Source: Desulfarculia bacterium (GTDB lineage Bacteria; Desulfobacterota; Desulfarculia; Adiutricales; JAGVGV01). From it: a stretch of 64,000 nt of DNA. The stretch is taken from assembly GCA_963662445.1 (NCBI GenBank), contig OY759590.1, forward strand, positions 2,560,249-2,624,248. The letters are read 5' to 3'. This document shows positions 1 through 64,000 of this stretch, piece by piece (the stretch's first letter is position 1; every line of letters starts with the position of its first letter). Under the pieces are notes generated by a model. It was not told the DNA's origin. It worked only from the letters and a program-made list of their open reading frames with translations, and did no database searches. A program made the position numbers and the translations under genes.

Positions 1-1859
1 GGGCCTTGGCGTTAACCTCGGACATGACCTGAGGCGTCGCGCCCCTCGCGGGCGCGTGGATTGAAACCCACCTGCCCCTCTACGATGTTGTACCCAGGCG
101 AACGTCGCGCCCCTCGCGGGCGCGTGGATTGAAACGTACTCGCGCAGGTCCACCGACCGGCGGCTGAAGGTCGCGCCCCTCGCGGGCGCGTGGATTGAAA
201 CACAATTGGTAGCCGAAGCCCGCGGACGGCGTCGTCCCGTCGCGCCCCTCGCGGGCGCGTGGATTGAAACAATCGACGTAAACAATCCGGCATTAAAAAA
301 TCTCAGGTCGCGCCCCTCGCGGGCGCGTGGATTGAAACAAAAACCCTGTCAATATGCCAGTAAGGGAGTTTTGTCGCGCCCCTCGCGGGCGCGTGGATTG
401 AAACCGAGCGGCAACAGGTCGGTATGAACAACCCGCTCGAGTCGCGCCCCTCGCGGGCGCGTGGATTGAAACATGCAGGTCCGGGCGGATGAGGGAGGAG
501 CGGCCCGTCGCGCCCCTCGCGGGCGCGTGGATTGAAACTGTCATTGCCCATTTTGGCCAACTGAACAGTATCGTCGCGCCCCTCGCGGGCGCGTGGATTG
601 AAACAAACGGGAACTTGATGAACTGCTGTTTGAAGCCAGTCGCGCCCCTCACGGGCGCGTGGATTGAAACGTCATAGAACCCCTGATAGTAGGCCAGCAG
701 TTGGTCGCGCCCCTCGCGGGCGCGTGGATTGAAACGGGGGCTGAGCGTTCGGGGGCGGCTGGAGTTTCGCGTCGCGCCCCTCGCGGGCGCGTGGATTGAA
801 ACTTTGTGGACATTTCCCGCGATGCAGACGCCTATCTGTCGCGCCCCTCGCGGGCGCGTGGATTGAAACTGCTCGACCGGCTCAATGCCCGCCGAAGCAA
901 GGCGCGTCGCGCCCCTCGCGGGCGCGTGGATTGAAACTCCTGCACCCCGTCGATGATCGGCTGCCCGGTGGGTCGCGCCCCTCGCGGGCGCGTGGATTGA
1001 AACATTCATACAAGAGATGGCCTCCGGGCATGTTGGGTCGCGCCCCTCGCGGGCGCGTGGATTGAAACAAACAGAGACGACGGCACCTGGCGGACGCCTG
1101 AATTGTCGCGCCCCTCGCGGGCGCGTGGATTGAAACCCAAAGTCGGGCGGATGGTGCTGGTACCACCATGTCGCGCCCCTCGCGGGCGCGTGGATTGAAA
1201 CGAAATAGACGACATCTCCGAACAGGGATCAACCGGTCGCGCCCCTCGCGGGCGCGTGGATTGAAACAACCTCATACCATCGTACCGGCGAGGATTGAGA
1301 CCGTCGCGCCCCTCGCGGGCGCGTGGATTGAAACATTTTTTGCACGGTCGGGGCCGGTCTAATTGGACGTCGCGCCCCTCGCGGGCGCGTGGATTGAAAC
1401 GCTAATAATAATCAGGAGGTAACAAATGGAAAGGTCGCGCCCCTCGCGGGCGCGTGGATTGAAACTTCTGACAACCCATACGGCCTTGCCGATTGACAGT
1501 CGCGCCCCTCGCGGGCGCGTGGATTGAAACCAGAACCTGGGCGATTCAACTTGCCGGGTATGGGGTCGCGCCCCTCGCGGGCGCGTGGATTGAAACCTGG
1601 ATGCCCTGGAACGTAACGCCTACGGCTTGGTCGCGCCCCTCGCGGGCGCGTGGATTGAAACCGGTTAAGCTGGCTCAGGGCCAGGACCGGCGCGGTCGCG
1701 CCCCTCGCGGGCGCGTGGATTGAAACCGGCAGTATGATGGCGGCGCGTCCGAGGCCGACTGTCGCGCCCCTCGCGGGCGCGTGGATTGAAACTAAGGAAT
1801 TATCGGGATATGGGTCTATGTCATCATGTCGCGCCCCTCGCGGGCGCGTGAATTGAAAC
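1..1859 (+). CRISPR. CRISPR array: 28 copies of a 32-nt repeat, 27 complete spacers of 33-37 nt; open at the left window edge
   Basis: The repeat GTCGCGCCCCTCGCGGGCGCGTGGATTGAAAC starts at 36, 104, 170, 239, 307, 373, 441, 507, 573, 639, 704, 771, 838, 906, 972, 1037, 1105, 1170, 1236, 1303, 1369, 1434, 1499, 1565, 1630, 1695, 1761 and 1828. Its internal palindrome (GCGCCC..GGGCGC) and 3' ATTGAAAC match my recollection of subtype I-C repeats. The repeat at 639 carries CTCACGGG. The last repeat, at 1828, carries GTGAATTGAAAC, i.e. a degenerate trailer repeat, so the leader and cas genes should lie left of the window. Confidence 0.97.
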
Positions 1860-1927
1860 AACCGTTGCGACAGCCGCCGGGCCATGTTCAGGCCCATCCG
1901 GCCCAGTCCGATCATGCCGAGACGCAT
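1860..1927 (-). pseudogene. 5' stub (about 22 codons) of a 6-phosphogluconate / 3-hydroxyisobutyrate dehydrogenase-family gene, ending at the terminal CRISPR repeat
   Basis: The minus strand reads AAGGAGG-N6-ATG and then MRLGMIGLGRMGLNMARRLSQRL. This is a GxGxxG Rossmann N-terminus typical of gnd-like NAD(P) dehydrogenases. The reading frame then runs straight into repeat sequence, and no remainder of the gene is present in the window. Confidence 0.6.
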
Positions 1928-2230
1928 GGAATACCTCCTTGGATGTATGCCGATTGAATACCCATGATAACCTTTTAATAAAGAGAATGCCAAGGGGTGT
2001 ATGCGGGGAAATGGGCCATGCTATCTCCGTTCAGGGAGATACTATACAGGGCCTATGTTCTGGGGCCTGCATTCGTCGCCGGGAAAATGATTGTATCGTT
2101 GATATTGATGCGTTATGGTATGCGGCAAAATATTTGACTTTCGCATGCGTTACCAGTTATGCATGCTGTTAGGACGAAGAACAGTCGTGACAATAAGAAA
2201 CGTATACTGCGGGTGGTCAAAGGCTGAATA

Positions 2231-3106
2231 ATGTCCGTAAAAGGTATCATATTGGCTGGCGGGAGCGGGTCTCGCCTTTATCCCATAACCATGGTTACGT
2301 CAAAGCAGTTGCTGCCTGTTTATGACAAGCCCATGGTCTATTATCCTCTGTCCGTGCTCATGCTTGCCGGAATCAGGGATATTCTGATTATTACAACGCC
2401 CAAGGACAGGCTGCGGTTCGCCGACCTTTTGGGCGATGGACAACAGTTGGGGCTCAACTTTTCCTATGCGGAGCAAGCCGTTCCACGGGGGCTGGTTGAC
2501 GCTTTCCTGATTGGCGAGAAATTTGTCGGAAACTCCCGGGTCGCCCTGGCTCTGGGGGACAATATATTCTATGGGGGCAGCTTCAGACCCCGATTGGAAC
2601 GGGCTGCGGGCAAGGAACGGGGCGCAACCATATTCGGTTACCCGGTTGAAGACCCCGTGCGTTATGGTGTTGTCGAGTTTGATGAAAAATTTCGCGTAGT
2701 ATCGCTGGAGGAGAAGCCTGCTTCGCCCAAAAGCAATTTCGCCGTAACCGGACTGTATTTTTACGACAATGAAGTGGTGTCGCTGGCCAAGACGATCAAG
2801 CCATCCGAAAGAGGCGAACTGGAGATAACGGATCTCAACAGGATATATTTACAGAACGGATTGCTGGATGTCGAACTGTTGGGCCGGGGATTTGCCTGGT
2901 TTGACGCCGGAACCCATGAGAGCCTGCTGGACGCCTCTCAATTCGTGGAAACAATAGAAAAGAGGCAAGGCCTGAAGATTGCCTGCCTTGAAGAGATAGC
3001 CTGGAGTTCCGGGTGGATCGATTCCGAACAGGTGTTGCGGCTGGCTGCCACGATGTCTGTAAACGGCTATGGAAAATATCTGAGAAAGATGGTTGGTTCG
3101 CGGTGA
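2231..3106 (+). CDS. rfbA: glucose-1-phosphate thymidylyltransferase
   Basis: N-terminus [35 protein letters not shown], and the full-length 291-aa RmlA-like sequence. Confidence 0.93.
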
Positions 3107-4155
3107 TCGGCGGCAGTATTCTGATTACCGGCGGTGCTGGGTTTATAGGGTCGAATTTCGTCGCCTATTATCTGGATAAGCACCCCCAGGCAACAGTGGT
3201 GAATCTGGACAAATTGACGTATGCCGGGGACATGAAAAACCTGGAGGAACTCCGGGGCGATCCCAGGCACATATTTGTGCAGGGAGATGTCGGCAACAGG
3301 GAACTGGTCGAATTCCTGTTCATCACCCACGACATCAGGGGAGTCATCCATTTCGCCGCCGAGAGCCACGTGGACAATTCCATCGCCGGACCGGAAATTT
3401 TTGTCAGAACCAATGTCAATGGAGTTTTCACTCTGCTGGATGTGGCCAGGCGCTTCTGGATGGAGAAGCCTTTCGCCTGCAAGGCCGGTTATGAAAACTG
3501 CCGTTTTCACAATATCAGCACGGATGAGGTTTACGGTTCTCTGGGACAGCAGGGGTTCTTCACGGAAACTTCACCATATGCTCCTAACAGCCCGTACAGC
3601 GCCACCAAGGCTGCCGGCGACATGCTGGTGAGAAGTTTTCATCACACTTACGGACTGAATGCGGTTATTTCCAACTGTTCCAATAATTACGGACCGAAAC
3701 AGCACGATGAGAAGCTGATTCCTACCGTCATCAGGAGCGCTCTGCAGGGAAGCCCCATACCAATTTACGGAGACGGAAAAAACGTCCGGGACTGGCTCTA
3801 TGTCCTTGATCACTGCCGGGGCATAGATTCCGTCTACCACCATGGCCGGGCGGGGGAGACGTATAACATCGGCGGCCGCAATGAGCGCAGCAACAACGAA
3901 CTGGCCGTGAGCATCTGTCGTTGCTTGGACAGATTAAATCCTCGCCCGGACGGTGGAAGCTATGAAGAGCAGATCACCTACGTGGCGGACCGGCCTGGCC
4001 ACGACCGGCGTTATGCCATCGACGCGGCCAAGATAGAAGGCGAACTGGGCTGGCAGGCTGAAGAGAGCCTGGAAACCGGGATGGAAAAAACCGTCGCCTG
4101 GTATCTGGCCAAGTATAAGGGGCAGGATGCCGGCCTGCGCCAAAGAGACAATTGA
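3103..4155 (+). CDS. rfbB: dTDP-glucose 4,6-dehydratase
   Basis: [21 protein letters not shown] and YSATKAA motifs of RmlB. I chose the GTG at 3103, which overlaps the rfbA stop (GTGA). The 3013 ATG of the ORF track lies inside rfbA. Confidence 0.92.
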
Positions 4156-4217
4156 TCAAGTGTGCAGCCGGAAGGCGGCCCGCGGCTCCGAGCCGCCTTG
4201 CCGGGCTGAGAGATAAT

Positions 4218-4943
4218 ATGCCGCAGGACAACAAGAAAAAGGATTCAGGCCGCAAAATCGCCATCGTCCAGTCGAATTACATCCCCTGGAAAGGTTATTT
4301 CGACATGATCGCCGCCGTGGATGAGTTCATCCTTTACGACGACATGCAATATACGAGGCGCGATTGGCGCAACCGCAACCAGATCAAGACGCCCAAAGGG
4401 CAACAATGGCTTACAGTTCCGGTCAAGGTAAAAGGTAAATATTATCAGACGATCCGCGAAACTGAAATTGATTGCACCAATTGGGCCCAAAAGCACTGGG
4501 CTACGCTTGCACTGAACTACCGCCGTGCCCCTCACTTTAAAGAAATATCCAGTATATTCGAACCATTGTATCTCGATTGCCCGCATATTTACCTGTCTGA
4601 GCTCAACCGGTCATTTATCGAGACGGTGTGCGCCTGTCTGGGTATTACCACGAAAATAAGCAATTCATGGGATTATGACCTGGTCGAGGGCAAGACCGAG
4701 CGGCTGGTCGACCTGTGCACCAAGGCTGGAGGGACGGAATATATCTCCGGCCCGGCGGCCAAGGATTATATCGAGGAGAAGTGTTTTGAGGAAAAAGGGA
4801 TAAAACTGACCTGGTTCGAATATGATGGCTATCCCGAGTATCCCCAATTGTGGGGGGATTTCATCCATGGGGTGACCATCCTGGACCTGCTGTTCAACTG
4901 CGGCCCGGATGCGCCCAGATACATGAAATACGTGCGCCCATGA
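4218..4943 (+). CDS. WbqC-family protein (unknown function, found in glycan clusters)
   Basis: IAIVQSNYIPWKGYFDMI..ILYDDMQYTRRDWRNRNQIKT matches my recollection of the WbqC-like family. The start was taken at the internal ATG 4218. Confidence 0.72.
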   Translation: MPQDNKKKDSGRKIAIVQSNYIPWKGYFDMIAAVDEFILYDDMQYTRRDWRNRNQIKTPKGQQWLTVPVKVKGKYYQTIRETEIDCTNWAQKHWATLALNYRRAPHFKEISSIFEPLYLDCPHIYLSELNRSFIETVCACLGITTKISNSWDYDLVEGKTERLVDLCTKAGGTEYISGPAAKDYIEEKCFEEKGIKLTWFEYDGYPEYPQLWGDFIHGVTILDLLFNCGPDAPRYMKYVRP

Positions 4944-5869
4944 AGCTATCCATTGTCTCAACTCTGTACCAGTCCGCAGCATATGTAGACCGTTTTTATG
5001 AACGGGCCAGTGTGGCCGCCCGACAATTTGCCGCTGAAGACTACGAGATCATTCTGGTGAATGACGGCTCGCCGGACAACAGCCTGGACATGGCCGTAAA
5101 ACTCACCAAAAGAGACAGTCATGTGGCTGTGGTGGACCTTTCCAGGAATTTTGGCCACCATAAGGCCATGATGACCGGTCTCGCCCATGCCCGGGGGGAT
5201 TATCTGTTTCTGATTGACAGTGATCTGGAAGAGGAGCCGGAATGGTTGAGCAGATTCGCGGAGCAGATGGCGCAGGACAAGTGCGATGTCGTGTATGGCG
5301 TGCAGGAACAGCGTAAGGGCGGCTTTAACGAGCGATGGAATGGGCTGGTATTTTATCGTCTGTTCAATGCGTTGACAGGGTTGGATATCCCTGCAAACAT
5401 TGTCACAGCCAGGCTGATGACCCGCCGCTACGTCGATGCTTTGTTGCGCCATGATGAACGCGAGGTTTTCATAGCCGGCCTTTGGCATATAACGGGCTTT
5501 GACCAGCGTTCGCAAGCAGTTCATAAGCATTCCACAAGCGAAACGACCTATACGTTTCGTCGCAAGATGTCTTTGCTTATCAATTCTGTAACCGCATTCA
5601 GCAACGTTCCGCTGATCATTATCTTTTATATCGGCATCACAATACTAACGTTGGCTGGACTTTACACTGCCTATCTAATTACAAATTGGCTTTTTTTCGC
5701 CAAACCACTAAGCGGGTGGACTTCTCTCATGGCATCTATCTGGCTGTTGGGAGGCTTGATCACTTCGTTTATTGGCGTAATAGGCATCTATCTGTCTAGG
5801 ATTTTTTCTGAAACAAAGCGGCGTCCTTACACCATCGTGAGGAAGGTTTATGGCCAAAAAGACAACTGA
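4940..5869 (+). CDS. GT2 polyprenyl-phosphate glycosyltransferase (ArnC/GtrB/DPM1-like)
   Basis: N-terminal GT-A domain (LSIVSTLY..EIILVNDGSPDNS..FLIDSDLEE) plus two C-terminal hydrophobic helices, the ArnC/GtrB architecture. The ATGA overlap with the upstream stop suggests translational coupling. Confidence 0.8.
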   Translation: MKLSIVSTLYQSAAYVDRFYERASVAARQFAAEDYEIILVNDGSPDNSLDMAVKLTKRDSHVAVVDLSRNFGHHKAMMTGLAHARGDYLFLIDSDLEEEPEWLSRFAEQMAQDKCDVVYGVQEQRKGGFNERWNGLVFYRLFNALTGLDIPANIVTARLMTRRYVDALLRHDEREVFIAGLWHITGFDQRSQAVHKHSTSETTYTFRRKMSLLINSVTAFSNVPLIIIFYIGITILTLAGLYTAYLITNWLFFAKPLSGWTSLMASIWLLGGLITSFIGVIGIYLSRIFSETKRRPYTIVRKVYGQKDN

Positions 5870-6488
5870 AATAATAACAGAAGTGGCAGAGTATTATTCT
5901 GCCAAACTTGCCGAGCATGGCCGGACGCCTCGGGGCGTAGACTGGAACGGCGAAGAAAGCCAGAGATTACGTTTTTCTCAACTAACCAAGGTAATTAACG
6001 AGACAAGCGGGTTCTCTCTCAATGACATAGGCTGCGGCTACGGTGCGCTATATGACTATTTGCAAGAGAGGTATTGCGATTTTATTTACAGAGGCTGCGA
6101 TGTTTCTTTTGATATGATTCGTGCGGCTGGAGAACGCTGGGCTGACAGTTCAGGCGTTTTTTTTGCCGTGGCTGCCGAACCTGCGAATTTTGCGGACTAC
6201 GGAATAGCCAGTGGCATTTTTAACGTGAGATTAGGGTATAGCGACGCAGAGTGGCTTGAGTATATGACGGAGATAATTGGTATTATGGACAAAACCAGCA
6301 GAAGGGGATTCGCCTTTAATTGTCTGACATCATATTCTGATGCAGATAAGAAGAAAGATTATCTTTACTATGCCGATCCCTGCGCCATGTTTGACTTCTG
6401 TAAAAAGCATTATTCACGCCAAGTTGCGCTGTTGCACGACTATGGTCTTTATGAGTTTACAATTCTGGTGAGGAAACACTCATGGTAA
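5850..6488 (+). CDS. class I SAM-dependent methyltransferase
   Basis: Motif I-like LNDIGCGYGALYDYL. Overlaps the previous gene by 20 nt. Confidence 0.65.
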   Translation: MAKKTTEIITEVAEYYSAKLAEHGRTPRGVDWNGEESQRLRFSQLTKVINETSGFSLNDIGCGYGALYDYLQERYCDFIYRGCDVSFDMIRAAGERWADSSGVFFAVAAEPANFADYGIASGIFNVRLGYSDAEWLEYMTEIIGIMDKTSRRGFAFNCLTSYSDADKKKDYLYYADPCAMFDFCKKHYSRQVALLHDYGLYEFTILVRKHSW

Positions 6489-7147
6489 ACCAGTTAGTCA
6501 TTTTTGGTGCGGGCGATATCGCCCAACTGGCCCATTACTATTTTACTACTGATTCCGACTATGAAGTTGTTGGTTTTACTGTGGATTCTGCCTACATCAA
6601 GTCGCAGAAGTTTTGCGGACTTCCGATCATACCATTTGAAGAGGTGGCAGAGACTTATCCGCCTGATAATTATACTATATTTGTTGCCCTGAGTTATTCC
6701 AAACTTAATCAAATCCGCAAGCAAAAATACCTTGATTCCAAGGCATTGGGGTATCGCCTTGCCAGTTATGTCAGTTCCCATGCCACGGTTCTTAATGATG
6801 GTAGAGTTGGGGATAACTGCTTTATTCTTGAAGACAACACTGTACAACCATTCGTCACTATCGGCAACAACGTTACTTTGTGGAGCGGTAACCATATAGG
6901 GCATCATTCCACAATAGAAGACCATTGTTTTTTGGCGTCCCATATTGTGGTTTCCGGGGGGGTGGAAATCGGCGAAGCCAGTTTCATTGGTGTTAATGCC
7001 ACACTGCGGGACCATATCAAGGTCGGGGAACGTTGCGTCATCGGCGCAGGAACGTTGATACTCTCGGATGCGGAGCCTGGAAGTGTGTACATTGGACGGG
7101 CTACGGAACGGGCCGAGATATCCAGTGACCGGCTGAAAAGATTGTGA
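6482..7147 (+). CDS. NeuD/PglD-type hexapeptide-repeat sugar acyltransferase
   Basis: N-terminal Rossmann-like LVIFGAGDIAQLAHYY..EVVGF followed by left-handed beta-helix hexapeptide repeats (IGNNVTLWSGNHIGHHSTIEDHCFLASHIVVSGGVEIGE). Confidence 0.8.
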   Translation: MVNQLVIFGAGDIAQLAHYYFTTDSDYEVVGFTVDSAYIKSQKFCGLPIIPFEEVAETYPPDNYTIFVALSYSKLNQIRKQKYLDSKALGYRLASYVSSHATVLNDGRVGDNCFILEDNTVQPFVTIGNNVTLWSGNHIGHHSTIEDHCFLASHIVVSGGVEIGEASFIGVNATLRDHIKVGERCVIGAGTLILSDAEPGSVYIGRATERAEISSDRLKRL

Positions 7148-7158
7148 GGGACTAAGTC

Positions 7159-8070
7159 TTGCATTGGAAGAAACTGGGACTGATCTATTGTCCAGAGCCC
7201 ATTCATCCTAAGCTGATCACGCATGCCGCCAATCCACTGCCGGTTTTGCTTGAAGGAGACGTATACCGTGTCTTTTTTAGTGGGAGAGACGTGGAGAACC
7301 GGTCTTCGGTAGGATTTGTTGATATGGATTTGGTCAAACGTAAGGTTATTTATGTACATGACAGACCCGTATTCACACATGGCGATGAAAACAGTTTTTT
7401 CTCCCATGGCGTTAGCATTGGGAATTGCTATACGGTGAAAGGGACCCATTTTATTTTGTTTATGGCTTGGCAATGCCCGGCGGGCAGGCATTGGCGTGGG
7501 GTAGTCGGCAGATTGGTTCTCCATGACGACTGCTCTATGACCCTAGATGGTGATCGCCCGTTCATGGAGACGGATGAGACCGATCAGGTCAGCATTTCTT
7601 ACCCCTGGGTCATCCAGGATGAAGATGGACTCTATAGAATGTACTATGGTTCTACTGTTTCTTGGGATACGGGCAACGGAGAGATGTTGCATGTGATCAA
7701 TCAGGCGAGTTCGGTTGATGGGAATCAATGGAAACGTGAAGGGCTGGCAGTGCCGTACTGTATTGGTGTGGCTCAGGCATTTTCTCGACCGACTGTTGTT
7801 GGTAATAAGAATAATGGATATCACATGTGGTTTTCCTATAGGAGTGGTGCGGGAACCACATATCGTATTGGTTATGCTTTCAGTTCAGATGGCAATGTTT
7901 GGGACATTGATTTAGAAAAAGTCGGCATTGATGTTTCCCCATCAGGTTGGGATTCCGAGATGATTGAATACCCCTTTGTTATTGATCATAAAGGCCAAAG
8001 ATACATGCTCTATAATGGGAATCATTATGGTAAGACAGGATTCGGGATTGCCGTATTGAATAATGACTAA
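7159..8070 (+). CDS. predicted five-bladed beta-propeller protein (GH32/43/130-like fold), function unknown
   Basis: 303-aa ORF with repeated W/Y-rich strand motifs (YRVFFSGRD, YRMYYGST, YHMWFSYRS, YMLYNGNHY). TTG start. The family assignment is from memory only. Confidence 0.45.
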   Translation: MHWKKLGLIYCPEPIHPKLITHAANPLPVLLEGDVYRVFFSGRDVENRSSVGFVDMDLVKRKVIYVHDRPVFTHGDENSFFSHGVSIGNCYTVKGTHFILFMAWQCPAGRHWRGVVGRLVLHDDCSMTLDGDRPFMETDETDQVSISYPWVIQDEDGLYRMYYGSTVSWDTGNGEMLHVINQASSVDGNQWKREGLAVPYCIGVAQAFSRPTVVGNKNNGYHMWFSYRSGAGTTYRIGYAFSSDGNVWDIDLEKVGIDVSPSGWDSEMIEYPFVIDHKGQRYMLYNGNHYGKTGFGIAVLNND

Positions 8071-8265
8071 TTTCCTGGAACAACACACTACTGAACTGAG
8101 TATACTCAACATAATTTGATCATTCAGTCTGGGGAAAAATGCTGATCGCGTCATCACGTAGCCATTGAATGATGTTGACCTCTTTCACTACTCAGTGCTG
8201 TAGGTGACGATGTGTTGTTAAAAAAATCAAAAATTAGTGCGTTCAATATTGAGGAGAATTTGTCG

Positions 8266-8636
8266 ATGAACAACCGATTGCTGGATCATTTATATTTCCT
8301 TTTTACGATAAGCCTAACTTCATATGGCCTTTCAATTATAAAATGGCGTATTGCCAAAGTGGGCGTTTTACCACAGGAGATGATACCCAAACTACGTTTC
8401 CTGTTGCAGATGTTTCTATATCCGCTTGTATTAGTCCGGCTATATCGCGGCCTTTTTGGCTGGCTTGGCCTGGCTGGCGGCCATGACAAAATTTGATCTT
8501 AGCTACGGCTATCCGTTTATGGGTTTGAATTTCGTGGCAGTGCTTTTACTCATCGGCATTTTTCTTGGAGAGTCCATTACCCTGACTAAGGTGGCAGTTG
8601 GTAAATCTTTGTTTAGAAATACCGTATTGGAGTAAT
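8266..8636 (+). pseudogene. frameshifted small 4-TM EamA/ArnE-ArnF-like flippase subunit
   Basis: Frame 1 (MNNRLLDHLYFLFTISLTSYGLSIIKWRIAKVG..) parallels the downstream paralogue up to about 8431-8437. Homology then continues in another frame (SGYIAAFLAGLAWLAAMTKFDLSYGYPFMGLNFVAVLLL..) to the TAA at 8634-8636. Confidence 0.6.
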
Positions 8637-8644
8637 ATCAAATC

Positions 8645-9019
8645 ATGTCGCGTTTTATTGATTATCTCTATATTTTTTCTACAGTGGGTTTTACAGCTTA
8701 CGGGCAAATAGTCATTAAGTGGCGTATCGTCAAATTCGGCCCAATGCCACCGGACTTGCTGGAAAAGGTAAAATTCCTGATATTACTTATCGTTGATCCC
8801 GTGATCTTTTCCGGTTTTGCGGCTGCATTTCTGGCTTCCCTCGCGTGGATGGCCGCCATGACCAAATTTGAACTTAGCCATGCGTATCCTTTCATGAGCC
8901 TGAATTTCGTTATTGTCCTGCTTTTGAGTGGGTGGCTTCTGAAAGAACCATTGTCGATACCCCGTATAGCGGGCGTGGGGTTGATTGTGCTGGGAACTGT
9001 GGTGGCAGCCCGTGGCTGA
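8645..9019 (+). CDS. small 4-TM EamA/ArnE-ArnF-like flippase subunit
   Basis: 124 aa with four hydrophobic segments. It is a paralogue of 8266-8636. It lies downstream of an ArnC-like GT2 and upstream of GT-C candidates. Confidence 0.62.
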   Translation: MSRFIDYLYIFSTVGFTAYGQIVIKWRIVKFGPMPPDLLEKVKFLILLIVDPVIFSGFAAAFLASLAWMAAMTKFELSHAYPFMSLNFVIVLLLSGWLLKEPLSIPRIAGVGLIVLGTVVAARG

Positions 9020-10343
9020 ATATTATCTGTCTACGGAGGAATACAGGCAGATTTCAGCGAAACCGACCAATAGATATCTTGGTAGATATTTGCCACTTTT
9101 AATTCTGATTTTGGCAACTGCCATATTCTGGGGACCGGTAAAATATAAATTGATCGTGCTCATGAAAGTGCCTTTTGTCGACTATAAACAACATATTGAT
9201 ATTGCACTAAAGTTTGCTGAATGTGGAGAAATAAAGATACCATACTTCCTCTTTCATGTCATTACCGCAGGCATTCATTGGCTAACAGGCTTGGAGATTC
9301 GCTTGTCGGCCTATCTGTCTGATATGATGGCCATCATTTTGACCGCAGTTATTATGTTTCATTTTATTACTTCTGAGATTCCATCAGAGCACCTTTTTAA
9401 AGGCAGGCTGGTCGCTATTCCCATGACTTTCTTCGCTTTACTTTTTGCCCCTATTGCGTTCAACGGCTTTATGTCGAGCGCGCCTCTTGGCTCATGGTTG
9501 AGATATTTGTCATTTTACACCGGTTATTTTCATAGTGCCAATATATATCACAACCCGACTTTGTTGATGTTAAAACCAATCGCATTGTTATTATTCTGGA
9601 AATATGCTGCCATTATCAGTAAGTTTTATGCTCCGGACACACGACAGTTTAGTTTGCGTTCTGGCTTGGTAATGGTCTTGCTAATTATCTTTAACGCATT
9701 AGCTAAGCCTAATCTGTTAATCTGCTTTCTGCCAACTGTAACTATGACAATTCTCTATTTTTTTGTGATGGCTTTAAAATGTCGAGGAAATTATGCGTCT
9801 TCATTTTTCCTGTCAAGAATTAAATTCATAATATTATACGCATTTGGACCAACATTTATCGTTTTGTTAATTCAATACGCTTTCATGTTTCTAAATATAT
9901 TTGATTTGGATATAAAAGATGTTAGCCTAAAATTTGCTCCATTTGCTGTACTTGCTAACAACTTCACGTTAATATCCTTTGGGGCCAATTTTACTCTATC
10001 TGTTGCCTTTTTGATGTCTGTATATTTACTATTTCGTATGAAATTTGTTCGAAATATTTACACAATATTGGCGACTGTTCTCACTGTTGTAGGATTACTA
10101 TATGTCATACTATTTGCGGATTATATTAACCATAAGCTATCCAACGCTGGAAATCTATTTTGGAGTCTTCAGATCACACTTTTTATCACCGTCGCTGTTA
10201 CTATGAAATTTATGACTCATAATATGGTCAACTTTCACCAGCTGTCACCCCGAGATAGAACCCTTACCTTGATATCATTGACTATTTTGTCCATTCATAT
10301 TTTTTCCGGACTGTATTGGTATATTTCACTTCTTCACATTTAG
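8985..10343 (+). CDS. polytopic membrane protein, candidate GT-C glycosyltransferase or polymerase
   Basis: 452-aa, very hydrophobic, AT-rich ORF with at least 10 predicted helices by eye. No diagnostic motif was recognised. The start is uncertain (35-nt overlap with the upstream gene). Confidence 0.4.
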   Translation: MCWELWWQPVAEYYLSTEEYRQISAKPTNRYLGRYLPLLILILATAIFWGPVKYKLIVLMKVPFVDYKQHIDIALKFAECGEIKIPYFLFHVITAGIHWLTGLEIRLSAYLSDMMAIILTAVIMFHFITSEIPSEHLFKGRLVAIPMTFFALLFAPIAFNGFMSSAPLGSWLRYLSFYTGYFHSANIYHNPTLLMLKPIALLLFWKYAAIISKFYAPDTRQFSLRSGLVMVLLIIFNALAKPNLLICFLPTVTMTILYFFVMALKCRGNYASSFFLSRIKFIILYAFGPTFIVLLIQYAFMFLNIFDLDIKDVSLKFAPFAVLANNFTLISFGANFTLSVAFLMSVYLLFRMKFVRNIYTILATVLTVVGLLYVILFADYINHKLSNAGNLFWSLQITLFITVAVTMKFMTHNMVNFHQLSPRDRTLTLISLTILSIHIFSGLYWYISLLHI

Positions 10344-10357
10344 GGTTAATATACTCT

Positions 10358-11893
10358 ATGACACAATCAGCACTGCCCTCATTAAGGAATTACTGCCGGA
10401 ACTTAATATCCATGTTGGGATCGATTTCTCGCGGAATCGAGTCGGCCATGCTTGCTTTTGCCGCAGTTGTTTGTGCTTATCTGTTTGTATTTGTAATAAA
10501 TGATATTTCAATATGGGACTATTCACCATTCGAAAGCGATGCCATTTCTTATCTACTTCAAATTCGCTCTGCGGCGCATTATGGATTAGCCTCTGGTGCT
10601 TACGGAATCCAGGAATTTGCGGCATGGTTTTCACCTTCACCATTTGGAGTTCATGGCCCTCAATTTCCCTTGTCCTATGGCACCATTTTGGCGCCGTTCT
10701 CGTGGACAGATGCAAATCCATTGTTGCTGAATCATATTCTCTTTGGCCTTGCTCTATTTTATTTTTTAACCCGCTATAATGCCGGTAATTTAGATAATCT
10801 TCTATTTACCATATTTGCTGTTACATACTGGCCTATAAGCCTGATGCTGTCCATATGCATGCAGGAAGCTTTTTTAGGTTCTTTGGCCTTGGTTAGTTGT
10901 GGATTTTTGTACAAAAAAGATACAAGTAGACGTGGTTTCTGCTTTTCAATGGTTTGCTCAATATTTTCTGGCATTACCCGTCCGCTATACGCTTTCTATT
11001 TAGTAGCTGTGACGCTTCCTGGACCAGTGAAAACCTGGAAACGGGCAATTATCTTATTGGTCGGCATCGGGTGCAGTCTTGTTTTGTCTATGTTAGTTTT
11101 TTGGATGCTTTCTGCCTCGCCAGATTCTCCTTTTGCGACAGGACCTTCTCAAGAGAGAATCAGTCCAGTTATAGGTGATTTTATTCAGAGTAAAATAACC
11201 AATGGAGGCCAAAATCTTCTTGAGAATGTAAAAAGGTCTTGGATATTATTGGGATCATATACTGTTGAGTCGCATCTCATTTTTGTTTCTGTCATTTTGG
11301 TAGTTTTCCTAATTTGTTTTTCTGTGCCTAATCCATTACAAAGTGATGAGTTTCCATTGCTCATTATATTCTTATGGGCAATTATTATAAATATGATATT
11401 CTATAGAGTTCAAGGCTACATATTCTTCAGAATGATAGGTCCTGTGGTATTATTTTTATCGCCTTTTATATTAAGAAAGCGTATAGTAATTATCTCTCTA
11501 ATCATCATCAATTTTATATATCTTCCGGCGGCAGACGATTTCGTCAAGAATTATAGAGCACGTTCTTTTGTTATAGATTCAAACCATACCAATTTAAGAG
11601 GGATCAGAGAAATACTGTCACAGTTATCATTTGATCCTTTAGGAGATCGCTGGGATAATTCGATAGCAATTATAGATTCTCCAGAATTACTGCGCTATTT
11701 GCCCAGTTTACCGGTAGGATTTGGCTTTCATGTCTTTCGCAAGTTCAAAAAATCATACCAGCCAAAATGTCGCTACATCCTTGCAAAAAGAAAAGTAGTG
11801 ATAGAAGTATTGTCAGATGATAAAATACACAGTATAGCTGATGGTTATGTGCTCTACGACTTAAGAAAACTGGAACCACATCATGCGCGATGA
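10358..11893 (+). CDS. polytopic membrane protein, candidate GT-C (ArnT/PMT-like) glycosyltransferase
   Basis: About 511 aa. The first loop after TM1 carries an acidic motif (WDYSPFESDAISY) reminiscent of the GT-C catalytic loop. It has many TM segments and a soluble C-terminal tail. Confidence 0.45.
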   Translation: MTQSALPSLRNYCRNLISMLGSISRGIESAMLAFAAVVCAYLFVFVINDISIWDYSPFESDAISYLLQIRSAAHYGLASGAYGIQEFAAWFSPSPFGVHGPQFPLSYGTILAPFSWTDANPLLLNHILFGLALFYFLTRYNAGNLDNLLFTIFAVTYWPISLMLSICMQEAFLGSLALVSCGFLYKKDTSRRGFCFSMVCSIFSGITRPLYAFYLVAVTLPGPVKTWKRAIILLVGIGCSLVLSMLVFWMLSASPDSPFATGPSQERISPVIGDFIQSKITNGGQNLLENVKRSWILLGSYTVESHLIFVSVILVVFLICFSVPNPLQSDEFPLLIIFLWAIIINMIFYRVQGYIFFRMIGPVVLFLSPFILRKRIVIISLIIINFIYLPAADDFVKNYRARSFVIDSNHTNLRGIREILSQLSFDPLGDRWDNSIAIIDSPELLRYLPSLPVGFGFHVFRKFKKSYQPKCRYILAKRKVVIEVLSDDKIHSIADGYVLYDLRKLEPHHAR

Positions 11894-12149
11894 AAAATTA
11901 CCAATACAAATATGATTCAGAAAATAGAGTAGGTGTGTAAGGTGGTATGGGCAACGCTTAAGCGATTTATTCAGCGGAATTTAAAGAAAGATACCTAGTG
12001 AGGCATAGGGAGGCACGTAGATTCTACGTGCAGGCTGCTCCTCGTTTTTATAAAGGGGCAGGAGTGAGAATCCGCTGAATCTGATGATTATTTTTGTGGG
12101 CGCCCGGAAGTTTATGGAAACGCTATGGGATGTTTTCCTGGATAGACCG

Positions 12150-12480
12150 GCTCGGTTATGGCTGATGCACGGAAATCAGGATTTCAATGGAAGGAAAAGG
12201 GACGATTGGGCACGTCACAATCGAACGGCTCTGGTTGTCCCTGAAGTGTGAATGCCTCTAACTGCATGCCTTGGAGACTTGCTACCAGGCCAGGAAAGGC
12301 ATCGGAGACTGGCTTGATTACTACAACCAGAGCCGGCCCCACTCCAGTCTGGACGGCATGACCCGGATGAGGCATACTGGGGCCTGTCTGAGATGCGGAG
12401 AACTGAAGCGGCGGCATGAAAACAACCCAAGCCATCCACCTTAAGAAAGCCGCCATTATGTCCAAACAATGGGGACCACC
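12150..12480 (+). mobile_element. IS3-family transposase (OrfB) 3' remnant
   Basis: Translates as ..EIRISMEGKGTIGHVTIERLWLSLKCECL*LHALETCYQARKGIGDWLDYYNQSRPHSSLDGMT, then a frameshift, then ..HLKKAAIMSKQWGPPL. This is the conserved integrase C-terminus, with one in-frame TAA and one missing C. No 5' part and no inverted repeats were identified. Confidence 0.75.
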
Positions 12481-12630
12481 TCTTTGTGGCGCGCAGGCAA
12501 GGGGGCTTTTCAGGTCTGGCCAACTTCTGGAGTTTAGGGCAAAAAGGTCTTAACGTGATAGAATCAGGGAAACAATTCTGTCCCTCAAAACAAGGCAGGT
12601 AGGCCATTGCGCGGAGCAAGGTTAAAAAAA

Positions 12631-13770
12631 ATGAACGAATTCGTCCCTTTCAACAAACCATATATCGCAGGCAAGGAGCTGTATTACATTGCTCAGGCCG
12701 TTATCAGCAACAGCCGCATATCCGGTGACGGACCCTTCACAAACCTGTGCCAGAAATGGCTGGAAGACAATCTGAACTGCCGGAAGGTTCTGCTGACTCA
12801 TTCCTGTACGGCCGCGCTGGAGATGAGCGCCTTGCTCTGCGGAATCGGTCCCGGTGACGAAGTCATCATGCCTTCGTTCACCTTTGTCTCCACGGCCAAT
12901 GCCTTTGTTCTGCGCGGCGCGGTTCCGGTGTTTGTGGATATCCGTGAGGACGACCTGAACATTGATGAGAACCTGGCGGCCGACGCCGTTACCCCGAGGA
13001 CAAAAGCCATTGTGCCGGTGCATTATGCGGGTATTCCGTGTGATATGGAGGCTATCGTCAGCCTGGCCCGGAGCCGGGGATTGCGAGTCATCGAGGATGC
13101 GGCTCAGGGGCTGCTTTCAAAATACCAGGAACAGTATCTGGGAACGATCGGCGATCTGGGGTGTCTGAGCTTCCACGAAACAAAGAACATAATCAGCGGA
13201 GAAGGCGGGGCCCTGCTGATCAATGACCCGGAACTGCGGGAGAGAGCCGAAATCATCTGGGAGAAGGGCACCAACCGGAAACGGTTCTTCCGCGGCGAGG
13301 TGGACAAGTATACCTGGGTGGATGTGGGCTCATCGTATCTGCCCAGCGATATCATTGCGGCCTTTTTGTTCGCCCAACTGGAGATGGCTGAGACCATAAT
13401 ATCCGCCAGACGCAACATTTTTCGGCGCTATCTGGATGGGCTGGGGGGCCTTGAAGCGAAAGGCTGCATCAGGCTGCCGTTTATCGGCCAGAATGGAACC
13501 GGCAATGGGCATATAATGTATATCCTGACGGAGTCACTTGCGGCCCGCACCAGACTGATCGAGCACCTGAACAACCGCGACATCAAATCGGTATTCCATT
13601 ATGTCCCGCTGCATTCATCGCCCATGGGGGAGAAATGCTGCCGCACTTATGGACCAATGAAAGTGACAGACAGTATCAGCGACCGCCTGCTTCGTTTGCC
13701 CATGTTCTATGAAATGTCGCACGATGATGTTGACCGGGTTGTTCAGGCTTTATGTGATTTTTATGAATAG
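12631..13770 (+). CDS. wecE: dTDP-4-amino-4,6-dideoxygalactose (dTDP-4-keto-6-deoxyglucose) transaminase
   Basis: Near-colinear with my recollection of E. coli WecE/RffA: FNKPY..GKEL.Y, LLTHSCTAALEMSALL, GDEVIMPSFTFVSTANAFVLRGA, FHETKN, EKGTNR..FFRGEVDKYTWVDVGSSYL, FHYVPLH, RLLRLP. Confidence 0.9.
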   Translation: MNEFVPFNKPYIAGKELYYIAQAVISNSRISGDGPFTNLCQKWLEDNLNCRKVLLTHSCTAALEMSALLCGIGPGDEVIMPSFTFVSTANAFVLRGAVPVFVDIREDDLNIDENLAADAVTPRTKAIVPVHYAGIPCDMEAIVSLARSRGLRVIEDAAQGLLSKYQEQYLGTIGDLGCLSFHETKNIISGEGGALLINDPELRERAEIIWEKGTNRKRFFRGEVDKYTWVDVGSSYLPSDIIAAFLFAQLEMAETIISARRNIFRRYLDGLGGLEAKGCIRLPFIGQNGTGNGHIMYILTESLAARTRLIEHLNNRDIKSVFHYVPLHSSPMGEKCCRTYGPMKVTDSISDRLLRLPMFYEMSHDDVDRVVQALCDFYE

Positions 13771-13874
13771 GAATTCATGACGGGTTCCATAGGTATTCTG
13801 TCTGTTGAATAATCACGGCTGTTGCGGTTCTACTGAAGTGACTGCCCGGATTAGACCGGTTAAGGATAATATTG

Positions 13875-15998
13875 ATGACTAAGCCCAATATTTCAACCGC
13901 CAGGTGGCTGGCTCTGCAAATATTTCTGTTCGCATTATACTTCGCTCTGTCATGCCTTTACTATCACTTCTATTTGACCAATGAATACACGCCTGGTGGT
14001 GATGGAGGCAGGATATATACCTACTTGAAGTACATGGAGAAGGTTCCCGAGATCATCCCTTTCTGGCAGGCTCATAAATATCATGGTTATCCTCTCCTGG
14101 CCGATCCGGAAAATCACATGCTGTGGAGTCTTTTTCTTGATACGGAATCACCTTATTTCAATATTCAACTTAATATGGTTTTTTTCACACTGACAGCGGT
14201 GTTCGCCTTCTGCTGCCGCGGTATCGGCAGAATACTTGGTTTTTCCGAAGTGGCTGCTTTCGCTGTTGGCCTTGTTTCAATCAGTTGTGTGCCTATGGTG
14301 AGAGTGTTCATGCATGGGTCGTTGTCCTCACTGCAGCCTACGGTTTTTATTTATGTTTCCATATTCATGATATTGTATTTTGTACAGAGCCAAAATACCA
14401 AGTCTGTCTTACTGTTATTGATCTCATCTCTGCTTATGGCGGCAGCCTTAGTCACCACAGGATATTACTTTCCTTTGGCGGCTTTTCCGCCATTGGTTAT
14501 AGGACTGTCCTGTCTGTATCTGAGCAAAGAAACAAGGGCTAGGCAGATCGCTGCCCGCATATTTGTAGTCTTGTCCATCATCTCGGTTTTGACTCTTTTG
14601 TTTTCTCTTCCTTTGGTTTTGCCGGTTATTGACGGAGTTGTTTCGTCCCGGATATTTTTCTCGGATTCTCCCGTCATTAATGTCACTGATGCCCCATTAT
14701 ATAATTTTTATCTTGGACTTTGGCCTTTCATATTGCTGGCTGTTATCTATGCCAGGGGAACTCTCAGGCGCTGTGCAACATTGTTTGCGATTTTGGGAAG
14801 TGTCAATTTAATTCTTATCTTATTGGAAATTGCCGGTTGTGCCCTGTTTTTTGACGTTTGGTCTCAGATACCAATTCTGCGGAATATACGCTGGCAACAT
14901 CCGTTTACCGAGTTGGCCAGCATCGGAGCTGCGTTCTGCCTGGGTATATATCTTGATGCAAGTAGGACAAAGGAGGCTATAGAACCACCACAGACAAAAT
15001 TTGTTCTGATTGGGGGATTTTGTCTACTGATGGCAGTTCTGGCCTTTGGGCAATATCAAAATGGGGATGAATACCATCAGATTGTTATCAGTCTTCTTTT
15101 CATTTTGGTAGCCCTGGTCGGTAGAAGATTTAGAATTGCTTTGTCTCTATCTCTGGCAATATTGCTGCTTATGATCGTTAATTTTGAAAAGTGTCCTCTG
15201 GGAAATCAGCTTTATAAGGCCACCAATTCGCAAAAAATCCAGACATATGTTGGACCATACAGATGGATGGGGGGGTACGGATACGACGAATTTACCCCCA
15301 GTTTCGCTTATGGCAAGTATTCAATGGTTTTTATTAAAGAATACAGAAACATACTGTCGGTAATGACCGGTGTTGAGATTATGGCTCAGCGCCCGCATTG
15401 GGTAGGACTTTATGAAGAAATTGACGAGACCAAGGTAAACAAGAGAGTGGAACGCCTTATGGCTATAGATAATCCAGTCAGAAAGAAAGCGAAACGTAAA
15501 GACAGGAAGAATTACAAAATAAGGCCTTTCAGGGTGTATGACCGGTGGGTCGTTCTCGACGACGAGAACGCTTTAAAGATGATGACGGATGGAACTTTTT
15601 CGGTCAATGGTCCAATAATTTTGGCTCAGGAGCCACCCTTTGAAAAAGACGCCAATAAAAGGAAGTTAAATTGGGATGCTAAATTAACCGGAAAGACCGC
15701 AGATACATTGACTTTGCATGTAAAAACGGACAGGAACAGTATCTTATTTATACCAGAGATATATCATCGAGATTGGACCGCGGAGGTGGATGGCGAAAGG
15801 GCTCCTGTAATCAAGGCCTACGCTTCAATGCGCGCAGTACCAATCGGATCGGGGGAACATACGATTGTCCTGCGGTTTGTTTACCGGCCATTTTACTGGG
15901 GCTTGGCCATTTCGGGATTCATGTTATTTTTCTCTTTCTTATTACTGCTTGTTTTTCGAGATAAGGTACATCGCTACTTGAGTTTTCAACCTCTGTAG
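13875..15998 (+). CDS. YfhO-family (GT-C) membrane glycosyltransferase
   Basis: About 707 aa with many N-terminal TM helices, a soluble domain, and a C-terminal block DWTAEVDGERAPVIKAYASMRAVPIGSGEHTIVLRFVYRPFYWGLAISG followed by a final TM. This matches the YfhO C-terminus as I remember it. Confidence 0.62.
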   Translation: MTKPNISTARWLALQIFLFALYFALSCLYYHFYLTNEYTPGGDGGRIYTYLKYMEKVPEIIPFWQAHKYHGYPLLADPENHMLWSLFLDTESPYFNIQLNMVFFTLTAVFAFCCRGIGRILGFSEVAAFAVGLVSISCVPMVRVFMHGSLSSLQPTVFIYVSIFMILYFVQSQNTKSVLLLLISSLLMAAALVTTGYYFPLAAFPPLVIGLSCLYLSKETRARQIAARIFVVLSIISVLTLLFSLPLVLPVIDGVVSSRIFFSDSPVINVTDAPLYNFYLGLWPFILLAVIYARGTLRRCATLFAILGSVNLILILLEIAGCALFFDVWSQIPILRNIRWQHPFTELASIGAAFCLGIYLDASRTKEAIEPPQTKFVLIGGFCLLMAVLAFGQYQNGDEYHQIVISLLFILVALVGRRFRIALSLSLAILLLMIVNFEKCPLGNQLYKATNSQKIQTYVGPYRWMGGYGYDEFTPSFAYGKYSMVFIKEYRNILSVMTGVEIMAQRPHWVGLYEEIDETKVNKRVERLMAIDNPVRKKAKRKDRKNYKIRPFRVYDRWVVLDDENALKMMTDGTFSVNGPIILAQEPPFEKDANKRKLNWDAKLTGKTADTLTLHVKTDRNSILFIPEIYHRDWTAEVDGERAPVIKAYASMRAVPIGSGEHTIVLRFVYRPFYWGLAISGFMLFFSFLLLLVFRDKVHRYLSFQPL

Positions 15999-16115
15999 GC
16001 AGGCTGGTCTGGCCGTCAGTCTAAGCAGGGCATTGCATGGGATTCTATTCATTAGGGGCTTGCTTCGGATACTCAAAACTGATATATCGTTCCCAGAGTT
16101 ACGGAGGCAGAAACG

Positions 16116-17303
16116 ATGGCTGATATATTGATATTGGGCGGAGATGGTTATCTGGGCTGGCCCACGGCCATGTATTTTTCCAGTCAAGGGCATAGCGTGA
16201 CCGTGGCCGATAACTATTTTCGGCGCAACGCCTGCACTGAGCTGGATGTCGGCATGCTCTACCAGGTGCCTACACTTGCCAACCGAGCGAGGCTCTGGTA
16301 CGAGTTGACCGGCCGGGAGATAAAGGTCGTCGTCGGCGATCTGAGCGATGCAGAAGTCATGCGTTCATTCTTCGACGGCAGGGTTAAGTATCAATGGGCT
16401 GTCGACTCAGCTTTCAAAGGCGCACCCGAGGCGGTAGTCCATTATGCCGAGCAGCCATCGGCACCGTACTCGCTTATAGATTACAAATACGCCAATTTCA
16501 CTCTGACCAACAACCTTCTGGTTACCAATAACCTCATGTTCGCGGTGCGTGATTTTTCCCGGGAAACTCACATTATCAAGCTGGGAACCATGGGGGAATA
16601 CGGGACGCCCAATATTGATATTGAAGAAGGCTGGTTAGAGATTGAGCATAAGGGCCGGAAAGGCAGATTTTTGTTTCCCAGGCAGGCAGGTTCGTTGTAC
16701 CATACCACAAAGGTCATGGATACCGACCTGCTGTGGTTTGGTGTGCGCATGTGGGACCTTAGGGTCACAGACCTCATGCAGGGCCCTGTCTACGGCCTGG
16801 AGACAGAAGAATCGGCCGCCGATCCTCGGTTGCGGACCATATTCAATTATGACGAAGTGTTCGGCACAGTGCTGAACAGGTTCATCACCCAGGCTGTGGT
16901 GGGATATCCTTTGACGGTCTATGGCCAAGGCGGCCAGACCAGGGGATACCTGAACATCAAGGACACATTGCAGTGTGTGGGCAAGTCTCTTGAGACGCCG
17001 GCCGGAAAAGGCGAGCTGCGGATATTCAATCAGATCATGGAAACATTCAGTGTTTCCGAGCTGGCTGAATTGACGAAGAAGGTCGGTGATGCTCTTGGGT
17101 TTGATGTGGAGATCAAAAGCATCGATAACCCGCGGAAGGAAGCGGAAGAGCATTATTACAATCCTACCTATCAGGGGCTGGTGGATATTGGGGTTGAGCC
17201 ACATTACCTGACCGAAGAGGTCATGAAAGGCATGTTCCGGATCGTGGCCGAACACCGGGACAGTATCAGGCGCGATGTGATTTTCAGAGGGATTAAGTGG
17301 TGA
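16116..17303 (+). CDS. sqdB: UDP-sulfoquinovose synthase
   Basis: Long identical strings to plant SQD1 / bacterial SqdB as recalled: ILGGDGY.GWPTA, KLGTMGEYGTPNIDIEEG, GGQTRGYL.I.DT.QCV, FNQ..E.FSV.ELA, NPR.EAEEHYYN, G.EPHYL. Confidence 0.9.
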   Translation: MADILILGGDGYLGWPTAMYFSSQGHSVTVADNYFRRNACTELDVGMLYQVPTLANRARLWYELTGREIKVVVGDLSDAEVMRSFFDGRVKYQWAVDSAFKGAPEAVVHYAEQPSAPYSLIDYKYANFTLTNNLLVTNNLMFAVRDFSRETHIIKLGTMGEYGTPNIDIEEGWLEIEHKGRKGRFLFPRQAGSLYHTTKVMDTDLLWFGVRMWDLRVTDLMQGPVYGLETEESAADPRLRTIFNYDEVFGTVLNRFITQAVVGYPLTVYGQGGQTRGYLNIKDTLQCVGKSLETPAGKGELRIFNQIMETFSVSELAELTKKVGDALGFDVEIKSIDNPRKEAEEHYYNPTYQGLVDIGVEPHYLTEEVMKGMFRIVAEHRDSIRRDVIFRGIKW

Positions 17304-17308
17304 AGGTA

Positions 17309-18007
17309 ATGGCCAATTTTATATCCCGATTATCTGCTTCATATAACTGGCTAAAACGAAAGAGAGTCCGAAGGCCATGGCCGGAAGGTGAGGCAGGATT
17401 AAAAAAACGTGACCATAGGCGAATGGTTGGGGCTCGATGGGATGAACTCGGGCCTTTACAGTTTAATTTCATGACTGAAGTGGCTGGATTAAAGCCGGAT
17501 GATATTTTTTTGGAGATATCCTGTGGATCATTCCGGGCAGGGCGCTTCTTTATACAATATCTTAATGAAGGTAATTACTTAGGTATTGATAAGCAAGAAG
17601 TTCTAGTGAGGGAAGGCAAGCAACATGAAATACCTGCCCATATATGGAACGATAAAAAACCAGAAATAGTTATATCCGGTGAGTTTGATTTTAATAAGTT
17701 TTCGAAAACACCTGGGCTATCATTGGAGCAATCTCTTTTCACACATCTTACACCAAGAGATATCATAAAATGTCTAAGAAAACTTTCTCAATATGTAAGT
17801 TCATGCCATCGTTTCTATGCTACATTCAATGAAACAGATACGCCGCCATATTATATATTACCATCACATTCTAGTCGTTTCGACTATTCTTTTAAGCAAA
17901 TTGCAACTTGGGGGAAACGTTATGGATGGGATTGTACTTACATTGGGAGCTGGGGGCATCCACTTGATCAGAAGATGATAATGTTTGAGAGAAAGGATGA
18001 GCATTGA
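17309..18007 (+). CDS. putative SAM-dependent methyltransferase-like protein
   Basis: FLEISCGSFRAGRFFIQYL..YLGIDK resembles motif I / post-I of class I methyltransferases. AT-rich. The start is 17309 ATG or 17297 GTG. Confidence 0.4.
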   Translation: MANFISRLSASYNWLKRKRVRRPWPEGEAGLKKRDHRRMVGARWDELGPLQFNFMTEVAGLKPDDIFLEISCGSFRAGRFFIQYLNEGNYLGIDKQEVLVREGKQHEIPAHIWNDKKPEIVISGEFDFNKFSKTPGLSLEQSLFTHLTPRDIIKCLRKLSQYVSSCHRFYATFNETDTPPYYILPSHSSRFDYSFKQIATWGKRYGWDCTYIGSWGHPLDQKMIMFERKDEH

Positions 18008-18296
18008 ATTATAAACAGGCAACCATGAATGAATGTTGTTAGATGACAAGGGGTCTTAATTTGACGATAATGGCATAACTTTGTGGACAAATAGTTGGTA
18101 GCCTGAAGATAGTTTACGTAGTGAAAAAATTTGAGATGTAAACATTTTTTAGCATAGAATCCTTAGGTGGTGGGTAATAATTAGATTACAATCATTTTTG
18201 CTTATAGTAGTATGAAGCAATTAATAATGTGTAAGTTGAGGGGTGTTGGTAATGACTTTGAAGAGAAATTTAATCGATGATGATAGTGATATTATA

Positions 18297-18380
18297 CCAT
18301 GTGGCCTGCACAGAGATTCACTTTTTGCTGATAGAAAAAGCCATCTTAAGAAAGCCGCCATACTGTCCAAACAATGTTGA
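18297..18380 (+). mobile_element. second short IS3-type transposase 3'-end scar
   Basis: CTTAAGAAAGCCGCCATACTGTCCAAACAATG (18344-18375) matches 12440-12471 at 30 of 32 positions. Weaker similarity extends upstream (TGGCCTGCACAGAGAT versus TGGGGCCTGTCTGAGAT). Confidence 0.5.
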
Positions 18381-18497
18381 CTACCTCTAATTTCTAATAC
18401 CCCATGGGCATTGATGGGAGTTGTTGAAATAGATGACAATTGTCGATAAGTTGTATAAAGTCGTAATTAGGGGTTTGAACGGGGTCTATTAGACGGC

Positions 18498-21400
18498 ATG
18501 AAAATACTTTTTATAAGTCCTCGGCCTTTCGGTCTGATGGGGACTCCCGGAACATATCTTCTTGTGGAAGCGTATGCGCAAAATGCTCATGTCTGTGTCA
18601 TTGCCAATAAGGACCATGACGATTCGTTCAGAATCGTGCATCCTCCATCCTCCCGTGTTGAATTGCATGAGATATCTTTTAGCAATGCTGAATATCTTCT
18701 CGACATACTGAGAATTGTCCAAATATTTAGACCTGATATCGTAACAATCGGGAGTCACCCTGGATGGACATTCATTCTTGATTACCTAAAAGCGCATTAT
18801 TCAGCAGCGAAGTATGTCTATGACATAAAATCTCCTCTTCTGGCTCCGGGCAATTCGAGGAGGAGCCTTGAAACTGCAAAAAGAGGTAGAATATCTGCGA
18901 AGAATGTTGATCTGGTCCTGACCCGTTGCCTCGAAGATGTGCAGACATGGATTCCCGAATGCTCAAAGCCTGTCCTGGTCTACCCTTTGGGAGTAAAACT
19001 GACGAATTATGAGCCTATAAAAATAGGTGAGGGTTTCTCCAGCTGCACGAGATTTGTTTATGTGGGAGCCATTGCTCCACTGAGGATGCTTGAAAAACTT
19101 CTTGAATTTATAGCCGCATTGCCTTGGAAGATCAGAAAGGTCGTCAGGTTTGATTTTTATGGATCGGGCCCTGCTGAATCAAGTTTTGTAAATACAATAG
19201 ATGAACTTCGCCTTAATAAGATTGTATCGTATAATGGTTGTGCCGATACAGTCCAACTGCCCAAATTACTGACAAATTATGAAGCTGGATTAGCTTGGGT
19301 GCCCCACGAACTATATGATACGGCTCCATCTTTGAAGATAGTTGAGTATACATCTGCAGGGCTATTACCGATTGCTATGGATACTACCGCGCACAAGCGT
19401 TTTGCGGATAATGGCTTCCATGTATCATTCTTCTCTGATACAGCCAATTCCTTTGCCTGTGCAATTGGAAAAGCCGTTATCGAAGGTTACAATGCAGAAA
19501 AAAGATCCGAAAATATGGATAGAATTAGGAAGTATGATTGGTCTAACATTGTAGAAAGCTATATATTTCCGGCTTTTGTTGATCTATTAGACACGAATGC
19601 GATGATGACAAGCCAAAGGGAAAATGAGCCGGTTGACAAGAGTCACCATGCTTTCACGTATAGCGATCAGAGTATTGTTGTTCGCAATAATTGGCAACAT
19701 GATTTGCACAATATGGAAATTGAGAAAAAGAGAATACTGTTTATTGGTCCCCCTGGATTTGCTGAAAAGATATGGGATACTAGGGCAAGATATATCATTC
19801 CAGATTTGTTTGATAGTATTCCTTCGAATTGGGATGTATATTTTCTTACTGGAGAAGTGCCGGAATATGCGTGGGACGCTATTAATTCCCTCATTGAAAA
19901 ATATAAAATTAGACACATTGAAATAGGGCCAAAACCTAAAAGAATTTCATTCGATGAATATTGGGATTCAGAAATTGTCAAATACGCTAAATTTGTTCGG
20001 CCGGACTTCATCTCGAACATATTTGGGGCATTAAGGGCAGGTAAAGCCATTGCCCTTGCAGCAGAGGACGTAGGGGCAAGAGCAATATTGCGTGTCCCTG
20101 GGGATGAAATATTGTCGAGGGTTAACATGGGCGTATATCAAGAGAAGTCCAATAAATACATTGTGGATATGGAGCGGCAGCAGATTGCTTATGATCTGTC
20201 CGACGCCATCATTGCAATGTCGCCGTGGGAAAGAGAGCGCATATGCGGATTTCTCGAAGAAGATAAACATGCCAAAGTTCATATCTGTATGAGAGGTGTT
20301 GATACAGATATTTTCAAACCAAATTACGCGAAGGAAAACAATACTAAACAAATAAAACGTTTTCTTTATCTTGGAAGAATGTCTAAGGAAAAAGGCTACG
20401 ATATAGTTGAGGAAGCAGCCAAGATATGTTGGGAGAAGGAAAAAGATATTGAATTTACATTTGCTGGTAACTTTGGAACGAGTAAAATAGCTAACAGAAA
20501 CTATATCGGTTGGGTGGAGAGCTCCTCACTACCAGATATCTTCAGAGGTCATGATGCGCTAATACTGGTGTCACGAACGGAAGGATTTCCTCAAGTCGTG
20601 GCGGAAGCTATGGCTAGTGGATTACCCTGTATATTGTCCAGGTCGCTATTTTCCAAGATATTTAGAAACAAGGAAGATGCTTTACTGACAGAGATGAATC
20701 CGCAGGCGGCGTCAGATGCTGTATTGGAGCTGTATAACGACGTTCAATTATCTCATATGCTGGCAAAAAGGAGCAGGTTGATAGCGACGACATATATGAA
20801 AAAGGAAATATGGAAAGAAGTATACCGCGATATAATATTGGGTAATAATCAATATTCAACGAGAAAAAGACAATCTTACTATATGACCAAGTGGCATGAT
20901 TTTGGAAATGAATCCGGAATTGAAGCTGCATTTAATTGTGAAAGAATAACTAATTGCCACGCAGATGTTGCGAGAGTTACCAATAGACAAAGAGTGAAAA
21001 GTGTCACCACGAGTATGCGAAGGCAAAATACTCTCTACTCTGTTGCTGAAAAAAAATTAAAGATGTTGATGATTAGTCCGAGACCATTCGGCCTAATGGG
21101 GACTCCAGGCACCTATGAGTTAGCTGAACGTCTATCTGACTATATGGATGTATGTGTAGTTTCAAATTCAAATAAAGTAAAGAATATAGAAATTGTTCAT
21201 TCGGCCTCAAATAACATCAGATTGTACGGAATTGATTTTGCGGATAAGACAATAGTTTTTGCTTTGATGAAGGAGATTCTTTCTCAATATAGGCCAGATA
21301 TTGTATATCTTCTCTGTGGCGCTGATTGGTTTTCGTTTTTGGATTATTGTAAAAAAGAAAGGCCTAGTAGTAAGTATGTATTGGACATCAAATCTCCATA

Positions 21401-24035
21401 TTTCCATTCCCAAAAGATAGAACGTCATGAGTCGCTTAAGAAAAATGGTGATTCAGAGTCAAACAAACTTGACTTGATATTGAGTTATTCCGAAGAGATA
21501 ATTGACTCATGGTTTAGTAAAAGGGATGTTAATAGCATAGTATATCGTCTTGGAATTGAGAAGGCAAACTATAGTCCTAAAAAAATAAATACAGCGACAA
21601 TTCCTTGCATGAAAATTGTATATATTGGGTCTATACACCCAAAAAGGAAAATGCATCGCCTTTTGAATTATATTGAGTCATTACCTTTACAGATAAGGGA
21701 AAAGGTGCGTTTTAGCTTTTTCGGAAGCGGCCCGGGAGTTGATGATCTCTGTAAAGACATTATTAAGAAAGGGCTAAATAGAAATGTCTCATATGAAGGA
21801 TGCCTGAATGGATTAGATCTGGCAAATAGATTGAGTGAATATGATGCAGGATTGGCATGGGTTCCACATGAAATATTCAACTATTCTCCATCTTTAAAGA
21901 TATTGGAATATATGGCAGCAGGTCTTTGTCCCATAGCGATGGATACAGTTGCCCATAAACGATTGGCGGAGCAAGGTTTTGAAATTAAATTTTTTACGGA
22001 TTCAGCAGAATCATTCGCCGCTACTATCGGTGAATTAGTTAAGGGTGGTTTTTTGAATGTTCAAAGGGAAAACAATCTGAAATTGATTGATAGGCATGAT
22101 TGGGACAATATTGTGAAAGAAGAAATATTGCCAGTATTGATGGGTGTGATGGGAAAGACGGAAAAGAATATAAGAAAAAAAGACGATAAGACTAAACAAA
22201 GTGATGTCAATATGCGAACAGAAGATAACTGGGGTTTTGCAAATAATATGAACAGAAAACATGAAATCGATATAGAAAAAACATATTTTTGGGACTTGTC
22301 ATATAATATTGAGAAACACAAAAGGATAACAACCGGAAAAACACGCATAGCCGGTATAGTTGGAGAGAGACTTTTTAGCAGCATAAGATACGATGCGGAA
22401 TTACTGGTATTAACACCAAATAATTGGGAACAGATACTTAAATATGGAAAACCACGCTTTATATTGATGGAATCGACATGGTCTACGGTAACTGGTCATT
22501 GGTATATGGCACAGAGTATAAAGAATAGTGAACAAGAAGAACTATTAGAAATATTGGATCAGGCAAAGAAGCGTGGAATACCCAGCGTCTATTGGATAAC
22601 ATCTGATCACTCAATGCACGATCATTTTAGCGATTTTGCTAAGCATTTTGATTTTGTCTATTGCGCAGACATGAAAGAAATAGGTTTATTTAAAAGGGAT
22701 GGTATAAACGCGGCGATATTACTTCCTGCGGTTCAACCGGTTATTTTTAATCCCATACATAATTTCAATCAAAATAAAATAAGGAAATCAGGAATCCTTT
22801 ATGATGGCTGGGTCGATCTTTTTAGGTACCCGGAACTTGGTAATATATTGAGTAAAGTTAAAAAAGATAATCTAAATATATATCAATCTGACTTGATGAT
22901 GTACAGAACACAAGTTAAGCACACAGCTAACAATTTGGCTCAATCAATTAGAGGTACAATAACAAAAAGTGCTTTGCCATATCTTTTAAGAGACGCAGAG
23001 ATGTATATATCATTTGAGAAAACAGCCTTATCAAAGACACAAAAATTATGGTCCTTATTGGAGGCTGCTGCGTCTAGACTACCCTTAGCTCATTTAGGCA
23101 AAATAGAAGTTGATGATCCTCGCAATAAACTTGTAAAACAATTTGATAATGAATTTGAATTTATTCAATTTGTAAATCAGGAGAGTGAGTTCAGTTTTGA
23201 AATAGAAAAAAATAGGCATCTGGCCTGGAGAGAAACATTTTACAAGCATATCATGGCCAAACGTATCCAGCAGATATGTAATGACATAGGTATTGAAGAT
23301 GAATGGCAGGAATTTCCTAAGGCTACTTTAGTTACCGGAACAATGAGACGAACATTATTGCCTAAGTGTTTTGAACAGTATGAGAATCAAGTATACCCTA
23401 ATAAAGAGTTGATTCTTATCTATAATGGCAATGTTAGTGATGTCGAAGAATATAAGAAACTCTATTCTGATAGAGATGATATCATAATTGAGGCTATTTC
23501 AACTGATTTTTCCGTTGGAACAGTGTTAAATTATGGAATAATCAGGGCAAGGGGAGACTATTTTTTTCGTATTGATGACGATGACATATATGGTCCCAAT
23601 TATATTTTGGATTCATTGTTATATCTAAGGGGAACCGACGCTGATATATTTGGTAAAAGAGCCTCATATTTTAGCTTTGAAGATGATCCTGCAGTGTATC
23701 TAAGAAATAAGTTGTTACCAATAATACAAAAATTTCCATCAAAAAGACTTCATGAGAGTCATGATACGCTTATAAGTGGCTGTAGTTTTGGAGGAAAAAC
23801 TGAGTATTTAAAAAGACATAGATATCCTGACGGTATACATGCTTCAGCTGATACTGCAATCATTGATTCACTTAAGAGGCAAAAACAAGATGTTGAATGC
23901 CTAATTATGGATAGCTTAAACTTGGTTGTAAAAAGAAATAGCCGGCTTAATAGTCATACATGGAGAATGGACAATAATAAAATAAAGGACGAGGCAATAA
24001 AGGCAACTGAAAATTGCTCTGATGTCATATTTTAA
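18498..24035 (+). CDS. 1845-aa five-module glycosyltransferase: GT4-like A1, canonical GT4, GT4-like A2, CgeB/DUF3880-like, GT2
   Basis: Single uninterrupted ORF. A1 spans aa 1-365 and A2 spans aa 856-1215; they share MISPRPFGLMGTPGTY, RPDIV, KYV.DIKSP, GSGP, AGLAWVPHE, SPSLKI.EY..AGL.PIAMDT.AHKR. The GT4 module (aa 411-781) has LGRMSKEKGYD..SRTEGFPQVVAEAMASGLP. The C-terminal GT2 has YPNKELILIYNG..FFRIDDDDIYGPNY. Confidence 0.85.
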   Translation: MKILFISPRPFGLMGTPGTYLLVEAYAQNAHVCVIANKDHDDSFRIVHPPSSRVELHEISFSNAEYLLDILRIVQIFRPDIVTIGSHPGWTFILDYLKAHYSAAKYVYDIKSPLLAPGNSRRSLETAKRGRISAKNVDLVLTRCLEDVQTWIPECSKPVLVYPLGVKLTNYEPIKIGEGFSSCTRFVYVGAIAPLRMLEKLLEFIAALPWKIRKVVRFDFYGSGPAESSFVNTIDELRLNKIVSYNGCADTVQLPKLLTNYEAGLAWVPHELYDTAPSLKIVEYTSAGLLPIAMDTTAHKRFADNGFHVSFFSDTANSFACAIGKAVIEGYNAEKRSENMDRIRKYDWSNIVESYIFPAFVDLLDTNAMMTSQRENEPVDKSHHAFTYSDQSIVVRNNWQHDLHNMEIEKKRILFIGPPGFAEKIWDTRARYIIPDLFDSIPSNWDVYFLTGEVPEYAWDAINSLIEKYKIRHIEIGPKPKRISFDEYWDSEIVKYAKFVRPDFISNIFGALRAGKAIALAAEDVGARAILRVPGDEILSRVNMGVYQEKSNKYIVDMERQQIAYDLSDAIIAMSPWERERICGFLEEDKHAKVHICMRGVDTDIFKPNYAKENNTKQIKRFLYLGRMSKEKGYDIVEEAAKICWEKEKDIEFTFAGNFGTSKIANRNYIGWVESSSLPDIFRGHDALILVSRTEGFPQVVAEAMASGLPCILSRSLFSKIFRNKEDALLTEMNPQAASDAVLELYNDVQLSHMLAKRSRLIATTYMKKEIWKEVYRDIILGNNQYSTRKRQSYYMTKWHDFGNESGIEAAFNCERITNCHADVARVTNRQRVKSVTTSMRRQNTLYSVAEKKLKMLMISPRPFGLMGTPGTYELAERLSDYMDVCVVSNSNKVKNIEIVHSASNNIRLYGIDFADKTIVFALMKEILSQYRPDIVYLLCGADWFSFLDYCKKERPSSKYVLDIKSPYFHSQKIERHESLKKNGDSESNKLDLILSYSEEIIDSWFSKRDVNSIVYRLGIEKANYSPKKINTATIPCMKIVYIGSIHPKRKMHRLLNYIESLPLQIREKVRFSFFGSGPGVDDLCKDIIKKGLNRNVSYEGCLNGLDLANRLSEYDAGLAWVPHEIFNYSPSLKILEYMAAGLCPIAMDTVAHKRLAEQGFEIKFFTDSAESFAATIGELVKGGFLNVQRENNLKLIDRHDWDNIVKEEILPVLMGVMGKTEKNIRKKDDKTKQSDVNMRTEDNWGFANNMNRKHEIDIEKTYFWDLSYNIEKHKRITTGKTRIAGIVGERLFSSIRYDAELLVLTPNNWEQILKYGKPRFILMESTWSTVTGHWYMAQSIKNSEQEELLEILDQAKKRGIPSVYWITSDHSMHDHFSDFAKHFDFVYCADMKEIGLFKRDGINAAILLPAVQPVIFNPIHNFNQNKIRKSGILYDGWVDLFRYPELGNILSKVKKDNLNIYQSDLMMYRTQVKHTANNLAQSIRGTITKSALPYLLRDAEMYISFEKTALSKTQKLWSLLEAAASRLPLAHLGKIEVDDPRNKLVKQFDNEFEFIQFVNQESEFSFEIEKNRHLAWRETFYKHIMAKRIQQICNDIGIEDEWQEFPKATLVTGTMRRTLLPKCFEQYENQVYPNKELILIYNGNVSDVEEYKKLYSDRDDIIIEAISTDFSVGTVLNYGIIRARGDYFFRIDDDDIYGPNYILDSLLYLRGTDADIFGKRASYFSFEDDPAVYLRNKLLPIIQKFPSKRLHESHDTLISGCSFGGKTEYLKRHRYPDGIHASADTAIIDSLKRQKQDVECLIMDSLNLVVKRNSRLNSHTWRMDNNKIKDEAIKATENCSDVIF

Positions 24036-24099
24036 TGAAAGATAGACAAAGACAAGGCCTTTAGCATAGCAAATTCAATAATGCAAATTGGTGAGGAGT

Positions 24100-25116
24100 A
24101 TGTTAGAATATTGTAATATATTGATTACAGGTGGCTGCGGATTTATTGGGACATCAATAGTAGATAGAATTAATAGACTGTACAGTGGAAAGAAGGTATT
24201 AATTCTAGACAATTTTGTTACTGGAACTCCAAAAGATCTGGCTGAGGTGGCAAGTTTTAAAACGGCTTCAAGCGGTGATTGGCCAACGAAAGAAGGAATA
24301 ACACTGGTCAAAGGAGATATACGTGATAAGGATTGTGTTATGCAGTGTTGTAAGGGGGTCGACTGTATTATACATCTAGCGGCGAATACTGGAGTTGGCC
24401 CATCAGTTCAAAATCCATCGTTGGACATGGAATGCAATGTTGTCGGAACATTTAATTTATTGGAGGCGGCTAGATTAAATAATGTAAAAAAGTTCATATT
24501 TGCTTCTTCGGGAGCACCTGCCGGGGAAGTTGAACCACCTATACACGAAGAGTTACCTCCACATCCTGTATCACCCTATGGAGCGAGTAAATTGGCTGGA
24601 GAAGGATACTGTTCAGCTTACTACAGAACTTTTGGGTTGCGAACAATTTGTTTAAGATTCGGCAACGTATATGGTCCCAGGTCAAAGAAGAAGTCAAGCG
24701 TGGTGGCAAAATTCATCAGGCAGGCCTTGGCTGGAGAAGAGTGCGTTATATTTGGCGATGGAACACAAACCAGGGACTTTATTTATATTGATGATTTAGT
24801 AGGTGCTGTCTTGCTGGCAATGCACAAGGATGTGGGGGGGGAGACTTTTCAAATTGCCACAGGCCTGGAATGTACGGTAAGTGAGATTGCAGAATTAATT
24901 CAAAAAAAGATGCATAAAAACGGAATAGATATGAAAATTGTTTATGATAATCCGCGAATGGGAGACGTAAGACGTAACTTTGCAGATACAACAAAAGCCA
25001 AAATTGGTTTAGGCTGGACTGCTGCTGTGCCACTGGAAGAGGGATTAGAGAAAACACTATCATACTTTTTAGATATTGCTGTTAGTGACCAGAACAAGGA
25101 GATGACCGATGACTGA
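24100..25116 (+). CDS. NAD-dependent sugar-nucleotide epimerase/dehydratase (extended SDR)
   Basis: ILITGGCGFIGTSIV and the YGASKLAGE catalytic YxxxK. Substrate is not assignable. The start is ambiguous (24088 TTG or 24100 ATG). Confidence 0.85.
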   Translation: MLEYCNILITGGCGFIGTSIVDRINRLYSGKKVLILDNFVTGTPKDLAEVASFKTASSGDWPTKEGITLVKGDIRDKDCVMQCCKGVDCIIHLAANTGVGPSVQNPSLDMECNVVGTFNLLEAARLNNVKKFIFASSGAPAGEVEPPIHEELPPHPVSPYGASKLAGEGYCSAYYRTFGLRTICLRFGNVYGPRSKKKSSVVAKFIRQALAGEECVIFGDGTQTRDFIYIDDLVGAVLLAMHKDVGGETFQIATGLECTVSEIAELIQKKMHKNGIDMKIVYDNPRMGDVRRNFADTTKAKIGLGWTAAVPLEEGLEKTLSYFLDIAVSDQNKEMTDD

Positions 25117-26410
25117 TAACCAGACTAAAGATGTAGTTGTGGTATTAAGCGCCGGCAGGTCTGGTACGTCTTTACTTATGAATGTCATGAACAGGTTGGG
25201 GATGGAGCTTTCCGAGGAGATGATTCCTGGAAGGTACGGAAATCCGGATGGTTATTTTGAAGATTCTGAAATAGTTCAGATACACCAGAATTTAATTAAA
25301 GATATTTCCGCAAAGGCTAATCTGCCACTCCCAGATAACTGGCTATTGAATGAAAAGGTAAAAAGTGCTGTACCCAAACTTAAGACGATATTGAAAGATC
25401 GTCTTCAAAAATGTAACGGAACATGGGGGTTTAAAGATCCTCGTACTTCGGTGTTGTTGCCTTTATGGCTAAGAGTTTTCAATTCCGCAGTAGTAAATCC
25501 GATTTTTGTCCTGGCCATAAGACATCCAGCGGCAATGGTAGTTTCAATGCGCCGCATCGTAGACAATGACGATACGGTAACAGAACTACAATGGCTTCAC
25601 CGCACATGTGAAGCTCTGTATAACACTTCCGGCGATTGCTACATCGTTCATTATGAAGACTGGTTTAGAAGAGGGGAAGAAATAGCTGGTGAGCTACTTA
25701 ATTACACCGGTCTGGAAAATAGTTTTGGGGAAAAAGACATTAGCGATGCGCTGCGGGGACTGATAAAAGACAATTTGAACCGTTCAGTCTATGAAGATTA
25801 TGACATACAGAACAAGTATGTAGCTATGTTATATGAGAGCCTACAAAATTGTCGGGGCAAGGATTTTGATCGTTCGAAGTTGATGGAGACCGTGAAAGAA
25901 TGTCGGAATGCTATTCACGGTTTTAAGGGGTGGTACCAATTGGCTCTGGAGGCCGGGAGCGATAAGAACCAGGAAAACGTTAATAAGATAAAGAAACTAG
26001 AAAATGAGCTAAAGGACAAAGAAGAGAAGCAATCCGCCAGAATAGAAGAACTTGAGATTGATGTTGCTAAAAGTGTATCAAATTGCAATAGTTATTTACA
26101 TAAGATAAAGGATCTGGAGGATGAAGTCTGCCATTTGAGAATAAGAGTTACAGCCCTGGCTTTGGCCTCTACTAACAACGCCTCTGAAAGTGGTAGACAG
26201 TCCAAAGGTATTGTAAGCGGCTTAGACTATGAATTGAACAGGTGTCGTTGCGAGTTGCGGGCTATGAGATCTTCAGTCACCTATAGAACAGGCTATTTCG
26301 TTGTAAAAGCGTTCTCTAAGCCGGGGAAAAACACAATTTTGCTTCCTTACCGGCTGATCCGGATTTTTCTAAAACACCTGGCCACACGAAAACGGAAAGT
26401 AATAACTTGA
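25109..26410 (+). CDS. sulfotransferase-family protein with C-terminal coiled coil and basic amphipathic tail
   Basis: 5'-PSB-like VVLSAGRSGTSLLMNVM, 3'-PB-like GFKDPRTS and AIRHPAAMVVSM. Residues about 285-350 show heptad-like K/E/L-rich sequence (NKIKKLENELKDKEEKQSARIEELEIDVAK..IKDLEDEVCHLRIRV). The last ~40 aa are basic and hydrophobic. Confidence 0.72.
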   Translation: MTDNQTKDVVVVLSAGRSGTSLLMNVMNRLGMELSEEMIPGRYGNPDGYFEDSEIVQIHQNLIKDISAKANLPLPDNWLLNEKVKSAVPKLKTILKDRLQKCNGTWGFKDPRTSVLLPLWLRVFNSAVVNPIFVLAIRHPAAMVVSMRRIVDNDDTVTELQWLHRTCEALYNTSGDCYIVHYEDWFRRGEEIAGELLNYTGLENSFGEKDISDALRGLIKDNLNRSVYEDYDIQNKYVAMLYESLQNCRGKDFDRSKLMETVKECRNAIHGFKGWYQLALEAGSDKNQENVNKIKKLENELKDKEEKQSARIEELEIDVAKSVSNCNSYLHKIKDLEDEVCHLRIRVTALALASTNNASESGRQSKGIVSGLDYELNRCRCELRAMRSSVTYRTGYFVVKAFSKPGKNTILLPYRLIRIFLKHLATRKRKVIT

Positions 26411-26468
26411 TATCTATGGGATATGAAGGTCAAAAAGTATAGTTAGAAAAATTATAAAGGCTATCATA

Positions 26469-27251
26469 ATGCTACAACTCACACGCAATTTGCGCGATTA
26501 CCGCAACGCTTTGGTGATTCAGTTCTGGGTCAACATCAGAACAACTGTTGCTGCGACAAGACTCGGTGTCCTATGGTGGATTCTTGATCCGCTCATGCTC
26601 ATGATGATTTATTATTTTGTTATAAAGATTGTTTTTAACCGCGGCGGGCCGGGTTACCATTTTTATGCACTTTGTGGAATTGTGACATGGCAATCTTTTT
26701 CGCGATCTCTGACTCAGTGTACAAACGCACTGATTGGCAATTCTGCGTTAATTAAACAAGCTGTTCTGCCGATAGATCTTTATGTTTTGTTGCCCCCTAT
26801 TGTGCAGGCATTTTTTTATTTAATAGGTCTGGCTATAATAGCTATCTGGAACAATAATGTAGTGGGTTGGTATACTCCAACTGTTCTGGTATTGCTGATT
26901 CCGATGGTCCTTCTGCCATATGCTTTGGGGCTTTTTCTTGCAATACTGAGAACTAGATCTCCAGATTTGGGAAAATTTGTTCCTTATATATTAAGATTCG
27001 GGTTCTATTTCAGTCCTGTTTTGTACGGTCCAGAAAGAATTTATGATTTACACATACCGCAGCTATTTAAAACTTTATATTCTTTGAACCCTATGGTTCA
27101 CATCATAACTGCTGTGCGAGAAGTCTTGTTCGAGGGGCGTATGTTTGATTTGCGTCCGATATTATTGGTATCGATTGCCGCTATCTTATTAACACAGGCT
27201 GGACTTGTATTTTTCCGGCGATTTGCACCGTCAATTCCTAAGTATTTGTAA
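26469..27251 (+). CDS. wzm: ABC-2 type polysaccharide export permease
   Basis: 260 aa, six hydrophobic segments, ABC-2 (Wzm/TagG/KpsM-like) layout, immediately upstream of a Wzt-type ATPase. Confidence 0.85.
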   Translation: MLQLTRNLRDYRNALVIQFWVNIRTTVAATRLGVLWWILDPLMLMMIYYFVIKIVFNRGGPGYHFYALCGIVTWQSFSRSLTQCTNALIGNSALIKQAVLPIDLYVLLPPIVQAFFYLIGLAIIAIWNNNVVGWYTPTVLVLLIPMVLLPYALGLFLAILRTRSPDLGKFVPYILRFGFYFSPVLYGPERIYDLHIPQLFKTLYSLNPMVHIITAVREVLFEGRMFDLRPILLVSIAAILLTQAGLVFFRRFAPSIPKYL

Positions 27252-27317
27252 AATAGATAAAGTGAATATAAAATCGTCTCAAAACAATAAAGTTGACGGT
27301 TTAGCCGTGAGCGTAAA

Positions 27318-29321
27318 ATGAGTTTAATAATCGCCAGCATATTCTCCCGCAAACAGCAAGGTGCGGGGCTTATGGTTTACGATTTGACAAAATCGGAAGC
27401 CGCATATGTCCAGTTGCTCAATTTTGAGTCAATTCCCACGCGGCTTCATCAGCTACGAGGAATAAGCGTTCTGGCGGATCAGCTCTACGCCGTCGTTCCT
27501 GGCGCGTTGTTGATATTTCGTATTCAGACCAAAGAGAATGGTCCGCTTTTTATTCTCGAAAAGACTGTTGTACGGCCGGATTGGGTTTTGGGAAAGGAAG
27601 CCCAGGGCGACCTGCATGCGGTCTATGCTTCAACTAGACGCAATCGTCTTTTTGTGTCTTTCAACAGCCAGGCTGCCGTGGAAATCCTAGACCTGGATGG
27701 GAATTTTCTGGAAAGGCAATATCTTTGGGAAATCGCGCCAGATATATTCCCTTTGCCGACAAAGATTGCGGGGAATAGTTTTCAATTCGGCATAATCAGG
27801 CATATTTTCGAGGCGCCCGACGGGGAAGTCATGCTGACAACAGCCCTGTTGAACGGTACTCTGGAAGGCGGAATTATAAGTTACGATGACGGCCGGATGG
27901 TTCTGGGGCCGACACCGCAGCCTCCTCACGGGGGCTTGTTTTTTCAGAACAGACTTGCTTATTGCGACATACGCCAAGCGGAAGTCCCGGTTTACAAGTG
28001 GTCTTCCGGGATGAGTATTACAGCAAACGAACCAAGCAGTGTTTTCAGACCAGAGATTACCGAAAAGCGCTGGCAGGACAGCGAGCAGGCCGTTAGAGGT
28101 ATGACCTGCATTGACGAACATCTGCTATGCGGCGTTTTCTATCTTGGCAAACCTAAGAAAAAACAGATTCCCCCAAGAATGGTCGAGTTCGACCTGGATG
28201 CGGGCAAACAGATCAGGGAACACTTCCTGCCCTCTTTCAAGGGGCTGGAAGAGCCGATGATCTATGCGCTGTTGCCTGCTTCGCCGGAGATTGAAGCTGC
28301 CGCGGCAATGTATGCGGAGCCGAGATATTTCCGTGGAGATGAGCCGTTTGCACCCGAGTTGCTAAAACAGCCACAAGAAATGCCTGAGCAGTCTCCGGAA
28401 AAAGGTGCTGTTACTCCTGTGGAAGCCCAATCAGGCGTAAAGGAAAACACTAAATCAGAAGAGACAGAATCTGAAATCCAGGCTCCATCTGATTTGCATT
28501 GCGAAGCCCCGCAGTTACCGGTTATTGAAAGAAAGCCAACAGTTGTACTTGATGGAGTGAGCGTGAAGTTTGTCCGCTCGGGAAAGCTGCTGGCGAAATT
28601 CAGTAATCAGCTCCGAAAGAAGAGAATCCATTGGGCGTTGCGCGGCGTCTCCTTGTCAGTCTTCGAAGGAGAGGTTCTGGGTATCATCGGGCGTAATGGA
28701 TCTGGAAAGTCCACTATGTCGATGGTCTGCGCCGGGGTTTACCAACCAGATGAGGGAAAAATCACGGTTCAGGGGCGGGTTCAGCTTCTGGCCTTGGGTG
28801 TTGGTTTTAAAAATGAACTCAGCGGTCGGGAGAATGTCGTCATCAGCGGGAGCTTGATGGGGTTGAGCCGACGTGAGATATTGGCCAAAATGGACGAAGT
28901 TGAAGAATTTGCGGAACTGGGGGATTTTATGGATGAGCCGGTCCGCACTTATTCCAGCGGCATGCGCAGCCGTCTGGGATTCGCTGTGGCCACGGCGGTT
29001 CAGCCGGATATTCTCATTCTGGACGAGATCATGGCGACAGGCGACAGGGCCTTTCAGGACAAGGCCATGAATCGTATGAAGGAGATGCGCAGCCTTGCCA
29101 GAAGCGTGATTATCGTTTCCCATGCGCCGGGCCAGTTGAGAAAGCTGTGCGACAAGGTTCTATGGCTGGAGAAGGGGAGAACCGTCATGCTTGGGGAAAC
29201 CAAGGAGGTTCTCAACGCCTACGACAATTTCTGCCAGAATCCCCAGAAATGGCTCATGAGGCATCAGCAGGAAGTCGATATCCCGCCTGATGCAGGTGAG
29301 GGTTGTTCACAGACGGAGTAA
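27318..29321 (+). CDS. wzt: polysaccharide export ATP-binding protein with ~400-aa N-terminal extra domain
   Basis: The C-terminal NBD spans about aa 407-667: Walker A GRNGSGKST, signature YSSGMRSRLGF, Walker B ILILDE, H-loop VSHA (Wzt/TagH type). Residues 1-340 are a non-NBD, beta-rich domain. Residues 345-405 are a P/E/Q/S-rich linker. Confidence 0.85.
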   Translation: MSLIIASIFSRKQQGAGLMVYDLTKSEAAYVQLLNFESIPTRLHQLRGISVLADQLYAVVPGALLIFRIQTKENGPLFILEKTVVRPDWVLGKEAQGDLHAVYASTRRNRLFVSFNSQAAVEILDLDGNFLERQYLWEIAPDIFPLPTKIAGNSFQFGIIRHIFEAPDGEVMLTTALLNGTLEGGIISYDDGRMVLGPTPQPPHGGLFFQNRLAYCDIRQAEVPVYKWSSGMSITANEPSSVFRPEITEKRWQDSEQAVRGMTCIDEHLLCGVFYLGKPKKKQIPPRMVEFDLDAGKQIREHFLPSFKGLEEPMIYALLPASPEIEAAAAMYAEPRYFRGDEPFAPELLKQPQEMPEQSPEKGAVTPVEAQSGVKENTKSEETESEIQAPSDLHCEAPQLPVIERKPTVVLDGVSVKFVRSGKLLAKFSNQLRKKRIHWALRGVSLSVFEGEVLGIIGRNGSGKSTMSMVCAGVYQPDEGKITVQGRVQLLALGVGFKNELSGRENVVISGSLMGLSRREILAKMDEVEEFAELGDFMDEPVRTYSSGMRSRLGFAVATAVQPDILILDEIMATGDRAFQDKAMNRMKEMRSLARSVIIVSHAPGQLRKLCDKVLWLEKGRTVMLGETKEVLNAYDNFCQNPQKWLMRHQQEVDIPPDAGEGCSQTE

Positions 29322-29329
29322 CATTCAGG

Positions 29330-32266
29330 ATGAATTCTTTTTTGGAGATATATACCGAGGCTATCAAGCTGTTTCATAGAAGGCGCTTCGCCGAAGCTGA
29401 AAAGGCGATTCTGGCGTACAGGGGTGAAGCTGACTATTTTGCTTTGGAACATGTGGATAAACGTTCCGAGAAAAGACCTCTGGCCTCGGTTGTCATAGTT
29501 TCGAGAAAGGGCGAAGAAGGCCTGCTGCACTGTCTCGACTCACTGGAAAGAGAAAGCGAAACAGCATTTGAAACCATTGTGGTTAACAATGGCGAAAATG
29601 ACAGTGTTCTGGATAGATTGCTTTTGAGGGATATCTGCCTTGTGCAGGGTAATGCCGTTTTTACTCCTTCTGAAGGCCGGAACATCGGAGCGGCTTATGC
29701 CAGGTCGGAATTATTGATTTTTCTGGATGATGACGCCTTGGTTGGCCAGGATTTCGTAAAAAACGCCATTGCCGCTTTTAGGGCATATCCCTTTCTGGGC
29801 ATACGCGGCCGCGTCCTTCCCAAAACCAGCGAAGGCAACAATGCGGTTGCCGGCCACTATGACATCGGGGAACTCCCTATCCCCGCCGTGTTGGACACCG
29901 AAGGCAATATGGCCGTGCCGAAGGATGTTTATGAAGCCGTGGGCGGAATGAATCCTTTGATGTTCGGTTCGGAGGGGCTTGAACTTTCCCATCGGCTGTT
30001 GAAGGAATTTCCGGGCAGAGACATCTACTATTGGCCCTCCATGACCATACTTCATGATTTTGCCCAGGGCGGGCGGCTGGAAGCAAAAATGAAACGGTAC
30101 ATCTTGGCTACGGAATACTTCAATGCCATGATGCCCGACGCCTTGAAGATGAGAAAGCAGTACCTGGCCTGGATTCTTTCGAGACCGGGAACAGATATGA
30201 AGACTGACCGCATTATCGGGGAATCTGCGGGCTCCGAAGACATGGAAAAGGCGGAACTGCTGTTTCGGATTTCCCGCCTGGAAAAAGAGTTGGAGATTAC
30301 CACCAATTCATTTGCCTTGCGTCTGGGCCGTTTGTTGGGCCGGGCCTACTCTTCGCCATGGCGGGAGGGGCCGCTTCTGCCCCTGAAAATGTTTCGTCTC
30401 GCCAGGGAATGGCGGAGTGGAGGGAAGAACCTGTTCCGCGTGAACAATTCTCCCCGAACGGCCATTATGTCCATTGTGGGATCGGAGCTTCGCAATGAAA
30501 AAAATTATGCCACCCCGGGCAAGACGGAACATGTCTATGGTATTTTCCCAGCCTTCCGTCCATTGCGAAAAGGAAAACTGTCTTCTTCGCTCCGCATAGC
30601 CTGTATACTTGGCGAACATACATTCCGTTGTCTTGAACCTGACGCACACCTCTTTCCTCTTTCGGAAAACGGCTGGAAAGAAGAGATCGAGCATGCGGCA
30701 CCTCAGATGCTGCTGGTCGAATCTCTGTGGCAGGCCTCCGACGGCGGCTGGAAAAACGTGCTGGCTACAACGGATGATTGGCCGACCTCGTTAAAGGATA
30801 TTCTGGCTTACTGCAACGAGCGATCTATTCCGGCCGTTTTCTGGAATACCGAGGATGTTGCCCATTATCCATTTTTCAGGAATGCGGCCAAATACTTTGA
30901 GCATATATTCGCCATGGATGCCCGGGTGGTGAGTCTGTACAAGCAGGAGACAAACAAACCTGTTCATCACCTGCCGCCGGCGGTGCAACCGGTCTATCAC
31001 AATCCTGTTCGCTCGGCCGAAAACGAGCCTGAAGTGAAGGGGTTCACGTATCTGTTTGATGGATGGGCTGATCTGATTGAGAAGCCGGAAGATTTTTCTT
31101 GTCTGGATCAGCTCTGTGAACGCGGTCTGCACATTGTGGAATCAAGGTACCGGTTCAGAGCGAATAAACTGGACGAGAACCCTGCATATAAAAAATCCAT
31201 CATGGGGTGCCTTGACTACGAACAGTTGTTAACCGCCTGGAGATATTACCAGGTGGCTGTCATGTCGCCGACATCGCTGTCCACGCCTCTGGTCAGATTC
31301 AAACGCGCCATCGAGGCCGTGGCCTGCGGGACTCCCGTGCTGCACTTCGGCAAGACGGACTGGGAATGGCCCGCCCATGGAATTGTTCAGACCGAGAACG
31401 CCGCTGATTTCAAAGGCAAAGCGCGAGATCTGATCGAAGATAAGGCTCTCAATGGCCGTCTGTCTCATCTGGGCCGCCGGGAATTGTACTTGTCCCATAC
31501 CTATGCTCACCGTCTGAAGCATATATCTTCCGTGTTGGGCCTGCAAAACGACTGGGTTGAATATCCGAAGGCCTGCGTGATAACCCCCACCAAGAGGCCG
31601 GACCTTATCCCCGGCTGCATAGAAAAGTTCGAAGCTCAGGTTTATCCCAACAAGGAATTGATTATCATCGTCAACACCACGGATGCCGATTCGGACTCAA
31701 TCGGAAAAACCCTGGCCGGCCGCGACAATATCAAGTTTTTTCAGCTCCATCAGGAGAAAAATATAGGGGCCTGTCTGAACTACGGCATTTCACAGGCCAC
31801 CGGCGCCTACTGGTTCAAGATGGATGATGATGATTTTTATGGCAGGAACTATCTGCTGGATACGATGATTGCCCTAAGAGGCTTTGATGATTGCGTTTTC
31901 GGAAAGCCGCCCGGGTTTGTCTACTTTGAGGAGAATGACAAGATATTCAACAGGGGCGAAGGATTTGACGGAAAACACATCCAGGGCGACAAGCATGCGC
32001 CGTACATAAGCGGGGCGACACTTGGCGGAAAAATAGGGCTCGATATTGATTTTTCCGAGGAGCATCGTGCCTGCGTGGACAGCTTCTTTCTGGAGACCAG
32101 CAGCAGAAGGCGGGGCCTGCCCACCTATGCTTCGGATATTTTCAATTTCGTGGCCTACCGTTCCCGGAGTGCCGCCGACCATACCTGGAAAGTCGATCCC
32201 AGGGCAATAAAGAGACGTTCCGTGCCTTTTGCGGATGGACTTGATTTTACAAACATTATGATCTGA
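29330..32266 (+). CDS. three-module glycosyltransferase: GT2, CgeB/DUF3880-like, GT2
   Basis: The N-terminal GT2 has ASVVIVSRKG..ETIVVNNGEND..FLDDDA. The middle and C-terminal modules are colinear with aa 1282-1845 of the 18498-24035 product (RIA.I.GE, P..L.ES.W, IP.V.W.T.D, LP.AVQPV..NP; YPNKELI.I.N, LNYGI, DDDD.YG.NY). The ATG at 29330 was chosen. Confidence 0.8.
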   Translation: MNSFLEIYTEAIKLFHRRRFAEAEKAILAYRGEADYFALEHVDKRSEKRPLASVVIVSRKGEEGLLHCLDSLERESETAFETIVVNNGENDSVLDRLLLRDICLVQGNAVFTPSEGRNIGAAYARSELLIFLDDDALVGQDFVKNAIAAFRAYPFLGIRGRVLPKTSEGNNAVAGHYDIGELPIPAVLDTEGNMAVPKDVYEAVGGMNPLMFGSEGLELSHRLLKEFPGRDIYYWPSMTILHDFAQGGRLEAKMKRYILATEYFNAMMPDALKMRKQYLAWILSRPGTDMKTDRIIGESAGSEDMEKAELLFRISRLEKELEITTNSFALRLGRLLGRAYSSPWREGPLLPLKMFRLAREWRSGGKNLFRVNNSPRTAIMSIVGSELRNEKNYATPGKTEHVYGIFPAFRPLRKGKLSSSLRIACILGEHTFRCLEPDAHLFPLSENGWKEEIEHAAPQMLLVESLWQASDGGWKNVLATTDDWPTSLKDILAYCNERSIPAVFWNTEDVAHYPFFRNAAKYFEHIFAMDARVVSLYKQETNKPVHHLPPAVQPVYHNPVRSAENEPEVKGFTYLFDGWADLIEKPEDFSCLDQLCERGLHIVESRYRFRANKLDENPAYKKSIMGCLDYEQLLTAWRYYQVAVMSPTSLSTPLVRFKRAIEAVACGTPVLHFGKTDWEWPAHGIVQTENAADFKGKARDLIEDKALNGRLSHLGRRELYLSHTYAHRLKHISSVLGLQNDWVEYPKACVITPTKRPDLIPGCIEKFEAQVYPNKELIIIVNTTDADSDSIGKTLAGRDNIKFFQLHQEKNIGACLNYGISQATGAYWFKMDDDDFYGRNYLLDTMIALRGFDDCVFGKPPGFVYFEENDKIFNRGEGFDGKHIQGDKHAPYISGATLGGKIGLDIDFSEEHRACVDSFFLETSSRRRGLPTYASDIFNFVAYRSRSAADHTWKVDPRAIKRRSVPFADGLDFTNIMI

Positions 32267-32496
32267 GTGTAATCCGCGCCAAGAAGATGAATACGATTTG
32301 GGTGAGAGATGGGAGACGATAAACCGGCCAAAGAAAATGACCAAGAGGGAGCTGACTTTGGGGGAACTCGCGGCAATCTCGCGACACGGTTTGCGATATG
32401 GAAGACCCGTCCGGCTTCACCGGTCAATTACCAATCAACTAACCGATCACTCGAGTAGAAACCTCGTCTGGAATTGGACATCAAAGAAAAGGCTTA

Positions 32497-32808
32497 ATGG
32501 ACACAGATGATTTGACTGCAATGGCATGGGACGTCATCGCCCGGGCGGACCGCTTTTCTGGTGCGTTAAAAACCGAATTTGGTTCAATGGCCAGCCAGTT
32601 TCGATCCGAGGATGAATGGCTTCGAGGAGTTCGTGCCCATTTAGAAGAAATCACTGAAGATCCGGAAGGGTATGAGGACTATTGGGACCTTGAAAACGAG
32701 GAAGGAGCGTCGGCAGCCATGATCGGGAGTTGCGCGACAGAACTCAGTCTTCGAGTGGATGAAATACTTGCCACGCCTTTGAACAAGAGGGACGCAAGGG
32801 CATGGTGA
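32497..32808 (+). CDS. acidic hypothetical protein
   Basis: 103-aa ORF with ATGGTGA start/stop overlap with the next ORF. No family recognised. Confidence 0.35.
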   Translation: MDTDDLTAMAWDVIARADRFSGALKTEFGSMASQFRSEDEWLRGVRAHLEEITEDPEGYEDYWDLENEEGASAAMIGSCATELSLRVDEILATPLNKRDARAW

Positions 32809-33143
32809 TTGTAAGAATGCCAGAGCGCTTCAAGCCTTTCTTCAACCGTTACGTCGGCATCGACTACTCTGGAGCGGAGCCCCCTGATTCCAGCTTGAAG
32901 GGCCTTCGGGTCTACGAAGTCACTCGTGAATTCCTGCCGGTGGAAGTGGAGCCGCCGCTCAGCCCTCGCAAATTTTGGACACTGCGTGGCCTCACCGAGT
33001 GGCTGGCAGAACATTTAACTGAAGACGTGCCGAATTATCGTCGTGCCTACCACCTTACAACATTGTCCGATTTATGGGGTCCACCTCTGTTGAGTCTTGG
33101 CGCTTTAAAGAACCACCCCGTCAGAGTTGATTCCGCTCATTAG
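32802..33143 (+). pseudogene. hypothetical gene whose 3' part is IS-scar-derived (probably truncated)
   Basis: The N-terminal part (FNRYVGIDYSGAEPPDSSLKGLRVYEV..) looks genic. From about 33040 the frame reads through sequence homologous to the IS3-type scar (..LSDLWGPPLL). Confidence 0.3.
33040..33100 (+). mobile_element. third short IS3-type 3'-end scar
   Basis: CCACCTTA..TGTCCGATTTATGGGGTCCACCTCTGTTG parallels 12435-12490 (CCACCTTA..TGTCCAAACAATGGGGACCACCTCTTTGTG) with an internal deletion. Aligned by eye. Confidence 0.4.
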
Positions 33144-33169
33144 CGGGCCGGCCGGGCAGAGCTGAGCGC

Positions 33170-33314
33170 TGCATTTTGCCGCAAATCGGACCATTTTAAC
33201 CAACCATAGTTAATTGATTTAAATTACTATTATTTTCAATCTTCAGCCGCCGAAGGTGATGCATTTTGCGGCAACCGGCATCACCCGGAAACCGGTTGAT
33301 GCATTTTGATACAA
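33170..33314 (+). promoter_or_regulatory. three copies of TGCATTTTG(C/A)nnCAA; candidate enhancer-binding-protein sites
   Basis: Copies at 33170-33184, 33260-33274 and 33300-33314. The middle copy is embedded in an inverted repeat, GGTGATGC (33255-33262) / GCATCACC (33278-33285). All lie 65-200 nt upstream of the predicted -24/-12 promoter. Confidence 0.4.
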
Positions 33315-33366
33315 CGTTTTCTTTATTAAATTCGATAAATTACCACCAAGGGACTTCCTTCGCCAT

Positions 33367-33381
33367 TGGCCCGTTTGTTGC
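33367..33381 (+). promoter_or_regulatory. sigma-54 (-24/-12) promoter candidate
   Basis: TGGCCCGTTTGTTGC has GG-N10-GC spacing and fits TGGCAC-N5-TTGC at 9 of the 10 specified positions. It lies 49 nt upstream of ATG 33430, which has an AAAGGAGGTG RBS. Confidence 0.55.
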
Positions 33382-33429
33382 CATTGATAGAAGCAGAGAC
33401 AGACAGGCGTCCACAAAAGGAGGTGCCTT

Positions 33430-34353
33430 ATGACAAGAAAGACTCACAGGGCGGAAAATCCCCAACAAGTCGTTATTTACGACATGAAAACCAACCTTTG
33501 CGTCTGGAGCAGGGCTGGAGTACTGAAGCCCATGACGTGCGTCAATGCCTTTGACTGCCTGCACTGCCCGGTCGACCGTAAGATGAAGATGGAAATAAGA
33601 AACGGCAGGCTCAAGGACGGACGGGCTCTGGCCGGACGTGACTGGTTCGGCGAAATCAGGCCGCGTCCATTGGAAAACAGAAAATGCCGCCACATGCTCT
33701 CCGGCAGGGTCTCGGTAAAATACTGCATCAATGATTACGATTGCGCACGTTGCGAGTATCACCAGTTGATGATGGACGAAAACCTGGCCGAACCTCTCGG
33801 GCGGCCCGAGCAGGAGGTCGCCGGCGGCTTCATGGTTGCGCCGAACTACTACTACCATAGCGGACACGCCTGGGCCCGCGTGGAGTACGGCGGACGTGTC
33901 CGGGTGGGGCTGGATGATTTCGCAGCCCGCCTCTTCGGCCCTTTCAACCGCTTTGAACTGCCGCGCCTCGGCCAAGTGATAAAGCAGGGCGAACCTGGTT
34001 TCGGATTCATCCGCGAGGACCTGGACGCCCAGTGCCTCAGCCCCCTGGAGGGAGTTGTTGTAGCGGTCAATCCCGAAGCCAGGGAAAACGGCCGGATAGC
34101 CGACGATCCTTATGCCCGCGGCTGGCTCATGGTCATTGAGCCTCAAAAGCTGCGCCTGGGTCTGCGCAACCTGCTCTTCATGGAGGAAAGCCTTTCCTGG
34201 ATGGAAGAAGAGTCCTCCAAGCTGGTGAACTTGTTACCCGAAGAAACCGGGTTTCAACTGGCGGCCACCGGCGGTCTGGCCATCACGGATATCTTCGGAC
34301 ATTTTTCAAGTCTTGGTTGGGAACGGCTCAGAAAGGAGTTTTTAGGAACCTGA
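33430..34353 (+). CDS. GcvH-like (lipoyl/biotinyl-fold) domain protein with Cys-rich N-terminal region
   Basis: YYHSGHAWARVEYGGRVRVGLDDFAARL..GW resembles the glycine-cleavage H fold. The N-terminal 110 aa carry CxxxxCxxC and CxxC-like clusters (CVNAFDCLHCP; CINDYDCARCEYH). Confidence 0.65.
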   Translation: MTRKTHRAENPQQVVIYDMKTNLCVWSRAGVLKPMTCVNAFDCLHCPVDRKMKMEIRNGRLKDGRALAGRDWFGEIRPRPLENRKCRHMLSGRVSVKYCINDYDCARCEYHQLMMDENLAEPLGRPEQEVAGGFMVAPNYYYHSGHAWARVEYGGRVRVGLDDFAARLFGPFNRFELPRLGQVIKQGEPGFGFIREDLDAQCLSPLEGVVVAVNPEARENGRIADDPYARGWLMVIEPQKLRLGLRNLLFMEESLSWMEEESSKLVNLLPEETGFQLAATGGLAITDIFGHFSSLGWERLRKEFLGT

Positions 34354-34380
34354 ACAGGCGCCCCTGACAGCCCAAGCGGC

Positions 34381-34932
34381 TCATTCAGATATGCGACACC
34401 TGATTTCATTCTCGCAGTCACGGCAGAAGCCCATAAACAGCGCATCCAATTGTTTCAACCCCAGCGAAAAGGCCATCAGGCATTCAGGGGCGCGGCAATG
34501 CCTGAGGCCCAGAATGTGGGCAACCTCGTGGACCGCCACCTTGGCCAACCGTTCCAGGAAAATGTCCGTGCGGACCGGTTGGCCATCCGGACCTCGGCGC
34601 AAACGGTGCAAAGAGACGACGGCGGCTCGGCCGCCAACCTGGGCTTCACCGAAAACATAGCTGAGGATAGGCAGGCAAAGGTCGCCATTCATGAGCCCCA
34701 GGCGCAGCAGGCCGGAACCTTGAAGGTTTGCTGACAGATCATTGAGTATCGGCATGGCGTTGTATTGCATCCGGGGATGAAGCAAGGCATGCTCCGGCTC
34801 GGGCCAAGCCTCGGCCGCGTCAGCCGGAAGACCGGTAAAGGTCTGAATATTGGCTGCGGCGACGGCGACGGCGACTTGATCGACTCGCCCCAGGGGAATC
34901 ACTTCTATATGTCGCGGCCCGCGGGCTGCCAT
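34381..34932 (-). CDS. archaemetzincin-type zinc metallopeptidase (family M54)
   Basis: HEVAHILGLRHC (HExxHxxGxxH) followed by C..C....CxxC (CRAPECLM..FCRDCENEIRC), the two-zinc layout I recall for archaemetzincins. Confidence 0.78.
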   Translation of the reverse strand: MAARGPRHIEVIPLGRVDQVAVAVAAANIQTFTGLPADAAEAWPEPEHALLHPRMQYNAMPILNDLSANLQGSGLLRLGLMNGDLCLPILSYVFGEAQVGGRAAVVSLHRLRRGPDGQPVRTDIFLERLAKVAVHEVAHILGLRHCRAPECLMAFSLGLKQLDALFMGFCRDCENEIRCRISE

Positions 34933-34955
34933 CAGAGGGAATGCCCCAATTGTGT

Positions 34956-36296
34956 TCAGCCTAAACCATACTTTTTTATCTTCCGGGCCAAGGTGCCCCG
35001 GTTAATGCCCAACCGCTCCGCCGCCCGGGAAACGATCCCGCCGCATTCCTCCAGGGTTCTTCTGATGTGGTCTATCTCGACATCCTCCAATGATGCACCA
35101 AGCAAGGGTTCTTTCTTTTCTTTCGATAAAAAGGTTAAATCCTTCACGTCGATCATGCCGCCACGATTAAGCACTACCGCACGTTCCATCACGTTGCGCA
35201 ACTCCCGCACATTGCCTGGCCAGTCATAGGCTTTCAGGAGTTCATAAGCCGCTCTGGTCAGGCCGTCGACAGGCTTGCTCATCTCCTGGGAGAATCTCAA
35301 GACGAAGTGATTGGCCAGCAGGGCCGCGTCATCAACTCTTTCTCTCAAGGGCGGTATGTGGATGGAGATAACCTTGATCCGGTAGTAGAAATCGCTCCTG
35401 AGCAAGCCCTGAGAGAGCAGAGACTCCATGTTCCGGTGGGTAGCGCATATCAGCCGGAAATCCGTTTCCACCTCGCGGCTCCCGCCCAGCCTTATAAGTC
35501 TCTTTTCTTCCAGGACTCTCAAAAGGTTAACCTGCACATGAGTAGACACCTCGCCTACCTCGTCCAGAAACAATGTACCTTGGTCGGCCATTTCCAACCG
35601 CCCGAGGCGTGTCTTCACCGCGCCGGTAAAAGCCCCCCTTTCGTGGCCGAAAAGCTCGCTCTCCAACAGGTGTTCCGGCAAGGCGCCGCAGTTTATGGCT
35701 ATGAACGGCCCCTGTTTCCTCAGGCTCCGCGAGTGGATGGCCCTGGCCACCAACTCCTTGCCAGTGCCGGTCTCGCCGGTGATGAGAACCGGCGCTTCCG
35801 TCTTCGCCACCTCCTCAATCATGGCAAAGACTTCCTTCATGGCCCCGGAACCGCCGATCAAGTCCTCAAATGCCGAAGATTCCAGTTCGGTCAACCGGGC
35901 CCGGACGCTCATATATTCGTCCATCACCTCTTTCTGGGCTGCCATCTTCTGGATCAGCAGCATAAGATGTTCGGGATCGAAAGGCTTGAGCAGATAGTCG
36001 TTGGCTCCTTCCTTCATGGCCTCGACGGCCGATTCGATACTGCCGTAGGCCGTTATCATGACCACCATGACGGATGGATAGTCCTGTCTTATACGGCGAA
36101 GGAGTTCGAGTCCGTCCATACCCGGCATCTTGATATCCACAAGGAGCAAGTCGTGTTCCCGGCCTGACAGCAGGTTCAGAGCCTCTTCCCCGCCGGCCGC
36201 TTTAGTCACCTCATTGCCGCCCTTCTCCAGCCAGGCGGCCAGGGACTCCCTCATGGCTTCCTCATCGTCAACGATCATGATCCTCAAGTTGTTCAT
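34956..36296 (-). CDS. sigma-54-dependent response regulator (NtrC family)
   Basis: REC domain (IVDDEE..LLLVDIKMPGMDG), AAA+ domain with GETGTGKE and GAFTGA, and a C-terminal Fis-type HTH. Confidence 0.93.
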   Translation of the reverse strand: MNNLRIMIVDDEEAMRESLAAWLEKGGNEVTKAAGGEEALNLLSGREHDLLLVDIKMPGMDGLELLRRIRQDYPSVMVVMITAYGSIESAVEAMKEGANDYLLKPFDPEHLMLLIQKMAAQKEVMDEYMSVRARLTELESSAFEDLIGGSGAMKEVFAMIEEVAKTEAPVLITGETGTGKELVARAIHSRSLRKQGPFIAINCGALPEHLLESELFGHERGAFTGAVKTRLGRLEMADQGTLFLDEVGEVSTHVQVNLLRVLEEKRLIRLGGSREVETDFRLICATHRNMESLLSQGLLRSDFYYRIKVISIHIPPLRERVDDAALLANHFVLRFSQEMSKPVDGLTRAAYELLKAYDWPGNVRELRNVMERAVVLNRGGMIDVKDLTFLSKEKKEPLLGASLEDVEIDHIRRTLEECGGIVSRAAERLGINRGTLARKIKKYGLG

Positions 36297-37861
36297 AATC
36301 CTCCAAACTTGGCAGCCTCAGTCTGGACCATGGGCAGGGCGATTCTGAATGATGCCCCTTTCCCTTCCTCGCTTTTTACCGATATGTCGCCTCGATGTTC
36401 ACGGATTATGCCATAGACCATGGACAATCCAAGCCCGACCCCGTGCCCGGCCTCCTTGGTGGTAAAAAAAGGCTCAAATATGCATTCCATGGTCTCCGGG
36501 CTCATGCCCACTCCTGTATCTGATATTTCCGCCCAGACCAATCCTTCTCCGGCGTCCACCCCGCCCCGGATCGACAGCAAGCCTCCCTGGGGCATGGCTT
36601 CCATGGCGTTAAAAATCAGGTTAATCAGACACTGTTGAATCTGCGTGAAATCGCCGAGAACTTCCAGGGGCTTCTTTTCCCATTTCCAGTCCAGACTGAT
36701 ATTGGATAATTCCATTTTGTGCCGGGTCAGGCCGATTATCTGGTCGATTATCTCGCAAAGATCCAGAACCTTCGGTTCCACGGCTTTCTGCCGTGCGAAC
36801 GATAGAAGATTACTGACGATATTGCCGCACCGCTGGGCTTCCCGAAGAGTCAATTCCAGATATTTGTCATAATTTTCCAGGGCCTTCGGATTTGTTTCGC
36901 CTTCCGCAAGGGACTTCTTGATCAGCTTCGCAAAATTGATGATCGAGCAGATTGGATTATTGATTTCATGAGCGACCGAAGCCACCATCTTTCCCAGGGC
37001 CACCAGCTTGTCTTCCTGGACCAGGAGAGCGATGTCCTTCTTCAGATCCCTGGTGCGGCGTTCGAACTTTTCGTTGAGATCCTCGGTGATGTCTCTTATA
37101 ACCTCGACAACTTCCACGACGTTCCCTTCGCTGTTGAAGAGCGGGTAGGTGGAAACGTCACAGTAAGTTGTCCGGCCGCTTTTGTGCTTGTGCTCATGAA
37201 TGGCCTGGGCGGCCAGTCCGCTGGAAAGGGTTTCCTTCATGGGGCAGGGATTGTCCGGCTGGGAACATGGACTTATCTGTTGGTGGGTGACCTGGAAGCA
37301 GTATTGGCCCATGGCCTCTTCACGGGTCAATCCCGAAGCCTTGAGTTCCGCATCATTTATCCAGACTATCCGGTAGCTCGTATCCAGCACCATGACGCCA
37401 ACGATGGTAGCCTTGGACATGGCCCGGGCAAAAGATTGAGCACGCGTGATCTCGTCTGCCTGGGCGTCGATTCTTCTGCTGGCTCCCAGGATGCTCTGAA
37501 TTATCTCATGGAAAAGACGGGAAGCGGGATAAGGCAGCACAGTGACGTGCTCGGGAGCCTTGCTCTCAAGCTCCCAACCCAAGTCCTGACTGCCCGTCAG
37601 ATTGATGAGCAGTTCCAGATCGGGTAGTTTTAGAAGGTTCCGGAAGTCATCGGAAGTGAATATGCCTGAATCTCTGGCGTAGACCAAGCCTGCCGCTTCG
37701 GGGTTGATATCGGCTACGCCGAGAATCCTGATTTTCACGCCATTCTGAGCACAGAATTCCAGCGTCTGCAACAAGGACAGGCAACGCTGGCCGCCTCCCA
37801 CGACAGCCAGATTCATTTCACTCGGGGTTTTCCTTTGAGATGAACCTTTTGGTTTCGTCAT
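36293..37861 (-). CDS. cytoplasmic sensor histidine kinase (Rossmann-like N-domain, PAS, HisKA, HATPase)
   Basis: The H-box reads VASVAHEINNP. N, G1 and G2 boxes are present (NLIFNAMEAM, DTGVGM, GHGVGLGL). The PAS-like segment contains CFQVTHQQISPCSQPDNPCP. No TM segments. ATGA overlap with the regulator gene. Confidence 0.88.
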   Translation of the reverse strand: MTKPKGSSQRKTPSEMNLAVVGGGQRCLSLLQTLEFCAQNGVKIRILGVADINPEAAGLVYARDSGIFTSDDFRNLLKLPDLELLINLTGSQDLGWELESKAPEHVTVLPYPASRLFHEIIQSILGASRRIDAQADEITRAQSFARAMSKATIVGVMVLDTSYRIVWINDAELKASGLTREEAMGQYCFQVTHQQISPCSQPDNPCPMKETLSSGLAAQAIHEHKHKSGRTTYCDVSTYPLFNSEGNVVEVVEVIRDITEDLNEKFERRTRDLKKDIALLVQEDKLVALGKMVASVAHEINNPICSIINFAKLIKKSLAEGETNPKALENYDKYLELTLREAQRCGNIVSNLLSFARQKAVEPKVLDLCEIIDQIIGLTRHKMELSNISLDWKWEKKPLEVLGDFTQIQQCLINLIFNAMEAMPQGGLLSIRGGVDAGEGLVWAEISDTGVGMSPETMECIFEPFFTTKEAGHGVGLGLSMVYGIIREHRGDISVKSEEGKGASFRIALPMVQTEAAKFGGL

Positions 37862-38208
37862 GCCGTCCCCTCTGACGGTCTGTTGTTGACTTAACTTATT
37901 TTACCATTAATAGCGCCGCCTTTCCATATCGGATAGCCCCTCGCAACTAGAAAACGCGGGCCTTCGCGGAGTTCTCTAACTGGCTTCCACCTCTCTGGTT
38001 GGGTAATCTGTTCGTGAGCCAACAAGGTTTCCCACAGTTAGGCGGCTATGGGAAAGCAAGCAGGCTGTGGCCCCCGGGGCTTTGACCTGCCTGCGAGGCT
38101 CCCGCTCAGACACTGTCGCGGGTGAGCTTGGGGCATCCTCGTTCAATCGTCTTTTTCCAGTAAAAATAGCCAGCGAACGCCCTTCAATGAGCTCCTGAAA
38201 TAAGTTTT

Positions 38209-38285
38209 GCTTGACACAAGGAGTTGTTTGTGATGAATTCAATGGTAATTCAATCTGCTTCATGTACGCTTTTATCGTGAATTTG
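38209..38285 (+). promoter_or_regulatory. conserved promoter/operator-like element, copy A (upstream of the hut operon)
   Basis: TTGACA (38211-38216), a 17-nt spacer, then TGaTGAATT (extended -10-like, 38231-38239). This is followed by TTCAAT..TAATTCAAT and GTGAATTT boxes. About 70% ungapped identity over ~76 nt with 52876-52952 (counted by eye). Confidence 0.5.
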
Positions 38286-38648
38286 CATATTGAGCTTCCA
38301 GAGAAAGCTGTTCGCGGGTTCTCTGTCAAAACGGTTCAAAGCGACTCAACACGGTGCGATTGACTATGATTTCTCGTCTGAACAAAAAAAACTGTGTTTC
38401 CGCCGCCGGTTTTCGGCCTAAACCGCTGTCCGTGAATCTCGGGAGTATCGCCGATACAGGATGTCATCCCGAAAATCGCCGGACGTGCCCGGTTTGGCAT
38501 ATCAATTGGCATTATCGGAGATGGTCGGCCGCGAGTCTTCACTCGCCGATTTCGGCCGAATGAGGAAGCCTGCGTCTTGTGCTTTTAGGTAAACGATCAG
38601 AATCAAGGCAAGACCGTCTGTTCTTTCAGTTAACTTGAGGATAAGAAA

Positions 38649-40304
38649 ATGACTCGTCAGATAAAGGCCATGCGTGGTCCTGAGTTGCGCTGCAAGGGGT
38701 GGCGTCAGGAGACTCTCCTGAGAATGCTGGAGAACGTGCTGGAAGTAGGGGAGAGGCCCGAGGATCTGGTCATCTACATGTCCAGCGCCAGAGCTGCCCG
38801 CAACTGGGAATGTTTCGACGAAATTGTCCGCGTTCTCAAGACCATGAATGAGGACGAAACCCTTTTGATTCAGTCCGGCAAGCCGGTGGGGCTTTTTCAG
38901 ACTCATGCCGACGCGCCTCTGGTGATTATGGCCAATGCCAACCTGGTCGGCCAGTACTCCCGTCCCGAAGTCTTTTATGAACTCGAAGCCAAGGGCTTGA
39001 CCATGCCCGCCGGTTTCACGGCCGGCGGTTGGCAATACATAGGCACTCAAGGCATTGTCCAGGGGACCTATATGACTTTTTATGCTGTCGCCAGGCAGTA
39101 CTTCGGCGGCAGCCTGGCCGGAAAATTCGTGGTTACGGGCGGATGCGGCGGCATGGGCGGGGCTCAGCCTCTGGCGGTGACCATGAACGGCGGCGTGGCT
39201 CTGGTTGTGGATGTGAACCCGGCCAAGATACAGCGCCGGGTGGATAACGGATATTGCGACCGTATTGTCTACGACCTTGACGAAGCCCTGCTGCTTTGCC
39301 GCACGGCCTTGGCCGATAAAAGGCCTTTCTCGGTAGGGCTGGTGGGCAATACCGCTGAAGTTCTGCCTGAACTGCTGCGCCGGGGAATAATACCTGATGT
39401 CGTGACCGATCAGACCGCCGCCAGCGATCCCCTGGCGGGCGGATACGTGCCTGCCGGTTTCGATGTCAAACCGGCCGCCGAATTAGCCCGCACCAAGCCG
39501 GAAGAATATTTGAAGGAAGCCTTCAAATCCATGGGCATCCATATGAAAGCCATCCTGGAGTTCCAGAAGAGAGGCGCCGTGGCTTTCGAATACGGCAACC
39601 TGCTCAGGGAAAAAGCCCGGGACCACGGCGGAGTGGCCGATGCATTCGATGTCCCCGGTTTCATGGAGAAATTTATCAGGCCTTTCTTCTGCCAGGGCTG
39701 CGGCCCCTTCCGCTGGATAGCCGTTTCCGGTGATCCCGAGGACATAGATGTGATAGACGAATTGCTGATCCGGGAATTTCCCGATGAGCCGCACATTTCG
39801 GGCTGGCTCAAACTGGCGGCCGGGCATGTCCCCTTTGAGGGCCTTCCCGCCCGTATCTGCTGGGCCTCTCATGGGCAGAGAAGCAGAATAGGGGTCATGG
39901 TCAACAACCTGGTTATGGAAGGCAAGATCAAGGGGCCGGTGGCTTTTACAAGGGATCATCTGGATGCGGCTTCGGTGGCCATGCCTCACCGCGAAACGGA
40001 AAATATGCTTGACGGCAGCGACGCCATTGCCGATTGGCCGTTGCTGAACGCATTGCTCAATGTCACTTGCCGCGCCGACTTGGTCACCATCCATTCGGCG
40101 GCCGGGGGCAGCACCGGGGTGAGCACCAGTTGCGGGACAACCCTGATTGCCGATGGCACACGGCTGGCCGCGACCAGAATCCAGAAGACTCTGGACGCTG
40201 AAACAGGACTGGGAGTCCTTCGATATGCGGATGCGGGGTATGATACCGCCCGGGAATGCGCCCGCACTAACCATATTGGCAAGGTGTCTTTCCTGAGGAC
40301 TTAG
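38649..40304 (+). CDS. hutU: urocanate hydratase
   Basis: 551 aa, colinear with urocanases (GWRQE..LRML.N, GGWQYIGTQGIVQGTY, GGMGGAQPLA). Confidence 0.95.
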   Translation: MTRQIKAMRGPELRCKGWRQETLLRMLENVLEVGERPEDLVIYMSSARAARNWECFDEIVRVLKTMNEDETLLIQSGKPVGLFQTHADAPLVIMANANLVGQYSRPEVFYELEAKGLTMPAGFTAGGWQYIGTQGIVQGTYMTFYAVARQYFGGSLAGKFVVTGGCGGMGGAQPLAVTMNGGVALVVDVNPAKIQRRVDNGYCDRIVYDLDEALLLCRTALADKRPFSVGLVGNTAEVLPELLRRGIIPDVVTDQTAASDPLAGGYVPAGFDVKPAAELARTKPEEYLKEAFKSMGIHMKAILEFQKRGAVAFEYGNLLREKARDHGGVADAFDVPGFMEKFIRPFFCQGCGPFRWIAVSGDPEDIDVIDELLIREFPDEPHISGWLKLAAGHVPFEGLPARICWASHGQRSRIGVMVNNLVMEGKIKGPVAFTRDHLDAASVAMPHRETENMLDGSDAIADWPLLNALLNVTCRADLVTIHSAAGGSTGVSTSCGTTLIADGTRLAATRIQKTLDAETGLGVLRYADAGYDTARECARTNHIGKVSFLRT

Positions 40305-40398
40305 ACCGGCTTTTAATTTGAATGGCCCGAAGTTCCAAGGAAGCGAATAGTGAAGTGCTCAACAAACTAATGAGAACTTTTATGCAAAGGGGGAACTG

Positions 40399-41427
40399 AT
40401 GAAGACCATCAATTTTTGCAGAATCGGAATGGTAGCGCTTTTGACTCTGGCCCTGCTCTTGCCGATTGGACTGACCCCGGCGAAAGCCGTGGCCGAGGAC
40501 AAAACCCTCACGATCATGTTATGGGGCGCGACATGGAATGTGGGCGTAAAGGATGTAGCCAAGAAGTTCGAAGAAAAATACGGCGTCCCGGTCAAGGCCG
40601 TCATGCAGTCAGGGTCCTCCGAGGGGCTGGCCAAGATGATGGCCTCCCAGGGCAAGCCGGGCGTTGACGTTTGGTTCTGCGATGCGGCCATGCCCAGCAC
40701 CGCGCCTCCGGGCCTGATCGCCGACATCGACCCGGCCAAGATTACCAACAGTCCCGATCTGGTTCAAGGCGCTCTCACCAAAAAATACGTAGCCCAACTC
40801 TATTACCCGCAAGGCATCATCTACCGCAAAGACATCTGTCCCATGGAAATTAAAACCTGGGAAGACCTGTGGAAGCCGGAATTCAAAAAACAGCTGGCCG
40901 TCCCGCCGCCGGCCTTCGACCAGGGGACCTTCCTTGTTGTTGCTGCCAAACTCAACGGCGGCAGCGAAACAGACATCCAGCCCGGTTTCGAAAAGATCAA
41001 ACAGCTCATGCCCAACGTGGTCACTTTCTACGACAATGATTCAACTTCCCGCAAGCTGCTGGCCCAGGGCGAAGTGTCGGTTCTCATCGGCAATACCGGC
41101 AGCCTGGATTATCTCACTGAAGCGGGCATTCCTGCGGAAGTCGTCAATCCCAAGCCGACCCCGGTCTCCTTTGACGTCATGACCGTGGTCAACAACGGCA
41201 ATGAGGATCTGGCCCACAAGTTCATAGACATGATGGTTTCCAAGTGGGCTCAGGAAATCTCCGTGCTGCCGCACAAGTGCGCTCCGGTAAACAGCAAGGT
41301 GGACGCCACGGAAATCTTCGCGGGCGACTTTCCCAAGCCCGAAGACTCTCTGATTATCGACCACGCCGCTGTCAAGGACAACCTGGATAAGTGGATAGAG
41401 CAGTGGGACAAGGAATTCGTCAAGTAG
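40399..41427 (+). CDS. ABC transporter periplasmic substrate-binding protein (family 1, PotD-like)
   Basis: Signal peptide (MKTINFCRIGMVALLTLALLLPIGLTPAKA) and a 342-aa PotD/PotF-like sequence. Confidence 0.8.
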   Translation: MKTINFCRIGMVALLTLALLLPIGLTPAKAVAEDKTLTIMLWGATWNVGVKDVAKKFEEKYGVPVKAVMQSGSSEGLAKMMASQGKPGVDVWFCDAAMPSTAPPGLIADIDPAKITNSPDLVQGALTKKYVAQLYYPQGIIYRKDICPMEIKTWEDLWKPEFKKQLAVPPPAFDQGTFLVVAAKLNGGSETDIQPGFEKIKQLMPNVVTFYDNDSTSRKLLAQGEVSVLIGNTGSLDYLTEAGIPAEVVNPKPTPVSFDVMTVVNNGNEDLAHKFIDMMVSKWAQEISVLPHKCAPVNSKVDATEIFAGDFPKPEDSLIIDHAAVKDNLDKWIEQWDKEFVK

Positions 41428-41601
41428 GCGCGTAAGTTGACAATAGGCTCCCCAGACGTGATGACGGGAATCATCCCGTCATCACGGGACAACCGGGCAG
41501 GCGGAACAGAATGCCGCCGGTTCCTGATTCTATCGGCGCCCGCATGTCCGCCCGGCGGGCGCGGTTCCAAGGCAAATACTCCAGGGAAGTAATTGATACC
41601 T

Positions 41602-42720
41602 ATGCAGCAAACATCCCAAACCGATTATGTGGAATTCAGTGATATCTGCAAGGTTTATGGACGCAAGAAAGTACTTTCCGGCGTCTCTTTAACCATTAGA
41701 GAAGGTGAATTGCTCTCTCTGCTGGGGCCGAGCGGATGCGGCAAGACCACGCTTTTGAGAATTCTGGCCGGGTTTGTCACCCCCTCACGGGGCGAAGTCA
41801 GGGTTGGCGGCAAGCTCCTCAACCCCATACCCCCAAACAAGCGTAATGTCGGCATGGTTTTTCAACATTACTGCCTTTTTCCTCACATGACCGTGTACGA
41901 CAACGTTACGTTTGGTCTCAAGATGCGCGGCATGGATCGGAAAAAGATGGATAAAAGGGCTATGGAGTGCCTGGATCTGGTCCATCTGGCCGACCTGAAG
42001 AATCACTATCCCGGTCAATTGAGCGGCGGAATGAAGCAGAGAATCGCGCTGGCCCGCGTTCTCGCCTTCCAGCCAAGTGTTCTTCTCCTGGATGAACCTT
42101 TTGCCGCTCTGGACCGCAATCTTAAGGACGAAATGCAGTTCGAGGTCCGTAAGCTCCAGCAACTGCTAAAGATAACCACTTTGTTCGTGACCCACGACCA
42201 GAAGGAAGCCATGACCATCTCCGACCGCATTGCGGTCATGAATTACGGGCTTATAGAACACGAAGGCAAGCCTCTGGAAATATACGACCATCCACGGACC
42301 AAGTTCGTGGCCGAGTTTCTGGGCGTGCCTCACTTCTTCAGCGCGAAAGTTATAAGCACGAACGGCCGGGAAGCCACCGTGGAGCTGCTGAACGGAAAAA
42401 AGCTGACTGTGCCGGTCACACAAAAGCCTGCTTCGCCGGATGTCTCAATCGCCGTCAGGGCCGAGCGCATTCAGGTCGCCCCCAGGAACAGCAACGGCAG
42501 CGTCCAGAGGAGTCAAAACACGGACGATAGCCTGCATCTCTCAGGCGTTGTAACCTTCACGACAAATGCCGGCTACATCATAACCTACGAAATCCAGATC
42601 CCGGACGGGCCTAAGCTGATTGTCGAGGCTCCGCGACAGGAAAGGTGCGCCGGTTTCGAGCCCGATGACGAGGTGGAAATCACTATCATGGGGCAAAACT
42701 GCACCTTGATCGAAAGGTAA
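41602..42720 (+). CDS. ABC transporter ATP-binding protein (PotA-like, with C-terminal TOBE-like domain)
   Basis: Walker A GPSGCGKTT, signature LSGGMKQR, Walker B LLLDEP. ATG 41602 is preferred over TTG 41593. Confidence 0.9.
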   Translation: MQQTSQTDYVEFSDICKVYGRKKVLSGVSLTIREGELLSLLGPSGCGKTTLLRILAGFVTPSRGEVRVGGKLLNPIPPNKRNVGMVFQHYCLFPHMTVYDNVTFGLKMRGMDRKKMDKRAMECLDLVHLADLKNHYPGQLSGGMKQRIALARVLAFQPSVLLLDEPFAALDRNLKDEMQFEVRKLQQLLKITTLFVTHDQKEAMTISDRIAVMNYGLIEHEGKPLEIYDHPRTKFVAEFLGVPHFFSAKVISTNGREATVELLNGKKLTVPVTQKPASPDVSIAVRAERIQVAPRNSNGSVQRSQNTDDSLHLSGVVTFTTNAGYIITYEIQIPDGPKLIVEAPRQERCAGFEPDDEVEITIMGQNCTLIER

Positions 42721-42727
42721 GCTGACC

Positions 42728-43660
42728 GTGGCAGATGCTTCATTGACGTACGACGGCTCCATGGAAACGATTCTGGGGCAAGACAGAGACTACCAGACAC
42801 TGACCGGGAGAACCCTCTGCTTCCTGCTGGTGCCTACCCTGGTCCTGCTGCTGATTTTCTTCGTCTCCTACCTGTCATTCATCATTGAGAGTTTTCATGA
42901 ACTCGTGCCCGGCCTGGCCATGGTCGGAGACGAATGGACCCTGAACAGCTACCGGCGGTTCTTCGGCGACCCCTTGTATCCGTCCTTTTTGTGGGAATCT
43001 ATATGGCGGTCGGCCGAGATGACGGCCATCACCCTGGTGATTGCCTATCCCCTGGCTTATTTCACCGTGCGAACCAGATCGAATATGGCCAGGTACATCA
43101 TCATGATCGTCATGCTGGTTCCCCTGCTGGCCGGCGGCATCACCATCGCTTATGCCTGGATAATCATGCTGGGTAATGTGGGTCTGGTGAATTCAATCCT
43201 GAAGGGTATAGGCATCATCGACCATCCGATCAAGTTCCTGTACTCATGGCGGGGCGTGGTCATAAGCGTTGTTCATTACCTGGTGCCTTTTGCGGCCCTG
43301 GTCCTACTTGGGCCTATTCAGAACATTCCCCGTTCACTGGAAGAAGCCGCCGTGAACCTGGGCGCGACCAAGCTCAGGGTTTTCGTGAAAGTCATTTTCC
43401 CGCTTACCATATCGGGCGTGATCGAGACGGTCTCCCTGACTTTCGCCTTGGCTTTGAGTTCCTTTCTTTTCCCGCTGCTTCTGGGCGGAGGCCGGGTGAA
43501 GATGATGTCCAACATCATCTATGAAAGGATAGCCATTTCCTACGACCTGCCTTTTGCCGCCGTACTGGCCATCATGTTGCTGTTTGTTTCCCTGGCCACG
43601 GTCCTTGGCCTGGCCCGGTTGCAGAAATTCTACAAACAAAAGTATGAGCAGGGGCTGTGA
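42728..43660 (+). CDS. ABC transporter permease (PotB-like)
   Basis: Six hydrophobic segments and an EAA-like loop (SLEEAAVNLGATKLRVF). Confidence 0.85.
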   Translation: MADASLTYDGSMETILGQDRDYQTLTGRTLCFLLVPTLVLLLIFFVSYLSFIIESFHELVPGLAMVGDEWTLNSYRRFFGDPLYPSFLWESIWRSAEMTAITLVIAYPLAYFTVRTRSNMARYIIMIVMLVPLLAGGITIAYAWIIMLGNVGLVNSILKGIGIIDHPIKFLYSWRGVVISVVHYLVPFAALVLLGPIQNIPRSLEEAAVNLGATKLRVFVKVIFPLTISGVIETVSLTFALALSSFLFPLLLGGGRVKMMSNIIYERIAISYDLPFAAVLAIMLLFVSLATVLGLARLQKFYKQKYEQGL

Positions 43661-44481
43661 GAATGGCATTTATCAAGCGGCGTAACGACTTCAGCATGAT
43701 CGGCCCGGGCCTGAGCATCACCGTGGCGGCAATTGTCATCTTTATTGCCATGCCGGTGGTTTTCACCATAGCCTATTCATTCAACCCGAGTCCCTATTTC
43801 GGATTTTCCGTCACCCGTCTTTCCCTGAGGTGGTATTTCAACCTGTTTTCACTCGACTACTTCAGGCACGCTTTTCTCGTAAGCCTCGGTCTGGCGGCCT
43901 GCGTGATGCCTCTGGCCACCTTGTTCGGCATGGGAGCAGCCTATGCCCTGGTCAGGGGAGAATTCAAGGGCAAGGAATTGCTGAATTCGCTGGTGCTGTC
44001 GCCGATTGTGGTTCCGGGCATCATCACCGGTATGGCCCTGCTGACTTTTTACAGCATCGTCTGTCTGAACTGGAGCTTCGGCAAGCTGGTTCTGGCCATG
44101 ACCATCTGTACCGTGGCCTATCCCATCAGAACCATAACGGCAAATCTTCACGGACTCACTTCCCACATAGAGGAAGCCGCCATCAATATGGGCGCCAGCC
44201 GCTGGACCACCTTCTGGCGGATCGTCTTTCCTCAGATTGGGCCGGGAATCCTCAGCGGATGCATCTTCATATTCACCATGGTGCTCGAAGACGTATCCAT
44301 TGTCATCTTCCTGGTGGACATGCACACCAATACCCTGGCCATAGAAGCCATGAACTACATGCGGACCATGGATGATCCGACCATAGCGGCCATGTCCACC
44401 ATGCTGATCGTCATGACTCTGCTGCTGGCCCTGGTCATCGAAAAATTCATCGGTATCGGCAAGTTTATGAGCCTGGATTAG
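43657..44481 (+). CDS. ABC transporter permease (PotC-like)
   Basis: EAA-like loop (HIEEAAINMGASRWTTFW). Overlaps the upstream stop by 4 nt. Confidence 0.85.
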   Translation: MRMAFIKRRNDFSMIGPGLSITVAAIVIFIAMPVVFTIAYSFNPSPYFGFSVTRLSLRWYFNLFSLDYFRHAFLVSLGLAACVMPLATLFGMGAAYALVRGEFKGKELLNSLVLSPIVVPGIITGMALLTFYSIVCLNWSFGKLVLAMTICTVAYPIRTITANLHGLTSHIEEAAINMGASRWTTFWRIVFPQIGPGILSGCIFIFTMVLEDVSIVIFLVDMHTNTLAIEAMNYMRTMDDPTIAAMSTMLIVMTLLLALVIEKFIGIGKFMSLD

Positions 44482-44490
44482 AAGTCAGAT

Positions 44491-45651
44491 ATGAAAAAAG
44501 AGATCACTGAATACCTGGAAAGCATCAAGCACCAGCCGCTGAAGCACATCGAAGCTCTGGTGAATATCGAAACCAGTTCCCACGACAAGGAAGGTGTCGA
44601 CAGGGCCGGAGCATATATGGCCCGCGAACTTGAGCGCATAGGTTTTCTCATTGAAAAGAGGCCTCAAGAGGTCATCGGCGACCAGATACTGGCCCGCCGC
44701 CTTTTCGGCGGGCGGGGCCGGGTCCTTATTCTGGGGCATCTGGATACGGTCTGGCCCAAAGGGACCCTGGCCGGTTGGCCTTATGCCGTTACCAGCGACG
44801 GTTTTGCCGTGGGGCCTGGGGTTGGAGATATGAAAGGCGGCATAGTGGTCGCCCTGACCGCGCTGGAGGCGCTTATGGCCACAGGCGCGGCGGACCATCT
44901 GGAATCAATTACCTTCATGCTTGTTCCGGATGAAGAGATAGGCTCGCCCATCTCCCGGACCTGGATAGAAGAGGAAGGCGGCAAGGCCGACTGGGCCCTG
45001 GTCATGGAGCCTGGCCGGGAGAACGGCGGCGTGGTCACCAAAAGGGCGGTCATGGGCCGGTTCACCATAACCGCTCATGGCGTGAGTGCTCACTGCGCCG
45101 TGAATAAAGGTGAAGGGGCCAGCGCCATCAGGGAACTCGCGGCCAAGGTGGCCCTCCTGGAGGACCTGACCCGGATAGACCTCGGGATACTGGTCAATGT
45201 GGGGTTGTTCAAGGGGGGCGAGGCTCGGCAGGTTATTCCGGCCAGGGCGGAGATGGAGATAGATTACCGGGCTCCCAGCCAGGACGAAGCCGACAGGCTG
45301 GTGGAAAACATCCGCCGGATAGCCCTGCACAAACTGAATTCCAAGGTCTCCATCGAGTTGGAAGGACGGCAGTCGCGCCCGGAATTTCCCCGCTCTCCGG
45401 GCACGTTGGAACTCTACCGCCGGGCCCTGGCTATCGCCAATGAGATGGAAATGCCTTTACCGGAAATACACACCAAGGGCGGATCGGACGGCAGTTTCGT
45501 GGCCGCGCTGGGGGTGCCCACACTGGATGGGCTCGGCCCCATCGCCCTGGACGATTGCAGCCGCCGGGAACGGCTGCTCATCAGCAGCATCATACCCAGA
45601 ACACGCCTGCTGGCCAGACTGATCGCCGGTCTCGGCCAAGCGGAAAATTAA
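44491..45651 (+). CDS. M20-family metallohydrolase (carboxypeptidase G2 / dipeptidase / aminoacylase-like)
   Basis: LGHLDTV, GPGVGDMKGG, PDEEIGS, GGSDG motifs of the M20 family. Substrate not assignable. Confidence 0.8.
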   Translation: MKKEITEYLESIKHQPLKHIEALVNIETSSHDKEGVDRAGAYMARELERIGFLIEKRPQEVIGDQILARRLFGGRGRVLILGHLDTVWPKGTLAGWPYAVTSDGFAVGPGVGDMKGGIVVALTALEALMATGAADHLESITFMLVPDEEIGSPISRTWIEEEGGKADWALVMEPGRENGGVVTKRAVMGRFTITAHGVSAHCAVNKGEGASAIRELAAKVALLEDLTRIDLGILVNVGLFKGGEARQVIPARAEMEIDYRAPSQDEADRLVENIRRIALHKLNSKVSIELEGRQSRPEFPRSPGTLELYRRALAIANEMEMPLPEIHTKGGSDGSFVAALGVPTLDGLGPIALDDCSRRERLLISSIIPRTRLLARLIAGLGQAEN

Positions 45652-45693
45652 AATACGGACGTTGAAACGGCCTGAGTTCGAGGAGAAAACGTA

Positions 45694-47226
45694 ATGGTTG
45701 TTTTGAAGATAAATGGCAATAATCTGCAACTGGAAGACGTCATAAACGTTGCCTTGTACGGGCAGAAAGTTAAATTGGATTCCGACAGCCGCCGCGCCGT
45801 TACGGCCGCCTACAGGCAGGTGGAGAGAGCGGTTGTGCAGAATCTCAAGATATACGGTATAACAACCGGCCTGGGCCATTTGAGTGAAGTAAGCATCAGC
45901 CAGGAGATGACCAAAAAACTTCAGGAAAACCTGATCCTGAGCCATTGTTCTGGCGTCGGCGACGAATTCCCCGTGGAGATATGCCGGGCCATGATGCTGC
46001 TCCGGGCCAACGCCCTGGCCAAAGGTTATTCCGGAGTGCGCCCCGAAATCATCGAAAATCTTCTGACGCTGCTGAACGCCGGGATCACTCCGGTGATATT
46101 CAAACAGGGATCGGTCGGGGCCAGCGGTGATCTTGTTCCGCTGGCTCACATGGCCCTGCTTCTGACCGGCAAGGGCAATGCCCGCCGGAATGGAACACTC
46201 ATAACCGGTGTGGAGGGACTCAAAGCCGCCGGTTTGGAGCCAATGGAACTTGAGGCCAAGGAAGCATTGGCCCTGGTCAACGGAACCCAGGCCATGGCCT
46301 CCGTTTGCGCCCTCACCCTGAGCCGGGGATTGCATCTGGCCAAGGTGGCCGACATCGCCGGAGCAATGACTCTCGAAGCTCTGGGAGGCACGGCGGCCGC
46401 CTTTGATGCCAGAATCCATCAAGCCCGTCCCATCCCCGGCCAGGGTGAGGTGGCCGCAAACGTCCTCAAAGTCGTCAATGGCAGCTCGATCACGCCGCCT
46501 AGCCTGAATTCCAGGGTTCAGGACGCCTATTCTCTCCGCTGCATGCCCCAGGTTCACGGAAGTGTGCGGGAGGTTTTGAAGTTCGTCCGTTACCTTCTGG
46601 AGATTGAACTGAACTCCGCCACCGACAACCCTCTGGTTTTCCCGGAAGACGGCGATTTCCTGTCCGGCGGCAATTTCCATGGCGAACCTCTGGCCTTTGC
46701 CGGAGACTTCATGAGTATTGCCCTATCGGAACTGGCCAACATTAGTGACCGCCGCAGCGCCCGGCTGACCGATCCTCATTGCAGCGACCTGCCGCCCAGC
46801 CTTTCCAAATTCGCCGGTGAAGGCAACTGTTTCGGCATCCTGCAGATTGTCACCGCGTCTCTGGTTTCGGACAATAAGTCCTTGGCTCACCCGGCCAGCG
46901 TGGACAGCGTGCCCACCAGCGCCAACCAGGAAGATCACGTGAGCATGGGGCTCAACGCCGCCCGTAAGGCCTGCGATATAGCGGACAACCTGGAAAATGT
47001 CCTGGCCATAGAATGCATCTGCGCGGCCCAGGCCCTGGATTTTGTGGGGCTGGAGCGTTGCGGACGGGGAACCCGGGCGGCTCATGCGGCCATAAGGACC
47101 TGTATGCCCTGGGTTGACGGAGATGTGGCCAGACTTTTCTCGGATGACATAAGGGTGGTCAGGGAATTCATAACCAGCGGAAAATTTCTGCAAGCCGTGG
47201 TCGAGTCTGTAGGGGAGCTGCATTGA
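45694..47226 (+). CDS. hutH: histidine ammonia-lyase
   Basis: 510 aa. MIO-forming GASGDLVPLAH, NGTQ and QEDHVSMG motifs. Confidence 0.93.
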   Translation: MVVLKINGNNLQLEDVINVALYGQKVKLDSDSRRAVTAAYRQVERAVVQNLKIYGITTGLGHLSEVSISQEMTKKLQENLILSHCSGVGDEFPVEICRAMMLLRANALAKGYSGVRPEIIENLLTLLNAGITPVIFKQGSVGASGDLVPLAHMALLLTGKGNARRNGTLITGVEGLKAAGLEPMELEAKEALALVNGTQAMASVCALTLSRGLHLAKVADIAGAMTLEALGGTAAAFDARIHQARPIPGQGEVAANVLKVVNGSSITPPSLNSRVQDAYSLRCMPQVHGSVREVLKFVRYLLEIELNSATDNPLVFPEDGDFLSGGNFHGEPLAFAGDFMSIALSELANISDRRSARLTDPHCSDLPPSLSKFAGEGNCFGILQIVTASLVSDNKSLAHPASVDSVPTSANQEDHVSMGLNAARKACDIADNLENVLAIECICAAQALDFVGLERCGRGTRAAHAAIRTCMPWVDGDVARLFSDDIRVVREFITSGKFLQAVVESVGELH

Positions 47227-48503
47227 CGGTTTTTCCCGGACATCCCGACCTGATTATCCATAACGCCGGAGAACTGGCCACCCTGGCTTCAACGGGAAGA
47301 GGACCCCGATGCGGCCGGGATATGGATGAAATAGCCTCTGTAAAAAAAGGGGCTGTGGCCGTGGCTGGCGGCCGGATACTGGCCGCCGGTCCCGAGGATG
47401 AAATCACGGCCCGGTTTGAAGCCGGGCCGGAAACCCGGTTGATTGACGCCGGGGGGCGTTTTGTCTCTCCTGGACTCGTGGATGCCCACACCCACCTGGT
47501 TTTCGCCGGGTCACGCGAAAATGAGTTTCGCCTGAAAATAGTAGAGGGGCTGAGCTACGGCGAGATAGAACGCCTGGGCGGGGGGGTGCCTGAGTCGGTG
47601 AGGCAGACCAGGGCCGCCAGCCTGGAAACCCTGCTGGACCAAGCCCGCCCGGTCCTCCGGCGGATGATGAGAAACGGCGTCACCACCATAGAAGCCAAAA
47701 GCGGCTATGCTTTGAACACCGCGGGAGAGATCAGGCTGCTCGAAGCCATGCGTATTCTGGACCGGGAAGGCCCGGTTGAGATAGTGCCCACTTTGTTCGG
47801 AGCACACGACATGCCTCCGGAATACTCCGCCCGGCCGGAAGGTTTTCTTGAACTCATCATCAGCGAGATGATTCCCGCCGTGGCCGCCCGAGGCTTGGCC
47901 AGATTTTACGACAGCGGTGTTACCTTTCCTCCTGAACAGACCGCCCGGCTTTTTGAAGCCGCCAAGGCGCACGGGCTTCGGCCCAAGGTCCATGCCGACG
48001 AGTTCGCCCATATGGGCGGCGCGGCTTTGGCCGCCCGCTGTGGAGCCATCAGTGCCGAGCATTGTCTGAACTCCACCCCGGAAGACCTGGAAGCCATGCG
48101 CCGGGCCGGAGTCATGGCCGTGCTGCTGCCGGCGATCCCCATAGTGCACCGCCTGAAACAATCCGTGGATGCCCGCCGGTTTATCGACGCCGGGCTGGCC
48201 GTAGCCCTGGGGACTGATTTCAATCCCAGTTGCCCGGTTGAATCATTGTCCATGGTCATGTCCCTGGGATGCTACACAAGCGGCATGAGTCCGGCCGAAG
48301 CCCTGACTTCGGCCACGGTCAATTCAGCCCATGCCATTGGCCGGGGGGGCGAGATCGGCTCCCTGGAACCGGGAAAACAGGCTGATCTGGTGATCTGGGA
48401 TGTGGCCAATCACTTGCAACTCTGCGCCAATCCCAGCGGCGGCCTGGCTGGCATGGTCGTCAAGAAAGGCGAGATTGTCTGGGAAAGCTGTTCTTCCCGC
48501 TGA
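47223..48503 (+). CDS. hutI: imidazolonepropionase
   Basis: GLVDAHTHLVFAGSRENEF, KVHADE, GTDFNP motifs. The TTG start overlaps the hutH stop. Confidence 0.9.
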   Translation: MTVFPGHPDLIIHNAGELATLASTGRGPRCGRDMDEIASVKKGAVAVAGGRILAAGPEDEITARFEAGPETRLIDAGGRFVSPGLVDAHTHLVFAGSRENEFRLKIVEGLSYGEIERLGGGVPESVRQTRAASLETLLDQARPVLRRMMRNGVTTIEAKSGYALNTAGEIRLLEAMRILDREGPVEIVPTLFGAHDMPPEYSARPEGFLELIISEMIPAVAARGLARFYDSGVTFPPEQTARLFEAAKAHGLRPKVHADEFAHMGGAALAARCGAISAEHCLNSTPEDLEAMRRAGVMAVLLPAIPIVHRLKQSVDARRFIDAGLAVALGTDFNPSCPVESLSMVMSLGCYTSGMSPAEALTSATVNSAHAIGRGGEIGSLEPGKQADLVIWDVANHLQLCANPSGGLAGMVVKKGEIVWESCSSR

Positions 48504-48517
48504 TCTGAGGTTTTGCC

Positions 48518-48778
48518 ATGGACCAGAAAGCTTTTGCGATGCTGACAGCCCTGAGCGGCCTTGAACTGTCGGAGAGCCGCTCAAAGGAACTGTACGACTA
48601 CAGCCGGCAGTTGTTCGCCAGTCTGAAGCCGCAACCGGGACAGGATGATTCCGCTGATGAAGCGACGGCTGACCAGGTGAAGCGGATATTCGGCAAAGCC
48701 CGCTCCATCCAGGAACTGGACCTGGCCCGGGTGGAACCGGCCGTGAATTTCGGCATCGAACACCTGTCCGGGGATTGA
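48518..48778 (+). CDS. small protein, possible GatC/AtzG-like partner of the downstream amidase
   Basis: 86-aa ORF located 6 nt upstream of an amidase-signature gene. Assignment is by position and size only. Confidence 0.35.
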   Translation: MDQKAFAMLTALSGLELSESRSKELYDYSRQLFASLKPQPGQDDSADEATADQVKRIFGKARSIQELDLARVEPAVNFGIEHLSGD

Positions 48779-48784
48779 GGCCAT

Positions 48785-50203
48785 ATGTCAGCCAACGATC
48801 TCTGCTTCATGGGTATCAAAAAACTGGCCGAACTGCTCGGCCACGGTGAGATTTCGCCGGTCGAACTGACCACGGCCTGTCTGGACCGTATTGAAGCCTA
48901 TGACGCCAGAATAAATTCATTTATCAATGTATTTCGGGATGAAGCCTTGGCTCGGGCCCGGTTGGCCGAGGAGGAGATATTCAAAGGGGGCTGGCGCGGC
49001 CCGCTGCATGGAATCCCCTTCGGGCTGAAAGATCTTTTCATGGTCCAGGGTAAACCTTTCACCCTGGGCAGCCGGCTTTTTCATGATGAGATTGCTTCCC
49101 TGGACAGCACGGTGGCTCTGCGCCTGAGGCAGGCCGGGGCTATACTCCTGGGCAAACAGAACATGAATCCGCTGGCTTATGGCCCTTTTGCCACGGAACC
49201 GGGATACGACTACGGCCATACCTTCAATCCCTGGGATACAACACGCATCTCCGGCGGCTCCAGCGGCGGCTCCGGAGCGGCCGTAGCGGCTGGGTTCTGC
49301 CCCTTCTCCGTGGGCAGCGATACGGGCGGTTCGGTCCGCATACCGGCGGCCTGGTGCGGGACCGTGGCCATGAAGCCCACCTATGGGCGCATCAGCAGGC
49401 ATGGAGTGCAGGCACTGGCCTGGAGCCTGGATCATCCGGGGCCTTTCACCCGGCGGGTGGAAGACTGCGCCCTGGTGATGCAGGTCCTTAGCGGCCACGA
49501 CCCAATGGACCCGTCTTCCGCCGGAAAAAAAGCGCCTTTTTTTTCGGGCCTGCTGAACAGTGACATCAAGGGCCTGAAAATCGGCCTTCCAGTTGAATAC
49601 TGGCAGCTCCCCCTGGATCCGGAAGTGAAAAAAAAGGCCGAACAGGCCGTCATGGTCCTTGAGGAACTGGGGGCCGAGACGGTGGAATTGTCCTGGCCCA
49701 TGCTGGCCTATGCGGAAAATACCAGCAACATCATCCTGCTGGCCGAAGCATCCTCCGCTTATGAGCAGTTGGTGAAGCAGCAAGGCCAAAGGCTTTGGCC
49801 TGCCTTGAGGTTGCGGCTGGAAGCCGGTCTGCTGCTTTCGGCGGCCGACTATCTGCGGGCTCAGAAAGCCAGAACTCTGCTCGTCGCGGAAACCAACCGG
49901 CTATTCGAGAAGGTCGACCTGCTCGCCGGACCGGCCATGCCGGTCACCGCCAGCCGCCCCGGACAGGCCCTGGTGCAGGCCGGTGAGAATGAGATAGGGG
50001 TCGTCAGGGCCATGACCCAGTACAACGAGGTCTTCAATCTGACCGGACATCCGGCCCTCTGCCTGCCCTGCGGCTTTTCCGCGTCGGGACTCCCCATCGG
50101 CCTGCAACTGGTGGGAAGGCCTTTTGCCGAGGCGCTTGTTTTACAAGCGGGCCAGGCCTTCGAAACGGCGACCGGTTTCTGGAAGCCGAGGCCCGAACTT
50201 TAA
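48785..50203 (+). CDS. amidase-signature family amidase (GatA/AtzE-like)
   Basis: GIPFGLKDL (catalytic Lys), GGSSGGSGAAVAAG, GSDTGGSVRIPA. Confidence 0.88.
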   Translation: MSANDLCFMGIKKLAELLGHGEISPVELTTACLDRIEAYDARINSFINVFRDEALARARLAEEEIFKGGWRGPLHGIPFGLKDLFMVQGKPFTLGSRLFHDEIASLDSTVALRLRQAGAILLGKQNMNPLAYGPFATEPGYDYGHTFNPWDTTRISGGSSGGSGAAVAAGFCPFSVGSDTGGSVRIPAAWCGTVAMKPTYGRISRHGVQALAWSLDHPGPFTRRVEDCALVMQVLSGHDPMDPSSAGKKAPFFSGLLNSDIKGLKIGLPVEYWQLPLDPEVKKKAEQAVMVLEELGAETVELSWPMLAYAENTSNIILLAEASSAYEQLVKQQGQRLWPALRLRLEAGLLLSAADYLRAQKARTLLVAETNRLFEKVDLLAGPAMPVTASRPGQALVQAGENEIGVVRAMTQYNEVFNLTGHPALCLPCGFSASGLPIGLQLVGRPFAEALVLQAGQAFETATGFWKPRPEL

Positions 50204-50231
50204 AATCTGTTGTGAGGAGAGTCTTATACCA

Positions 50232-51638
50232 ATGCCTGAGATAATGCCCAACGAATACCGGCCCGCATCGTTGTCCGACGTGCGGAAGCTTCACGAAGCC
50301 TCCTTGCACATCCTGGAAAAAAACGGCCTGGCCTTCCATCATCAGGGAGCCCTTGAGCTATTCAGAAAGGCCGGAGCCCACATCGACGGCGACATTGTGC
50401 GCATCAAGCCAGCCCTGGTCGATTGGGCCTTACAGGCAGCGCCCAAGGAATTGACCATCTATAACCGAAATCTGGAACCGGCCATGCTGATCGGGGGCGG
50501 ACGCCGAACGAGTTATTACGGAGTGGGTTCGGACAGCATCTATATCTACGACCTCGAAAACGGCCAGCGCCGCAAAGCTGTTCTTCGTGACATATCTGAA
50601 GGCATGCGGCTTGTCTCCGGCCTTTCCAATGTCGACTTTGTCATGTCCATGTTCGTTCCCTCGGATATTTCGGCCGAGGATTACGGGCGTCATCAGATGC
50701 TGGTGATGCTCAACGAGAACATCAAGCCCATTGTCTTCACCGGGGTGACCAGGGAATGCGTCGCGGAGGCGATAGGCATGGCGGCCCTGGTGCACGGGCG
50801 GGATGAACTGAGTAAAAAACCCTTTATCATAAATTACGTCAACACCGTCACCGCGCTTAAGCACAACGAGGAGAGCGTGCAGAGGCTTATGGAAGCGGCC
50901 GTGGAAAATATACCCACCATCTATGCGCCCGGCAACTCCAGAGGCACCACGGCACCCATGACCGTGGCCGGTATGCTGGCCCTGGGCAACGCCGGGCAGT
51001 TGGGCGGGCTGGTGCTGTCCCAGTTGGTGCGAGAAGGCTCGCCGTTTATCCTGAACAATCCCAGCGTGGGTGTTATGGACATGAAAACCATGGTGGACCT
51101 GTATGTCAGCCCTGACGGCGGCATATACAGTTGCGCCCTGGCCAATCATTACGGTCTGGCAGCGCTCTGTTCAGCCGGGGCCAGCGACTCCAAGGTTTTT
51201 GACGGGCAGGCCGCCGGTGAAGCCTGCCTGACCCTCTTCAGCAATACCTTCCGGGGGGCCAACCTGATACAGAATCTGGGTTACCTGGATTCGGCCATGA
51301 CCGGCAGCTTTGAACTGATTGTCTTTTGCGATGAGATAATAGGCTGGCTGAAGCGGTTTATGGAACCGCTGGAGGTCAATGACGAAACTCTGGCCCTGGA
51401 TGTCATTGACCAGGCCGCGCCTGGGTGCAATTTCATCGCTACGGAACACACCTTCCGCCATTTCCGGGATGACTGGCAGCCCCGCCTGTTGGACCGCTGG
51501 AGTTTCAGCCAGTGGGAACAGAACGGATGCCAGAGTCTCAACCGGAGGGCCAATGCACTGGCCCGCGATCTTCTGTCAAAGGCCCCGGTTGAGCCTTTGC
51601 CGCCGGAAACTCTGGCCGGGCTTAAGGCCATGCTCTAG
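50232..51638 (+). CDS. MttB-superfamily (COG5598) corrinoid-dependent methyltransferase, non-pyrrolysine type
   Basis: About 468 aa, colinear with the second MttB homologue at 53883. Uninterrupted frame with no in-frame TAG. GAGGAG RBS upstream of ATG 50232. Confidence 0.85.
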   Translation: MPEIMPNEYRPASLSDVRKLHEASLHILEKNGLAFHHQGALELFRKAGAHIDGDIVRIKPALVDWALQAAPKELTIYNRNLEPAMLIGGGRRTSYYGVGSDSIYIYDLENGQRRKAVLRDISEGMRLVSGLSNVDFVMSMFVPSDISAEDYGRHQMLVMLNENIKPIVFTGVTRECVAEAIGMAALVHGRDELSKKPFIINYVNTVTALKHNEESVQRLMEAAVENIPTIYAPGNSRGTTAPMTVAGMLALGNAGQLGGLVLSQLVREGSPFILNNPSVGVMDMKTMVDLYVSPDGGIYSCALANHYGLAALCSAGASDSKVFDGQAAGEACLTLFSNTFRGANLIQNLGYLDSAMTGSFELIVFCDEIIGWLKRFMEPLEVNDETLALDVIDQAAPGCNFIATEHTFRHFRDDWQPRLLDRWSFSQWEQNGCQSLNRRANALARDLLSKAPVEPLPPETLAGLKAML

Positions 51639-51653
51639 TCCGTGAAAAAATTG

Positions 51654-51685
51654 CCCTTTCCCAGCCGGTTGCGGCAGGGAAGGGG
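51654..51685. terminator. hairpin between convergent genes (possible bidirectional terminator)
   Basis: CCCTTTCCC (51654-51662) pairs with GGGAAGGGG (51677-51685), including one G-U pair, with a 14-nt loop. No clear U-tract. Confidence 0.3.
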
Positions 51686-51699
51686 AGTATCTCTGCGGA

Positions 51700-52515
51700 T
51701 CAGATATGCCCGTAGTAGTCTCTGTGGGCGACTATGGAATAGGCGAAATCGAAAAGCGTCCCCCAACTGAAGACAGGTATATCTATCTCTCTTTGCAGGG
51801 CGCGGGCAAAGGGCGGAAACCCCGTGCATTCCAGGACCATGGCCCCCATATTGGGGTAAGCTTCGAAAAAGGCCACGGCCTCCGCCAGGAACTCCCTTTC
51901 CGCTTTTTCGTAGAGAGCCTGGGGAATCTCGGAACGCACACCTTCAGTCCACAGGTTGTGAAACTCCGGGCACCTCTGGTCGTCCATCACCCCGCCGATG
52001 ACATAGTTGCCCCCCAACTGTATGCCGACGTTCACTAAATGAGCGTCCTGCAGAACGTCCTGGCAGCTCATGAGAATGCCAACAACCTTTTGGGGACCGA
52101 TGATCTGCTGGGCCCAGGGCACCTGCAGGAGGCTGGACATGAAAACGGGGATGTCCACACAGGCGGCTATTTCCTTCTGAAAATAGGAGAAATAACCGCA
52201 TTCGGCCATGATGGCCCGGCAGCCCATGTATTCGAGTTTCCGGGCGGCCTTAACCAGGGGTTCCAGGCAGGCGGACTTGTCTTCCTGATAGACCAGGGCC
52301 TGTATGTCGACTCCTTCGGCTATTTCGTACTGTATTGGGTAAGGAAAGCCGCTGGCGTTGCGGACGTCGCCCGGAAACCCCGGATAGACCTCATCCAGGA
52401 GCAGCACCCCCAGCCCCATGCCGTAACAGTGTCTGTTCTTGCGGGTTGCCGCCTTTTTAATGCCCATATCCCTGTTCTGCCGCCACATCTCCCTGCACTC
52501 CTGTTCCGCTGTCAA
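51700..52515 (-). CDS. Asp/Glu/hydantoin racemase-family protein
   Basis: GVLLLD..PGDVRNA..F.YP, AIMAECGYF and LECTGFPPFA blocks, with two Cys-containing active-site-like segments. Recollection-based call; the start is uncertain. Confidence 0.55.
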   Translation of the reverse strand: MTAEQECREMWRQNRDMGIKKAATRKNRHCYGMGLGVLLLDEVYPGFPGDVRNASGFPYPIQYEIAEGVDIQALVYQEDKSACLEPLVKAARKLEYMGCRAIMAECGYFSYFQKEIAACVDIPVFMSSLLQVPWAQQIIGPQKVVGILMSCQDVLQDAHLVNVGIQLGGNYVIGGVMDDQRCPEFHNLWTEGVRSEIPQALYEKAEREFLAEAVAFFEAYPNMGAMVLECTGFPPFARALQREIDIPVFSWGTLFDFAYSIVAHRDYYGHI

Positions 52516-52875
52516 AGAAAACAGCTTCCGTGAAATATACCTATCTCTTGAATAGTAATGAATAAATACAGTTGGCCTCGCGGGTTTACGGCCTTCCGGT
52601 TCGACCCGGAGGCGATATTATGAATTTAGTATGAATCAATTGTGTTGTCTATATCAATTCAATATACCCGCAAGCCTGGCCCAATCTAAACCCGGCTGCT
52701 GAACGGCTACGCAAATCAGGTGGCCTGAACTTCGACCGTCTGGGGAACGGTGGAAAAACAATCGCATACAGCTTCTGTTTTTCCCCTTGGTATTCAAGTT
52801 TTTCAATTCTTTCCGGGCTGTCCGCTTTTTGCTGTTTGGCCGCGCCATCTTGCCGGATCGGGCCGCGATTAATTT

Positions 52876-52952
52876 TCTTGACACCCAAAATCATTTGTGG
52901 TGAATTCAATCTTAATTCAACCTGACTACGAAACGCCTTTATTGTGAATTTT
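52876..52952 (+). promoter_or_regulatory. conserved promoter/operator-like element, copy B (upstream of the corrinoid methyltransferase operon)
   Basis: TTGACA (52878-52883), a 17-nt spacer, then TGgTGAATT (52898-52906), then TTCAAT..TAATTCAAC and GTGAATTT boxes. Paralogous to 38209-38285. Confidence 0.5.
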
Positions 52953-53178
52953 TGATTGGACAGCAACTTGAACATTCACTAGGCAGGCAGAATGACAACC
53001 GATCCCACCACAACGGCGTTGCCTTGTAATGAGATACTGAGATTCAGTCTCGGATATCCGTGGCCCGGACCGATGATCCGGCCAAGGGCGGCTACGCGGA
53101 AAAGTATCGGGAATGTCCGGATAATCTCATGACCCGCAAAAAACAATTCCATCTAAAGGGAAGGAGACCGAAGAGAAT

Positions 53179-53847
53179 ATGAGCGAAATACTTGCCAACG
53201 AGTCTGCGAGAGCGGCTTTCACGGCCTTGAGCGAGGCGGTCGCCAACGGAAACATCCCCGGAGCGGTAGCTGAGACCAGGCGTCTGGTCGACGGTGGAGC
53301 AGCGGTTTCGGGCATACTGGATCTCGGACTGGTTCCGGCCATGGATAAGGTTGGAGCAAAATTCGCGGCCGGGGAAATCTTCATCCCTCAGATGCTCCTG
53401 TCCGCCAAAACCATGCAGGAATGCATGAAGGTCCTGGAGCCGCTATTCAAAAAAGGCGACAAGACCACCAAGGGCAAGGTGCTCATCGGCACCGTACAGG
53501 GCGACCTGCATGATATAGGCAAGAACCTGGTGGCGGTCATGCTGGAAGGCGCCGGTTTTACCGTTACCGACCTGGGTGTGGACGTCTCGCCGGAGAAATT
53601 CGTTCAGAAGGCGAGTGAAGTGGAACCGGATATCATCGCCATGTCGGCCCTGCTTTCCACCACCATGCCCGCCATGTCCAAAACCATCAAGGCGTTGCAG
53701 GATGCCGGGCTGAAGGACAAGATCAAGGTCATGATCGGCGGCGCGCCCGTAACCGAGAAATTCGCCGGAGAGATCAACGCGGACCTTTTCGCCCCGGATG
53801 CCGGCGCGGCCGTCATCAAAGTCAAGGAAGCCCTCAACCTGGCTTAA
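53179..53847 (+). CDS. corrinoid (B12-binding) protein, MtgC/MttC-like
   Basis: DxHxxG motif (GDLHDIGKN), SALLSTT and MIGGAPV. N-terminal helical cap domain. Confidence 0.9.
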   Translation: MSEILANESARAAFTALSEAVANGNIPGAVAETRRLVDGGAAVSGILDLGLVPAMDKVGAKFAAGEIFIPQMLLSAKTMQECMKVLEPLFKKGDKTTKGKVLIGTVQGDLHDIGKNLVAVMLEGAGFTVTDLGVDVSPEKFVQKASEVEPDIIAMSALLSTTMPAMSKTIKALQDAGLKDKIKVMIGGAPVTEKFAGEINADLFAPDAGAAVIKVKEALNLA

Positions 53848-53882
53848 TAAATTACCTGAAAAAGGACAGAAGGATATAAAAG

Positions 53883-55328
53883 ATGTCGCAGATGGATATT
53901 CCGACCTTTCAGCCTTATCTGAAGGTCCTGACCCGTGAGCAGGCATTGGCTATCCACACCGCCGCCCTGGAGGTGCTGGAGAAGATCGGTATAAAAATGG
54001 AACATCCGGAAGTACGGCAGATGCTTCTGGACAAGGGCTGCCGGTCCGGTGAGGGCGACTGGATCTACATCCCCTCCTTCCTTGTTGAGGATGCCCTGAA
54101 GTCGGCTCCGAGACAGATTGTGCTATACGATCAGTTGGGCAACAAAGCGATGCCCCTGGTGGACAACAACCCCTTCTATGGAACAGGTTCCGACACTACC
54201 TTCACCCTGGACCTGGAAACCGGTGAACGCCGCCGGACCTGCCTGAAAGACACGGCCAACTTCGCCCGCCTGGTCGATGGACTGAAAAACATCTCTTTCG
54301 CCATGTCCATGTCCAACCCGGAGGACGTGCCGGTCGACAGCATCTATGTCCATTCCTTCGCCGAGATGGTGAAGAATACAAATAAACCAATTGTCTTCAT
54401 TGCCGACAACGGCACCGATATCGCCAAGATACATGGAATCGCCAGCGCCGTGGCCGGCGGTGAGGAAAACCTCCGCCAGAAGCCTTTTCTGCTGAACTAT
54501 TCCGAGGCCATAAGTCCTCTCAGATTTCCTGCCCACGTGATGGACAGGCTTGTTTTCTGCGCTCGGAAAGGCATCCCGGTCTGTCTGCCATCAGGCTCGA
54601 ACGCCGGCGGCGGAGCCCCGGCCACTATGGCCGGAGCCATGGCCATGGGCATTGCCGAAAACCTGGCCGGTCTGACGATTCACCAGCTCGCCTACCGCGG
54701 CGCTCCGTTCCTGTTCGGACCCAATGTCAGCGTCCTGGACATGAAATCCGGTGTTGTCTCCTACGGCTGCCCGGAATGGAGCCTCACCCAGGCGGCTCTG
54801 GCCCAGATGCGTGACGAAATCTACGGCTTGCCGGTCTGGGCCTATGCGGGCGCGACGGACTCGAAACTGATGGACGCCCAGGCGGGCGCGGAATCGATGT
54901 TTTCCATTGCCACCTCCATGCTCTCCCGCTGCAACCTGATACACGACGTCGGTTACATCGAATACGGAAACACTTCCTGCCTGGAAATGATAACCATGGC
55001 CGATGAACTGGTGGAAATGTGCAAGTTCTTTGTTCAGGGCATTCCCGTCAATGAGGATACTCTGGCTCTCGACGCCATCAGGCGGGTGGGGACCGGCAGC
55101 TCCGGGCAGATATTCCTGTCTGATGAACATACCTTCAAACACTTCATGACCGCCCAGTTTCTGCCGAATCTCCTGAACCGGTCACGCCATGACGTCTGGG
55201 AAAAGGCCGGGGCCATGGACCTGTACAAACGTTGCAATGTGGAAACCAAGCGCATTCTGGCCGAGCATCAGCCTCAGCCGAAATCCTCGGATGTGCTGGC
55301 CGAAATCCGGAAAATACTCGAGTCATAG
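53883..55328 (+). CDS. MttB-superfamily corrinoid-dependent methyltransferase, non-pyrrolysine type
   Basis: 481 aa. It shares blocks with 50232-51638 (AL.IH.A.L..LEK.G; YG.GSD; VDF.MSM; NY...ISPL; GA.D.K..D.QAG.E). No in-frame TAG. Confidence 0.88.
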   Translation: MSQMDIPTFQPYLKVLTREQALAIHTAALEVLEKIGIKMEHPEVRQMLLDKGCRSGEGDWIYIPSFLVEDALKSAPRQIVLYDQLGNKAMPLVDNNPFYGTGSDTTFTLDLETGERRRTCLKDTANFARLVDGLKNISFAMSMSNPEDVPVDSIYVHSFAEMVKNTNKPIVFIADNGTDIAKIHGIASAVAGGEENLRQKPFLLNYSEAISPLRFPAHVMDRLVFCARKGIPVCLPSGSNAGGGAPATMAGAMAMGIAENLAGLTIHQLAYRGAPFLFGPNVSVLDMKSGVVSYGCPEWSLTQAALAQMRDEIYGLPVWAYAGATDSKLMDAQAGAESMFSIATSMLSRCNLIHDVGYIEYGNTSCLEMITMADELVEMCKFFVQGIPVNEDTLALDAIRRVGTGSSGQIFLSDEHTFKHFMTAQFLPNLLNRSRHDVWEKAGAMDLYKRCNVETKRILAEHQPQPKSSDVLAEIRKILES

Positions 55329-55403
55329 AAAAAGCCGAAGCATGGCGGACGGTTCGGATTACCGCCCGCCATGCGGCGAAATGAAGTTCAATGGGGAAAG
55401 CAA

Positions 55404-56204
55404 ATGATCATAGTCGGCGAAAAGATCAATACCAGCCGCAAGAAGATATCTGAAGCAGTCGAAAAACGGGACGCCGGTTTCATCTGCCAGGTGGCCCGCG
55501 AACAGGTGGACGCCGGCGCGGACTTCATTGATGTCAATGCCGGAACCTTTGTGGAAAAGGAAACCGAGTGCCTGTGCTGGCTGGTGGAGACGGTTCAGAG
55601 CGCCGTGGATGTCCCTCTGTCCCTCGACAGCCCCAGCCCGCGGGCCTTGGCTGAAGCGATAAAGCTGCATAAAGGCGAACCGATGATTAATTCCATTTCC
55701 CTGGAGGTGGAACGGCTCGGCCCTATTCTGGACATAATAACCTCCACACCATGTCACGTCGTGGCCCTGTGCATGGGACAGGCTTCCATGCCCACCACGG
55801 TCGAGGAGCGTTTCGAGGTTGGTTCGGCCCTGATCGGCAGACTCACCGGCGCTGGATTTCCCCTGGAAAAAATCCACGTGGACCCGCTGATTCAGCCCGT
55901 ATCCGTTGATCTGAACATGGGACTGGCGGCGCTCGGGACGATCAAAAGACTTATGACGGAATTCCCGGGCGTCAATACCATCTGCGGCCTGTCCAACATA
56001 TCCTACGGTCTGCCCCGGCGTCATCTGATAAACCGCAACTTCCTGGCCTTGGCCATGAGTTACGGCCTGTCCGGGGCCATACTGGACCCCAACGACAAGG
56101 AATTGATGTCCACCCTTTTTTCCATTGACATGCTCCTCGGCCGGGACGAGTACTGCGGCCGGTTCATCACGGCTTTCCAGAACGGCCGTCTGGTCGAGAG
56201 GTAA
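55404..56204 (+). CDS. methyl-tetrahydrofolate:corrinoid methyltransferase (pterin-binding, MtgA/MtrH-like)
   Basis: IIVGEKINTSRK, GADFIDVNAG, PLSLDS, PMINSIS, LSNISYGLP resemble DHPS-like pterin-binding methyltransferases. ATG 55404 was chosen. Confidence 0.8.
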   Translation: MIIVGEKINTSRKKISEAVEKRDAGFICQVAREQVDAGADFIDVNAGTFVEKETECLCWLVETVQSAVDVPLSLDSPSPRALAEAIKLHKGEPMINSISLEVERLGPILDIITSTPCHVVALCMGQASMPTTVEERFEVGSALIGRLTGAGFPLEKIHVDPLIQPVSVDLNMGLAALGTIKRLMTEFPGVNTICGLSNISYGLPRRHLINRNFLALAMSYGLSGAILDPNDKELMSTLFSIDMLLGRDEYCGRFITAFQNGRLVER

Positions 56205-56563
56205 GTCTCCGTCTTTGAGCAATAATCGGCCGGAATGAAATGTTTCACCGATTATTGATCGGGATAATGCAGCATGAAGAATAAGCAGTAAAACTTACTG
56301 GTTGATTTGACTCCGTTCCTGGTGTATTAAGACCGCCAGGAACGGGGTTCAGTGAGCAAATAAGAAGGTTTTGCGATCACGCAGGCCGAACTCTCCAGGG
56401 GCAGATAAGGGCATCTGACTATCATCGGTGACGGCGTGTTTGGACCGGTGTCCTTGTCCGAATCTTGAAGGCCCTTTCAAATGGCTGGTTGTTTTTTCAG
56501 GCGGTGCCAGCTTCTGTTGTATTCGAATAATCCGTCCCGTTTGCCATGATGAAATTTTCTGTA

Positions 56564-56617
56564 TTGACAATAAGCTATACCTGAAACTATATTGATTGTA
56601 TTCACAGTTAATTCAAT
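56564..56617 (+). promoter_or_regulatory. sigma-70-like promoter with downstream operator-like motif (upstream of the GntR gene)
   Basis: TTGACA (56564-56569), an 18-nt spacer, then TATATT (56588-56593). This is followed by ATTGTATTCACA (56595-56606) and TAATTCAAT (56609-56617). These are related to the GTGAATTCAAT / TAATTCAA boxes of elements A and B, with the first box in inverted orientation. Confidence 0.45.
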
Positions 56618-56654
56618 TTAACTCAAATCAAGATTGTATGATGTGAAGGGTGTC

Positions 56655-57266
56655 ATGGACTCGAAAAAAATTCACGAAATTCTTCGGAACAAAATAATCC
56701 ATCTGGAGATGGAGCCCGAACACATCATCAACGTCAGTGATTTGGCCACCAATTTCGGGATCAGCCGGACACCGATCAAGGAGGCTTTGATCCTGCTGCA
56801 GGGAGAGGGCTGGCTTCTGCGTCACGGCAGTCATTTCATGGTGACCCCGCTGAGCATAAAACGCCTTAAGGATAATATTGAAATCCGGCTGCTTATGGAG
56901 CCTCAGGCCTATGTCTGGGCCATGCAGCGCATGACGGAGACCGATCAGCAGGAGCTTTGGGCGCTGGAACGCGAAATGCGTGAACTCAGCACCGAGGAGC
57001 CTGCCAGAGCCTTCGGCGAGCTGGACCAGCGGTTTCACGAAACACTCCTCAAGGCTACCAATAATCAGGAAATTTTTGTCCTGCTTTCCCGTGTTATAGG
57101 CCAGTGTCTGCGTTACTGGTTGTCCCCGGTCGAAAAGGACAAGGAAAACTACTTTAATTCAGCACTGGAAATCATCGACGCCATTCGCCGTCAGGATGCC
57201 GAACGTTTAAAGGAAGCTGCTACCGAACATATCAAGATGTCTCTTCTCGAAGTAAAGCTGCTTTGA
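56655..57266 (+). CDS. GntR-family transcriptional regulator (FadR/FCD subfamily)
   Basis: wHTH segment (VSDLATNFGISRTPIKEALILLQGEGWL) plus an all-helical C-terminal FCD-like domain. The start is 56655 ATG or 56634 TTG. Confidence 0.85.
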   Translation: MDSKKIHEILRNKIIHLEMEPEHIINVSDLATNFGISRTPIKEALILLQGEGWLLRHGSHFMVTPLSIKRLKDNIEIRLLMEPQAYVWAMQRMTETDQQELWALEREMRELSTEEPARAFGELDQRFHETLLKATNNQEIFVLLSRVIGQCLRYWLSPVEKDKENYFNSALEIIDAIRRQDAERLKEAATEHIKMSLLEVKLL

Positions 57267-57724
57267 TTCCTCAGTCCAGCTTTGCACAATACAATTCCGG
57301 CTGCACTTATCCTCGAAAAACTGGCGGGTGCTTGTAGAGATTCAGGGTATCCGTAATGCTGCACCGGCAAATCGCCCAGGGACAGGCTCTCCGGGAAAAC
57401 CAGGACGCGGGCAACAGTGATCTCTGCGGCAATCCCCGTCTTTCCATCCAGTGACGGATTTTCCCCCGATCATGCCGAAACCGTGGCCGTGCATGTGCCG
57501 ACCAGGGCATGATCGACCGGCCTTGACATCAAACGGGCTAACAAGGTAATAGTGGGTGCGCCAAGGGTGTTTCCTCCTGAAGGGGTTTCAAAATGCGGGG
57601 GAGAACCATCCGGGCTTTTCATGTGCTTGTGAACATATTGGCCCGGCTGCGGCACGGTCTGCTAGGTCTGTGCCCGCAGTGCCGCAGCGTCTGATATTGA
57701 AAGATAACTGACCGAGAATTCAAC

Positions 57725-59173
57725 ATGCCTTATATCCTCATAATCGACGACGACCAGACCTATGGGGAAATGCTCGGCCTCAAGATACGGCGCATGGGGT
57801 ATGAGGTGAAAAACGCGGATTCTCTGGCCGAGGGCTTGAAAGCGGCCAGGCAGGCCGACTACGACGTTATTTTTCTGGATGTCCTACTCCCTGACGGCAA
57901 CGGTCTGGAAGCACTCACCGATTTTCAGTCCATGCCTTCCATCCCAGAAATAATCATCATAACCGGGTTGGGCGATGCCGACGGCGCTGAAATGGCCATA
58001 AAAAGCGGCGCGTGGGCTTATGTCGAGAAGGGGGCTTCCATCAAGGACGTGATTCTGCCTTTGGAACGTGCGCTGCAGTATCGTAAAGAGAAACGAGCCC
58101 ACAAGGCTCCCGTGCTTCTGAAGCGGGAAAGTATAGTTGGAACGAGTCCAAAGATCGACACCTGTCTCAGAATGACCGCCCAGGCGGCCAACGGCAATTC
58201 CCCTGTTTTGATTTCCGGGGAGACGGGTACCGGCAAGGAGCTTTTTTCGCTGGCAATACACGAGAACAGCCCCCGGGCGGCACACAATTTCGTGGTGGTG
58301 GATTGTGCCTCCCTGCCTGGCACTCTGGTGGAAAGCGTCCTTTTTGGTCACGAAAAAGGGGCCTTTACCGGAGCGGATCAGGCTCAGGACGGTTTGATCG
58401 CCCAAGCTCACAAGGGAACTTTGTTCCTGGATGAAGTAGGCGAACTGCCCCTGCCGGTTCAGAAGGCTTTTCTGCGTGTGCTGCAGGAGCATAGTTACAG
58501 ACCTGTGGGCGGACAAAAAGAGCGTTACAGCGATTTTCGGCTGGTTGCCGCCACCAACAGAGACTTGAACACAATGGCCGAGAGGGGCCAATTCCGCAAA
58601 GATCTGTTATATAGACTGCGCGGCTTTGTCATTGAACTGCCTCCCTTGCGGGAACGCCTGGAAGACACGCGGGACATCGTCTTTGATTATACGGCCAGAC
58701 TCTGCCGCAACCACGGCATGGCCATAAAAGGGTTCTCCCCCGACTTCTTCGATGCCTTGACCGCCTACGATTGGCCGGGCAATGTCCGCGAACTCCTGAA
58801 CACCATGGATCGGGTCCTGGCTGCTGCTCAGGACGATCCAACTCTGTATGTCAAGCATCTGCCTCAGCATATCCGCATAGTCGTCGCCCGAAACTCTTTG
58901 GCCGAAGAAACCGGTGAACAAGACACCAAGCATCTTTCGCCGATGAATGCCGGTGCAGGTTTCCCGGCGTTGCAGCTTTTCCGGGAAACCACTGAACGCA
59001 AGTATTTTCAGGATCTGCTGGCCGTTACCGCCGGTGACACCAAGGCGGCCTTGGAAATATCCGGCTTGTCTCGTTCGCGTTTTTATGAATTGCTGAAGAA
59101 ATATAAAATCGCCGTCCGGTCAGATCATAATAATTCCGAAATAATCGGACAAAATCCGGAATATCGGAAATAA
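57725..59173 (+). CDS. sigma-54-dependent response regulator (NtrC family), no adjacent kinase
   Basis: REC (IIDDDQ..VIFLDVLLPDGNG), AAA+ with GETGTGKE and GAFTGA, and a C-terminal HTH. Confidence 0.92.
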   Translation: MPYILIIDDDQTYGEMLGLKIRRMGYEVKNADSLAEGLKAARQADYDVIFLDVLLPDGNGLEALTDFQSMPSIPEIIIITGLGDADGAEMAIKSGAWAYVEKGASIKDVILPLERALQYRKEKRAHKAPVLLKRESIVGTSPKIDTCLRMTAQAANGNSPVLISGETGTGKELFSLAIHENSPRAAHNFVVVDCASLPGTLVESVLFGHEKGAFTGADQAQDGLIAQAHKGTLFLDEVGELPLPVQKAFLRVLQEHSYRPVGGQKERYSDFRLVAATNRDLNTMAERGQFRKDLLYRLRGFVIELPPLRERLEDTRDIVFDYTARLCRNHGMAIKGFSPDFFDALTAYDWPGNVRELLNTMDRVLAAAQDDPTLYVKHLPQHIRIVVARNSLAEETGEQDTKHLSPMNAGAGFPALQLFRETTERKYFQDLLAVTAGDTKAALEISGLSRSRFYELLKKYKIAVRSDHNNSEIIGQNPEYRK

Positions 59174-59296
59174 TCCTGAAAACAATACGGCATATTTCCT
59201 GTCTGTTCAAATCCTTTCGCCCCAATTATTCATTAATATCCTGAAAATAAACAATAATCAGACAGGGAGCACTCCGGCCGTCTTCATGGCGTCAAC

Positions 59297-59312
59297 TGGC
59301 ATGTTCTTTGTA
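59297..59312 (+). promoter_or_regulatory. weak sigma-54-like promoter candidate
   Basis: TGGCATGTTCTTTGTA has correct GG-N10 spacing, but the -12 element is GT instead of GC. It lies 70 nt upstream of ATG 59383. Confidence 0.22.
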
Positions 59313-59382
59313 TCACCCTTAAAATGCATGCTGAAAGTCAGAGTTGGATGAACCGGCCCCTGAAGAAAGGTTTGGAGAGCTG

Positions 59383-59790
59383 ATGACGGCGGTAATATGG
59401 TCTCGGGAAAACGACGGACTGAGCACATCGCTGGCCGGAATTCTGGAATCCGTTCTGCCTGTTGAGGAAATCAGGAGTTCGTCTTGCCTGGATGATCTGA
59501 GGGACATCCTGATGGGAAGCAGGTTCAAGGATTCTCTGGTCGTGCTGCTTCCCGCCGACTGTCAGGATCTCAAGGATTTACAGTCTGTTAAAGACTTGCT
59601 TGAGCGTGTCCGCATAATCCTGGTCGCTCCGGACAGGGACGCCGAGACCGTGGCTCTGGCCCACGGCCTCCGGCCTCGTTATCTCGGTTACCGTGATGGA
59701 CCCTTGTGGGACGTTGTGGCGGTCATGACCAAGATGCTGGAGAAAATGGACAGAACAGGTGCGCCGCAGGCAGGGGCGCGGGAGGAATGA
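59383..59790 (+). CDS. hypothetical protein (receiver-like alpha/beta pattern, no family recognised)
   Basis: 135-aa ORF with a GGAGAG RBS, downstream of the sigma-54 regulator gene. Confidence 0.4.
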   Translation: MTAVIWSRENDGLSTSLAGILESVLPVEEIRSSSCLDDLRDILMGSRFKDSLVVLLPADCQDLKDLQSVKDLLERVRIILVAPDRDAETVALAHGLRPRYLGYRDGPLWDVVAVMTKMLEKMDRTGAPQAGAREE

Positions 59791-59907
59791 CTGCGTTGAG
59801 CGGAACACTCAAAAATGGAGAATAGCGTTTTCCGTTTTTTCTGTGTGCATATTCAGCTTGGTAAAAGCTGTGACGCAATAAAATGAAATGCATAGGAGTA
59901 AAAGGAA

Positions 59908-61911
59908 ATGTTCGCCAAATTCAAACTGAGTACTCGAATGCTGGTATCCATCTGCAGTATTGTCGTCTTGGCTTTTGGCTTGACCATTGGCTATGTTTCG
60001 ATCAAATCGGCCCGGATGGCCGAAGATCAGGCCATGGATACAGCTATGGAAATGGCCAACAGGTATTCGGCCGAAGTCAAGGCCGACCTGGAAGTGGCCA
60101 TGGGCGCGGCCCGGACCCTGGCGCAGACCTTGGAAGGCATGAAAGCGTCGGGTATAACGCCTGACCGGGCGGTGATTGACGGCATGCTGCGCCGCTTGAT
60201 CGAATCGAACAGCTTTATCGGAGTCTGGACCTGCTGGGAGCCCAACGCCCTGGACGGGCGGGATTCAGAATTTGTCAACGCCAAGGGGCACGACCAGACC
60301 GGCCGTTATGTTCCATATTGGAATAAAGGTAGCGGTACTGCGGCGGTGGAGCCTCTGGTTGATTATGATAAACCGGGCGCCGGCGATTATTATCTGCTGG
60401 CCAGGCAATCCGGCCGTGAGATTATTCTTGACCCTTACAGCTACGAACTTGGCGGAAAGCAGGTGCTGCTGACCAGCGTTGCGGTGCCGATAAAGGACAA
60501 GGGACAGGTTGTCGGAGTGGCCGGAGTGGACATGGTTCTTACGTCTTTTTCCGATATGATCAAAAAAATCAAACCTTTTGAGGATGGTTACGCTTTTCTG
60601 GTTTCCAACAACGGAAGCTTTGTTGCTCATCCCAAAGACGATGTGCTGGGCAAAAGCATCGCCACCCTCGGCGCTAGCCCTGCTGTTGTGGCGGCCATAA
60701 GTGACGGACAGCCTATTTCCGAACGGAAAGAGGCCTTGGAGAGCGGTCTGATATCCCACGTCCAATTTATCCCCGTAGTGATAGGCAACACCGATACTCC
60801 CTGGTCCTTCGCAGTCAACATTCCCATGAATCGGGTTCTGGCCGGGGCCAGGTCTGTGACCTATTCGGCCTTGACCATCGGGCTGATATCGCTTCTCATA
60901 CTGATAGCGGTCGTCTTTTTCATTGCCCGTGGCATCGCCAAACCGATGGACAGGATAGCCCAGGGGCTGAACGCCGGAGCCGACCAGGTCGCGGCGGCGG
61001 CCGGACAGGTCTCCTCCACCAGCCAGGCGCTGGCTGAGGGGGCTTCGGAGCAGGCGGCATCGGTGGAAGAGACTTCAGCCTCACTGGAAGAGTCTTCGGC
61101 CATGGTCAAACAGAACGCTCTCAACGCCAAGGAAGCTGAAACGACGGTTAAGAGGACGAGCGTGAGTATTGAAGAGTCCGACAAGGCCATGGGCGAGTTG
61201 CAGAAATCAATGCGGTCCATTTCTGCCAGCAGTGAGGAAACCCGAAAAATCATTAAAACCATTGATGAAATAGCCTTTCAGACCAACCTGTTGGCTTTGA
61301 ACGCGGCGGTCGAGGCTGCCCGGGCTGGGGAAGCGGGAGCCGGTTTCGCCGTAGTGGCCGACGAGGTCCGGAACCTGGCCATGCGGGCGGCTGATGCGGC
61401 CAAGAATACGGCTCAGATTATCGAGGACACAGTCAAGAGGGTCGACGAGGGAGCTGGTCTGGTCGAAAGACTCACAGCCTCTTTCCGCCAGGTCGGCATA
61501 GACTCGGCCAAGGTCAGGGATCTCATCGTCGAGATCGCCGCGGCTTCGGATGAGCAGAACCAGGGCTTGGAGCAGATCAGCCAGGCCATGAATCAGATGG
61601 ACAAGGTCACCCAGCAGAATGCGGCCAGTGCGGAAGAGTCGGCCAGTGCTTCCGAGGAGTTGAGCGCACAGGCCGAACAGATGAAGGACATGGTTACCGA
61701 GCTGGTCGCTCTGGTCGAGGGTGCAGGCAGGCAGTCCGCCGAGGGATACGAGAGAGCGGCAAGGAGTGTTCCGGCGGCGAACAGAGGAAAGAAAAGAATA
61801 TCGGGCCAAAGCAAAAAGGCGTCTCTTCCCGCCAAGTCTGATTCCGGTCGCCGCAATGTTGTCAAGCCTGAGGATATTTTACCTTTGGATGATGATTTTG
61901 CTGATTTTTGA
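59908..61911 (+). CDS. methyl-accepting chemotaxis protein with periplasmic dCache-like sensor
   Basis: Two TM segments flank a ~280-aa Cache-like domain (YVPYWNK..DYYLLARQ..DPYSY..LLTSVAVPI). HAMP domain. The conserved signalling hairpin reads IAFQTNLLALNAAVEAARAGEAGAGFAVVADEVRNLA. Confidence 0.93.
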   Translation: MFAKFKLSTRMLVSICSIVVLAFGLTIGYVSIKSARMAEDQAMDTAMEMANRYSAEVKADLEVAMGAARTLAQTLEGMKASGITPDRAVIDGMLRRLIESNSFIGVWTCWEPNALDGRDSEFVNAKGHDQTGRYVPYWNKGSGTAAVEPLVDYDKPGAGDYYLLARQSGREIILDPYSYELGGKQVLLTSVAVPIKDKGQVVGVAGVDMVLTSFSDMIKKIKPFEDGYAFLVSNNGSFVAHPKDDVLGKSIATLGASPAVVAAISDGQPISERKEALESGLISHVQFIPVVIGNTDTPWSFAVNIPMNRVLAGARSVTYSALTIGLISLLILIAVVFFIARGIAKPMDRIAQGLNAGADQVAAAAGQVSSTSQALAEGASEQAASVEETSASLEESSAMVKQNALNAKEAETTVKRTSVSIEESDKAMGELQKSMRSISASSEETRKIIKTIDEIAFQTNLLALNAAVEAARAGEAGAGFAVVADEVRNLAMRAADAAKNTAQIIEDTVKRVDEGAGLVERLTASFRQVGIDSAKVRDLIVEIAAASDEQNQGLEQISQAMNQMDKVTQQNAASAEESASASEELSAQAEQMKDMVTELVALVEGAGRQSAEGYERAARSVPAANRGKKRISGQSKKASLPAKSDSGRRNVVKPEDILPLDDDFADF

Positions 61912-61920
61912 CATATAATG

Positions 61921-61953
61921 GTTTCCAGCCGGGGCTGTTCCCCGGCTGGAAAC
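61921..61953 (+). terminator. strong hairpin after the MCP gene (likely intrinsic terminator)
   Basis: GTTTCCAGCCGGGG (61921-61934) pairs perfectly with CCCCGGCTGGAAAC (61940-61953) around a 5-nt loop. The downstream U-tract is poor. Confidence 0.55.
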
Positions 61954-62025
61954 TGATTGAGACTGTTTGAAGTAATTCAAGCGGAGAGACCGGTGGTTGC
62001 AACCATTTGGGAGGGGTTCTGAAAA

Positions 62026-62538
62026 ATGGCTCAAAACGCGGAAAGGCCAAAGGGAGATATGATTAACCAGGAAGCACGTGAAGGGAAATACCTGACATTT
62101 TCCCTGGCCAGCGAAGAATACGGTATCGGCATACTCAAAGTCAGAGAGATTATCGGCATGCTGCCCATAACCTCCGTGCCGCAGACTCCGGAGTTTGTCA
62201 AAGGGGTTGTCAACCTGCGGGGCAAGGTCATACCGGTAATTGATCTGCGTCTGAAATTCGGAATGCCGGAAATTGATTATACTGAAAGAACAAGTATCAT
62301 AGTCGTGGAAGTGACTGGCCGCAGCGACACGGTGCAGATAGGCATCGTCGTGGATTCCGTGTCCGAAGTCGTCAACATCAAGTCCGAGGACATAGAAGAC
62401 ACCCCCAAATTCGGCAGCCGTCTTAACACCGGCTATATTCTGGGGATGGCCAAACTTGAAGGCCGGGTAAAGATACTGCTCAACATAGATCAGGTGCTCA
62501 GCAGCGAGGAAATCAGTCAATTGGAACAGTCTGCCTGA
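62026..62538 (+). CDS. cheW: chemotaxis coupling protein CheW
   Basis: 170 aa. YLTFSLASEEYGIGILKVREI and NLRGKVIPVIDLR motifs. Confidence 0.92.
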   Translation: MAQNAERPKGDMINQEAREGKYLTFSLASEEYGIGILKVREIIGMLPITSVPQTPEFVKGVVNLRGKVIPVIDLRLKFGMPEIDYTERTSIIVVEVTGRSDTVQIGIVVDSVSEVVNIKSEDIEDTPKFGSRLNTGYILGMAKLEGRVKILLNIDQVLSSEEISQLEQSA

Positions 62539-62686
62539 TTTGGGTTTCCCGACTTGACCGTTTTTCTATTTTGACCAGGGGGGCTGCGATAAAACGCCCC
62601 TGAAGGCCTGTTCTCCGTTTTTCTTTTCAGAAAGCCGGAGACAGCTTGCAAGAACAGTCCATGGCAGCAAGGCGTAAGGTGTGGTA

Positions 62687-64000
62687 ATGAGCGAAAATAC
62701 TATGAAGATCAAAGAACTTCTGGATGATTTGAGCTTAGGCTTGGTTATGGTCGATCCCGAGGACTTGATGGCTTTGGGGACCGTGCTGGAAAAGATTGAA
62801 AGCGTAAGCCTGGCCTATGAAGCTGAGGGTCCGGATGTGGCCAAGCATGTTGCCAATGGCCTGAAAAAGGCCCTGGAAAACATCATCCTGGAGAAGGTTA
62901 CGGACAAAGCTGCGGCCATGGAGCTTTTCGGAAGAGGTGTCAGCGTTCTGCAAGAGATTGACCGGAGCGGGGCAGCCAAGGACGATCAGCATGAACTGTT
63001 TGCCGCTTTGAACAAAACGGCGAACGTCGATATGGCTCTCATGGGAGAAAAATCCGTGGAGGCGGGTGAAGGCGGTGCTGCGCAGGACGCCGGTCCCGAA
63101 GAAGAGATACAGGATTTCAGCCAGGACAGGGACCTTTTCATCGGCTTCATCGCCGAGGCCATGGAGCACATTGAATCCATCGAGGTCAATATTGTCACCC
63201 TGGAGCAGGAACCGGACAACAGGGATACCATAAACGCGGTTTTCCGGCCGTTCCACACCATCAAAGGCGTTGCCGGATTCCTGAACCTCGGACAGGTTCA
63301 TCATTTGACTCACGAGGTGGAAAACCTTTTGGATTCCGCCCGCAACGGCAAATTGCAGGTCACCCCGCCGATGATTGACCTAATCCTGGATGCCGTTGAT
63401 ATTTTGAAGCGGATGATCAACGACCTGCAAAAATCCCTGGAAACAGGCCAGCCCGTTGAGGATGATTACAACCTCGAAGAATTTTTCGTGTGTATCAAGG
63501 ATGTTCAGTCCGGAGGGACCGACGATGACCGCGAGGATGATTACTCTCCATATGGCGGGCAGAAACTGGGCGAAATATTAGTCGAACAGGGCTTGATTAA
63601 CGAAGAAGAATTGGACGGCATGCTCAAGTCCCAGGAGGAATCGCGTCTGCGGCGTCTGGGTGAAGTCCTGGTGGAACGGGGCGTCATCGACGCCGAAGAG
63701 CTGGAGGAGACTCTGCGCCGTCAGATGGACGAGGCCGGCAAACGCCTGGGAGAACTGCTCATAGAAACCGGCAAAGCCGATCCCCTGTCGGTTTCGGAGG
63801 CCCTGGAGGAACAGATCGAGGGGCGGCAGCAGAAACTGGGCGCCATACTCATCAAGGAAAAAAAGGTCGATGCCCGTAAGGTTACAACCGCCTTGCGTGA
63901 ACAGAAAAAGTCTCCTGACGCAGGACAGGCCGCTTCCGGCCGGACGGTCAAGGTGGATACGGAGAAGCTGGACAACCTGGTGGATCTGGTCGGCGAACTG
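62687..64000 (+). CDS. cheA: chemotaxis histidine kinase CheA, 5' part (runs off the right edge)
   Basis: Open frame of 438 codons from ATG 62687 to the window end; it is not in the ORF track because it has no stop. HPt motif FRPFHTIKGVAGF (His codon at 63254-63256). The last residues, VDTEKLDNLVDLVGEL, are the start of the dimerisation domain. Confidence 0.85.
   Translation, partial: MSENTMKIKELLDDLSLGLVMVDPEDLMALGTVLEKIESVSLAYEAEGPDVAKHVANGLKKALENIILEKVTDKAAAMELFGRGVSVLQEIDRSGAAKDDQHELFAALNKTANVDMALMGEKSVEAGEGGAAQDAGPEEEIQDFSQDRDLFIGFIAEAMEHIESIEVNIVTLEQEPDNRDTINAVFRPFHTIKGVAGFLNLGQVHHLTHEVENLLDSARNGKLQVTPPMIDLILDAVDILKRMINDLQKSLETGQPVEDDYNLEEFFVCIKDVQSGGTDDDREDDYSPYGGQKLGEILVEQGLINEEELDGMLKSQEESRLRRLGEVLVERGVIDAEELEETLRRQMDEAGKRLGELLIETGKADPLSVSEALEEQIEGRQQKLGAILIKEKKVDARKVTTALREQKKSPDAGQAASGRTVKVDTEKLDNLVDLVGEL
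63563..63904 (+). other. four tandem 24-residue MshEN/T2SSE_N-like motifs inside CheA
   Basis: KLGEILVEQGLINEEELDGMLKSQ (63563-63634), a 5-aa spacer, RLGEVLVERGVIDAEELEETLRRQ (63653-63724), RLGELLIETGKADPLSVSEALEEQ (63743-63814) and KLGAILIKEKKVDARKVTTALREQ (63833-63904). They were compared with the recalled motif RLGxx(L/V/I)(L/V/I)xxG(L/V/I)(L/V/I)xxxxLxxxLxxQ. Confidence 0.6.

Follow-up and report, generated by a model that had tools for sequence, protein, structure and literature searches.

The window analysed here, a 64,000-nucleotide stretch from a Desulfarculia bacterium, carries between positions 2231 and 15998 genes for a dTDP-linked amino sugar together with genes for a probable lipid-dependent glycosylation system, and this raises the question of whether both sets act on one sugar and where that sugar would be placed. 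A first-pass annotation had proposed an Arn-like pathway rebuilt at this locus. Profile searches recovered every gene it had named at or near its assigned position, and all cassette genes lie on the + strand. The list was incomplete, a WbqC-like protein, a 212-residue methyltransferase and a 303-residue beta-propeller protein having been overlooked. As judged from sequence, the locus represents a single copy of a gene cassette that is widespread and uncharacterised, and a local rebuilding is contradicted by the presence of orthologues of its 309-residue glycosyltransferase (GT2), 67-77% identical, in at least 473 species genomes. The most likely function of the cassette is to attach an N-acetylated 4-amino-4,6-dideoxy sugar to a lipid of the membrane, to flip it across the inner membrane and to transfer it to a surface polysaccharide by means of several membrane enzymes. 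We assign a probability of about 0.68 to the reading that it is a Gtr/Arn-type glycosylation system of three components, acting outside the cytoplasm and supplied with its donor sugar by the dTDP-glucose pathway.

Genes for the dTDP-linked sugar

The first two genes encode RfbA/RmlA (2231..3106, +), the glucose-1-phosphate thymidylyltransferase that forms dTDP-glucose, and RfbB/RmlB (3103..4155, +), the dTDP-glucose 4,6-dehydratase; together they would supply dTDP-4-keto-6-deoxyglucose. RfbA scored 479 bits against TIGR01207 (cut-off 360.65) and matched Pfam NTP_transferase with an E-value of 6e-72, and RfbB scored 459.7 bits against TIGR01181 (cut-off 365.1), its inferred GTG start overlapping the RfbA stop as GTGA. 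Start and stop codons also overlap along the stretch from rfbA to the gene of the 525-residue protein described below, which suggests a single operon. Amination at C4 would be performed by a WecE-type dTDP-4-keto-6-deoxyglucose 4-aminotransferase (12631..13770, +) that reached 575 bits with NF008687 (cut-off 375), and whose orthologues share a median identity of 58%. With the ArnB model this enzyme scored only 214 bits, short of the cut-off (631).

The next step is assigned to a left-handed beta-helix (LbH) N-acetyltransferase of the NeuD/PglB/VioB family (6482..7147, +), which matched TIGR03570 (181 bits, cut-off 160.8) as well as Pfam PglD_N and Hexapep. Among its best-scoring solved relatives over most of the length are Neisseria PglB (4M98), PerB (4EA7) and PglD (3BSS), all of which N-acetylate the C4 amine of nucleotide sugars, and we propose that the 4-amine of the dTDP-amino sugar is its substrate. 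The product would be dTDP-Fuc4NAc, or dTDP-Qui4NAc if the configuration at C4 is gluco; we infer both this configuration and the actual donor sugar. Pfam and NCBIfam searches found no isomerase among the cassette proteins of the window.

The three overlooked genes lie within the same run. The WbqC-like protein (PF08889; 4218..4943, +) was recognised by Pfam with an E-value of 3.7e-85, belongs to a family described in the literature as uncharacterised, and its family profile found no match in the PDB. The 212-residue protein (5850..6488, +) is a class I SAM-dependent methyltransferase with weak matches to Methyltransf_25, Methyltransf_12 and Methyltransf_11, below the curated Pfam cut-offs, and its family profile recovered generic N- and C-methyltransferases only from the PDB; we regard it as a conserved putative tailoring enzyme. 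The cytoplasmic 303-residue protein (7159..8070, +) had no Pfam or NCBIfam match, and a profile built from 17 orthologues related it to five-bladed beta-propellers, namely GH117 (4AK5, E 2e-10), the GH130 phosphorylases 9FJ8 and 7FIP (E 4e-8 and 1e-7) and GH43. Since these three proteins fit none of the assigned steps, the true product may have a more complex structure than Fuc4NAc, and they may take part in its further tailoring.

Proposed transfer to the lipid carrier and flipping

The gene at 4940..5869 (+) encodes a polyprenyl-phosphate glycosyltransferase of the GtrB/ArnC type, in which a GT2 domain is followed by two C-terminal transmembrane helices (residues 217-235 and 263-281). It matched the structures of GtrB (5EKP, E 4e-42) and ArnC (9HWJ, 9BHC and 8VXH, E 1e-34 to 1e-31) from end to end, and in NCBIfam it matched PgfS best (174 bits) and also ArnC (130 bits); these two alignments spanned the whole protein and scored below the equivalog cut-offs. 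We propose undecaprenyl phosphate as its acceptor, which would be glycosylated on the inner membrane face to give Und-P-(4-acylamino-4,6-dideoxyhexose); a dTDP-linked donor is suggested by synteny.

The pair of small ArnE/ArnF-like proteins described previously is reduced to one intact transporter (8645..9019, +). This member of the EamA superfamily (Pfam EamA, 34 bits, cut-off 28) had ArnF (E 2.5e-11) and ArnE (E 1.5e-7) as best NCBIfam matches, both below cut-off, and is proposed as candidate flippase for the lipid-linked sugar. The second copy (8266..8635, +) is a degraded paralogue that switches frame near position 8430 and lacks the last transmembrane helix of the intact one, being either a pseudogene or a sequencing error.

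Polytopic membrane proteins

Up to three different GT-C-type transferases would then attach the sugar in the periplasm. All three had been put forward before as GT-C candidates, and the fold is now predicted for one of them, a protein of 452 residues (9012..10343, +). A word search with it returned only the protein itself, phmmer yielded 480 remote homologues, and the family has no Pfam model. Its AlphaFold2 model (pLDDT 88.8, pTM 0.90) was compared with the PDB by Foldseek, and the top 14 matches were all GT-C enzymes (STT3/PglB/AglB, AftA and ALG9) with probabilities of 0.96-1.0 and TMq values of 0.40-0.48; E-values were modest (6e-3 to 0.14) and TM-scores stayed below 0.5. No Wzy, WaaL or SEDS protein occurred among the 50 matches listed. 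GT-C enzymes were thus the sole credible matches, and the model predicts a GT-C fold, and neither a Wzy nor a WaaL fold. The family has two motifs, DYxxH, which begins the first loop helix after TM1, and YHNPT; D66 and H70 are invariant or nearly so, and Y188-T192 are invariant in a closer subset.

The second protein (525 aa; 10316..11893, +) is a GT-C candidate by motif and context. Itself alone was recovered from a database of 5.8 billion proteins, and its two remote homologues, on contigs L085 (E 5e-19) and L087, both adjoin a homologue of the 452-residue protein, a GT2 and WecE. D54, P57, D61 and Y65 are invariant in this family immediately after TM1.

The third candidate (708 aa; 13872..15998, +) has 13 hydrophobic segments, arranged as about 12 N-terminal transmembrane helices, then a domain in the periplasm and one last helix. 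Its designation as a YfhO-type protein holds in that it exceeds the Pfam YfhO cut-off (35 against 28.5 bits), and is limited by the match covering only the last 80 or so of 835 model positions (755-835). This stretch aligns with the end of the YfhO protein encoded in full length on contig L102, and matches to PgfM1 and PgfM2 are likewise confined to the C-terminus.

Conservation of the cassette

We surveyed 83 loci, drawn from many phyla, for genes lying no more than 10 kb from the orthologous GT2. Of these loci, 78 had the WbqC-like protein (about 70% identity), 70 a WecE-type aminotransferase, 68 the methyltransferase, 63 the acetyltransferase, 59 the propeller protein and 36 an ArnF-like transporter, in a fixed gene order. 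A GtrA-family protein (PF04138) substitutes for the transporter in about 18 other loci, and in nine a sugar N-formyltransferase (PF00551 + PF18216) occupies the acetyltransferase slot. Given that the same set recurs around orthologous GT2 genes in so many phyla, the clustering is far above chance. This conserved synteny supports the core of the earlier proposal, namely a thymidine-linked 4-amino-4,6-dideoxyhexose that would be lipid-linked, flippase-dependent and transferred by GT-C enzymes.

The membrane partners are highly variable, with one to three polytopic proteins per locus: at least one (≥380 aa, ≥7 transmembrane segments) lies within 8 kb of the GT2 in 72 of 81 loci, and two or more in 32. 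Relatives of the 452-residue protein recur beside GT2, a WecD-like or LbH acetyltransferase, WecE, RfbA/B and ArnF. On the compact contigs of this family WecE, the acetyltransferase and RfbA/B are the only sugar-nucleotide genes, and these contigs also carry genes for an ArnC-like GT2, for ArnF-like proteins and for YfhO or PMT_2 proteins of full length.

Between the 525-residue protein gene and wecE lies a C-terminal remnant of an IS3-family transposase (about 12199..12400, +; NF033516 transpos_IS3, E 3e-10, model positions 317-364 of 369) with an in-frame stop, which cuts wecE and the YfhO-like gene off from the other cassette genes. This scar had raised a doubt about whether WecE and the GT2 function together, which the survey removes, as the two lie within 10 kb of each other in most loci. 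The window's own copy could be partly inactive, because one ArnF-like gene is broken and the IS3 scar is present.

Downstream of the cassette follow ABC transporter genes of the Wzm/Wzt type and genes for very large glycosyltransferases with several domains, and wzt genes are found near it in other genomes too. The sugar would most likely be used to side-branch or cap the polysaccharide made by this adjacent ABC-transporter-dependent locus.

Alternative explanations

The association could be coincidental, with an ordinary Gtr system using a common UDP-sugar (Glc, GlcNAc or Gal) and dTDP-Fuc4NAc serving a cytoplasmic Leloir enzyme of main-chain synthesis. To our knowledge, every characterised GtrB/ArnC/PgfS-type enzyme uses a UDP- or GDP-sugar; many Leloir glycosyltransferases lie downstream in the window, including a multi-GT protein of 1845 residues and a GT2 of 987, and RfbA/B are near the GT2 in only 14-15 of the 83 loci. 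We nevertheless consider coincidence unlikely in view of the recurrence of WecE and an N-acyltransferase with this GT2 clade. Moreover, short contigs such as L085, L103 and L105 carry only GT2, acetyltransferase, WecE, flippase and membrane proteins without any Leloir glycosyltransferase, and no UDP-sugar-modifying enzyme is a conserved cassette member.

Slightly less probable is a protein acceptor, the lipid-linked amino sugar being used for Pgf/YfhO-type O-glycosylation of surface or S-layer proteins. It would fit with PgfS, a component of the Streptococcus mutans protein-glycosylation machinery, as top NCBIfam match of the GT2, with the PgfM1 and PgfM2 matches of the YfhO-like protein, and with the oligosaccharyltransferases PglB, AglB and STT3 among the Foldseek matches. 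Yet the Pgf scores are far below the equivalog cut-offs, those to PgfM span about 80 residues only, the cluster holds no candidate acceptor protein, and its surroundings are a Wzm/Wzt polysaccharide export locus.

A true Arn analogue, placing the amino sugar on lipid A or core phosphates to lower negative charge and confer resistance to cationic peptides, appears improbable to us. The parts correspond one for one (aminotransferase, N-acyl- or N-formyltransferase, ArnC-like GT2, ArnF-like transporter), and the formyltransferase of nine loci suits the parallel with ArnA that had been drawn. Against this reading, no protein from 2231 to 18007 showed an ArnD-type deacylase domain, so that the sugar would stay N-acylated and neutral, and no match to the ArnT/PMT_2 families was obtained for any of the three membrane proteins. 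These proteins are, besides, hypervariable and often multiple, as are serotype-specific enzymes and unlike a conserved lipid A enzyme. Gtr- or wxc-type side-branching is favoured over Arn because no deacylase or ArnT-family protein was detected, the sugar is probably neutral and the cassette lies within a polysaccharide locus of the ABC-transporter type.

Finally, it is very improbable that the polytopic proteins act as Wzy polymerases, as WaaL ligases or as acyltransferases, leaving the GT2 without a dedicated periplasmic partner here: the 452- and 525-residue proteins are near-orphans encoded at low GC (35-38%), as is typical of wzy genes, and the single-sequence model of the latter was unusable (pLDDT 41), but the confident 452-residue model points to GT-C, conserved acidic motifs come right after TM1 in the two families, as they do in the partner families that other loci carry, and the ABC-transporter pathway used by the adjacent polysaccharide locus is not known to require Wzy.

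Comparison with known systems

The Firmicutes systems CsbB/GtcA/YfhO and PgfS/PgfM1/PgfM2 likewise combine a GtrB-type GT2 with YfhO-type GT-C enzymes, and L102 carries its full-length YfhO protein beside a related cassette. They act in Gram-positive envelopes with UDP-HexNAc donors, and the window's protein has only the C-terminal domain in common with YfhO. The Fuc4NAc branch of the enterobacterial common antigen (RffH/RffG/WecE/WecD, Enterobacterales) takes the same route to dTDP-4-amino-4,6-dideoxyhexose. There, Fuc4NAc is added in the cytoplasm to a lipid-linked trisaccharide by the Leloir enzyme WecF, whereas for the window's sugar we predict carriage as a single residue on Und-P and a periplasmic transfer; the window's acetyltransferase is of the LbH type and not WecD, although a WecD-like GNAT is used in the related cassettes of L085, L102, L103 and L105.

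The Arn pathway (ArnA-B-C-D-E/F-T, L-Ara4N on lipid A) has the order of chemistry proposed here: a 4-keto sugar nucleotide, 4-amination, N-acylation, ArnC-type transfer to Und-P, ArnE/F-type flipping and a GT-C enzyme. It differs in using a UDP-pentose instead of a dTDP-linked, hexose-derived 6-deoxy sugar; the cassette lacks the ArnA decarboxylase, ArnD deformylase and an ArnT-family (GT83/PMT_2) protein, misses all Arn equivalog cut-offs, and probably has a polysaccharide as acceptor.

The Gtr scheme of O-antigen glucosylation (GtrA/GtrB/GtrC) combines a synthase for the polyprenyl-phosphate sugar and a small flippase with a GT-C enzyme that is serotype-specific and works in the periplasm once polymerisation has taken place; among its recent relatives is the pentofuranose system of Citrobacter youngae, founder of GT136 (PMC11127046). 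The GtrB-like GT2 and the hypervariable membrane partners agree with it. By contrast, the predicted donor is a dTDP-linked 4-acylamino-4,6-dideoxyhexose where those systems use UDP-Glc, UDP-Gal or PRPP, the window's flippase is ArnF/EamA-like, GtrA taking its place in other loci, and each cassette has two or three different GT-C candidates.

By analogy, the cassette resembles O-antigen side-branching by Xanthomonas wxcK-O more than the Arn modification of lipid A. Region 3 of the X. campestris pv. campestris wxc cluster (wxcK-L-M-N-O) also concerns a dTDP-derived N-acetylated amino-6-deoxyhexose, and its parts run parallel: aminotransferase WxcK, acetyltransferase WxcM, GT2 WxcL (likened by description), small membrane protein WxcN and hypervariable membrane protein WxcO. 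In Xanthomonas the amino group is at position 3 (Fuc3NAc), and synthesis runs via the 3,4-ketoisomerase domain of WxcM, whereas the window's aminotransferase is a WecE equivalog (4-amino), an isomerase is absent, and WbqC, methyltransferase and propeller are additional. Mutants in wxcK and wxcN lose the FucNAc branches of the rhamnan O-antigen (PMC4878081), and WxcO is hypervariable while WxcL is conserved (PMC13133917). The Xanthomonas system acts on an O-antigen of the ABC-transporter type, as the cassette probably would on the polysaccharide of its adjacent locus, and the cassette is a variant on a known scheme that involves no new principle.

Gene content of the locus

Profile searches of the proteins encoded between 2231 and 15998, where every substantial gene lies on the + strand, bore out the gene list of the first-pass annotation with three corrections. 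RfbA (2231-3106; TIGR01207, 479 bits against a cut-off of 361) is followed by RfbB (TIGR01181, 460 bits, cut-off 365), whose start, probably the GTG at 3103, overlaps the stop codon of RfbA. Downstream are a WbqC-family protein (4218-4943; PF08889, E 4e-85), a GT2 glycosyltransferase of 309 aa (4940-5869; Pfam Glycos_transf_2), a class I methyltransferase of 212 aa (5850-6488), a hexapeptide acetyltransferase of the NeuD/PglB/VioB family (6482-7147; TIGR03570, 181.2 bits, cut-off 160.8) and a 303-aa protein (7159-8070) to which neither Pfam nor NCBIfam assigned a family. The list had omitted the WbqC protein, the methyltransferase and the 303-aa protein.

The pair of small ArnE/ArnF-like membrane proteins was recovered as two genes, but the first (8266-8635) is frameshifted near 8430, with the last helix truncated or missing, and is either a decaying tandem duplicate or the product of a sequencing error. 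The second (8645-9019) scores above the Pfam EamA cut-off. It is followed by a 452-aa polytopic membrane protein (9012-10343, with the 452-aa ORF running from 8985) and a 525-aa one (10316-11893). The overlapping starts and stops from rfbA through the 525-aa gene suggest one operon. Further downstream we found the remnant of an IS3 transposase (about 12199-12400; E 3e-10, model positions 317-364 of 369), WecE (12631-13770; NF008687, 575.3 bits, cut-off 375) and a 708-aa membrane protein (13872-15998). For the last of these a YfhO-type assignment had been proposed; its score on the Pfam YfhO model exceeds the gathering threshold (35 versus 28.5 bits), yet only the last 80 or so positions of the model are matched. 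With one ArnF paralogue broken and an IS3 scar present, the cassette copy in the window may be partly decayed.

The genes of the 452-aa and 525-aa proteins have a GC content of 35-38%, and the conserved cassette genes one of 44-55%. The mosaic GC across 2000-33000, set against the flanks, fits a horizontally assembled, serotype-specific island. Values elsewhere are 61-65% in the CRISPR flank (1-2000), about 51-60% in the downstream flank (34-64 kb) and 34-43% in the giant glycosyltransferase. No DNA similar to the locus was found in E. coli genomes. Immediately upstream of the glycan locus, at 15-1860, lies a CRISPR array in which the 32-nt repeat GTCGCGCCCCTCGCGGGCGCGTGGATTGAAAC recurs at least 28 times at intervals of 65-69 nt; the array accounts for pseudo-ORFs of repetitive sequence (FQSTRPRGAR, SIHAPARGAT) among the listed ORFs.

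The GT2, the sugar-nucleotide enzymes and the candidate flippase

The GT2 has an N-terminal GT-A domain and two transmembrane (TM) segments at its C-terminus, as in the GtrB/ArnC type. The solved GtrB structure 5EKP aligned to it over the full length (E 4e-42), and the ArnC structures 9HWJ, 9BHC and 8VXH aligned end to end (E 1e-34 to 1e-31). Its scores on the PgfS model (174 bits) and on the ArnC model (130 bits, cut-off 529) were both under the equivalog cut-offs. The protein is therefore a member of the GtrB/ArnC family and not ArnC itself.

The NF008687 match of WecE spans residues 13-386, and the related subfamily model TIGR02379 gave 548 bits; on the ArnB model the same aminotransferase scored 214 bits (cut-off 631). 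The acetyltransferase carries a PglD_N domain followed by a Hexapep (LbH) domain, and its best solved relatives matching over most of the length include Neisseria PglB, PerB and PglD, which transfer an acetyl group to the C4 amine in nucleotide-linked 4-amino-4,6-dideoxyhexoses. Profile searches of the locus proteins revealed no 3,4-ketoisomerase, RmlC or RmlD. From these assignments, the straightforward expected product would be dTDP-4-acetamido-4,6-dideoxyhexose, and the WecE assignment suggests the galacto configuration. As for the candidate flippase, the best NCBIfam matches of the 8645-9019 protein were ArnF (44 bits, cut-off 99) and ArnE (32 bits, cut-off 92), which place it putatively among the small membrane proteins (GtrA, ArnE/F-SMR/EamA or MATE) expected in this role.

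Conservation and spread of the cassette

Relatives of the GT2 number in the thousands; among the best 120, lengths range from 306 to 318 aa, with exactly 309 aa in most, and identities from 72 to 77%. In a scan of one genome per species, the GT2 was encoded in at least 473 genomes, with carriers including Pseudomonas, Xanthomonas, Collimonas, Nitrosomonas, Geobacter, Desulfobulbaceae and Nitrospira as well as Acidobacteria, Verrucomicrobia, Flavobacteriaceae and cyanobacteria. The cassette as such ranges over Proteobacteria, Cyanobacteria, Nitrospira, Acidobacteria, Verrucomicrobia and Bacteroidetes. Being so widespread, it is not a local rebuild of a pathway, as had been supposed.

We counted homologues of the window proteins located up to 10 kb from the GT2 in 83 fetched loci. 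WbqC was present in 78 of them (median identity 70%), a WecE-type aminotransferase in 70 (58%), the methyltransferase in 68 (63%), the acetyltransferase in 63 (70%), the 303-aa protein in 59 (59%) and the ArnF-like protein in 36 (69%), the last being replaced by a GtrA-family protein (PF04138) in about 18 loci; RfbA and RfbB were found in 14 and 15 loci (63% and 48%), respectively. The usual order is polytopic membrane protein, WbqC, GT2, methyltransferase, acetyltransferase, 303-aa protein, flippase slot (the ArnF-like protein, or GtrA plus a second methyltransferase), polytopic membrane protein and WecE. The window follows it, with RfbA and RfbB upstream, two membrane proteins after the flippase and the IS3 scar directly before wecE. 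That scar had raised doubts as to whether WecE works together with the GT2; the conserved order makes WecE a core member of the cassette, and in the family the scar is no argument against co-function.

A sugar N-formyltransferase (PF00551 plus PF18216) fills the acetyltransferase slot in nine loci, so that the conserved requirement would be N-acylation of the amino sugar before lipid transfer, as in Arn, and a 4-formamido variant of the lipid-linked sugar is predicted for these loci (L010, L013 at about 11550-12330, L016, L033, L040, L043, L060, L061 and L078). The 303-aa protein is usually replaced in them as well.

Contigs encoding homologues of the 452-aa protein were fetched independently of the GT2, a 14-sequence subset alignment being used for the metagenome scan, and they repeatedly hold the same functional set. 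L085 encodes a 493-aa membrane protein, 452-like and 525-like proteins, an ArnC-like GT2 (205 bits on ArnC), a GNAT protein and WecE (56% identity), the best NCBIfam matches of the GNAT protein being WecD models (dTDP-4-amino-4,6-dideoxy-D-galactose acyltransferase), below cut-off. L086 carries the acetyltransferase (67%), the 303-aa protein (52%), ArnF (56%) and a 452-like protein, and L087 a GT2, WecE, ArnF, 525-like and 452-like proteins and a TPR-containing membrane protein of 795 aa. L102 combines a full-length YfhO (324 bits) with a GT2, a 452-like protein, two small 4-TM proteins, a GNAT protein, WecE, RfbA and RfbB. The sets of L103 (GT2, GNAT, WecE, 452-like) and L105 (452-like, GT2, GNAT, ArnF, WecE, RfbA) are shorter. 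The metagenomic contig L099 encodes RfbB, RfbA, two 452-like proteins, a GT2, a GNAT protein and a PMT_2 protein; at 7554-10953 the two 452-aa paralogues are interleaved with RfbB and RfbA, and with two further paralogous membrane proteins of about 676 aa and the PMT_2 protein this one cassette holds up to five polytopic candidates. Two GT2 clades, only 27% identical to each other, thus keep the same partners (WecE, an N-acetyltransferase, a small flippase and GT-C proteins), which is our strongest argument that the substrate of the GT2 is the WecE-derived sugar.

Literature searches returned nothing on the cassette or on lipid-linked Fuc4NAc or Qui4NAc, and nothing relevant when Fuc4NAc, Qui4NAc or viosamine was combined with GT-C, GtrB or ArnC. 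For a plasmid-borne copy, the RefSeq annotation gives generic names only. The precomputed Pfam family of an upstream 600-aa protein in the Pseudomonas locus L003 is DUF6077, on which literature searches also returned nothing.

The polytopic membrane proteins

At least one protein of 380 aa or more with at least seven hydrophobic segments was encoded up to 8 kb from the GT2 in 72 of 81 loci, and two or more in 32. These membrane partners belong to many families, mutually unrelated by sequence and without a Pfam model; a Pfam search of six of the families gave no match. In most of them the first TM helix is immediately followed by two conserved acidic residues (DE in three clusters, DD in two). 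When the three membrane proteins of the window, their families and the partner clusters were compared by hhalign, no significant relation emerged except for a common YfhO-like C-terminus and a weak link between partner clusters M9 and M12. Among the homologues of the 452-aa protein, P0135 (901 aa), P0159, P0176 and P0193 bear extra domains, in some cases fused long soluble C-terminal repeats and in others N-terminal extracytoplasmic domains, which may be acceptor-binding modules.

The 452-aa and 525-aa proteins are near-orphans, each retrieving only itself in a word-index search of 5.8 billion clustered sequences. Exhaustive phmmer searches nevertheless gave 480 remote homologues of the 452-aa protein, about 400 aa long and 25-30% identical, with a DYxxH motif in which D66 is nearly invariant and H70 invariant; Y-H-N-P-T at 188-192 is invariant in the closer subset of 14 sequences. 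A Pfam search with the family alignment yielded two isolated weak matches only, neither related to glycosylation. In an AlphaFold2 model built from a 60-sequence alignment (pLDDT 88.8, pTM 0.90), D66 and H70 are placed where the first helix after TM1 begins. The top 14 matches of this model in a Foldseek search of the PDB were all GT-C enzymes (STT3, PglB, AglB, AftA, ALG9; probability 0.96-1.0, TM-score 0.40-0.48, E 6e-3 to 0.14), and below them came unrelated transporters with a probability under 0.3. The model thus lends moderate-to-good support to a GT-C fold whose first extracytoplasmic loop bears an acidic motif, as the first-pass annotation had proposed. The competing identity as a Wzy/WaaL-type polymerase or ligase, which that annotation had named as a refutation of its proposal, was rejected for this protein, no WaaL, Wzy or SEDS protein being among the 50 Foldseek matches listed.

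For the 525-aa protein, two homologues were detectable, in L085 (E 5e-19) and L087, and D54, P57, D61 and Y65, just after TM1, are invariant in all three sequences. Its single-sequence structure model reached a pLDDT of 41, and it is by motif that the protein is a GT-C candidate. The YfhO-like protein aligns to only positions 755-835 of the 835 in PF09586, although its whole-protein score is above gathering, and it has the C-terminal domain alone in common with full-length YfhO; with about 12 TM helices, then a periplasmic domain and one last TM helix, its architecture is compatible with that of the YfhO family.

WbqC, the methyltransferase and the propeller-related protein

WbqC has been called uncharacterised in the literature, and a search of the PDB with its family profile gave no match. 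For the methyltransferase, the only resemblance is to generic small-molecule methyltransferases. The family profile of the 303-aa protein matched the five-bladed propellers of GH117, GH130 and GH43 (E 2e-10 to 2e-4). This propeller-related cytoplasmic protein is conserved in the window, in L003 (12208-13131) and in 58 other loci, and a cassette for sugar-nucleotide and lipid-carrier chemistry is an odd place for a glycoside hydrolase/phosphorylase fold. All three proteins are missing from minimal versions of the cassette (Cupriavidus L001, L085, L103 and L105), and they probably tailor the sugar and are not part of the transfer machinery.

Probable acceptor and proposed mechanism

Directly after the locus lies a gene for an SDR resembling UDP-sulfoquinovose synthase (16116-17303; NF041015, 406 bits, below the cut-off of 575), and at 25109-26410 one for a sulfotransferase-like protein (Pfam Sulfotransfer_3, a weak 26.3 bits, just under the cut-off of 27); as predicted, these two would hint at a sulfonated or sulfated surface glycan. 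Within 18498-32266 are genes for a protein of 1845 aa, which combines three GT4-type domains with one GT2 domain, and for a GT2 of 987 aa, as well as for an epimerase, an ABC-2 permease and an ABC ATPase of 667 aa. Judged by these predicted products, the region is an ABC-transporter-dependent polysaccharide locus, whose polymer is the probable acceptor. In five other genomes, Wzt genes with a Wzt_C domain were found near the cassette. Given the ABC-transporter locus and the hypervariable, often multiple GT-C partners, the amino sugar is most likely transferred in the periplasm to a surface polysaccharide that has already been polymerised, and each GT-C protein would act at its own site or its own step.

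Alternatively, protein may receive the lipid-linked sugar, as in Pgf/YfhO-type glycosylation. An Arn-like change in the charge of lipid A is disfavoured: domain searches of the locus proteins detected no deacylase domain, so the sugar probably stays neutral.

Decoration of a surface polysaccharide, with its function as predicted here, is in line with the periplasmic glycosylation that had been proposed from the sequence, an interpretation now supported by comparative genomics and one structure model. In its most far-reaching form, to which we give a probability of roughly 0.45, a little short of even, the cassette would be a widespread periplasmic glycan-decoration system in which the GT2 is the first polyprenyl-phosphate glycosyltransferase shown to use a dTDP-sugar, unannotated GT-C families (for example the one with DYxxH...YHNPT) found new CAZy families, and WbqC and the GH130/GH117-like propeller tailor the amino sugar by new chemistry. 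If this is true, a widespread branch of the three-component scheme delivers N-acylated 4-amino-4,6-dideoxyhexoses, the orphan WbqC family gains a working context, several unannotated GT-C families are added, and a GtrB/ArnC-type enzyme with a thymidine-nucleotide donor becomes a testable case.

Comparison with known systems

Periplasmic three-component glycosylation diversifies O-antigens and cell walls and gives rise to phage resistance and serotype conversion. To our knowledge, the characterised donors are glucose, galactose, GlcNAc, Ara4N, GalN or pentofuranoses. The locus had been read as mirroring the Arn pathway part for part. Among the proteins encoded at 2231-18007, no domains of ArnA (UDP-GlcA oxidative decarboxylase plus formyltransferase) or of the ArnD deformylase were found, all cut-offs of the ArnB, ArnC and ArnE/F equivalogs were missed, and no membrane protein matched PMT_2/ArnT. 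With the sugar-nucleotide genes being those of the dTDP-glucose pathway, membership in the Arn pathway was ruled out, and the locus is most aptly called a side-branching system of the Gtr/wxc type.

Three-component glycosylation is a firmly established principle that continues to expand (PMC11127046). The closest precedent is wxc region 3 of Xanthomonas campestris. There, the rhamnan O-antigen is left without its FucNAc side branches when either wxcK, the aminotransferase gene, or wxcN, which encodes a small membrane protein, is mutated (PMC4878081). Of two further products of the region, the GT2 WxcL is conserved and WxcO hypervariable, with identity between strains falling as low as 26% (PMC13133917). 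Since no isomerase domain was detected in the locus, the cassette is at most a sister of the wxcK-O system, whose WxcM is a 3,4-ketoisomerase-acetyltransferase. Xanthomonas genetics already pointed the same way, so that a Gtr-like scheme with a dTDP-derived amino-deoxyhexose is not a new idea and the system extends an established principle. What appears to be new is the 4-amino (WecE) version as a highly conserved and very widespread cassette, together with its three extra enzymes and its unannotated GT-C families.

Follow-up and report, generated by a model that had tools for sequence, protein, structure and literature searches.

The sqdB-like gene described here lies in a low-GC glycan locus spanning ~2.2-32.3 kb of the window, by which we mean the whole 64-kb stretch of DNA that was analysed (Table 1). 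Between 12.6 and 32.3 kb the locus is operon-like, with all genes on one strand, a good ribosome-binding site and a 7-nt overlap between the stop of sqdB and the start of the next ORF. The preliminary description had placed sqdB in a polysaccharide and ABC-export locus, flanked by a YfhO-type gene and a giant multi-glycosyltransferase gene with wzm and wzt downstream, and both the multi-domain glycosyltransferases and the Wzm/Wzt pair were found in this order. Genes for sulfite or PAPS were absent from the 64-kb window, and the window ORFs scanned included no recognisable initiating phosphoglycosyltransferase or ligase. The window also contains Hut genes, MttB/MtgC-type corrinoid methyltransferases and sigma-54 regulators, which suggest an anaerobe and provide no evidence of sulfate reduction.

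Table 1. Features of the glycan locus (positions in the window)
Feature	Position	Strand	Basis or remark
Upstream sugar module of the locus	2231..13770	+	same module adjoins sqdB in L022
RmlA	2231-3106	+	
RmlB	~3100-4155	+	
WbqC-like	4152-4943	+	
PgfS/ArnC-like polyprenyl-phosphate GT2	~4937-5869	+	PgfS 174.6 bits (cut-off 500); ArnC 129 bits
Methyltransferase-like	5850-6488	+	
NeuD/VioB-type acetyltransferase	6482-7147	+	
Hypothetical ORF	7159-8070	+	
Two polytopic proteins	8985-10343, 10316-11893	+	no family
WecE-type aminotransferase	12607-13770	+	
Polytopic membrane protein (708 aa), candidate GT-C for periplasmic glycosyl transfer	13872..15998	+	PF09586, PgfM1/PgfM2
SQD1/SqdB-like NAD-dependent sugar-nucleotide sulfonating enzyme (predicted), EQP subfamily (395 aa)	16116..17303	+	
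ORF (236 aa)	17297..18007	+	no family match; no homologue in related loci
Fused multi-glycosyltransferase (1845 aa)	18498..24035	+	Pfam, tblastn to loci, internal duplication, reverse test
GalE/WbgU-like extended SDR (c2)	24088..25116	+	best PDB match 4zrm, E 4e-61
Sulfotransferase-like protein (c6)	25109..26410	+	Pfam Sulfotransfer_3, PDB profile search, synteny
Wzm-type ABC-2 permease	26469..27251	+	PF01061, galactan-export Wzm model
Wzt-type ATPase, nucleotide-binding domain at residues ~430-650	27318..29321	+	Wzt/TagH models
Glycosyltransferase (987 aa)	29303..32266	+	N-terminal GT2 and second c3-type module

The sqdB ORF begins with ATG, 8 nt downstream of a GGAGG ribosome-binding site, and its product is an SQD1/SqdB-family enzyme. 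A phmmer search of the PDB aligned residues 3-395 with the SQD1 chains 1qrr, 1i24 and 1i2b (E 2.5e-115 to 1.8e-114), the runner-up family reaching only 1e-8. By BLASTP the protein shares 45% identity and 65% positives with Arabidopsis SQD1, interrupted by a single 13-residue insertion at residues ~88-102, ahead of strand beta4, and the full-length match with long identical blocks reported at the outset is confirmed (e.g., KLGTMGEYGTPNIDIEEG). The AlphaFold2 model (pLDDT 74.6, pTM 0.81) superposes on SQD1 with a TM score of 0.86 (E 1e-37), every other SDR giving TM <=0.67 and E 1e-15 or weaker; the active-site loops are poorly modelled and unreliable (pLDDT <50 at residues 113-124 and 159-193). 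The UDP-sulfoquinovose synthase equivalog NF041015 of NCBIfam matched over the full length with 405.9 bits, below its cut-off of 575.

The NAD motif GxxGxxG is present as GGDGYLG (residues 8-14), and the T145/Y182/K186 triad and His183 of SQD1 correspond to T158, Y195, K199 and H196 of the window protein. In SQD1 numbering, H96, T145, M146, E148, Y149, S180, Y182, H183, T185, K186 and Q209 are all conserved. We took the importance of the conserved catalytic residues from work on Agl3, in which H95, M145, Y182 and K186 are among the essential residues and E147 and Y148 are important (PMC4388408), and from the identification of [ST]-M-G-E-Y as a family-specific segment where dehydratases have TDE or SDK (PMC8987622). 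The corresponding GTMGEYG of the window protein is unchanged across 28 of 28 close homologues and is found in 77 of 81 relatives.

The exception is Arg101 of SQD1, whose position is occupied by Pro114; in Agl3 the R101A change abolishes activity (PMC4388408), which counts against the predicted function. The window protein and all 80 of the 80 fetched relatives have EQPSAPYS in place of the EQRSAPYS loop, and we refer to them as the EQP subfamily; Arg is found at this position in SQD1 and in the S. meliloti, Marinovum, Microbulbifer, Rhodococcus, Pseudonocardia and Agrobacterium homologues. Arg101 may correspond to Lys84 of GalE, a cofactor contact. A second subfamily-wide change, of SQD1 V211 to Pro, adjoins Q209. 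Retention of the SQD1-specific active-site residues, the check proposed in the preliminary description, was therefore found for every other catalytic residue examined and fails at Arg101 throughout the subfamily. We rejected Pro101 as a decisive disqualification of the enzyme because the remaining functional residues are conserved, constraint on the subfamily is very strong and Pro also occurs in a haloarchaeal (Natrinema) homologue. The subfamily would allow a direct test of what Arg101 does in catalysis by SQD1-type enzymes.

Upstream of sqdB, module 2231..13770 is predicted to make a dTDP-4-acylamino-4,6-dideoxyhexose decoration. The YfhO/PgfM match of the 708-aa protein, whose gene ends 118 bp before sqdB, is confined to its C-terminal ~80 residues (PF09586, 35 bits, gathering score 28.5). 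In the 236-aa ORF following sqdB, the segment LEISCGSFRAG resembles a SAM-binding motif. The 1845-aa glycosyltransferase comprises module A (residues 1-366), a GT4 domain (413-782), module A' (854-1219), which is 40% identical to module A, and a C module (1264-1845), hereafter c3, made up of a PF13524-like and a GT2 domain. These modules occur as separate genes adjoining sqdB in relatives and are fused here. The protein is a candidate polymerase that uses the sulfosugar. Its likeness to Agl16 (46 bits, cut-off 575) was discarded as generic GT4 similarity without meaning. The c3-type module of the 987-aa glycosyltransferase shares 31% identity with the C module of the 1845-aa protein.

The extended SDR c2 is 59-69% identical to SDRs co-located with sqdB in the cassette genomes described below. 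Its ASSGA motif is not of the dehydratase type and its closest solved relatives are 4-epimerases; it is a candidate UDP-hexose 4-epimerase or UDP-sulfoquinovose 4-epimerase. The protein c6 has an invariant GxGRSGTS loop and an RxPxxxxxS motif; its middle part is coiled-coil-like and its C-terminal helix is basic. It scored 26.3 bits against Pfam Sulfotransfer_3 (gathering score 27), and a profile search of the PDB matched tyrosylprotein sulfotransferase at E 0.0016 and the sulfotransferase of CurM at E 0.011; we regard it as a weakly assigned candidate chain modifier or terminator. Homologues of Wzm that are 40-59% identical are present in L007 and L013-L016. Matches of Wzt to the Wzt/TagH models reached E 1e-57 to 1e-63, under the equivalog cut-offs; the protein carries an unassigned ~400-aa N-terminal extension that is conserved in L014-L016.

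The EQP subfamily has at least 592 matching stretches among species-representative genomes, mostly in non-phototrophs with many sulfate reducers among them. Subfamily proteins of different classes and phyla are 76-82% identical to each other, and the window protein shares just 37-39% identity with classic SqdB (39% for the experimentally grounded S. meliloti SqdB, which has an sqdB-sqdD context). The plasmid collection contained no subfamily member, its top match being 47% identical, and the searchable literature contained no characterised one. Tblastn searches of the 64-kb window with S. meliloti and Marinovum SqdD, and with the GT4 of the Microbulbifer sqdB-GT4 pair as an SqdX-like query, gave no match, in agreement with the absence of such genes noted at the start; classic sqdB contexts, used as controls, were confirmed. 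No SqdD- or SqdX-like gene stands beside sqdB in any of 81 loci.

The gene set recurs well beyond the window. A cassette of sqdB, c3 module, c2 and c6, with or without wzm/wzt, was found in at least 11 species genomes of different classes, including Allochromatium, Pseudomonas, Desulfosarcina and Desulfocapsa (L001, L003, L004, L007, L012-L016, L048 and L061, of which L012 and L014 are without c2). Cultivable carriers include Allochromatium vinosum DSM 180, whose orthologue is 81% identical to the window protein, Gilvimarinus agarilyticus, Pseudomonas sp. AOB-7 and Idiomarina sp. MD25a. Across the relatives, c2 is immediately downstream of sqdB in 22 of 75 loci and within 10 kb of it in 43. 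In a reverse test, the c3 module alone was used to search metagenome contigs and gave 16 loci with c3 of at least 29% identity; 11 of these have c2 (46-69% identity) and nine have c6. Nine of the loci span 8 kb or more, and five of those carry sqdB, although two of the five are apparently the same contig. Among more distant c3 loci, sqdB or c2 was found in 0 of 64 and c6 in one of 64. The association of sqdB with glycan genes is not accidental, because the set recurs in at least 11 genomes and in metagenome contigs found from the glycosyltransferase module alone. The idea of an oddly placed lipid gene did not hold up, as all 80 fetched relatives form a distinct subfamily whose usual home is the glycan locus. 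Given the recurrence of the cassette and the recovery of sqdB by the reverse search, the window sqdB is typical of its SQD1-like subfamily, which is large, uncharacterised and found in glycan loci, and is not a displaced lipid gene.

On balance, we consider it somewhat more likely than not that UDP-sulfoquinovose, or a sugar closely derived from it (sulfofucose, for example), is built into an ABC-exported polysaccharide. By analogy with SQD1 and Agl3, the window protein would be a self-sufficient enzyme that oxidises UDP-glucose at C4 with bound NAD+, eliminates water to give the 4-keto-5,6-ene, adds sulfite at C6 and re-reduces C4 to yield UDP-sulfoquinovose. Rather than entering SQDG, this product would serve as donor to the downstream 1845-aa fusion and 987-aa glycosyltransferases, which would assemble an undecaprenyl-linked polysaccharide at the cytoplasmic membrane face. 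The GalE-like SDR may supply a second hexose or convert a portion of the UDP-sulfoquinovose to UDP-sulfofucose by epimerisation, the coiled-coil sulfotransferase-like protein may modify or cap the chain, and Wzm/Wzt would export the polysaccharide, either an O-antigen or a capsule. The upstream dTDP-aminosugar, PgfS-like GT2 and YfhO-like GT-C genes would provide periplasmic decoration. The use of the sulfosugar by a particular glycosyltransferase domain is likewise a prediction.

The sugar finally incorporated may be other than plain sulfoquinovose, because the GalE-like SDR is conserved together with sqdB and a Pen/CapE-like dehydratase, here called c0, is coupled to the gene in most relatives. 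The c0 gene lies directly upstream of sqdB in 59 of 76 relatives, often with a 4-nt stop/start overlap. Its products form a coherent subfamily (median identity 61%) whose divergence follows that of SqdB (r = 0.42). Among solved structures c0 is closest to 6bwc (E 3e-83 to 5e-79, full-length), which was deposited as CapD of B. thuringiensis and which we take to be Pen, the UDP-GlcNAc 5,6-dehydratase of that species; against FnlA/CapE, c0 scored 200-209 bits. The coupling hints at a joint pathway, with a substrate possibly other than UDP-glucose.

It is accordingly worth weighing, though we think it unlikely, that the same locus logic serves a different sugar: UDP-sulfofucose made via the GalE-like SDR, 6-sulfo-6-deoxy-HexNAc made with c0 in the relatives that have it, or the product of a nucleophile other than sulfite. 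The R101P and V211P changes, next to substrate and cofactor positions, fit such a shift, as do the tight linkage of c0 and the proximity of c2, with its 4-epimerase relatives, to sqdB. Moreover, sulfofucose has no known bacterial producer and yet is catabolised by bacteria (PMC12421959). However, c0 is found nowhere in the 64-kb window and is likewise missing from the complete cassettes L014, L015 and L016, and we rejected it as an obligatory partner for the window on this ground. By identity, c0-less and c0-linked SqdB sequences intermingle, two cassettes lack c2, and the Pro at the Arg101 position is shared with the haloarchaeal homologue. In addition, c0 has the SDK...MxxxK of complete 4,6-dehydratases, where 6bwc has SNA...YxxxK, and therefore c0 and c2 together could make an ordinary 6-deoxy-HexNAc. 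No sulfoquinovosamine-type sugar was found in the literature searched.

A different route to the surface, in which the cytoplasmic glycosyltransferases do not build the sulfosugar into the main chain but a GT2 transfers it to undecaprenyl phosphate and the adjacent YfhO-like GT-C attaches it extracytoplasmically after flipping (as in the CsbB/YfhO and PgfS/PgfM type), strikes us as improbable. The closeness of sqdB to the YfhO-like gene and the PgfS/ArnC-like GT2 in the locus are compatible with it. The sqdB of L022 precedes the gene for a 605-aa polytopic (multi-TM) protein and lies beside the same GT2/WbqC/WecE module, and in L068, L071, L073, L077, L081 and a Natrinema plasmid sqdB is followed by a DUF2304-GT2 of polyprenyl-phosphate type. 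The window PgfS-like GT2, however, is embedded in and co-inherited with dTDP-aminosugar genes, as L022 shows, and is therefore more simply assigned to the dTDP-aminosugar. No YfhO homologue was found in the other cassette loci, and the strongest cross-genome partners of this sqdB lineage are c3, c2, c6 and Wzm/Wzt rather than a GT-C.

We give still less credence to an ordinary sulfolipid gene whose SqdX- or SqdD-type partner makes SQDG elsewhere in the genome, its place in the glycan locus being incidental. Some cyanobacteria do have sqdB and sqdX unlinked (PMC13436972), and our inspection covered 64 kb of a ~4.8-Mb contig, but the conserved and reciprocally confirmed synteny with glycan genes, the low-GC island typical of surface-glycan clusters, the distance from classic SqdB and the lack of an adjoining lipid partner in 81 relatives all speak against it. 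Least credible of all is that sulfonation has been lost, leaving a mere UDP-glucose 5,6-dehydratase or another SDR-type sugar-nucleotide modifier: Agl3 yields UDP-glucose-5,6-ene without sulfite and R101A abolishes its activity (PMC4388408), and Pro is subfamily-wide at that position, but the extreme conservation across classes and phyla, which includes the SQD1-specific TMGEY and YHxxK (H183), indicates strong purifying selection on these active-site loops and argues for retained specialised chemistry.

In the current literature sulfoquinovose is a phototroph product (SQDG) found also in a few archaeal N-glycans, and reviews of the global sulfoquinovose cycle take in only the SqdB-SqdX route (PMC13436972). 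We found no example of sulfoquinovose in a bacterial O-antigen, LPS, capsule or polysaccharide in the literature searched. The sqdB/export arrangement in many non-photosynthetic bacteria suggests that a class of sulfonated cell-surface glycans has yet to be described. If incorporation into an exported polysaccharide is correct, hundreds of non-phototrophic species would carry a new type of anionic surface glycan, which might affect phage and immune recognition and metal binding and would be a new input to the organosulfur cycle in dark anoxic habitats, and the c3 module would represent a set of candidate sulfoquinovosyl- or sulfofucosyl-transferases. More tentatively, the EQP subfamily could be an unrecognised route to sulfonated (C-S) sugars for surface polysaccharides, giving with its partners UDP-sulfofucose or, with c0, 6-sulfo-6-deoxy-HexNAc, neither of which is known in bacteria, and could form a hidden source of sulfosugars for sulfoglycolytic and sulfofucolytic bacteria in soils and anoxic sediments.

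The window enzyme shares with Arabidopsis SQD1 and cyanobacterial SqdB its full-length homology, fold, GxxGxxG, T145/Y182/K186, His183 and TMGEY, and differs from them in Pro for Arg101, Pro for Val211 and the 13-aa insertion. Their partner is SqdX/SQD2, whereas those of the window gene are polysaccharide glycosyltransferases and an ABC exporter. Alphaproteobacterial SqdB (R. sphaeroides and S. meliloti, sqdB-sqdD-sqdC operon) belongs to the same family and provides a bacterial genetic precedent for UDP-sulfoquinovose synthesis, but it keeps Arg101 and is followed by the GT8 protein SqdD and by SqdC, neither of which occurs close to the gene in the window or in the 80 relatives. A precedent for placing sulfoquinovose in a glycan and not a lipid is Agl3 of Sulfolobus acidocaldarius, whose H95, M145, Y182 and K186 are conserved in the window protein; Agl3, however, is archaeal, acts in a dolichol-linked N-glycan pathway and requires the Arg101 that is Pro here. 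The Pen/Pal and CapE/FnlA-type UDP-GlcNAc dehydratases resemble c0 in its full-length alignment to 6bwc, but c0 differs from Pen/Pal in sitting in an operon with an SQD1-like gene and not with pseudaminic-acid genes.

On the export side, comparable systems are WbdA/WbdD of E. coli O9a and WbbB of Klebsiella O12, in which O-antigen export depends on an ABC transporter and multi-domain polymerases work with coiled-coil terminators. The window locus is like them in its Wzm/Wzt pair, very large multi-domain glycosyltransferases, putative coiled-coil modifier gene just before wzm and extra Wzt domain. It differs in having a sulfotransferase-like candidate terminator in place of a kinase/methyltransferase or Kdo transferase, an extra Wzt domain at the N terminus and a predicted sulfonated donor sugar.

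The product of sqdB, the SQD1-like gene of the window, matches Arabidopsis SQD1 over its full length, as the preliminary description had claimed. SQD1 structures are its top PDB match (E 2.5e-115, residues 3-395), the second-best family, UDP-glucuronate decarboxylase, reaching only 1e-8, and in BLASTP 45% of residues are identical and 65% positive, with one 13-residue insertion. An AlphaFold2 model (pLDDT 74.6, pTM 0.81) aligns with SQD1 at a TM score of 0.86 (E 1e-37), all other SDRs scoring at most 0.67. On the NCBIfam UDP-sulfoquinovose synthase equivalog the protein obtains 405.9 bits against a cut-off of 575. Homologues number in the thousands in a search of ~5.8 billion proteins, the best 120 being 76-82% identical, with Gilvimarinus, Halomonas, Allochromatium, Rhodoferax, Accumulibacter, Desulfobacterales and the cyanobacterium Okeania among their sources. 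In a scan covering a single genome for each GTDB species at least 592 related stretches came up; the best 80 (from Desulfobacterota, Gamma-, Alpha- and Betaproteobacteria, Campylobacterota, Leptospirales, Verrucomicrobiota, Deferribacteres and Planctomycetota) were taken with 10-kb flanks for context work.

Alignment of the window protein and these 80 relatives with SQD1 showed most of the SQD1-specific active site to be present: H96, T145, M146, E148, Y149, S180, Y182, H183, T185, K186 and Q209 are all kept. Of the residues assayed in Agl3 or named for SQD1, just one differs, the Arg of the EQRSAPYS loop, the loop reading EQPSAPYS in the window protein and in 80 of 80 relatives; the corresponding R101A substitution abolishes Agl3 activity (PMC4388408). 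Further subfamily-specific substitutions are L19M, F97Y, V211P (adjoining Q209), V288L and V337P. Pro also occupies the Arg101 position in a haloarchaeal (Natrinema) homologue, and Arg is kept in the classic-context homologues of S. meliloti, Marinovum and Microbulbifer, which are just 37-39% identical to the window protein. Given the full-length match, these residues and the sub-cut-off score, the protein can be placed securely, by sequence, in the SQD1 superfamily branch, but in a distinct subfamily that is, as far as we found in the literature searched, uncharacterized.

Arg101-type homologues were also seen on plasmids of Agrobacterium, Rhodococcus and Pseudonocardia (L088, L089 and L084), next to glycosyltransferases and methyltransferases rather than SqdX or SqdD, and one Rhodococcus plasmid homologue has an alkyl sulfatase and a SulP transporter as neighbours. 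Contexts other than lipid synthesis may be widespread in the SQD1 family as a whole.

ORF and domain calls confirmed the described setting of sqdB within a polysaccharide and ABC-export locus, between a YfhO-type protein (708 aa, polytopic, its C-terminus matching YfhO/PgfM) and a giant gene with GT4, GT2 and PF13524-like domains. Following the latter are, in order, the SDR c2, the weak Sulfotransfer_3 match c6, Wzm, Wzt and a 987-aa glycosyltransferase. From ~8 to 28 kb the locus is a low-GC island (34-48% vs 51-63% outside). The duplicated modules A and A' of the giant protein are 40% identical, and the C-terminal end of the 987-aa protein is a second copy (31% identical) of its glycosyltransferase C module, c3; modules encoded separately elsewhere are fused in the window. 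The Wzt carries an N-terminal extension with no family match, shared over the full length at 35-39% identity by the Wzt of the Pseudomonas and Desulfocapsa cassettes L014-L016; the known carbohydrate-binding modules of Wzt are C-terminal. The polytopic pair near the start of the island had no Pfam match, and none of the fetched loci encodes a homologue.

Coordinates of features in the window and in the loci of relatives
Feature	Source	Position	Remarks
Two adjoining polytopic membrane proteins	Window	8985-11893	452 + 525 aa; lowest-GC part of island (37-40%)
sqdB	Window	16116-17303 (+)	395 aa; ATG start; GGAGG 8 nt 5' of start
Multi-glycosyltransferase	Window	18498-24035	1845 aa; layout A, GT4, A', c3
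c2	Window	24088-25116	
c6	Window	25109-26410	Basic C-terminal helix SKPGKNTILLPYRLIRIFLKH
Wzt N-terminal extension	Window	27318-28600	~400 aa
GcvH-like ORF	Window	33430-34353	307 aa; lipoyl domain in residues 138-253 only, under family cut-off; no assignment for N-terminal half
Urocanate hydratase homologue	Window	38649-40304	
Corrinoid methyltransferase cluster	Window	50124-56222	
c0	L003	8929-9966	Immediately upstream of sqdB
c0	L032	8434-9522	Immediately upstream of sqdB
c26 glycosyltransferase	L016	12194-13270	End motif RKPGINTIRLPYLVFKHVMRK
Pro-type SQD1 homologue, two SDRs, DUF2304-GT2	L087, Natrinema versiforme plasmid pNVE414	3962-8162	

When ORFs were called in all fetched loci and clustered, the whole cassette (sqdB, A- and c3-type modules, c2, c6, with or without Wzm/Wzt) recurred in a subset: A. 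vinosum (L001), Gilvimarinus (L003), Rhodoferax (L004), Desulfosarcina (L007), Halomonas (L012), Arhodomonas (L013), Pseudomonas (L014, L015), Desulfocapsa (L016), A. warmingii (L048) and Histidinibacterium (L061), with identities to the window proteins of 59-69% for c2, 28-44% for c6 and 40-59% for Wzm. The specificity of the link between sqdB and the glycosyltransferase was tested by aligning twelve c3 modules and scanning the alignment over metagenome contigs. Sixteen loci had a c3 at least 29% identical to that of the window, with c2 in 11 (46-69% identity) and c6 in 9; in the subset of at least 8 kb, five of nine carry subfamily sqdB, a set in which L094 and L099 appear to be one contig. 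In the other close loci the sequence is short or ends early on the side in question. In the 64 loci with more distant c3 modules neither sqdB nor c2 was found and c6 only once, but wzm/wzt in many, so that by gene content the c3 family at large is part of ABC-exported glycans and the window-like branch co-travels specifically with sqdB, c2 and c6.

The c6 protein has an invariant GxGRSGTS loop and a RxPxxxxxS motif, and a PDB search with its profile gives matches to tyrosylprotein sulfotransferase (E 0.0016) and to the CurM sulfotransferase (E 0.011), the Pfam Sulfotransfer_3 score being slightly below the gathering threshold. Its coiled-coil-like middle and basic C-terminal helix recall the terminators of ABC-dependent O-antigen systems. 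An unrelated glycosyltransferase family of the same cassettes, c26, closely resembles it at the end (RKPGINTIRLPYLVFKHVMRK, against SKPGKNTILLPYRLIRIFLKH in c6), and the two may share a tail for targeting to a membrane or a complex.

Upstream of sqdB the window also encodes RmlA and RmlB, a WbqC-like and a methyltransferase-like protein, an acetyltransferase of NeuD/VioB type, an aminotransferase of WecE type, and PgfS/ArnC-like GT2 and YfhO-like proteins. Together these look like a dTDP-4-acylamino-4,6-dideoxyhexose decoration route via a polyprenyl-phosphate sugar and GT-C; a Leptospirales locus (L022) combines sqdB and a 605-aa polytopic protein with the same module.

Most likely, the window SqdB would convert UDP-glucose and sulfite into UDP-sulfoquinovose by the SQD1/Agl3 mechanism, in which the sugar is oxidized, undergoes 5,6-elimination, takes up sulfite and is reduced (PMC4388408, PMC8987622). 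The c3 and A-type domains would place the sugar in a lipid-linked polymer, for which c2 would supply or epimerize a hexose donor and which c6 would sulfate or cap; Wzm/Wzt would export the polymer and the upstream module decorate it. We lean modestly towards this scheme, its chemistry inferred throughout from the observed family assignments, gene order and cross-genome linkage.

The main rival keeps the same logic but makes the sugar a derivative, either sulfofucose via c2 or 6-sulfo-HexNAc in relatives bearing c0, a ~360-aa Pen/CapE-like dehydratase of the Polysacc_synt_2 family. The latter lies directly upstream of sqdB on the same strand in 59 of the 76 loci with enough flank and within 5 kb in 67, stop and start often overlapping by 4 nt, and the two enzymes may form a joint pathway. 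It scores under the PseB and FnlA equivalog cut-offs and is closest, among solved structures, to 6bwc (E 3e-83), which we take to be Pen, the B. thuringiensis UDP-GlcNAc 5,6-dehydratase; c0 has SDK...MxxxK, as do CapE, FnlA and PglF, whereas 6bwc has SNA...YxxxK. Being absent from the whole window and from the full cassettes of L014-L016, c0 is not obligatory. As for c2, it directly follows sqdB in 22 of 75 loci and is found no more than 10 kb away in 43. Among solved structures it is closest to 4-epimerases, with 4zrm first (E 4e-61) and WbgU and WbpP next, and its ASSGA motif is not of the dehydratase type. A derivative sugar is possible, if unlikely.

We give a distinctly smaller chance to routing of the sulfosugar via polyprenyl-phosphate and a GT-C enzyme. 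On the Natrinema plasmid two SDRs and a DUF2304-GT2 come after the Pro-type homologue, and GT2 proteins of the same type (32-36% identical) follow sqdB in L068, L071, L073, L077 and L081, an arrangement suggesting that archaea and bacteria share a route through a polyprenyl-phosphate-sulfosugar.

That sqdB serves ordinary SQDG synthesis, with sqdX located far away, seems highly improbable. Classic loci pair sqdB with a glycosyltransferase (SqdD) in S. meliloti, with a 'glycogenin' (SqdD) and then an 'epimerase' (SqdC) in Marinovum, and with a GT1-family protein in Microbulbifer. No SqdD- or SqdX-like gene was found in the window, in agreement with the preliminary description, or in any fetched locus, GT4 matches in five loci being weak, generic and far from sqdB. 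Loss of sulfonation, to which the Pro of the EQPSAPYS loop might point and against which the other kept residues argue, is the least probable reading of all.

No genes for sulfite or PAPS supply were found at 33-64 kb of the window, a part occupied by histidine-utilization genes, an ABC importer, two-component and sigma-54 regulators and MttB/MtgC-type corrinoid methyltransferases. The urocanate hydratase homologue, clustered with HutH, HutI, an amidase and the ABC importer, obtains 790.9 bits on the NCBIfam model for S-methyl-thiourocanate hydratase, whose cut-off is 880, and fewer, 714, on HutU, whose cut-off is 375. Two MttB-family methyltransferases of the non-pyrrolysine type, an MtgC-like corrinoid protein and a methyl-THF:corrinoid methyltransferase suggest anaerobic demethylation of a quaternary amine.

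The searchable literature held no report of the cassette or of a bacterial polysaccharide with a 6-sulfonated sugar. The window carries one ordinary member, and the interest rests with the subfamily that the earlier finding revealed. Non-lipid sulfoquinovose is documented in Sulfolobus N-glycans (Agl3), with hints in haloarchaea, and documentation of sulfofucose is confined to Fucaceae algae and Thermoplasma (PMC4388408, PMC12421959). For bacteria, a 2026 review of sulfoquinovose cycling treats the SqdB-SqdX route alone (PMC13436972), and the Agl3 paper mentions briefly that such genes occur in non-photosynthetic bacteria (PMC4388408). Enzymes of this kind are known, but we know of no description of the subfamily, of its partners or of the predicted class of product.

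Follow-up and report, generated by a model that had tools for sequence, protein, structure and literature searches.

The locus described here raises the question of what is synthesized by a single bacterial polypeptide that unites five glycosyltransferase (GT)-type modules, and of how such a chain has come about. The characterized polymerases of ABC-transporter-dependent pathways contain two to three GT modules and the pathway has been regarded as a maker of simple repeats (PMC11231755; PMC4483657). Within the window, the 64,000-nucleotide stretch of DNA that was analysed as a whole, an 1845-aa protein is encoded by one open reading frame (ORF) that contains no internal stops and whose modules follow each other from the N- to the C-terminus as A1, GT4, A2, M4 and GT2 (Table 1). 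ORF calls, Pfam, AF2 models and Foldseek searches bear out the single uninterrupted frame with five modules that had been proposed in a sequence-only reading of this DNA, whose module borders agree with ours within a few residues, except that its start of the CgeB-like module at 22339 is displaced from the frame by one base. No membrane or hydrophobic segment is predicted, which describes a soluble protein, and we found neither a coiled coil (as judged by a composition filter) nor a terminator domain or membrane-binding motif in its chain. At least two GT modules are thus combined in one soluble polypeptide, one of the properties by which proteins of the WbdA/WbbB type are recognized. A promoter and terminator scan showed no enrichment above shuffled sequences, and tRNA and Rfam searches of the window gave no matches.

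Table 1. Features of the five-module GT gene and its cluster (positions in the window).
Feature	Position	Strand	Remarks
UDP-sulfoquinovose synthase (SQD1/SqdB) homologue	16116..17303	+	1qrr, NF041015; full length
Complete multi-GT ORF	18498..24035	+	ATG start, 1845 aa plus stop; identical protein in NCBI/ENA
Module A1, aa 1-365	18498..19592	+	divergent GT4-like GT-B; PF00534, AF2, Foldseek, profile matches
Linker 1, aa 366-410	19593..19727	+	no conservation among homologues
Canonical GT4 module, aa 411-781	19728..20840	+	PF13439 + PF00534, EX7E
Linker 2, aa 782-855	20841..21062	+	no conservation; A8 tract at its end
A8 homopolymer at the GT4/A2 junction	21049..21056	+	longest homopolymer in the ORF
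Module A2, aa 856-1220	21063..22157	+	GT4-like GT-B, A1 paralogue; PF13692 + PF00534
Linker 3, aa 1221-1280	22158..22337	+	low AF2 confidence in first ~44 residues (aa 1221-1264)
Module M4, aa ~1281-1600	22338..23297	+	CgeB/DUF3880-type GT-B; AF2, Foldseek, Pfam of homologues
GT2 (GT-A) module, aa 1601-1845	23298..24032	+	PF00535, DDDD
SDR nucleotide-sugar epimerase/dehydratase	24088..25116	+	conserved beside sulfotransferase in related loci
Sulfotransferase	25109..26410	+	head, 78-aa Pro/Gly-free helical spacer, conserved C-terminal tail
Wzm (ABC-2 permease)	26469..27251	+	
Wzt ATPase	27318..29321	+	~400-aa N-terminal domain without family assignment
987-aa three-module GT	29303..32266	+	GT2, short helical region, M4-GT2; probable start ATG 29330

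The central GT4 module combines Glyco_transf_4 and Glycos_transf_1 domains (E about 1e-19) with an EX7E motif extending from E695 to E703 (nt 20580-20606), which are the features that define CAZy family GT4, and it shares 45-49% identity with its counterparts in the related proteins P0012-P0019. In A1, Glycos_transf_1 was located by Pfam at aa 186-334, the AF2 model (pLDDT 92) was aligned by Foldseek to the GT4 enzymes BshA, PimA and WlaC with TM-scores of 0.72-0.76, and profile searches matched GtfA, TarM, MshA and PimA. For both A modules the fold and the nearest structures are those of GT4, with only the second Glu of EX7E present (E283 and E1137), and both retain 43 of the 45 columns that are conserved at >=85% in the A family, including the invariant residues G18, R196, G222, G224, W267-V-P, K280, E283 and N339. 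The internal duplication that had been noted before is confirmed by a pairwise identity of 42% over 365 aa (E 3e-107), close to the previous estimate of about 40%, but it is one between old paralogues and not a recent event. A1 clusters with those A modules that occupy the first position in other proteins (58-62% identity), and A2 shares at most 43% with any other A module, which places the duplication far back; a recent tandem duplication is ruled out by the closer relationship of A1 to the A modules of other proteins than to A2.

The chain ends with M4 and GT2. PF00535 was found at aa 1619-1772 with 37-44 bits compared to a cutoff of 23.3, and the DXD motif is present as DDDD at aa 1693-1696 (nt 23574-23585), so that aa 1601-1845 display the hallmarks of CAZy family GT2, PF00535 above the gathering score and a DXD; matching PDB profiles are 6p61, 3bcv, 5hea, PmHS2, SpsA and K4CP. 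M4 itself has no Pfam match above threshold. PF13524 is matched by five of eleven M4 homologues, DUF3880 (PF12996) is found in the homologue P0165, and a plasmid homologue carries the DUF3880 annotation. The AF2 model of M4 shows a GT-B fold for which Foldseek retrieved BshA, in addition to whole-length alignments of M4-GT2 to EXT1/2. The homologues and the modelled fold together back the earlier guess of a CgeB/DUF3880-like module, a family to which M4 may belong. The cassette contains invariant acidic and His residues in addition to the DXD motif, and M4 keeps E105, D165, D171, D216, E302 and H312 (in the numbering of the family alignment "A1"), of which E302 corresponds to aa ~1522 of the query. 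In every family member M4 directly precedes GT2, which defines a fixed two-domain cassette found in 1094 clusters (at a threshold of E<=1e-30), mostly as stand-alone proteins of ~600 aa; no characterized member was found in the literature.

A chain of five modules had initially been regarded as exceptional, an attribute that has to be revised in light of three metagenomic proteins that share both this number of modules and the gene neighbourhood of the query, P0002 and P0004 with the order A-A-A-M4-GT2 and P0003 with the order A-A-M4-GT2-GT4. Five modules per chain are rare but not unique, and the protein is a member of a recurrent, undescribed family of shuffled multi-module GTs. Since its relatives carry the same modules in other orders, the succession of modules along the chain probably does not mirror the order of reactions, which makes the term assembly line, as used previously, an unlikely description. 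The complete gene order, comprising the sulfoquinovose (SQ) synthase, a five-module GT, SDR, sulfotransferase, Wzm, Wzt and an M4-GT2 protein, is found in an independent JGI contig (L084), with partial versions in L085 and L086. The sulfotransferase is located near M4-GT2 in nine of ten genome loci and is fused to it in the proteins P0136 and P0039. Linkage to wzm/wzt is also found in L004, L005, L009 and L084. In the literature searched, we found no account of the genetics of such clusters.

The genes in the vicinity provide a context for the function of the enzyme. The SQD1 homologue, located 1.2 kb upstream, aligns over its full length with PDB entry 1qrr (E 2.5e-115) and matches NF041015 (E 1.6e-121); it is syntenic in L084, L004, L009, L010 and L005 and absent from the 10-kb flanks of L001-L003, L007 and L008, from which it follows that sulfoquinovose is not a constant of the family. 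The presence of wzm/wzt on the same strand, 2.4 kb downstream, bears out the proposed ABC-transporter-dependent setting. A PDB sequence search retrieved nothing for the N-terminal domain of Wzt or for the sulfotransferase, and the composition filter detected no coiled coil in Wzt. The sulfotransferase is a candidate chain terminator or decorator, whose C-terminal motif is kept in nine of eleven homologues; a crude heptad score of the tails was no higher than that of shuffles, and the idea of a coiled coil in this protein thus derives from composition and layout only. In the 987-aa protein, a long WbbB-like coiled coil was excluded by the composition filter. Its three GT modules, which include a second M4-GT2 cassette, imply that at least two proteins take part in building the glycan, contrary to the proposal of a repeat unit made by a single protein. 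Wzx and Wzy found no Pfam match in the cluster, where two polytopic ORFs (8985-10343 and 10316-11893) are present without family assignment. We found no gene in the window for an initiating phosphoglycosyltransferase, an O-antigen ligase or outer-membrane export, and the glycan could accordingly be an O-antigen, a capsule or another polymer.

Parallels to this organization exist in WbdA from E. coli O8/O9a and K. pneumoniae O3/O5, which is likewise a soluble multi-module enzyme encoded in a wzm/wzt cluster and which employs one GT module per linkage (PMC11231755). However, WbdA contains two to three modules of the GT4 type, compared to five in the present case, which represent three types (GT4-like, CgeB-like and GT2), and we found no specific sequence kinship beyond the GT4 family level. 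The terminator WbdD is a separate protein in which a helical spacer is followed by a C-terminal tail that binds the membrane (PMC11231755). The helical spacer and conserved C-terminal tail of the sulfotransferase in this cluster resemble this layout, and as a candidate terminator it would take the place of the methyltransferase/kinase. Fused catalytic modules for an ABC-exported O-polysaccharide are also found in WbbB (K. pneumoniae O12 / Raoultella terrigena) and ORF6 (K. pneumoniae O7), which combine two polymerizing GTs with a terminator and a long coiled coil, while the 1845-aa protein lacks the latter two elements. The distribution of modules over proteins differs between serotypes (PMC11231755; PMC4483657).

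As a fixed pair of GT sites, M4-GT2 resembles the two-site polymerases K4CP (chondroitin polymerase), PmHS2 (heparosan synthase) and EXT1/EXT2. GT-A domains from K4CP and PmHS2 are among the matches of its GT2 half, and the order of GT-B followed by GT-A in the cassette is the one of EXT1/2 (7sck_B, 591 aligned columns, E 4.5e-10); the products of eukaryotic exostosins are sulfated. With a TM-score of 0.25 and an identity of 10-12%, the likeness to EXT concerns fold and architecture only, and membership in the exostosin (GT47-GT64) family was rejected for this reason and because the GT-A half scores as GT2. K4CP differs by its two GT-A domains, and nothing points to a glycosaminoglycan as the product. 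CgeB, a spore maturation GT of B. subtilis composed of DUF3880 and Glyco_trans_1_2, shares the GT-B fold with M4, whose homologues match PF13524 and PF12996, but it is devoid of the C-terminal GT2 to which M4 is always fused. SQD2 and SqdX are retaining GT-B enzymes of family GT4 that use the UDP-sulfoquinovose provided by SQD1/SqdB. This cluster likewise combines GT4-type modules with an SQD1 homologue, whereas the product of SQD2 and SqdX is a glycolipid (SQDG) and not a polymer.

The neighbouring ABC exporter, sulfotransferase and SQ synthase suggest that the 1845-aa enzyme probably makes a sulfur-bearing surface polysaccharide, and we consider it reasonably probable that it constitutes a cytoplasmic polymerase component of the WbdA/WbbB type for a sulfated or sulfonated glycan. 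The protein would act at the inner membrane face on an undecaprenyl-linked acceptor with the 987-aa GT as likely partner, both together building the backbone of a polysaccharide that, once finished, would be exported by Wzm/Wzt in an ABC-transporter-dependent pathway with one GT module per linkage. Judged from their sequence features, the five modules are probably catalytically active, as three retaining GT-B enzymes of the GT4 type, a CgeB-type GT-B and an inverting GT2. The two-site cassette M4-GT2 would most likely form the core polymerizing unit, with A1, GT4 and A2 adding linkages that might supply additional residues of the backbone, branches or an adaptor. In light of the adjacent SQD1-like gene, one of the GT-B modules is likely to use UDP-sulfoquinovose as donor, and the sulfotransferase would add sulfate to the product, be it at positions within the chain or as a cap at its end.

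The polymerase role could instead reside in the M4-GT2 of the 987-aa neighbour, with the 1845-aa GT assembling an oligosaccharide in a single pass, be it an adaptor or primer region, a set of branches or a protein-linked glycan. Such division of labour finds a correspondence in the clusters L004, L009 and L010, whose M4-GT2 proteins occur without A or GT4, which characterizes the A modules as accessory to a conserved core, and in known systems where adaptor GTs interact with polymerases (PMC11231755). However, the 1845-aa protein has an M4-GT2 of its own, with 40-61% identity to the cassettes of its relatives, and every A module of the family has M4-GT2 or GT4 either in the same chain or next to it, and we thus deem a one-pass enzyme unlikely. 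Multi-domain GTs are known to include pseudo-GT domains, and one or several modules, such as an A copy or M4, might serve as an inactive scaffold for partner docking or binding of the growing chain, which would reduce the number of linkage types to fewer than five. The missing first Glu of EX7E in the A modules and the missing direct Pfam match of M4 would fit this idea, which appears improbable given the 43 of 45 conserved columns, invariant residues included, in either A module and the retained invariant residues of M4.

The 1845-aa enzyme would have originated from adjacent module genes that were fused into one. A, GT4 and M4-GT2 are separate neighbouring genes in Sneathiella and Chromatiales loci, in the former with GT4, A and A spaced by 8-14 nt, and each type of junction in the query (A to GT4, GT4 to A and A to M4) recurs in other proteins. 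At the A8 tract, an A7 would result in the sequence ...AEKN followed by TAA, AG and the ATG at 21063, giving rise to ORFs of 853 and 990 aa, whereas with A9 the upstream ORF would end at codon 860. This layout suggests that two neighbouring genes became fused through a single base and, together with the unfused homologues, supports the gene fusion that had been postulated before. The Met-Leu-Met of A2, then taken as a former gene start, is a weak indication by itself as it aligns with Ile3/Phe5 of A1 at hydrophobic strand positions. The last fusion step would probably have been the change of a single base in the A-tract that joined an A1-GT4 gene to an A2-M4-GT2 gene. The same tract is the sole spot where a sequencing error could produce the fusion, whose state is read from one assembly with A8 at the junction. 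The A1-GT4 (853 aa) and A2-M4-GT2 (990 aa) parts could thus be two real genes, with the single ORF reflecting a homopolymer error or a slippage state. The position of the tract exactly at the junction, with a stop codon and the start of A2 2 nt further on in case of A7, would agree with this possibility, as would its length, which is unmatched among the homopolymers of the ORF, and a genome in a single 4.83-Mb contig, which suggests a long-read assembly; no second assembly of the gene was found and a search for the junction in JGI metagenomes returned empty. Conversely, other 8-base runs are located inside intact genes, such as the SDR gene, which has a G8 at 24834-24841 and aligns with its family over the full length, fusions of GT4 to A occur in five to six independent proteins (P0012-P0016, P0020), single ORFs with five modules are found at the same cluster position in three independent metagenome assemblies, and no Shine-Dalgarno-like sequence precedes the ATG at 21063. 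We thus judge two separate genes to be quite improbable.

A more comprehensive scenario, in which the window would contain a representative of a widespread ABC-transporter-dependent system that is undescribed, is tentative and, with its parts taken jointly, rather unlikely. It would regard M4-GT2 as a bacterial two-site polymerase with exostosin-like GT-B/GT-A layout that produces a sulfoquinovose-containing backbone, and the sulfotransferase on its helical stalk of variable length as an enzyme that would add a sulfate cap and set chain length, as WbdD does with methyl-phosphate. The cap might then be recognized by the novel N-terminal domain of Wzt, and glycan diversity might arise from fusion and shuffling of A, GT4 and M4-GT2, with up to five modules per chain. 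The five-module chains of the query and its three reshuffled relatives suggest products that are more complex than simple repeats, and these relatives offer a natural experiment that relates module order to product structure. The conserved linkage to an SQD1-type synthase and to sulfotransferases directs attention to bacterial surface polysaccharides that are sulfonated or sulfated, and M4-GT2, with more than 1000 sequence clusters, constitutes a target for enzymology and for the bacterial production of sulfated glycans. One distant member of this cassette family resides in a kps-type capsule locus, where polymerases are large GTs.

The ORF of 1845 codons, described in a sequence-only reading of the window as five glycosyltransferase modules on one chain, is real and was correctly characterized. 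It starts with ATG, is free of internal stops and its modules could be matched (Table). The identical protein is recorded in NCBI/ENA on a 4.83-Mb contig and the products of adjoining genes are recorded with the same starts. The ORF is embedded in DNA of 34-43% G+C with surroundings of 52-63%, and an open frame of 5.5 kb in such AT-rich sequence cannot be a product of chance. Its interest resides less in its size than in an undescribed module family and its context of sulfur chemistry.

Table. Genes of the cluster and modules of the 1845-residue protein (aa, residue numbers).
Feature	Position	Strand	Assignment and evidence
rmlA, rmlB, WbqC, methyltransferase, PglD-like acetyltransferase, WecE-like transaminase	2231-7147 and 12607-13770	+	
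ArnC/PgfS-like polyprenyl-phosphate GT2, small EamA-like protein, two polytopic membrane ORFs without assignment, YfhO-like protein	4850-5869, 8645-9019, 8985-11893, 13872-15998	+	
SQD1/SqdB homologue	16116-17303	+	full length; PDB 1qrr, E 2.5e-115; NF041015, E 1.6e-121
236-aa ORF	17297-18007	+	no family match
Five-module ORF	18498-24035	+	1845 aa
A1	aa 1-365		GT-B, GT4-like; Pfam, AlphaFold, Foldseek structural matches
central GT4	aa 411-781		ordinary GT4; Pfam; EX7E at E695-E703
A2	aa 856-1220		GT-B, A1 paralogue; pairwise identity, Pfam
M4	aa ~1281-1600		two-Rossmann GT-B; AlphaFold model and Pfam matches of homologues
GT2	aa 1601-1845		score above Pfam cutoff; DDDD at 1693-1696
SDR epimerase/dehydratase	24088-25116	+	
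Sulfotransferase	25109-26410	+	Sulfotransfer_3 score just below cutoff; GRSGTS and KDPR motifs
Wzm	26469-27251	+	
Wzt	27318-29321	+	
987-aa three-module GT	29303-32266	+	N-terminal GT2, short helical region, M4-GT2

Pfam matches in this protein comprise a GT2 domain and three C-terminal domains of GT-B type. A1, modelled with AlphaFold from an alignment of 23 A modules, displays a complete GT-B fold (pLDDT 92) whose best structural matches are the retaining GT4 enzymes BshA, WlaC, PimA and a mycobacterial mannosyltransferase (TM 0.72-0.76), and by sequence the A-module profile matches GtfA, TarM, MshA and PimA. M4 itself has no Pfam match. In a model of residues 1221-1845 (pLDDT 80, pTM 0.82) it folds as a two-Rossmann GT-B domain, and its homologues match PF13524 in 5 of 11 cases and DUF3880 in P0165, with a plasmid homologue annotated as DUF3880 protein; the initial guess of a CgeB/DUF3880-like module thus holds at the family level. 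None of the homologues conserves the linkers between the modules, which measure 45, 74 and 60 residues.

The proposed origin of the ORF by in-frame fusion of ancestral genes is well supported by the DNA at the junction between GT4 and A2 and by unfused counterparts elsewhere. The Met-Leu-Met of A2, which had been regarded as a former gene start, is weak evidence by itself, since it aligns with Ile3 and Phe5 of A1 at hydrophobic strand positions, and the better argument comes from the DNA, with a tract of eight adenines directly upstream (21049-21056), the longest homopolymer of the ORF. With seven adenines, the frame would read ...GAA AAA AAT TAA with an ATG (21063) two bases on, which would split the ORF into genes for A1-GT4 (853 aa) and A2-M4-GT2 (990 aa), and with nine the upstream frame would end at codon 860. 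Separate genes are found in Sneathiella chinensis, where a GT4-ending gene is followed by two individual A genes with intergenic distances of 8 and 14 nt, and in a Chromatiales MAG (L005), where A and M4-GT2 are on different genes. A single-base change was thus probably the last fusion step. Although the A8 tract is the one site where an assembly error could have generated the fusion, we consider it unlikely that the single ORF is such an artefact or that two genes are real, because eight-base runs also occur within intact genes, such as a G8 in the SDR gene, fusions of GT4 to a following A module are known in other proteins, five-module single ORFs occupy the same cluster position in three independent metagenome assemblies and no ribosome-binding sequence precedes the ATG at 21063. 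A scan of JGI metagenomes contained no second copy of the junction sequence.

A1 and A2 share 42% identity across 365 residues (E 3e-107) and stem from an old duplication. A neighbour-joining tree was calculated for 36 A modules; it lacks bootstrap support and serves as a rough guide. It clusters A1 with the A modules in first position of P0002, P0003, P0005, P0010 and P0014 and places A2 on a separate branch. The kinship of A1 to these modules of other proteins (52-62% identity), compared to at most about 43% between A2 and any other A module, argues against a recent internal duplication. Of the 45 positions that at least 85% of A modules conserve, both copies retain 43, including the invariant residues G18, R196, G222, G224, W267-V-P, K280, E283 and N339. 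A1 and A2 are thus paralogues that are probably both active.

A protein search has identified 19 relatives with the same module types in varied order. Compared to the A-GT4-A-M4-GT2 arrangement of the query, we find A-A-A-M4-GT2 in P0002 (1760 aa) and P0004 (1755 aa), A-A-M4-GT2-GT4 in P0003 (1742 aa), A-M4-GT2-GT4 in P0005, 490 residues without assignment followed by A-A-M4-GT2 in P0006 (1869 aa), A-A-M4-GT2 in P0007-P0009, GT4-A-A in P0012, P0013, P0015 and P0016, and A-GT4 followed by ~300 residues in P0017-P0019. Five modules on one chain, initially considered exceptional, are therefore rare yet recurrent, and all junction types of the query (A to GT4, GT4 to A and A to M4) are present in independent proteins. 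That P0003 contains the same modules in a different order speaks against an assembly line in the collinear sense known from polyketide synthesis. GT2 directly follows M4 in every case, which defines M4-GT2 as one cassette. The cassette shares its order of GT-B before GT-A with exostosins. A Foldseek alignment to EXT in the EXT1/EXT2 complex (7sck_B) covers 591 columns (E 4.5e-10) with a TM of 0.25 and 12% identity, values that exclude membership in the exostosin family.

The genes downstream of the large ORF follow on the same strand at short gaps. On a JGI contig (L084), the SQ synthase, a five-module GT, SDR, sulfotransferase, Wzm, Wzt and an M4-GT2 protein are arranged as in the window, with the SQ synthase 74%, and SDR and Wzm each 55% identical. 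The order is kept in part in two further contigs (L085, L086), and a Desulfosarcina MAG (L004) shows the same frame with two stand-alone M4-GT2 genes in place of the large gene. An AT-rich gap of 490 bp (18008-18497), which may harbor the promoter of an operon extending from the GT to export, separates the large gene from the 236-aa ORF; a scan for promoter consensus sequences was uninformative. The set from rmlA to the WecE-like transaminase is a route to an N-acylated dTDP-4-amino-4,6-dideoxyhexose, and the ArnC/PgfS-like, EamA-like and polytopic/YfhO-like genes are a probable three-component set for periplasmic glycan modification.

This organization would best fit an ABC-transporter-dependent pathway with export of the chain by Wzm/Wzt. 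In such pathways, soluble GTs working at the cytoplasmic face make the entire chain on undecaprenyl diphosphate, each linkage being formed by one GT module, before Wzm/Wzt export the finished chain; among known polymerases, WbdA contains two or three modules, and WbbB and ORF6 of O7 share their chain with a terminator (PMC11231755). Homopolymers or disaccharide repeats have been considered its typical products (PMC4483657). The large protein resembles WbdA and WbbB in its proposed working mode but differs in the number and kinds of modules, with sequence kinship confined to GT4 and GT2 family membership. Contrary to the suggestion of a repeat unit made by a single protein, the 987-aa neighbour carries an N-terminal GT2 and, in its C-terminal 560 residues, a second M4-GT2 cassette (31% identical to that of the query, E 2e-88). 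The up to eight predicted GT sites, five in the large protein and three in its neighbour, could account for a repeat of complex structure, for two polymers made in succession, or for a repeat with adaptor and branches. Since the large protein contains neither a coiled coil, a membrane segment (hydropathy scan) nor a copy of the C-terminal tail motif described below for the sulfotransferase, it would depend on partners for its recruitment to the membrane, as WbdA does on WbdD. The short helical region of the 987-aa protein contains a tail-like motif, NSFALRLGRLLGRAYSSPWREGPLLPLKMF. Our literature search found no description of this cluster type or of a five-module GT.

Sulfoquinovose is familiar from lipids and archaeal N-glycans, and its use in a bacterial polysaccharide would thus be unusual. 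The SQD1/SqdB gene is syntenic in five related loci and also occurs in clusters with M4-GT2 but no A modules (L004, L009, L010), so that, if sulfoquinovose is incorporated, the GT-B domain of M4 would be its more likely transferase. The sulfotransferase combines a catalytic head, a helical spacer free of Pro and Gly and rich in E/K/Q/L (78 residues in the window, 50-108 or more in homologues) and a conserved tail (SVTYRTGYFVVKAFSKPGKNTILLPYRL), with the motif [ST]x[ST][YF][RQ]xG...PGxNT...P present in 9 of 11 homologues. The similarity to WbdD of this layout, which recurs with spacers of differing length in 9 of 11 homologues, suggests a sulfate cap with a ruler, whereas a decorating role is equally plausible in light of the non-significant crude heptad score for a coiled coil in the spacer. 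A sulfotransferase gene lies close to M4-GT2 in 9 of the 10 genome loci that contain a full cassette; P0136 and P0039 are fusions of such a domain with M4-GT2, and L005 contains a fusion with GT4. By guilt-by-association, this strongly ties the cassette to sulfation. Known cap-binding modules of Wzt are C-terminal. The Wzt of the window lacks a C-terminal carbohydrate-binding module and carries, at 27318-28580, an N-terminal domain of ~400 residues and an acidic Pro-rich linker preceding the ATPase. This domain, which has no sequence match in Pfam or PDB and is conserved in L004, L005, L009 and L084, is where we would look for a candidate cap-binding module.

The low-GC island extends over positions 8000-28000 of the window and is interrupted at 12-14 kb by a patch of 52%. 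Since the related contigs L084-L086 also contain 38-44% G+C, the cluster was probably acquired horizontally, and the contrast between the 987-aa gene (52%) and the large gene (34-39%) shows that the cluster is mosaic. On a Logan contig (SRR21539855, 1-6955), Wzt and Wzm are 92% and 86% identical to those of the window, but wzt is followed by a different M4-GT2 gene of 648 aa rather than by the 987-aa gene, which suggests a serotype-like exchange of GT genes 3' of wzt.

When 1.84 billion representatives were searched with a profile, 1094 M4-GT2 clusters matched at E<=1e-30. The best 150 are mostly stand-alone proteins of about 580-620 residues, with ~29 exceeding 900 and only two exceeding 1500 residues. 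A distant cassette (25% identical) resides in a 920-aa glycosyltransferase on the conjugative Citrobacter freundii plasmid NZ_CP054296.1 (10948-13710), inside a kps-type capsule locus beside Tn4401, a setting consistent with a polymerase role.
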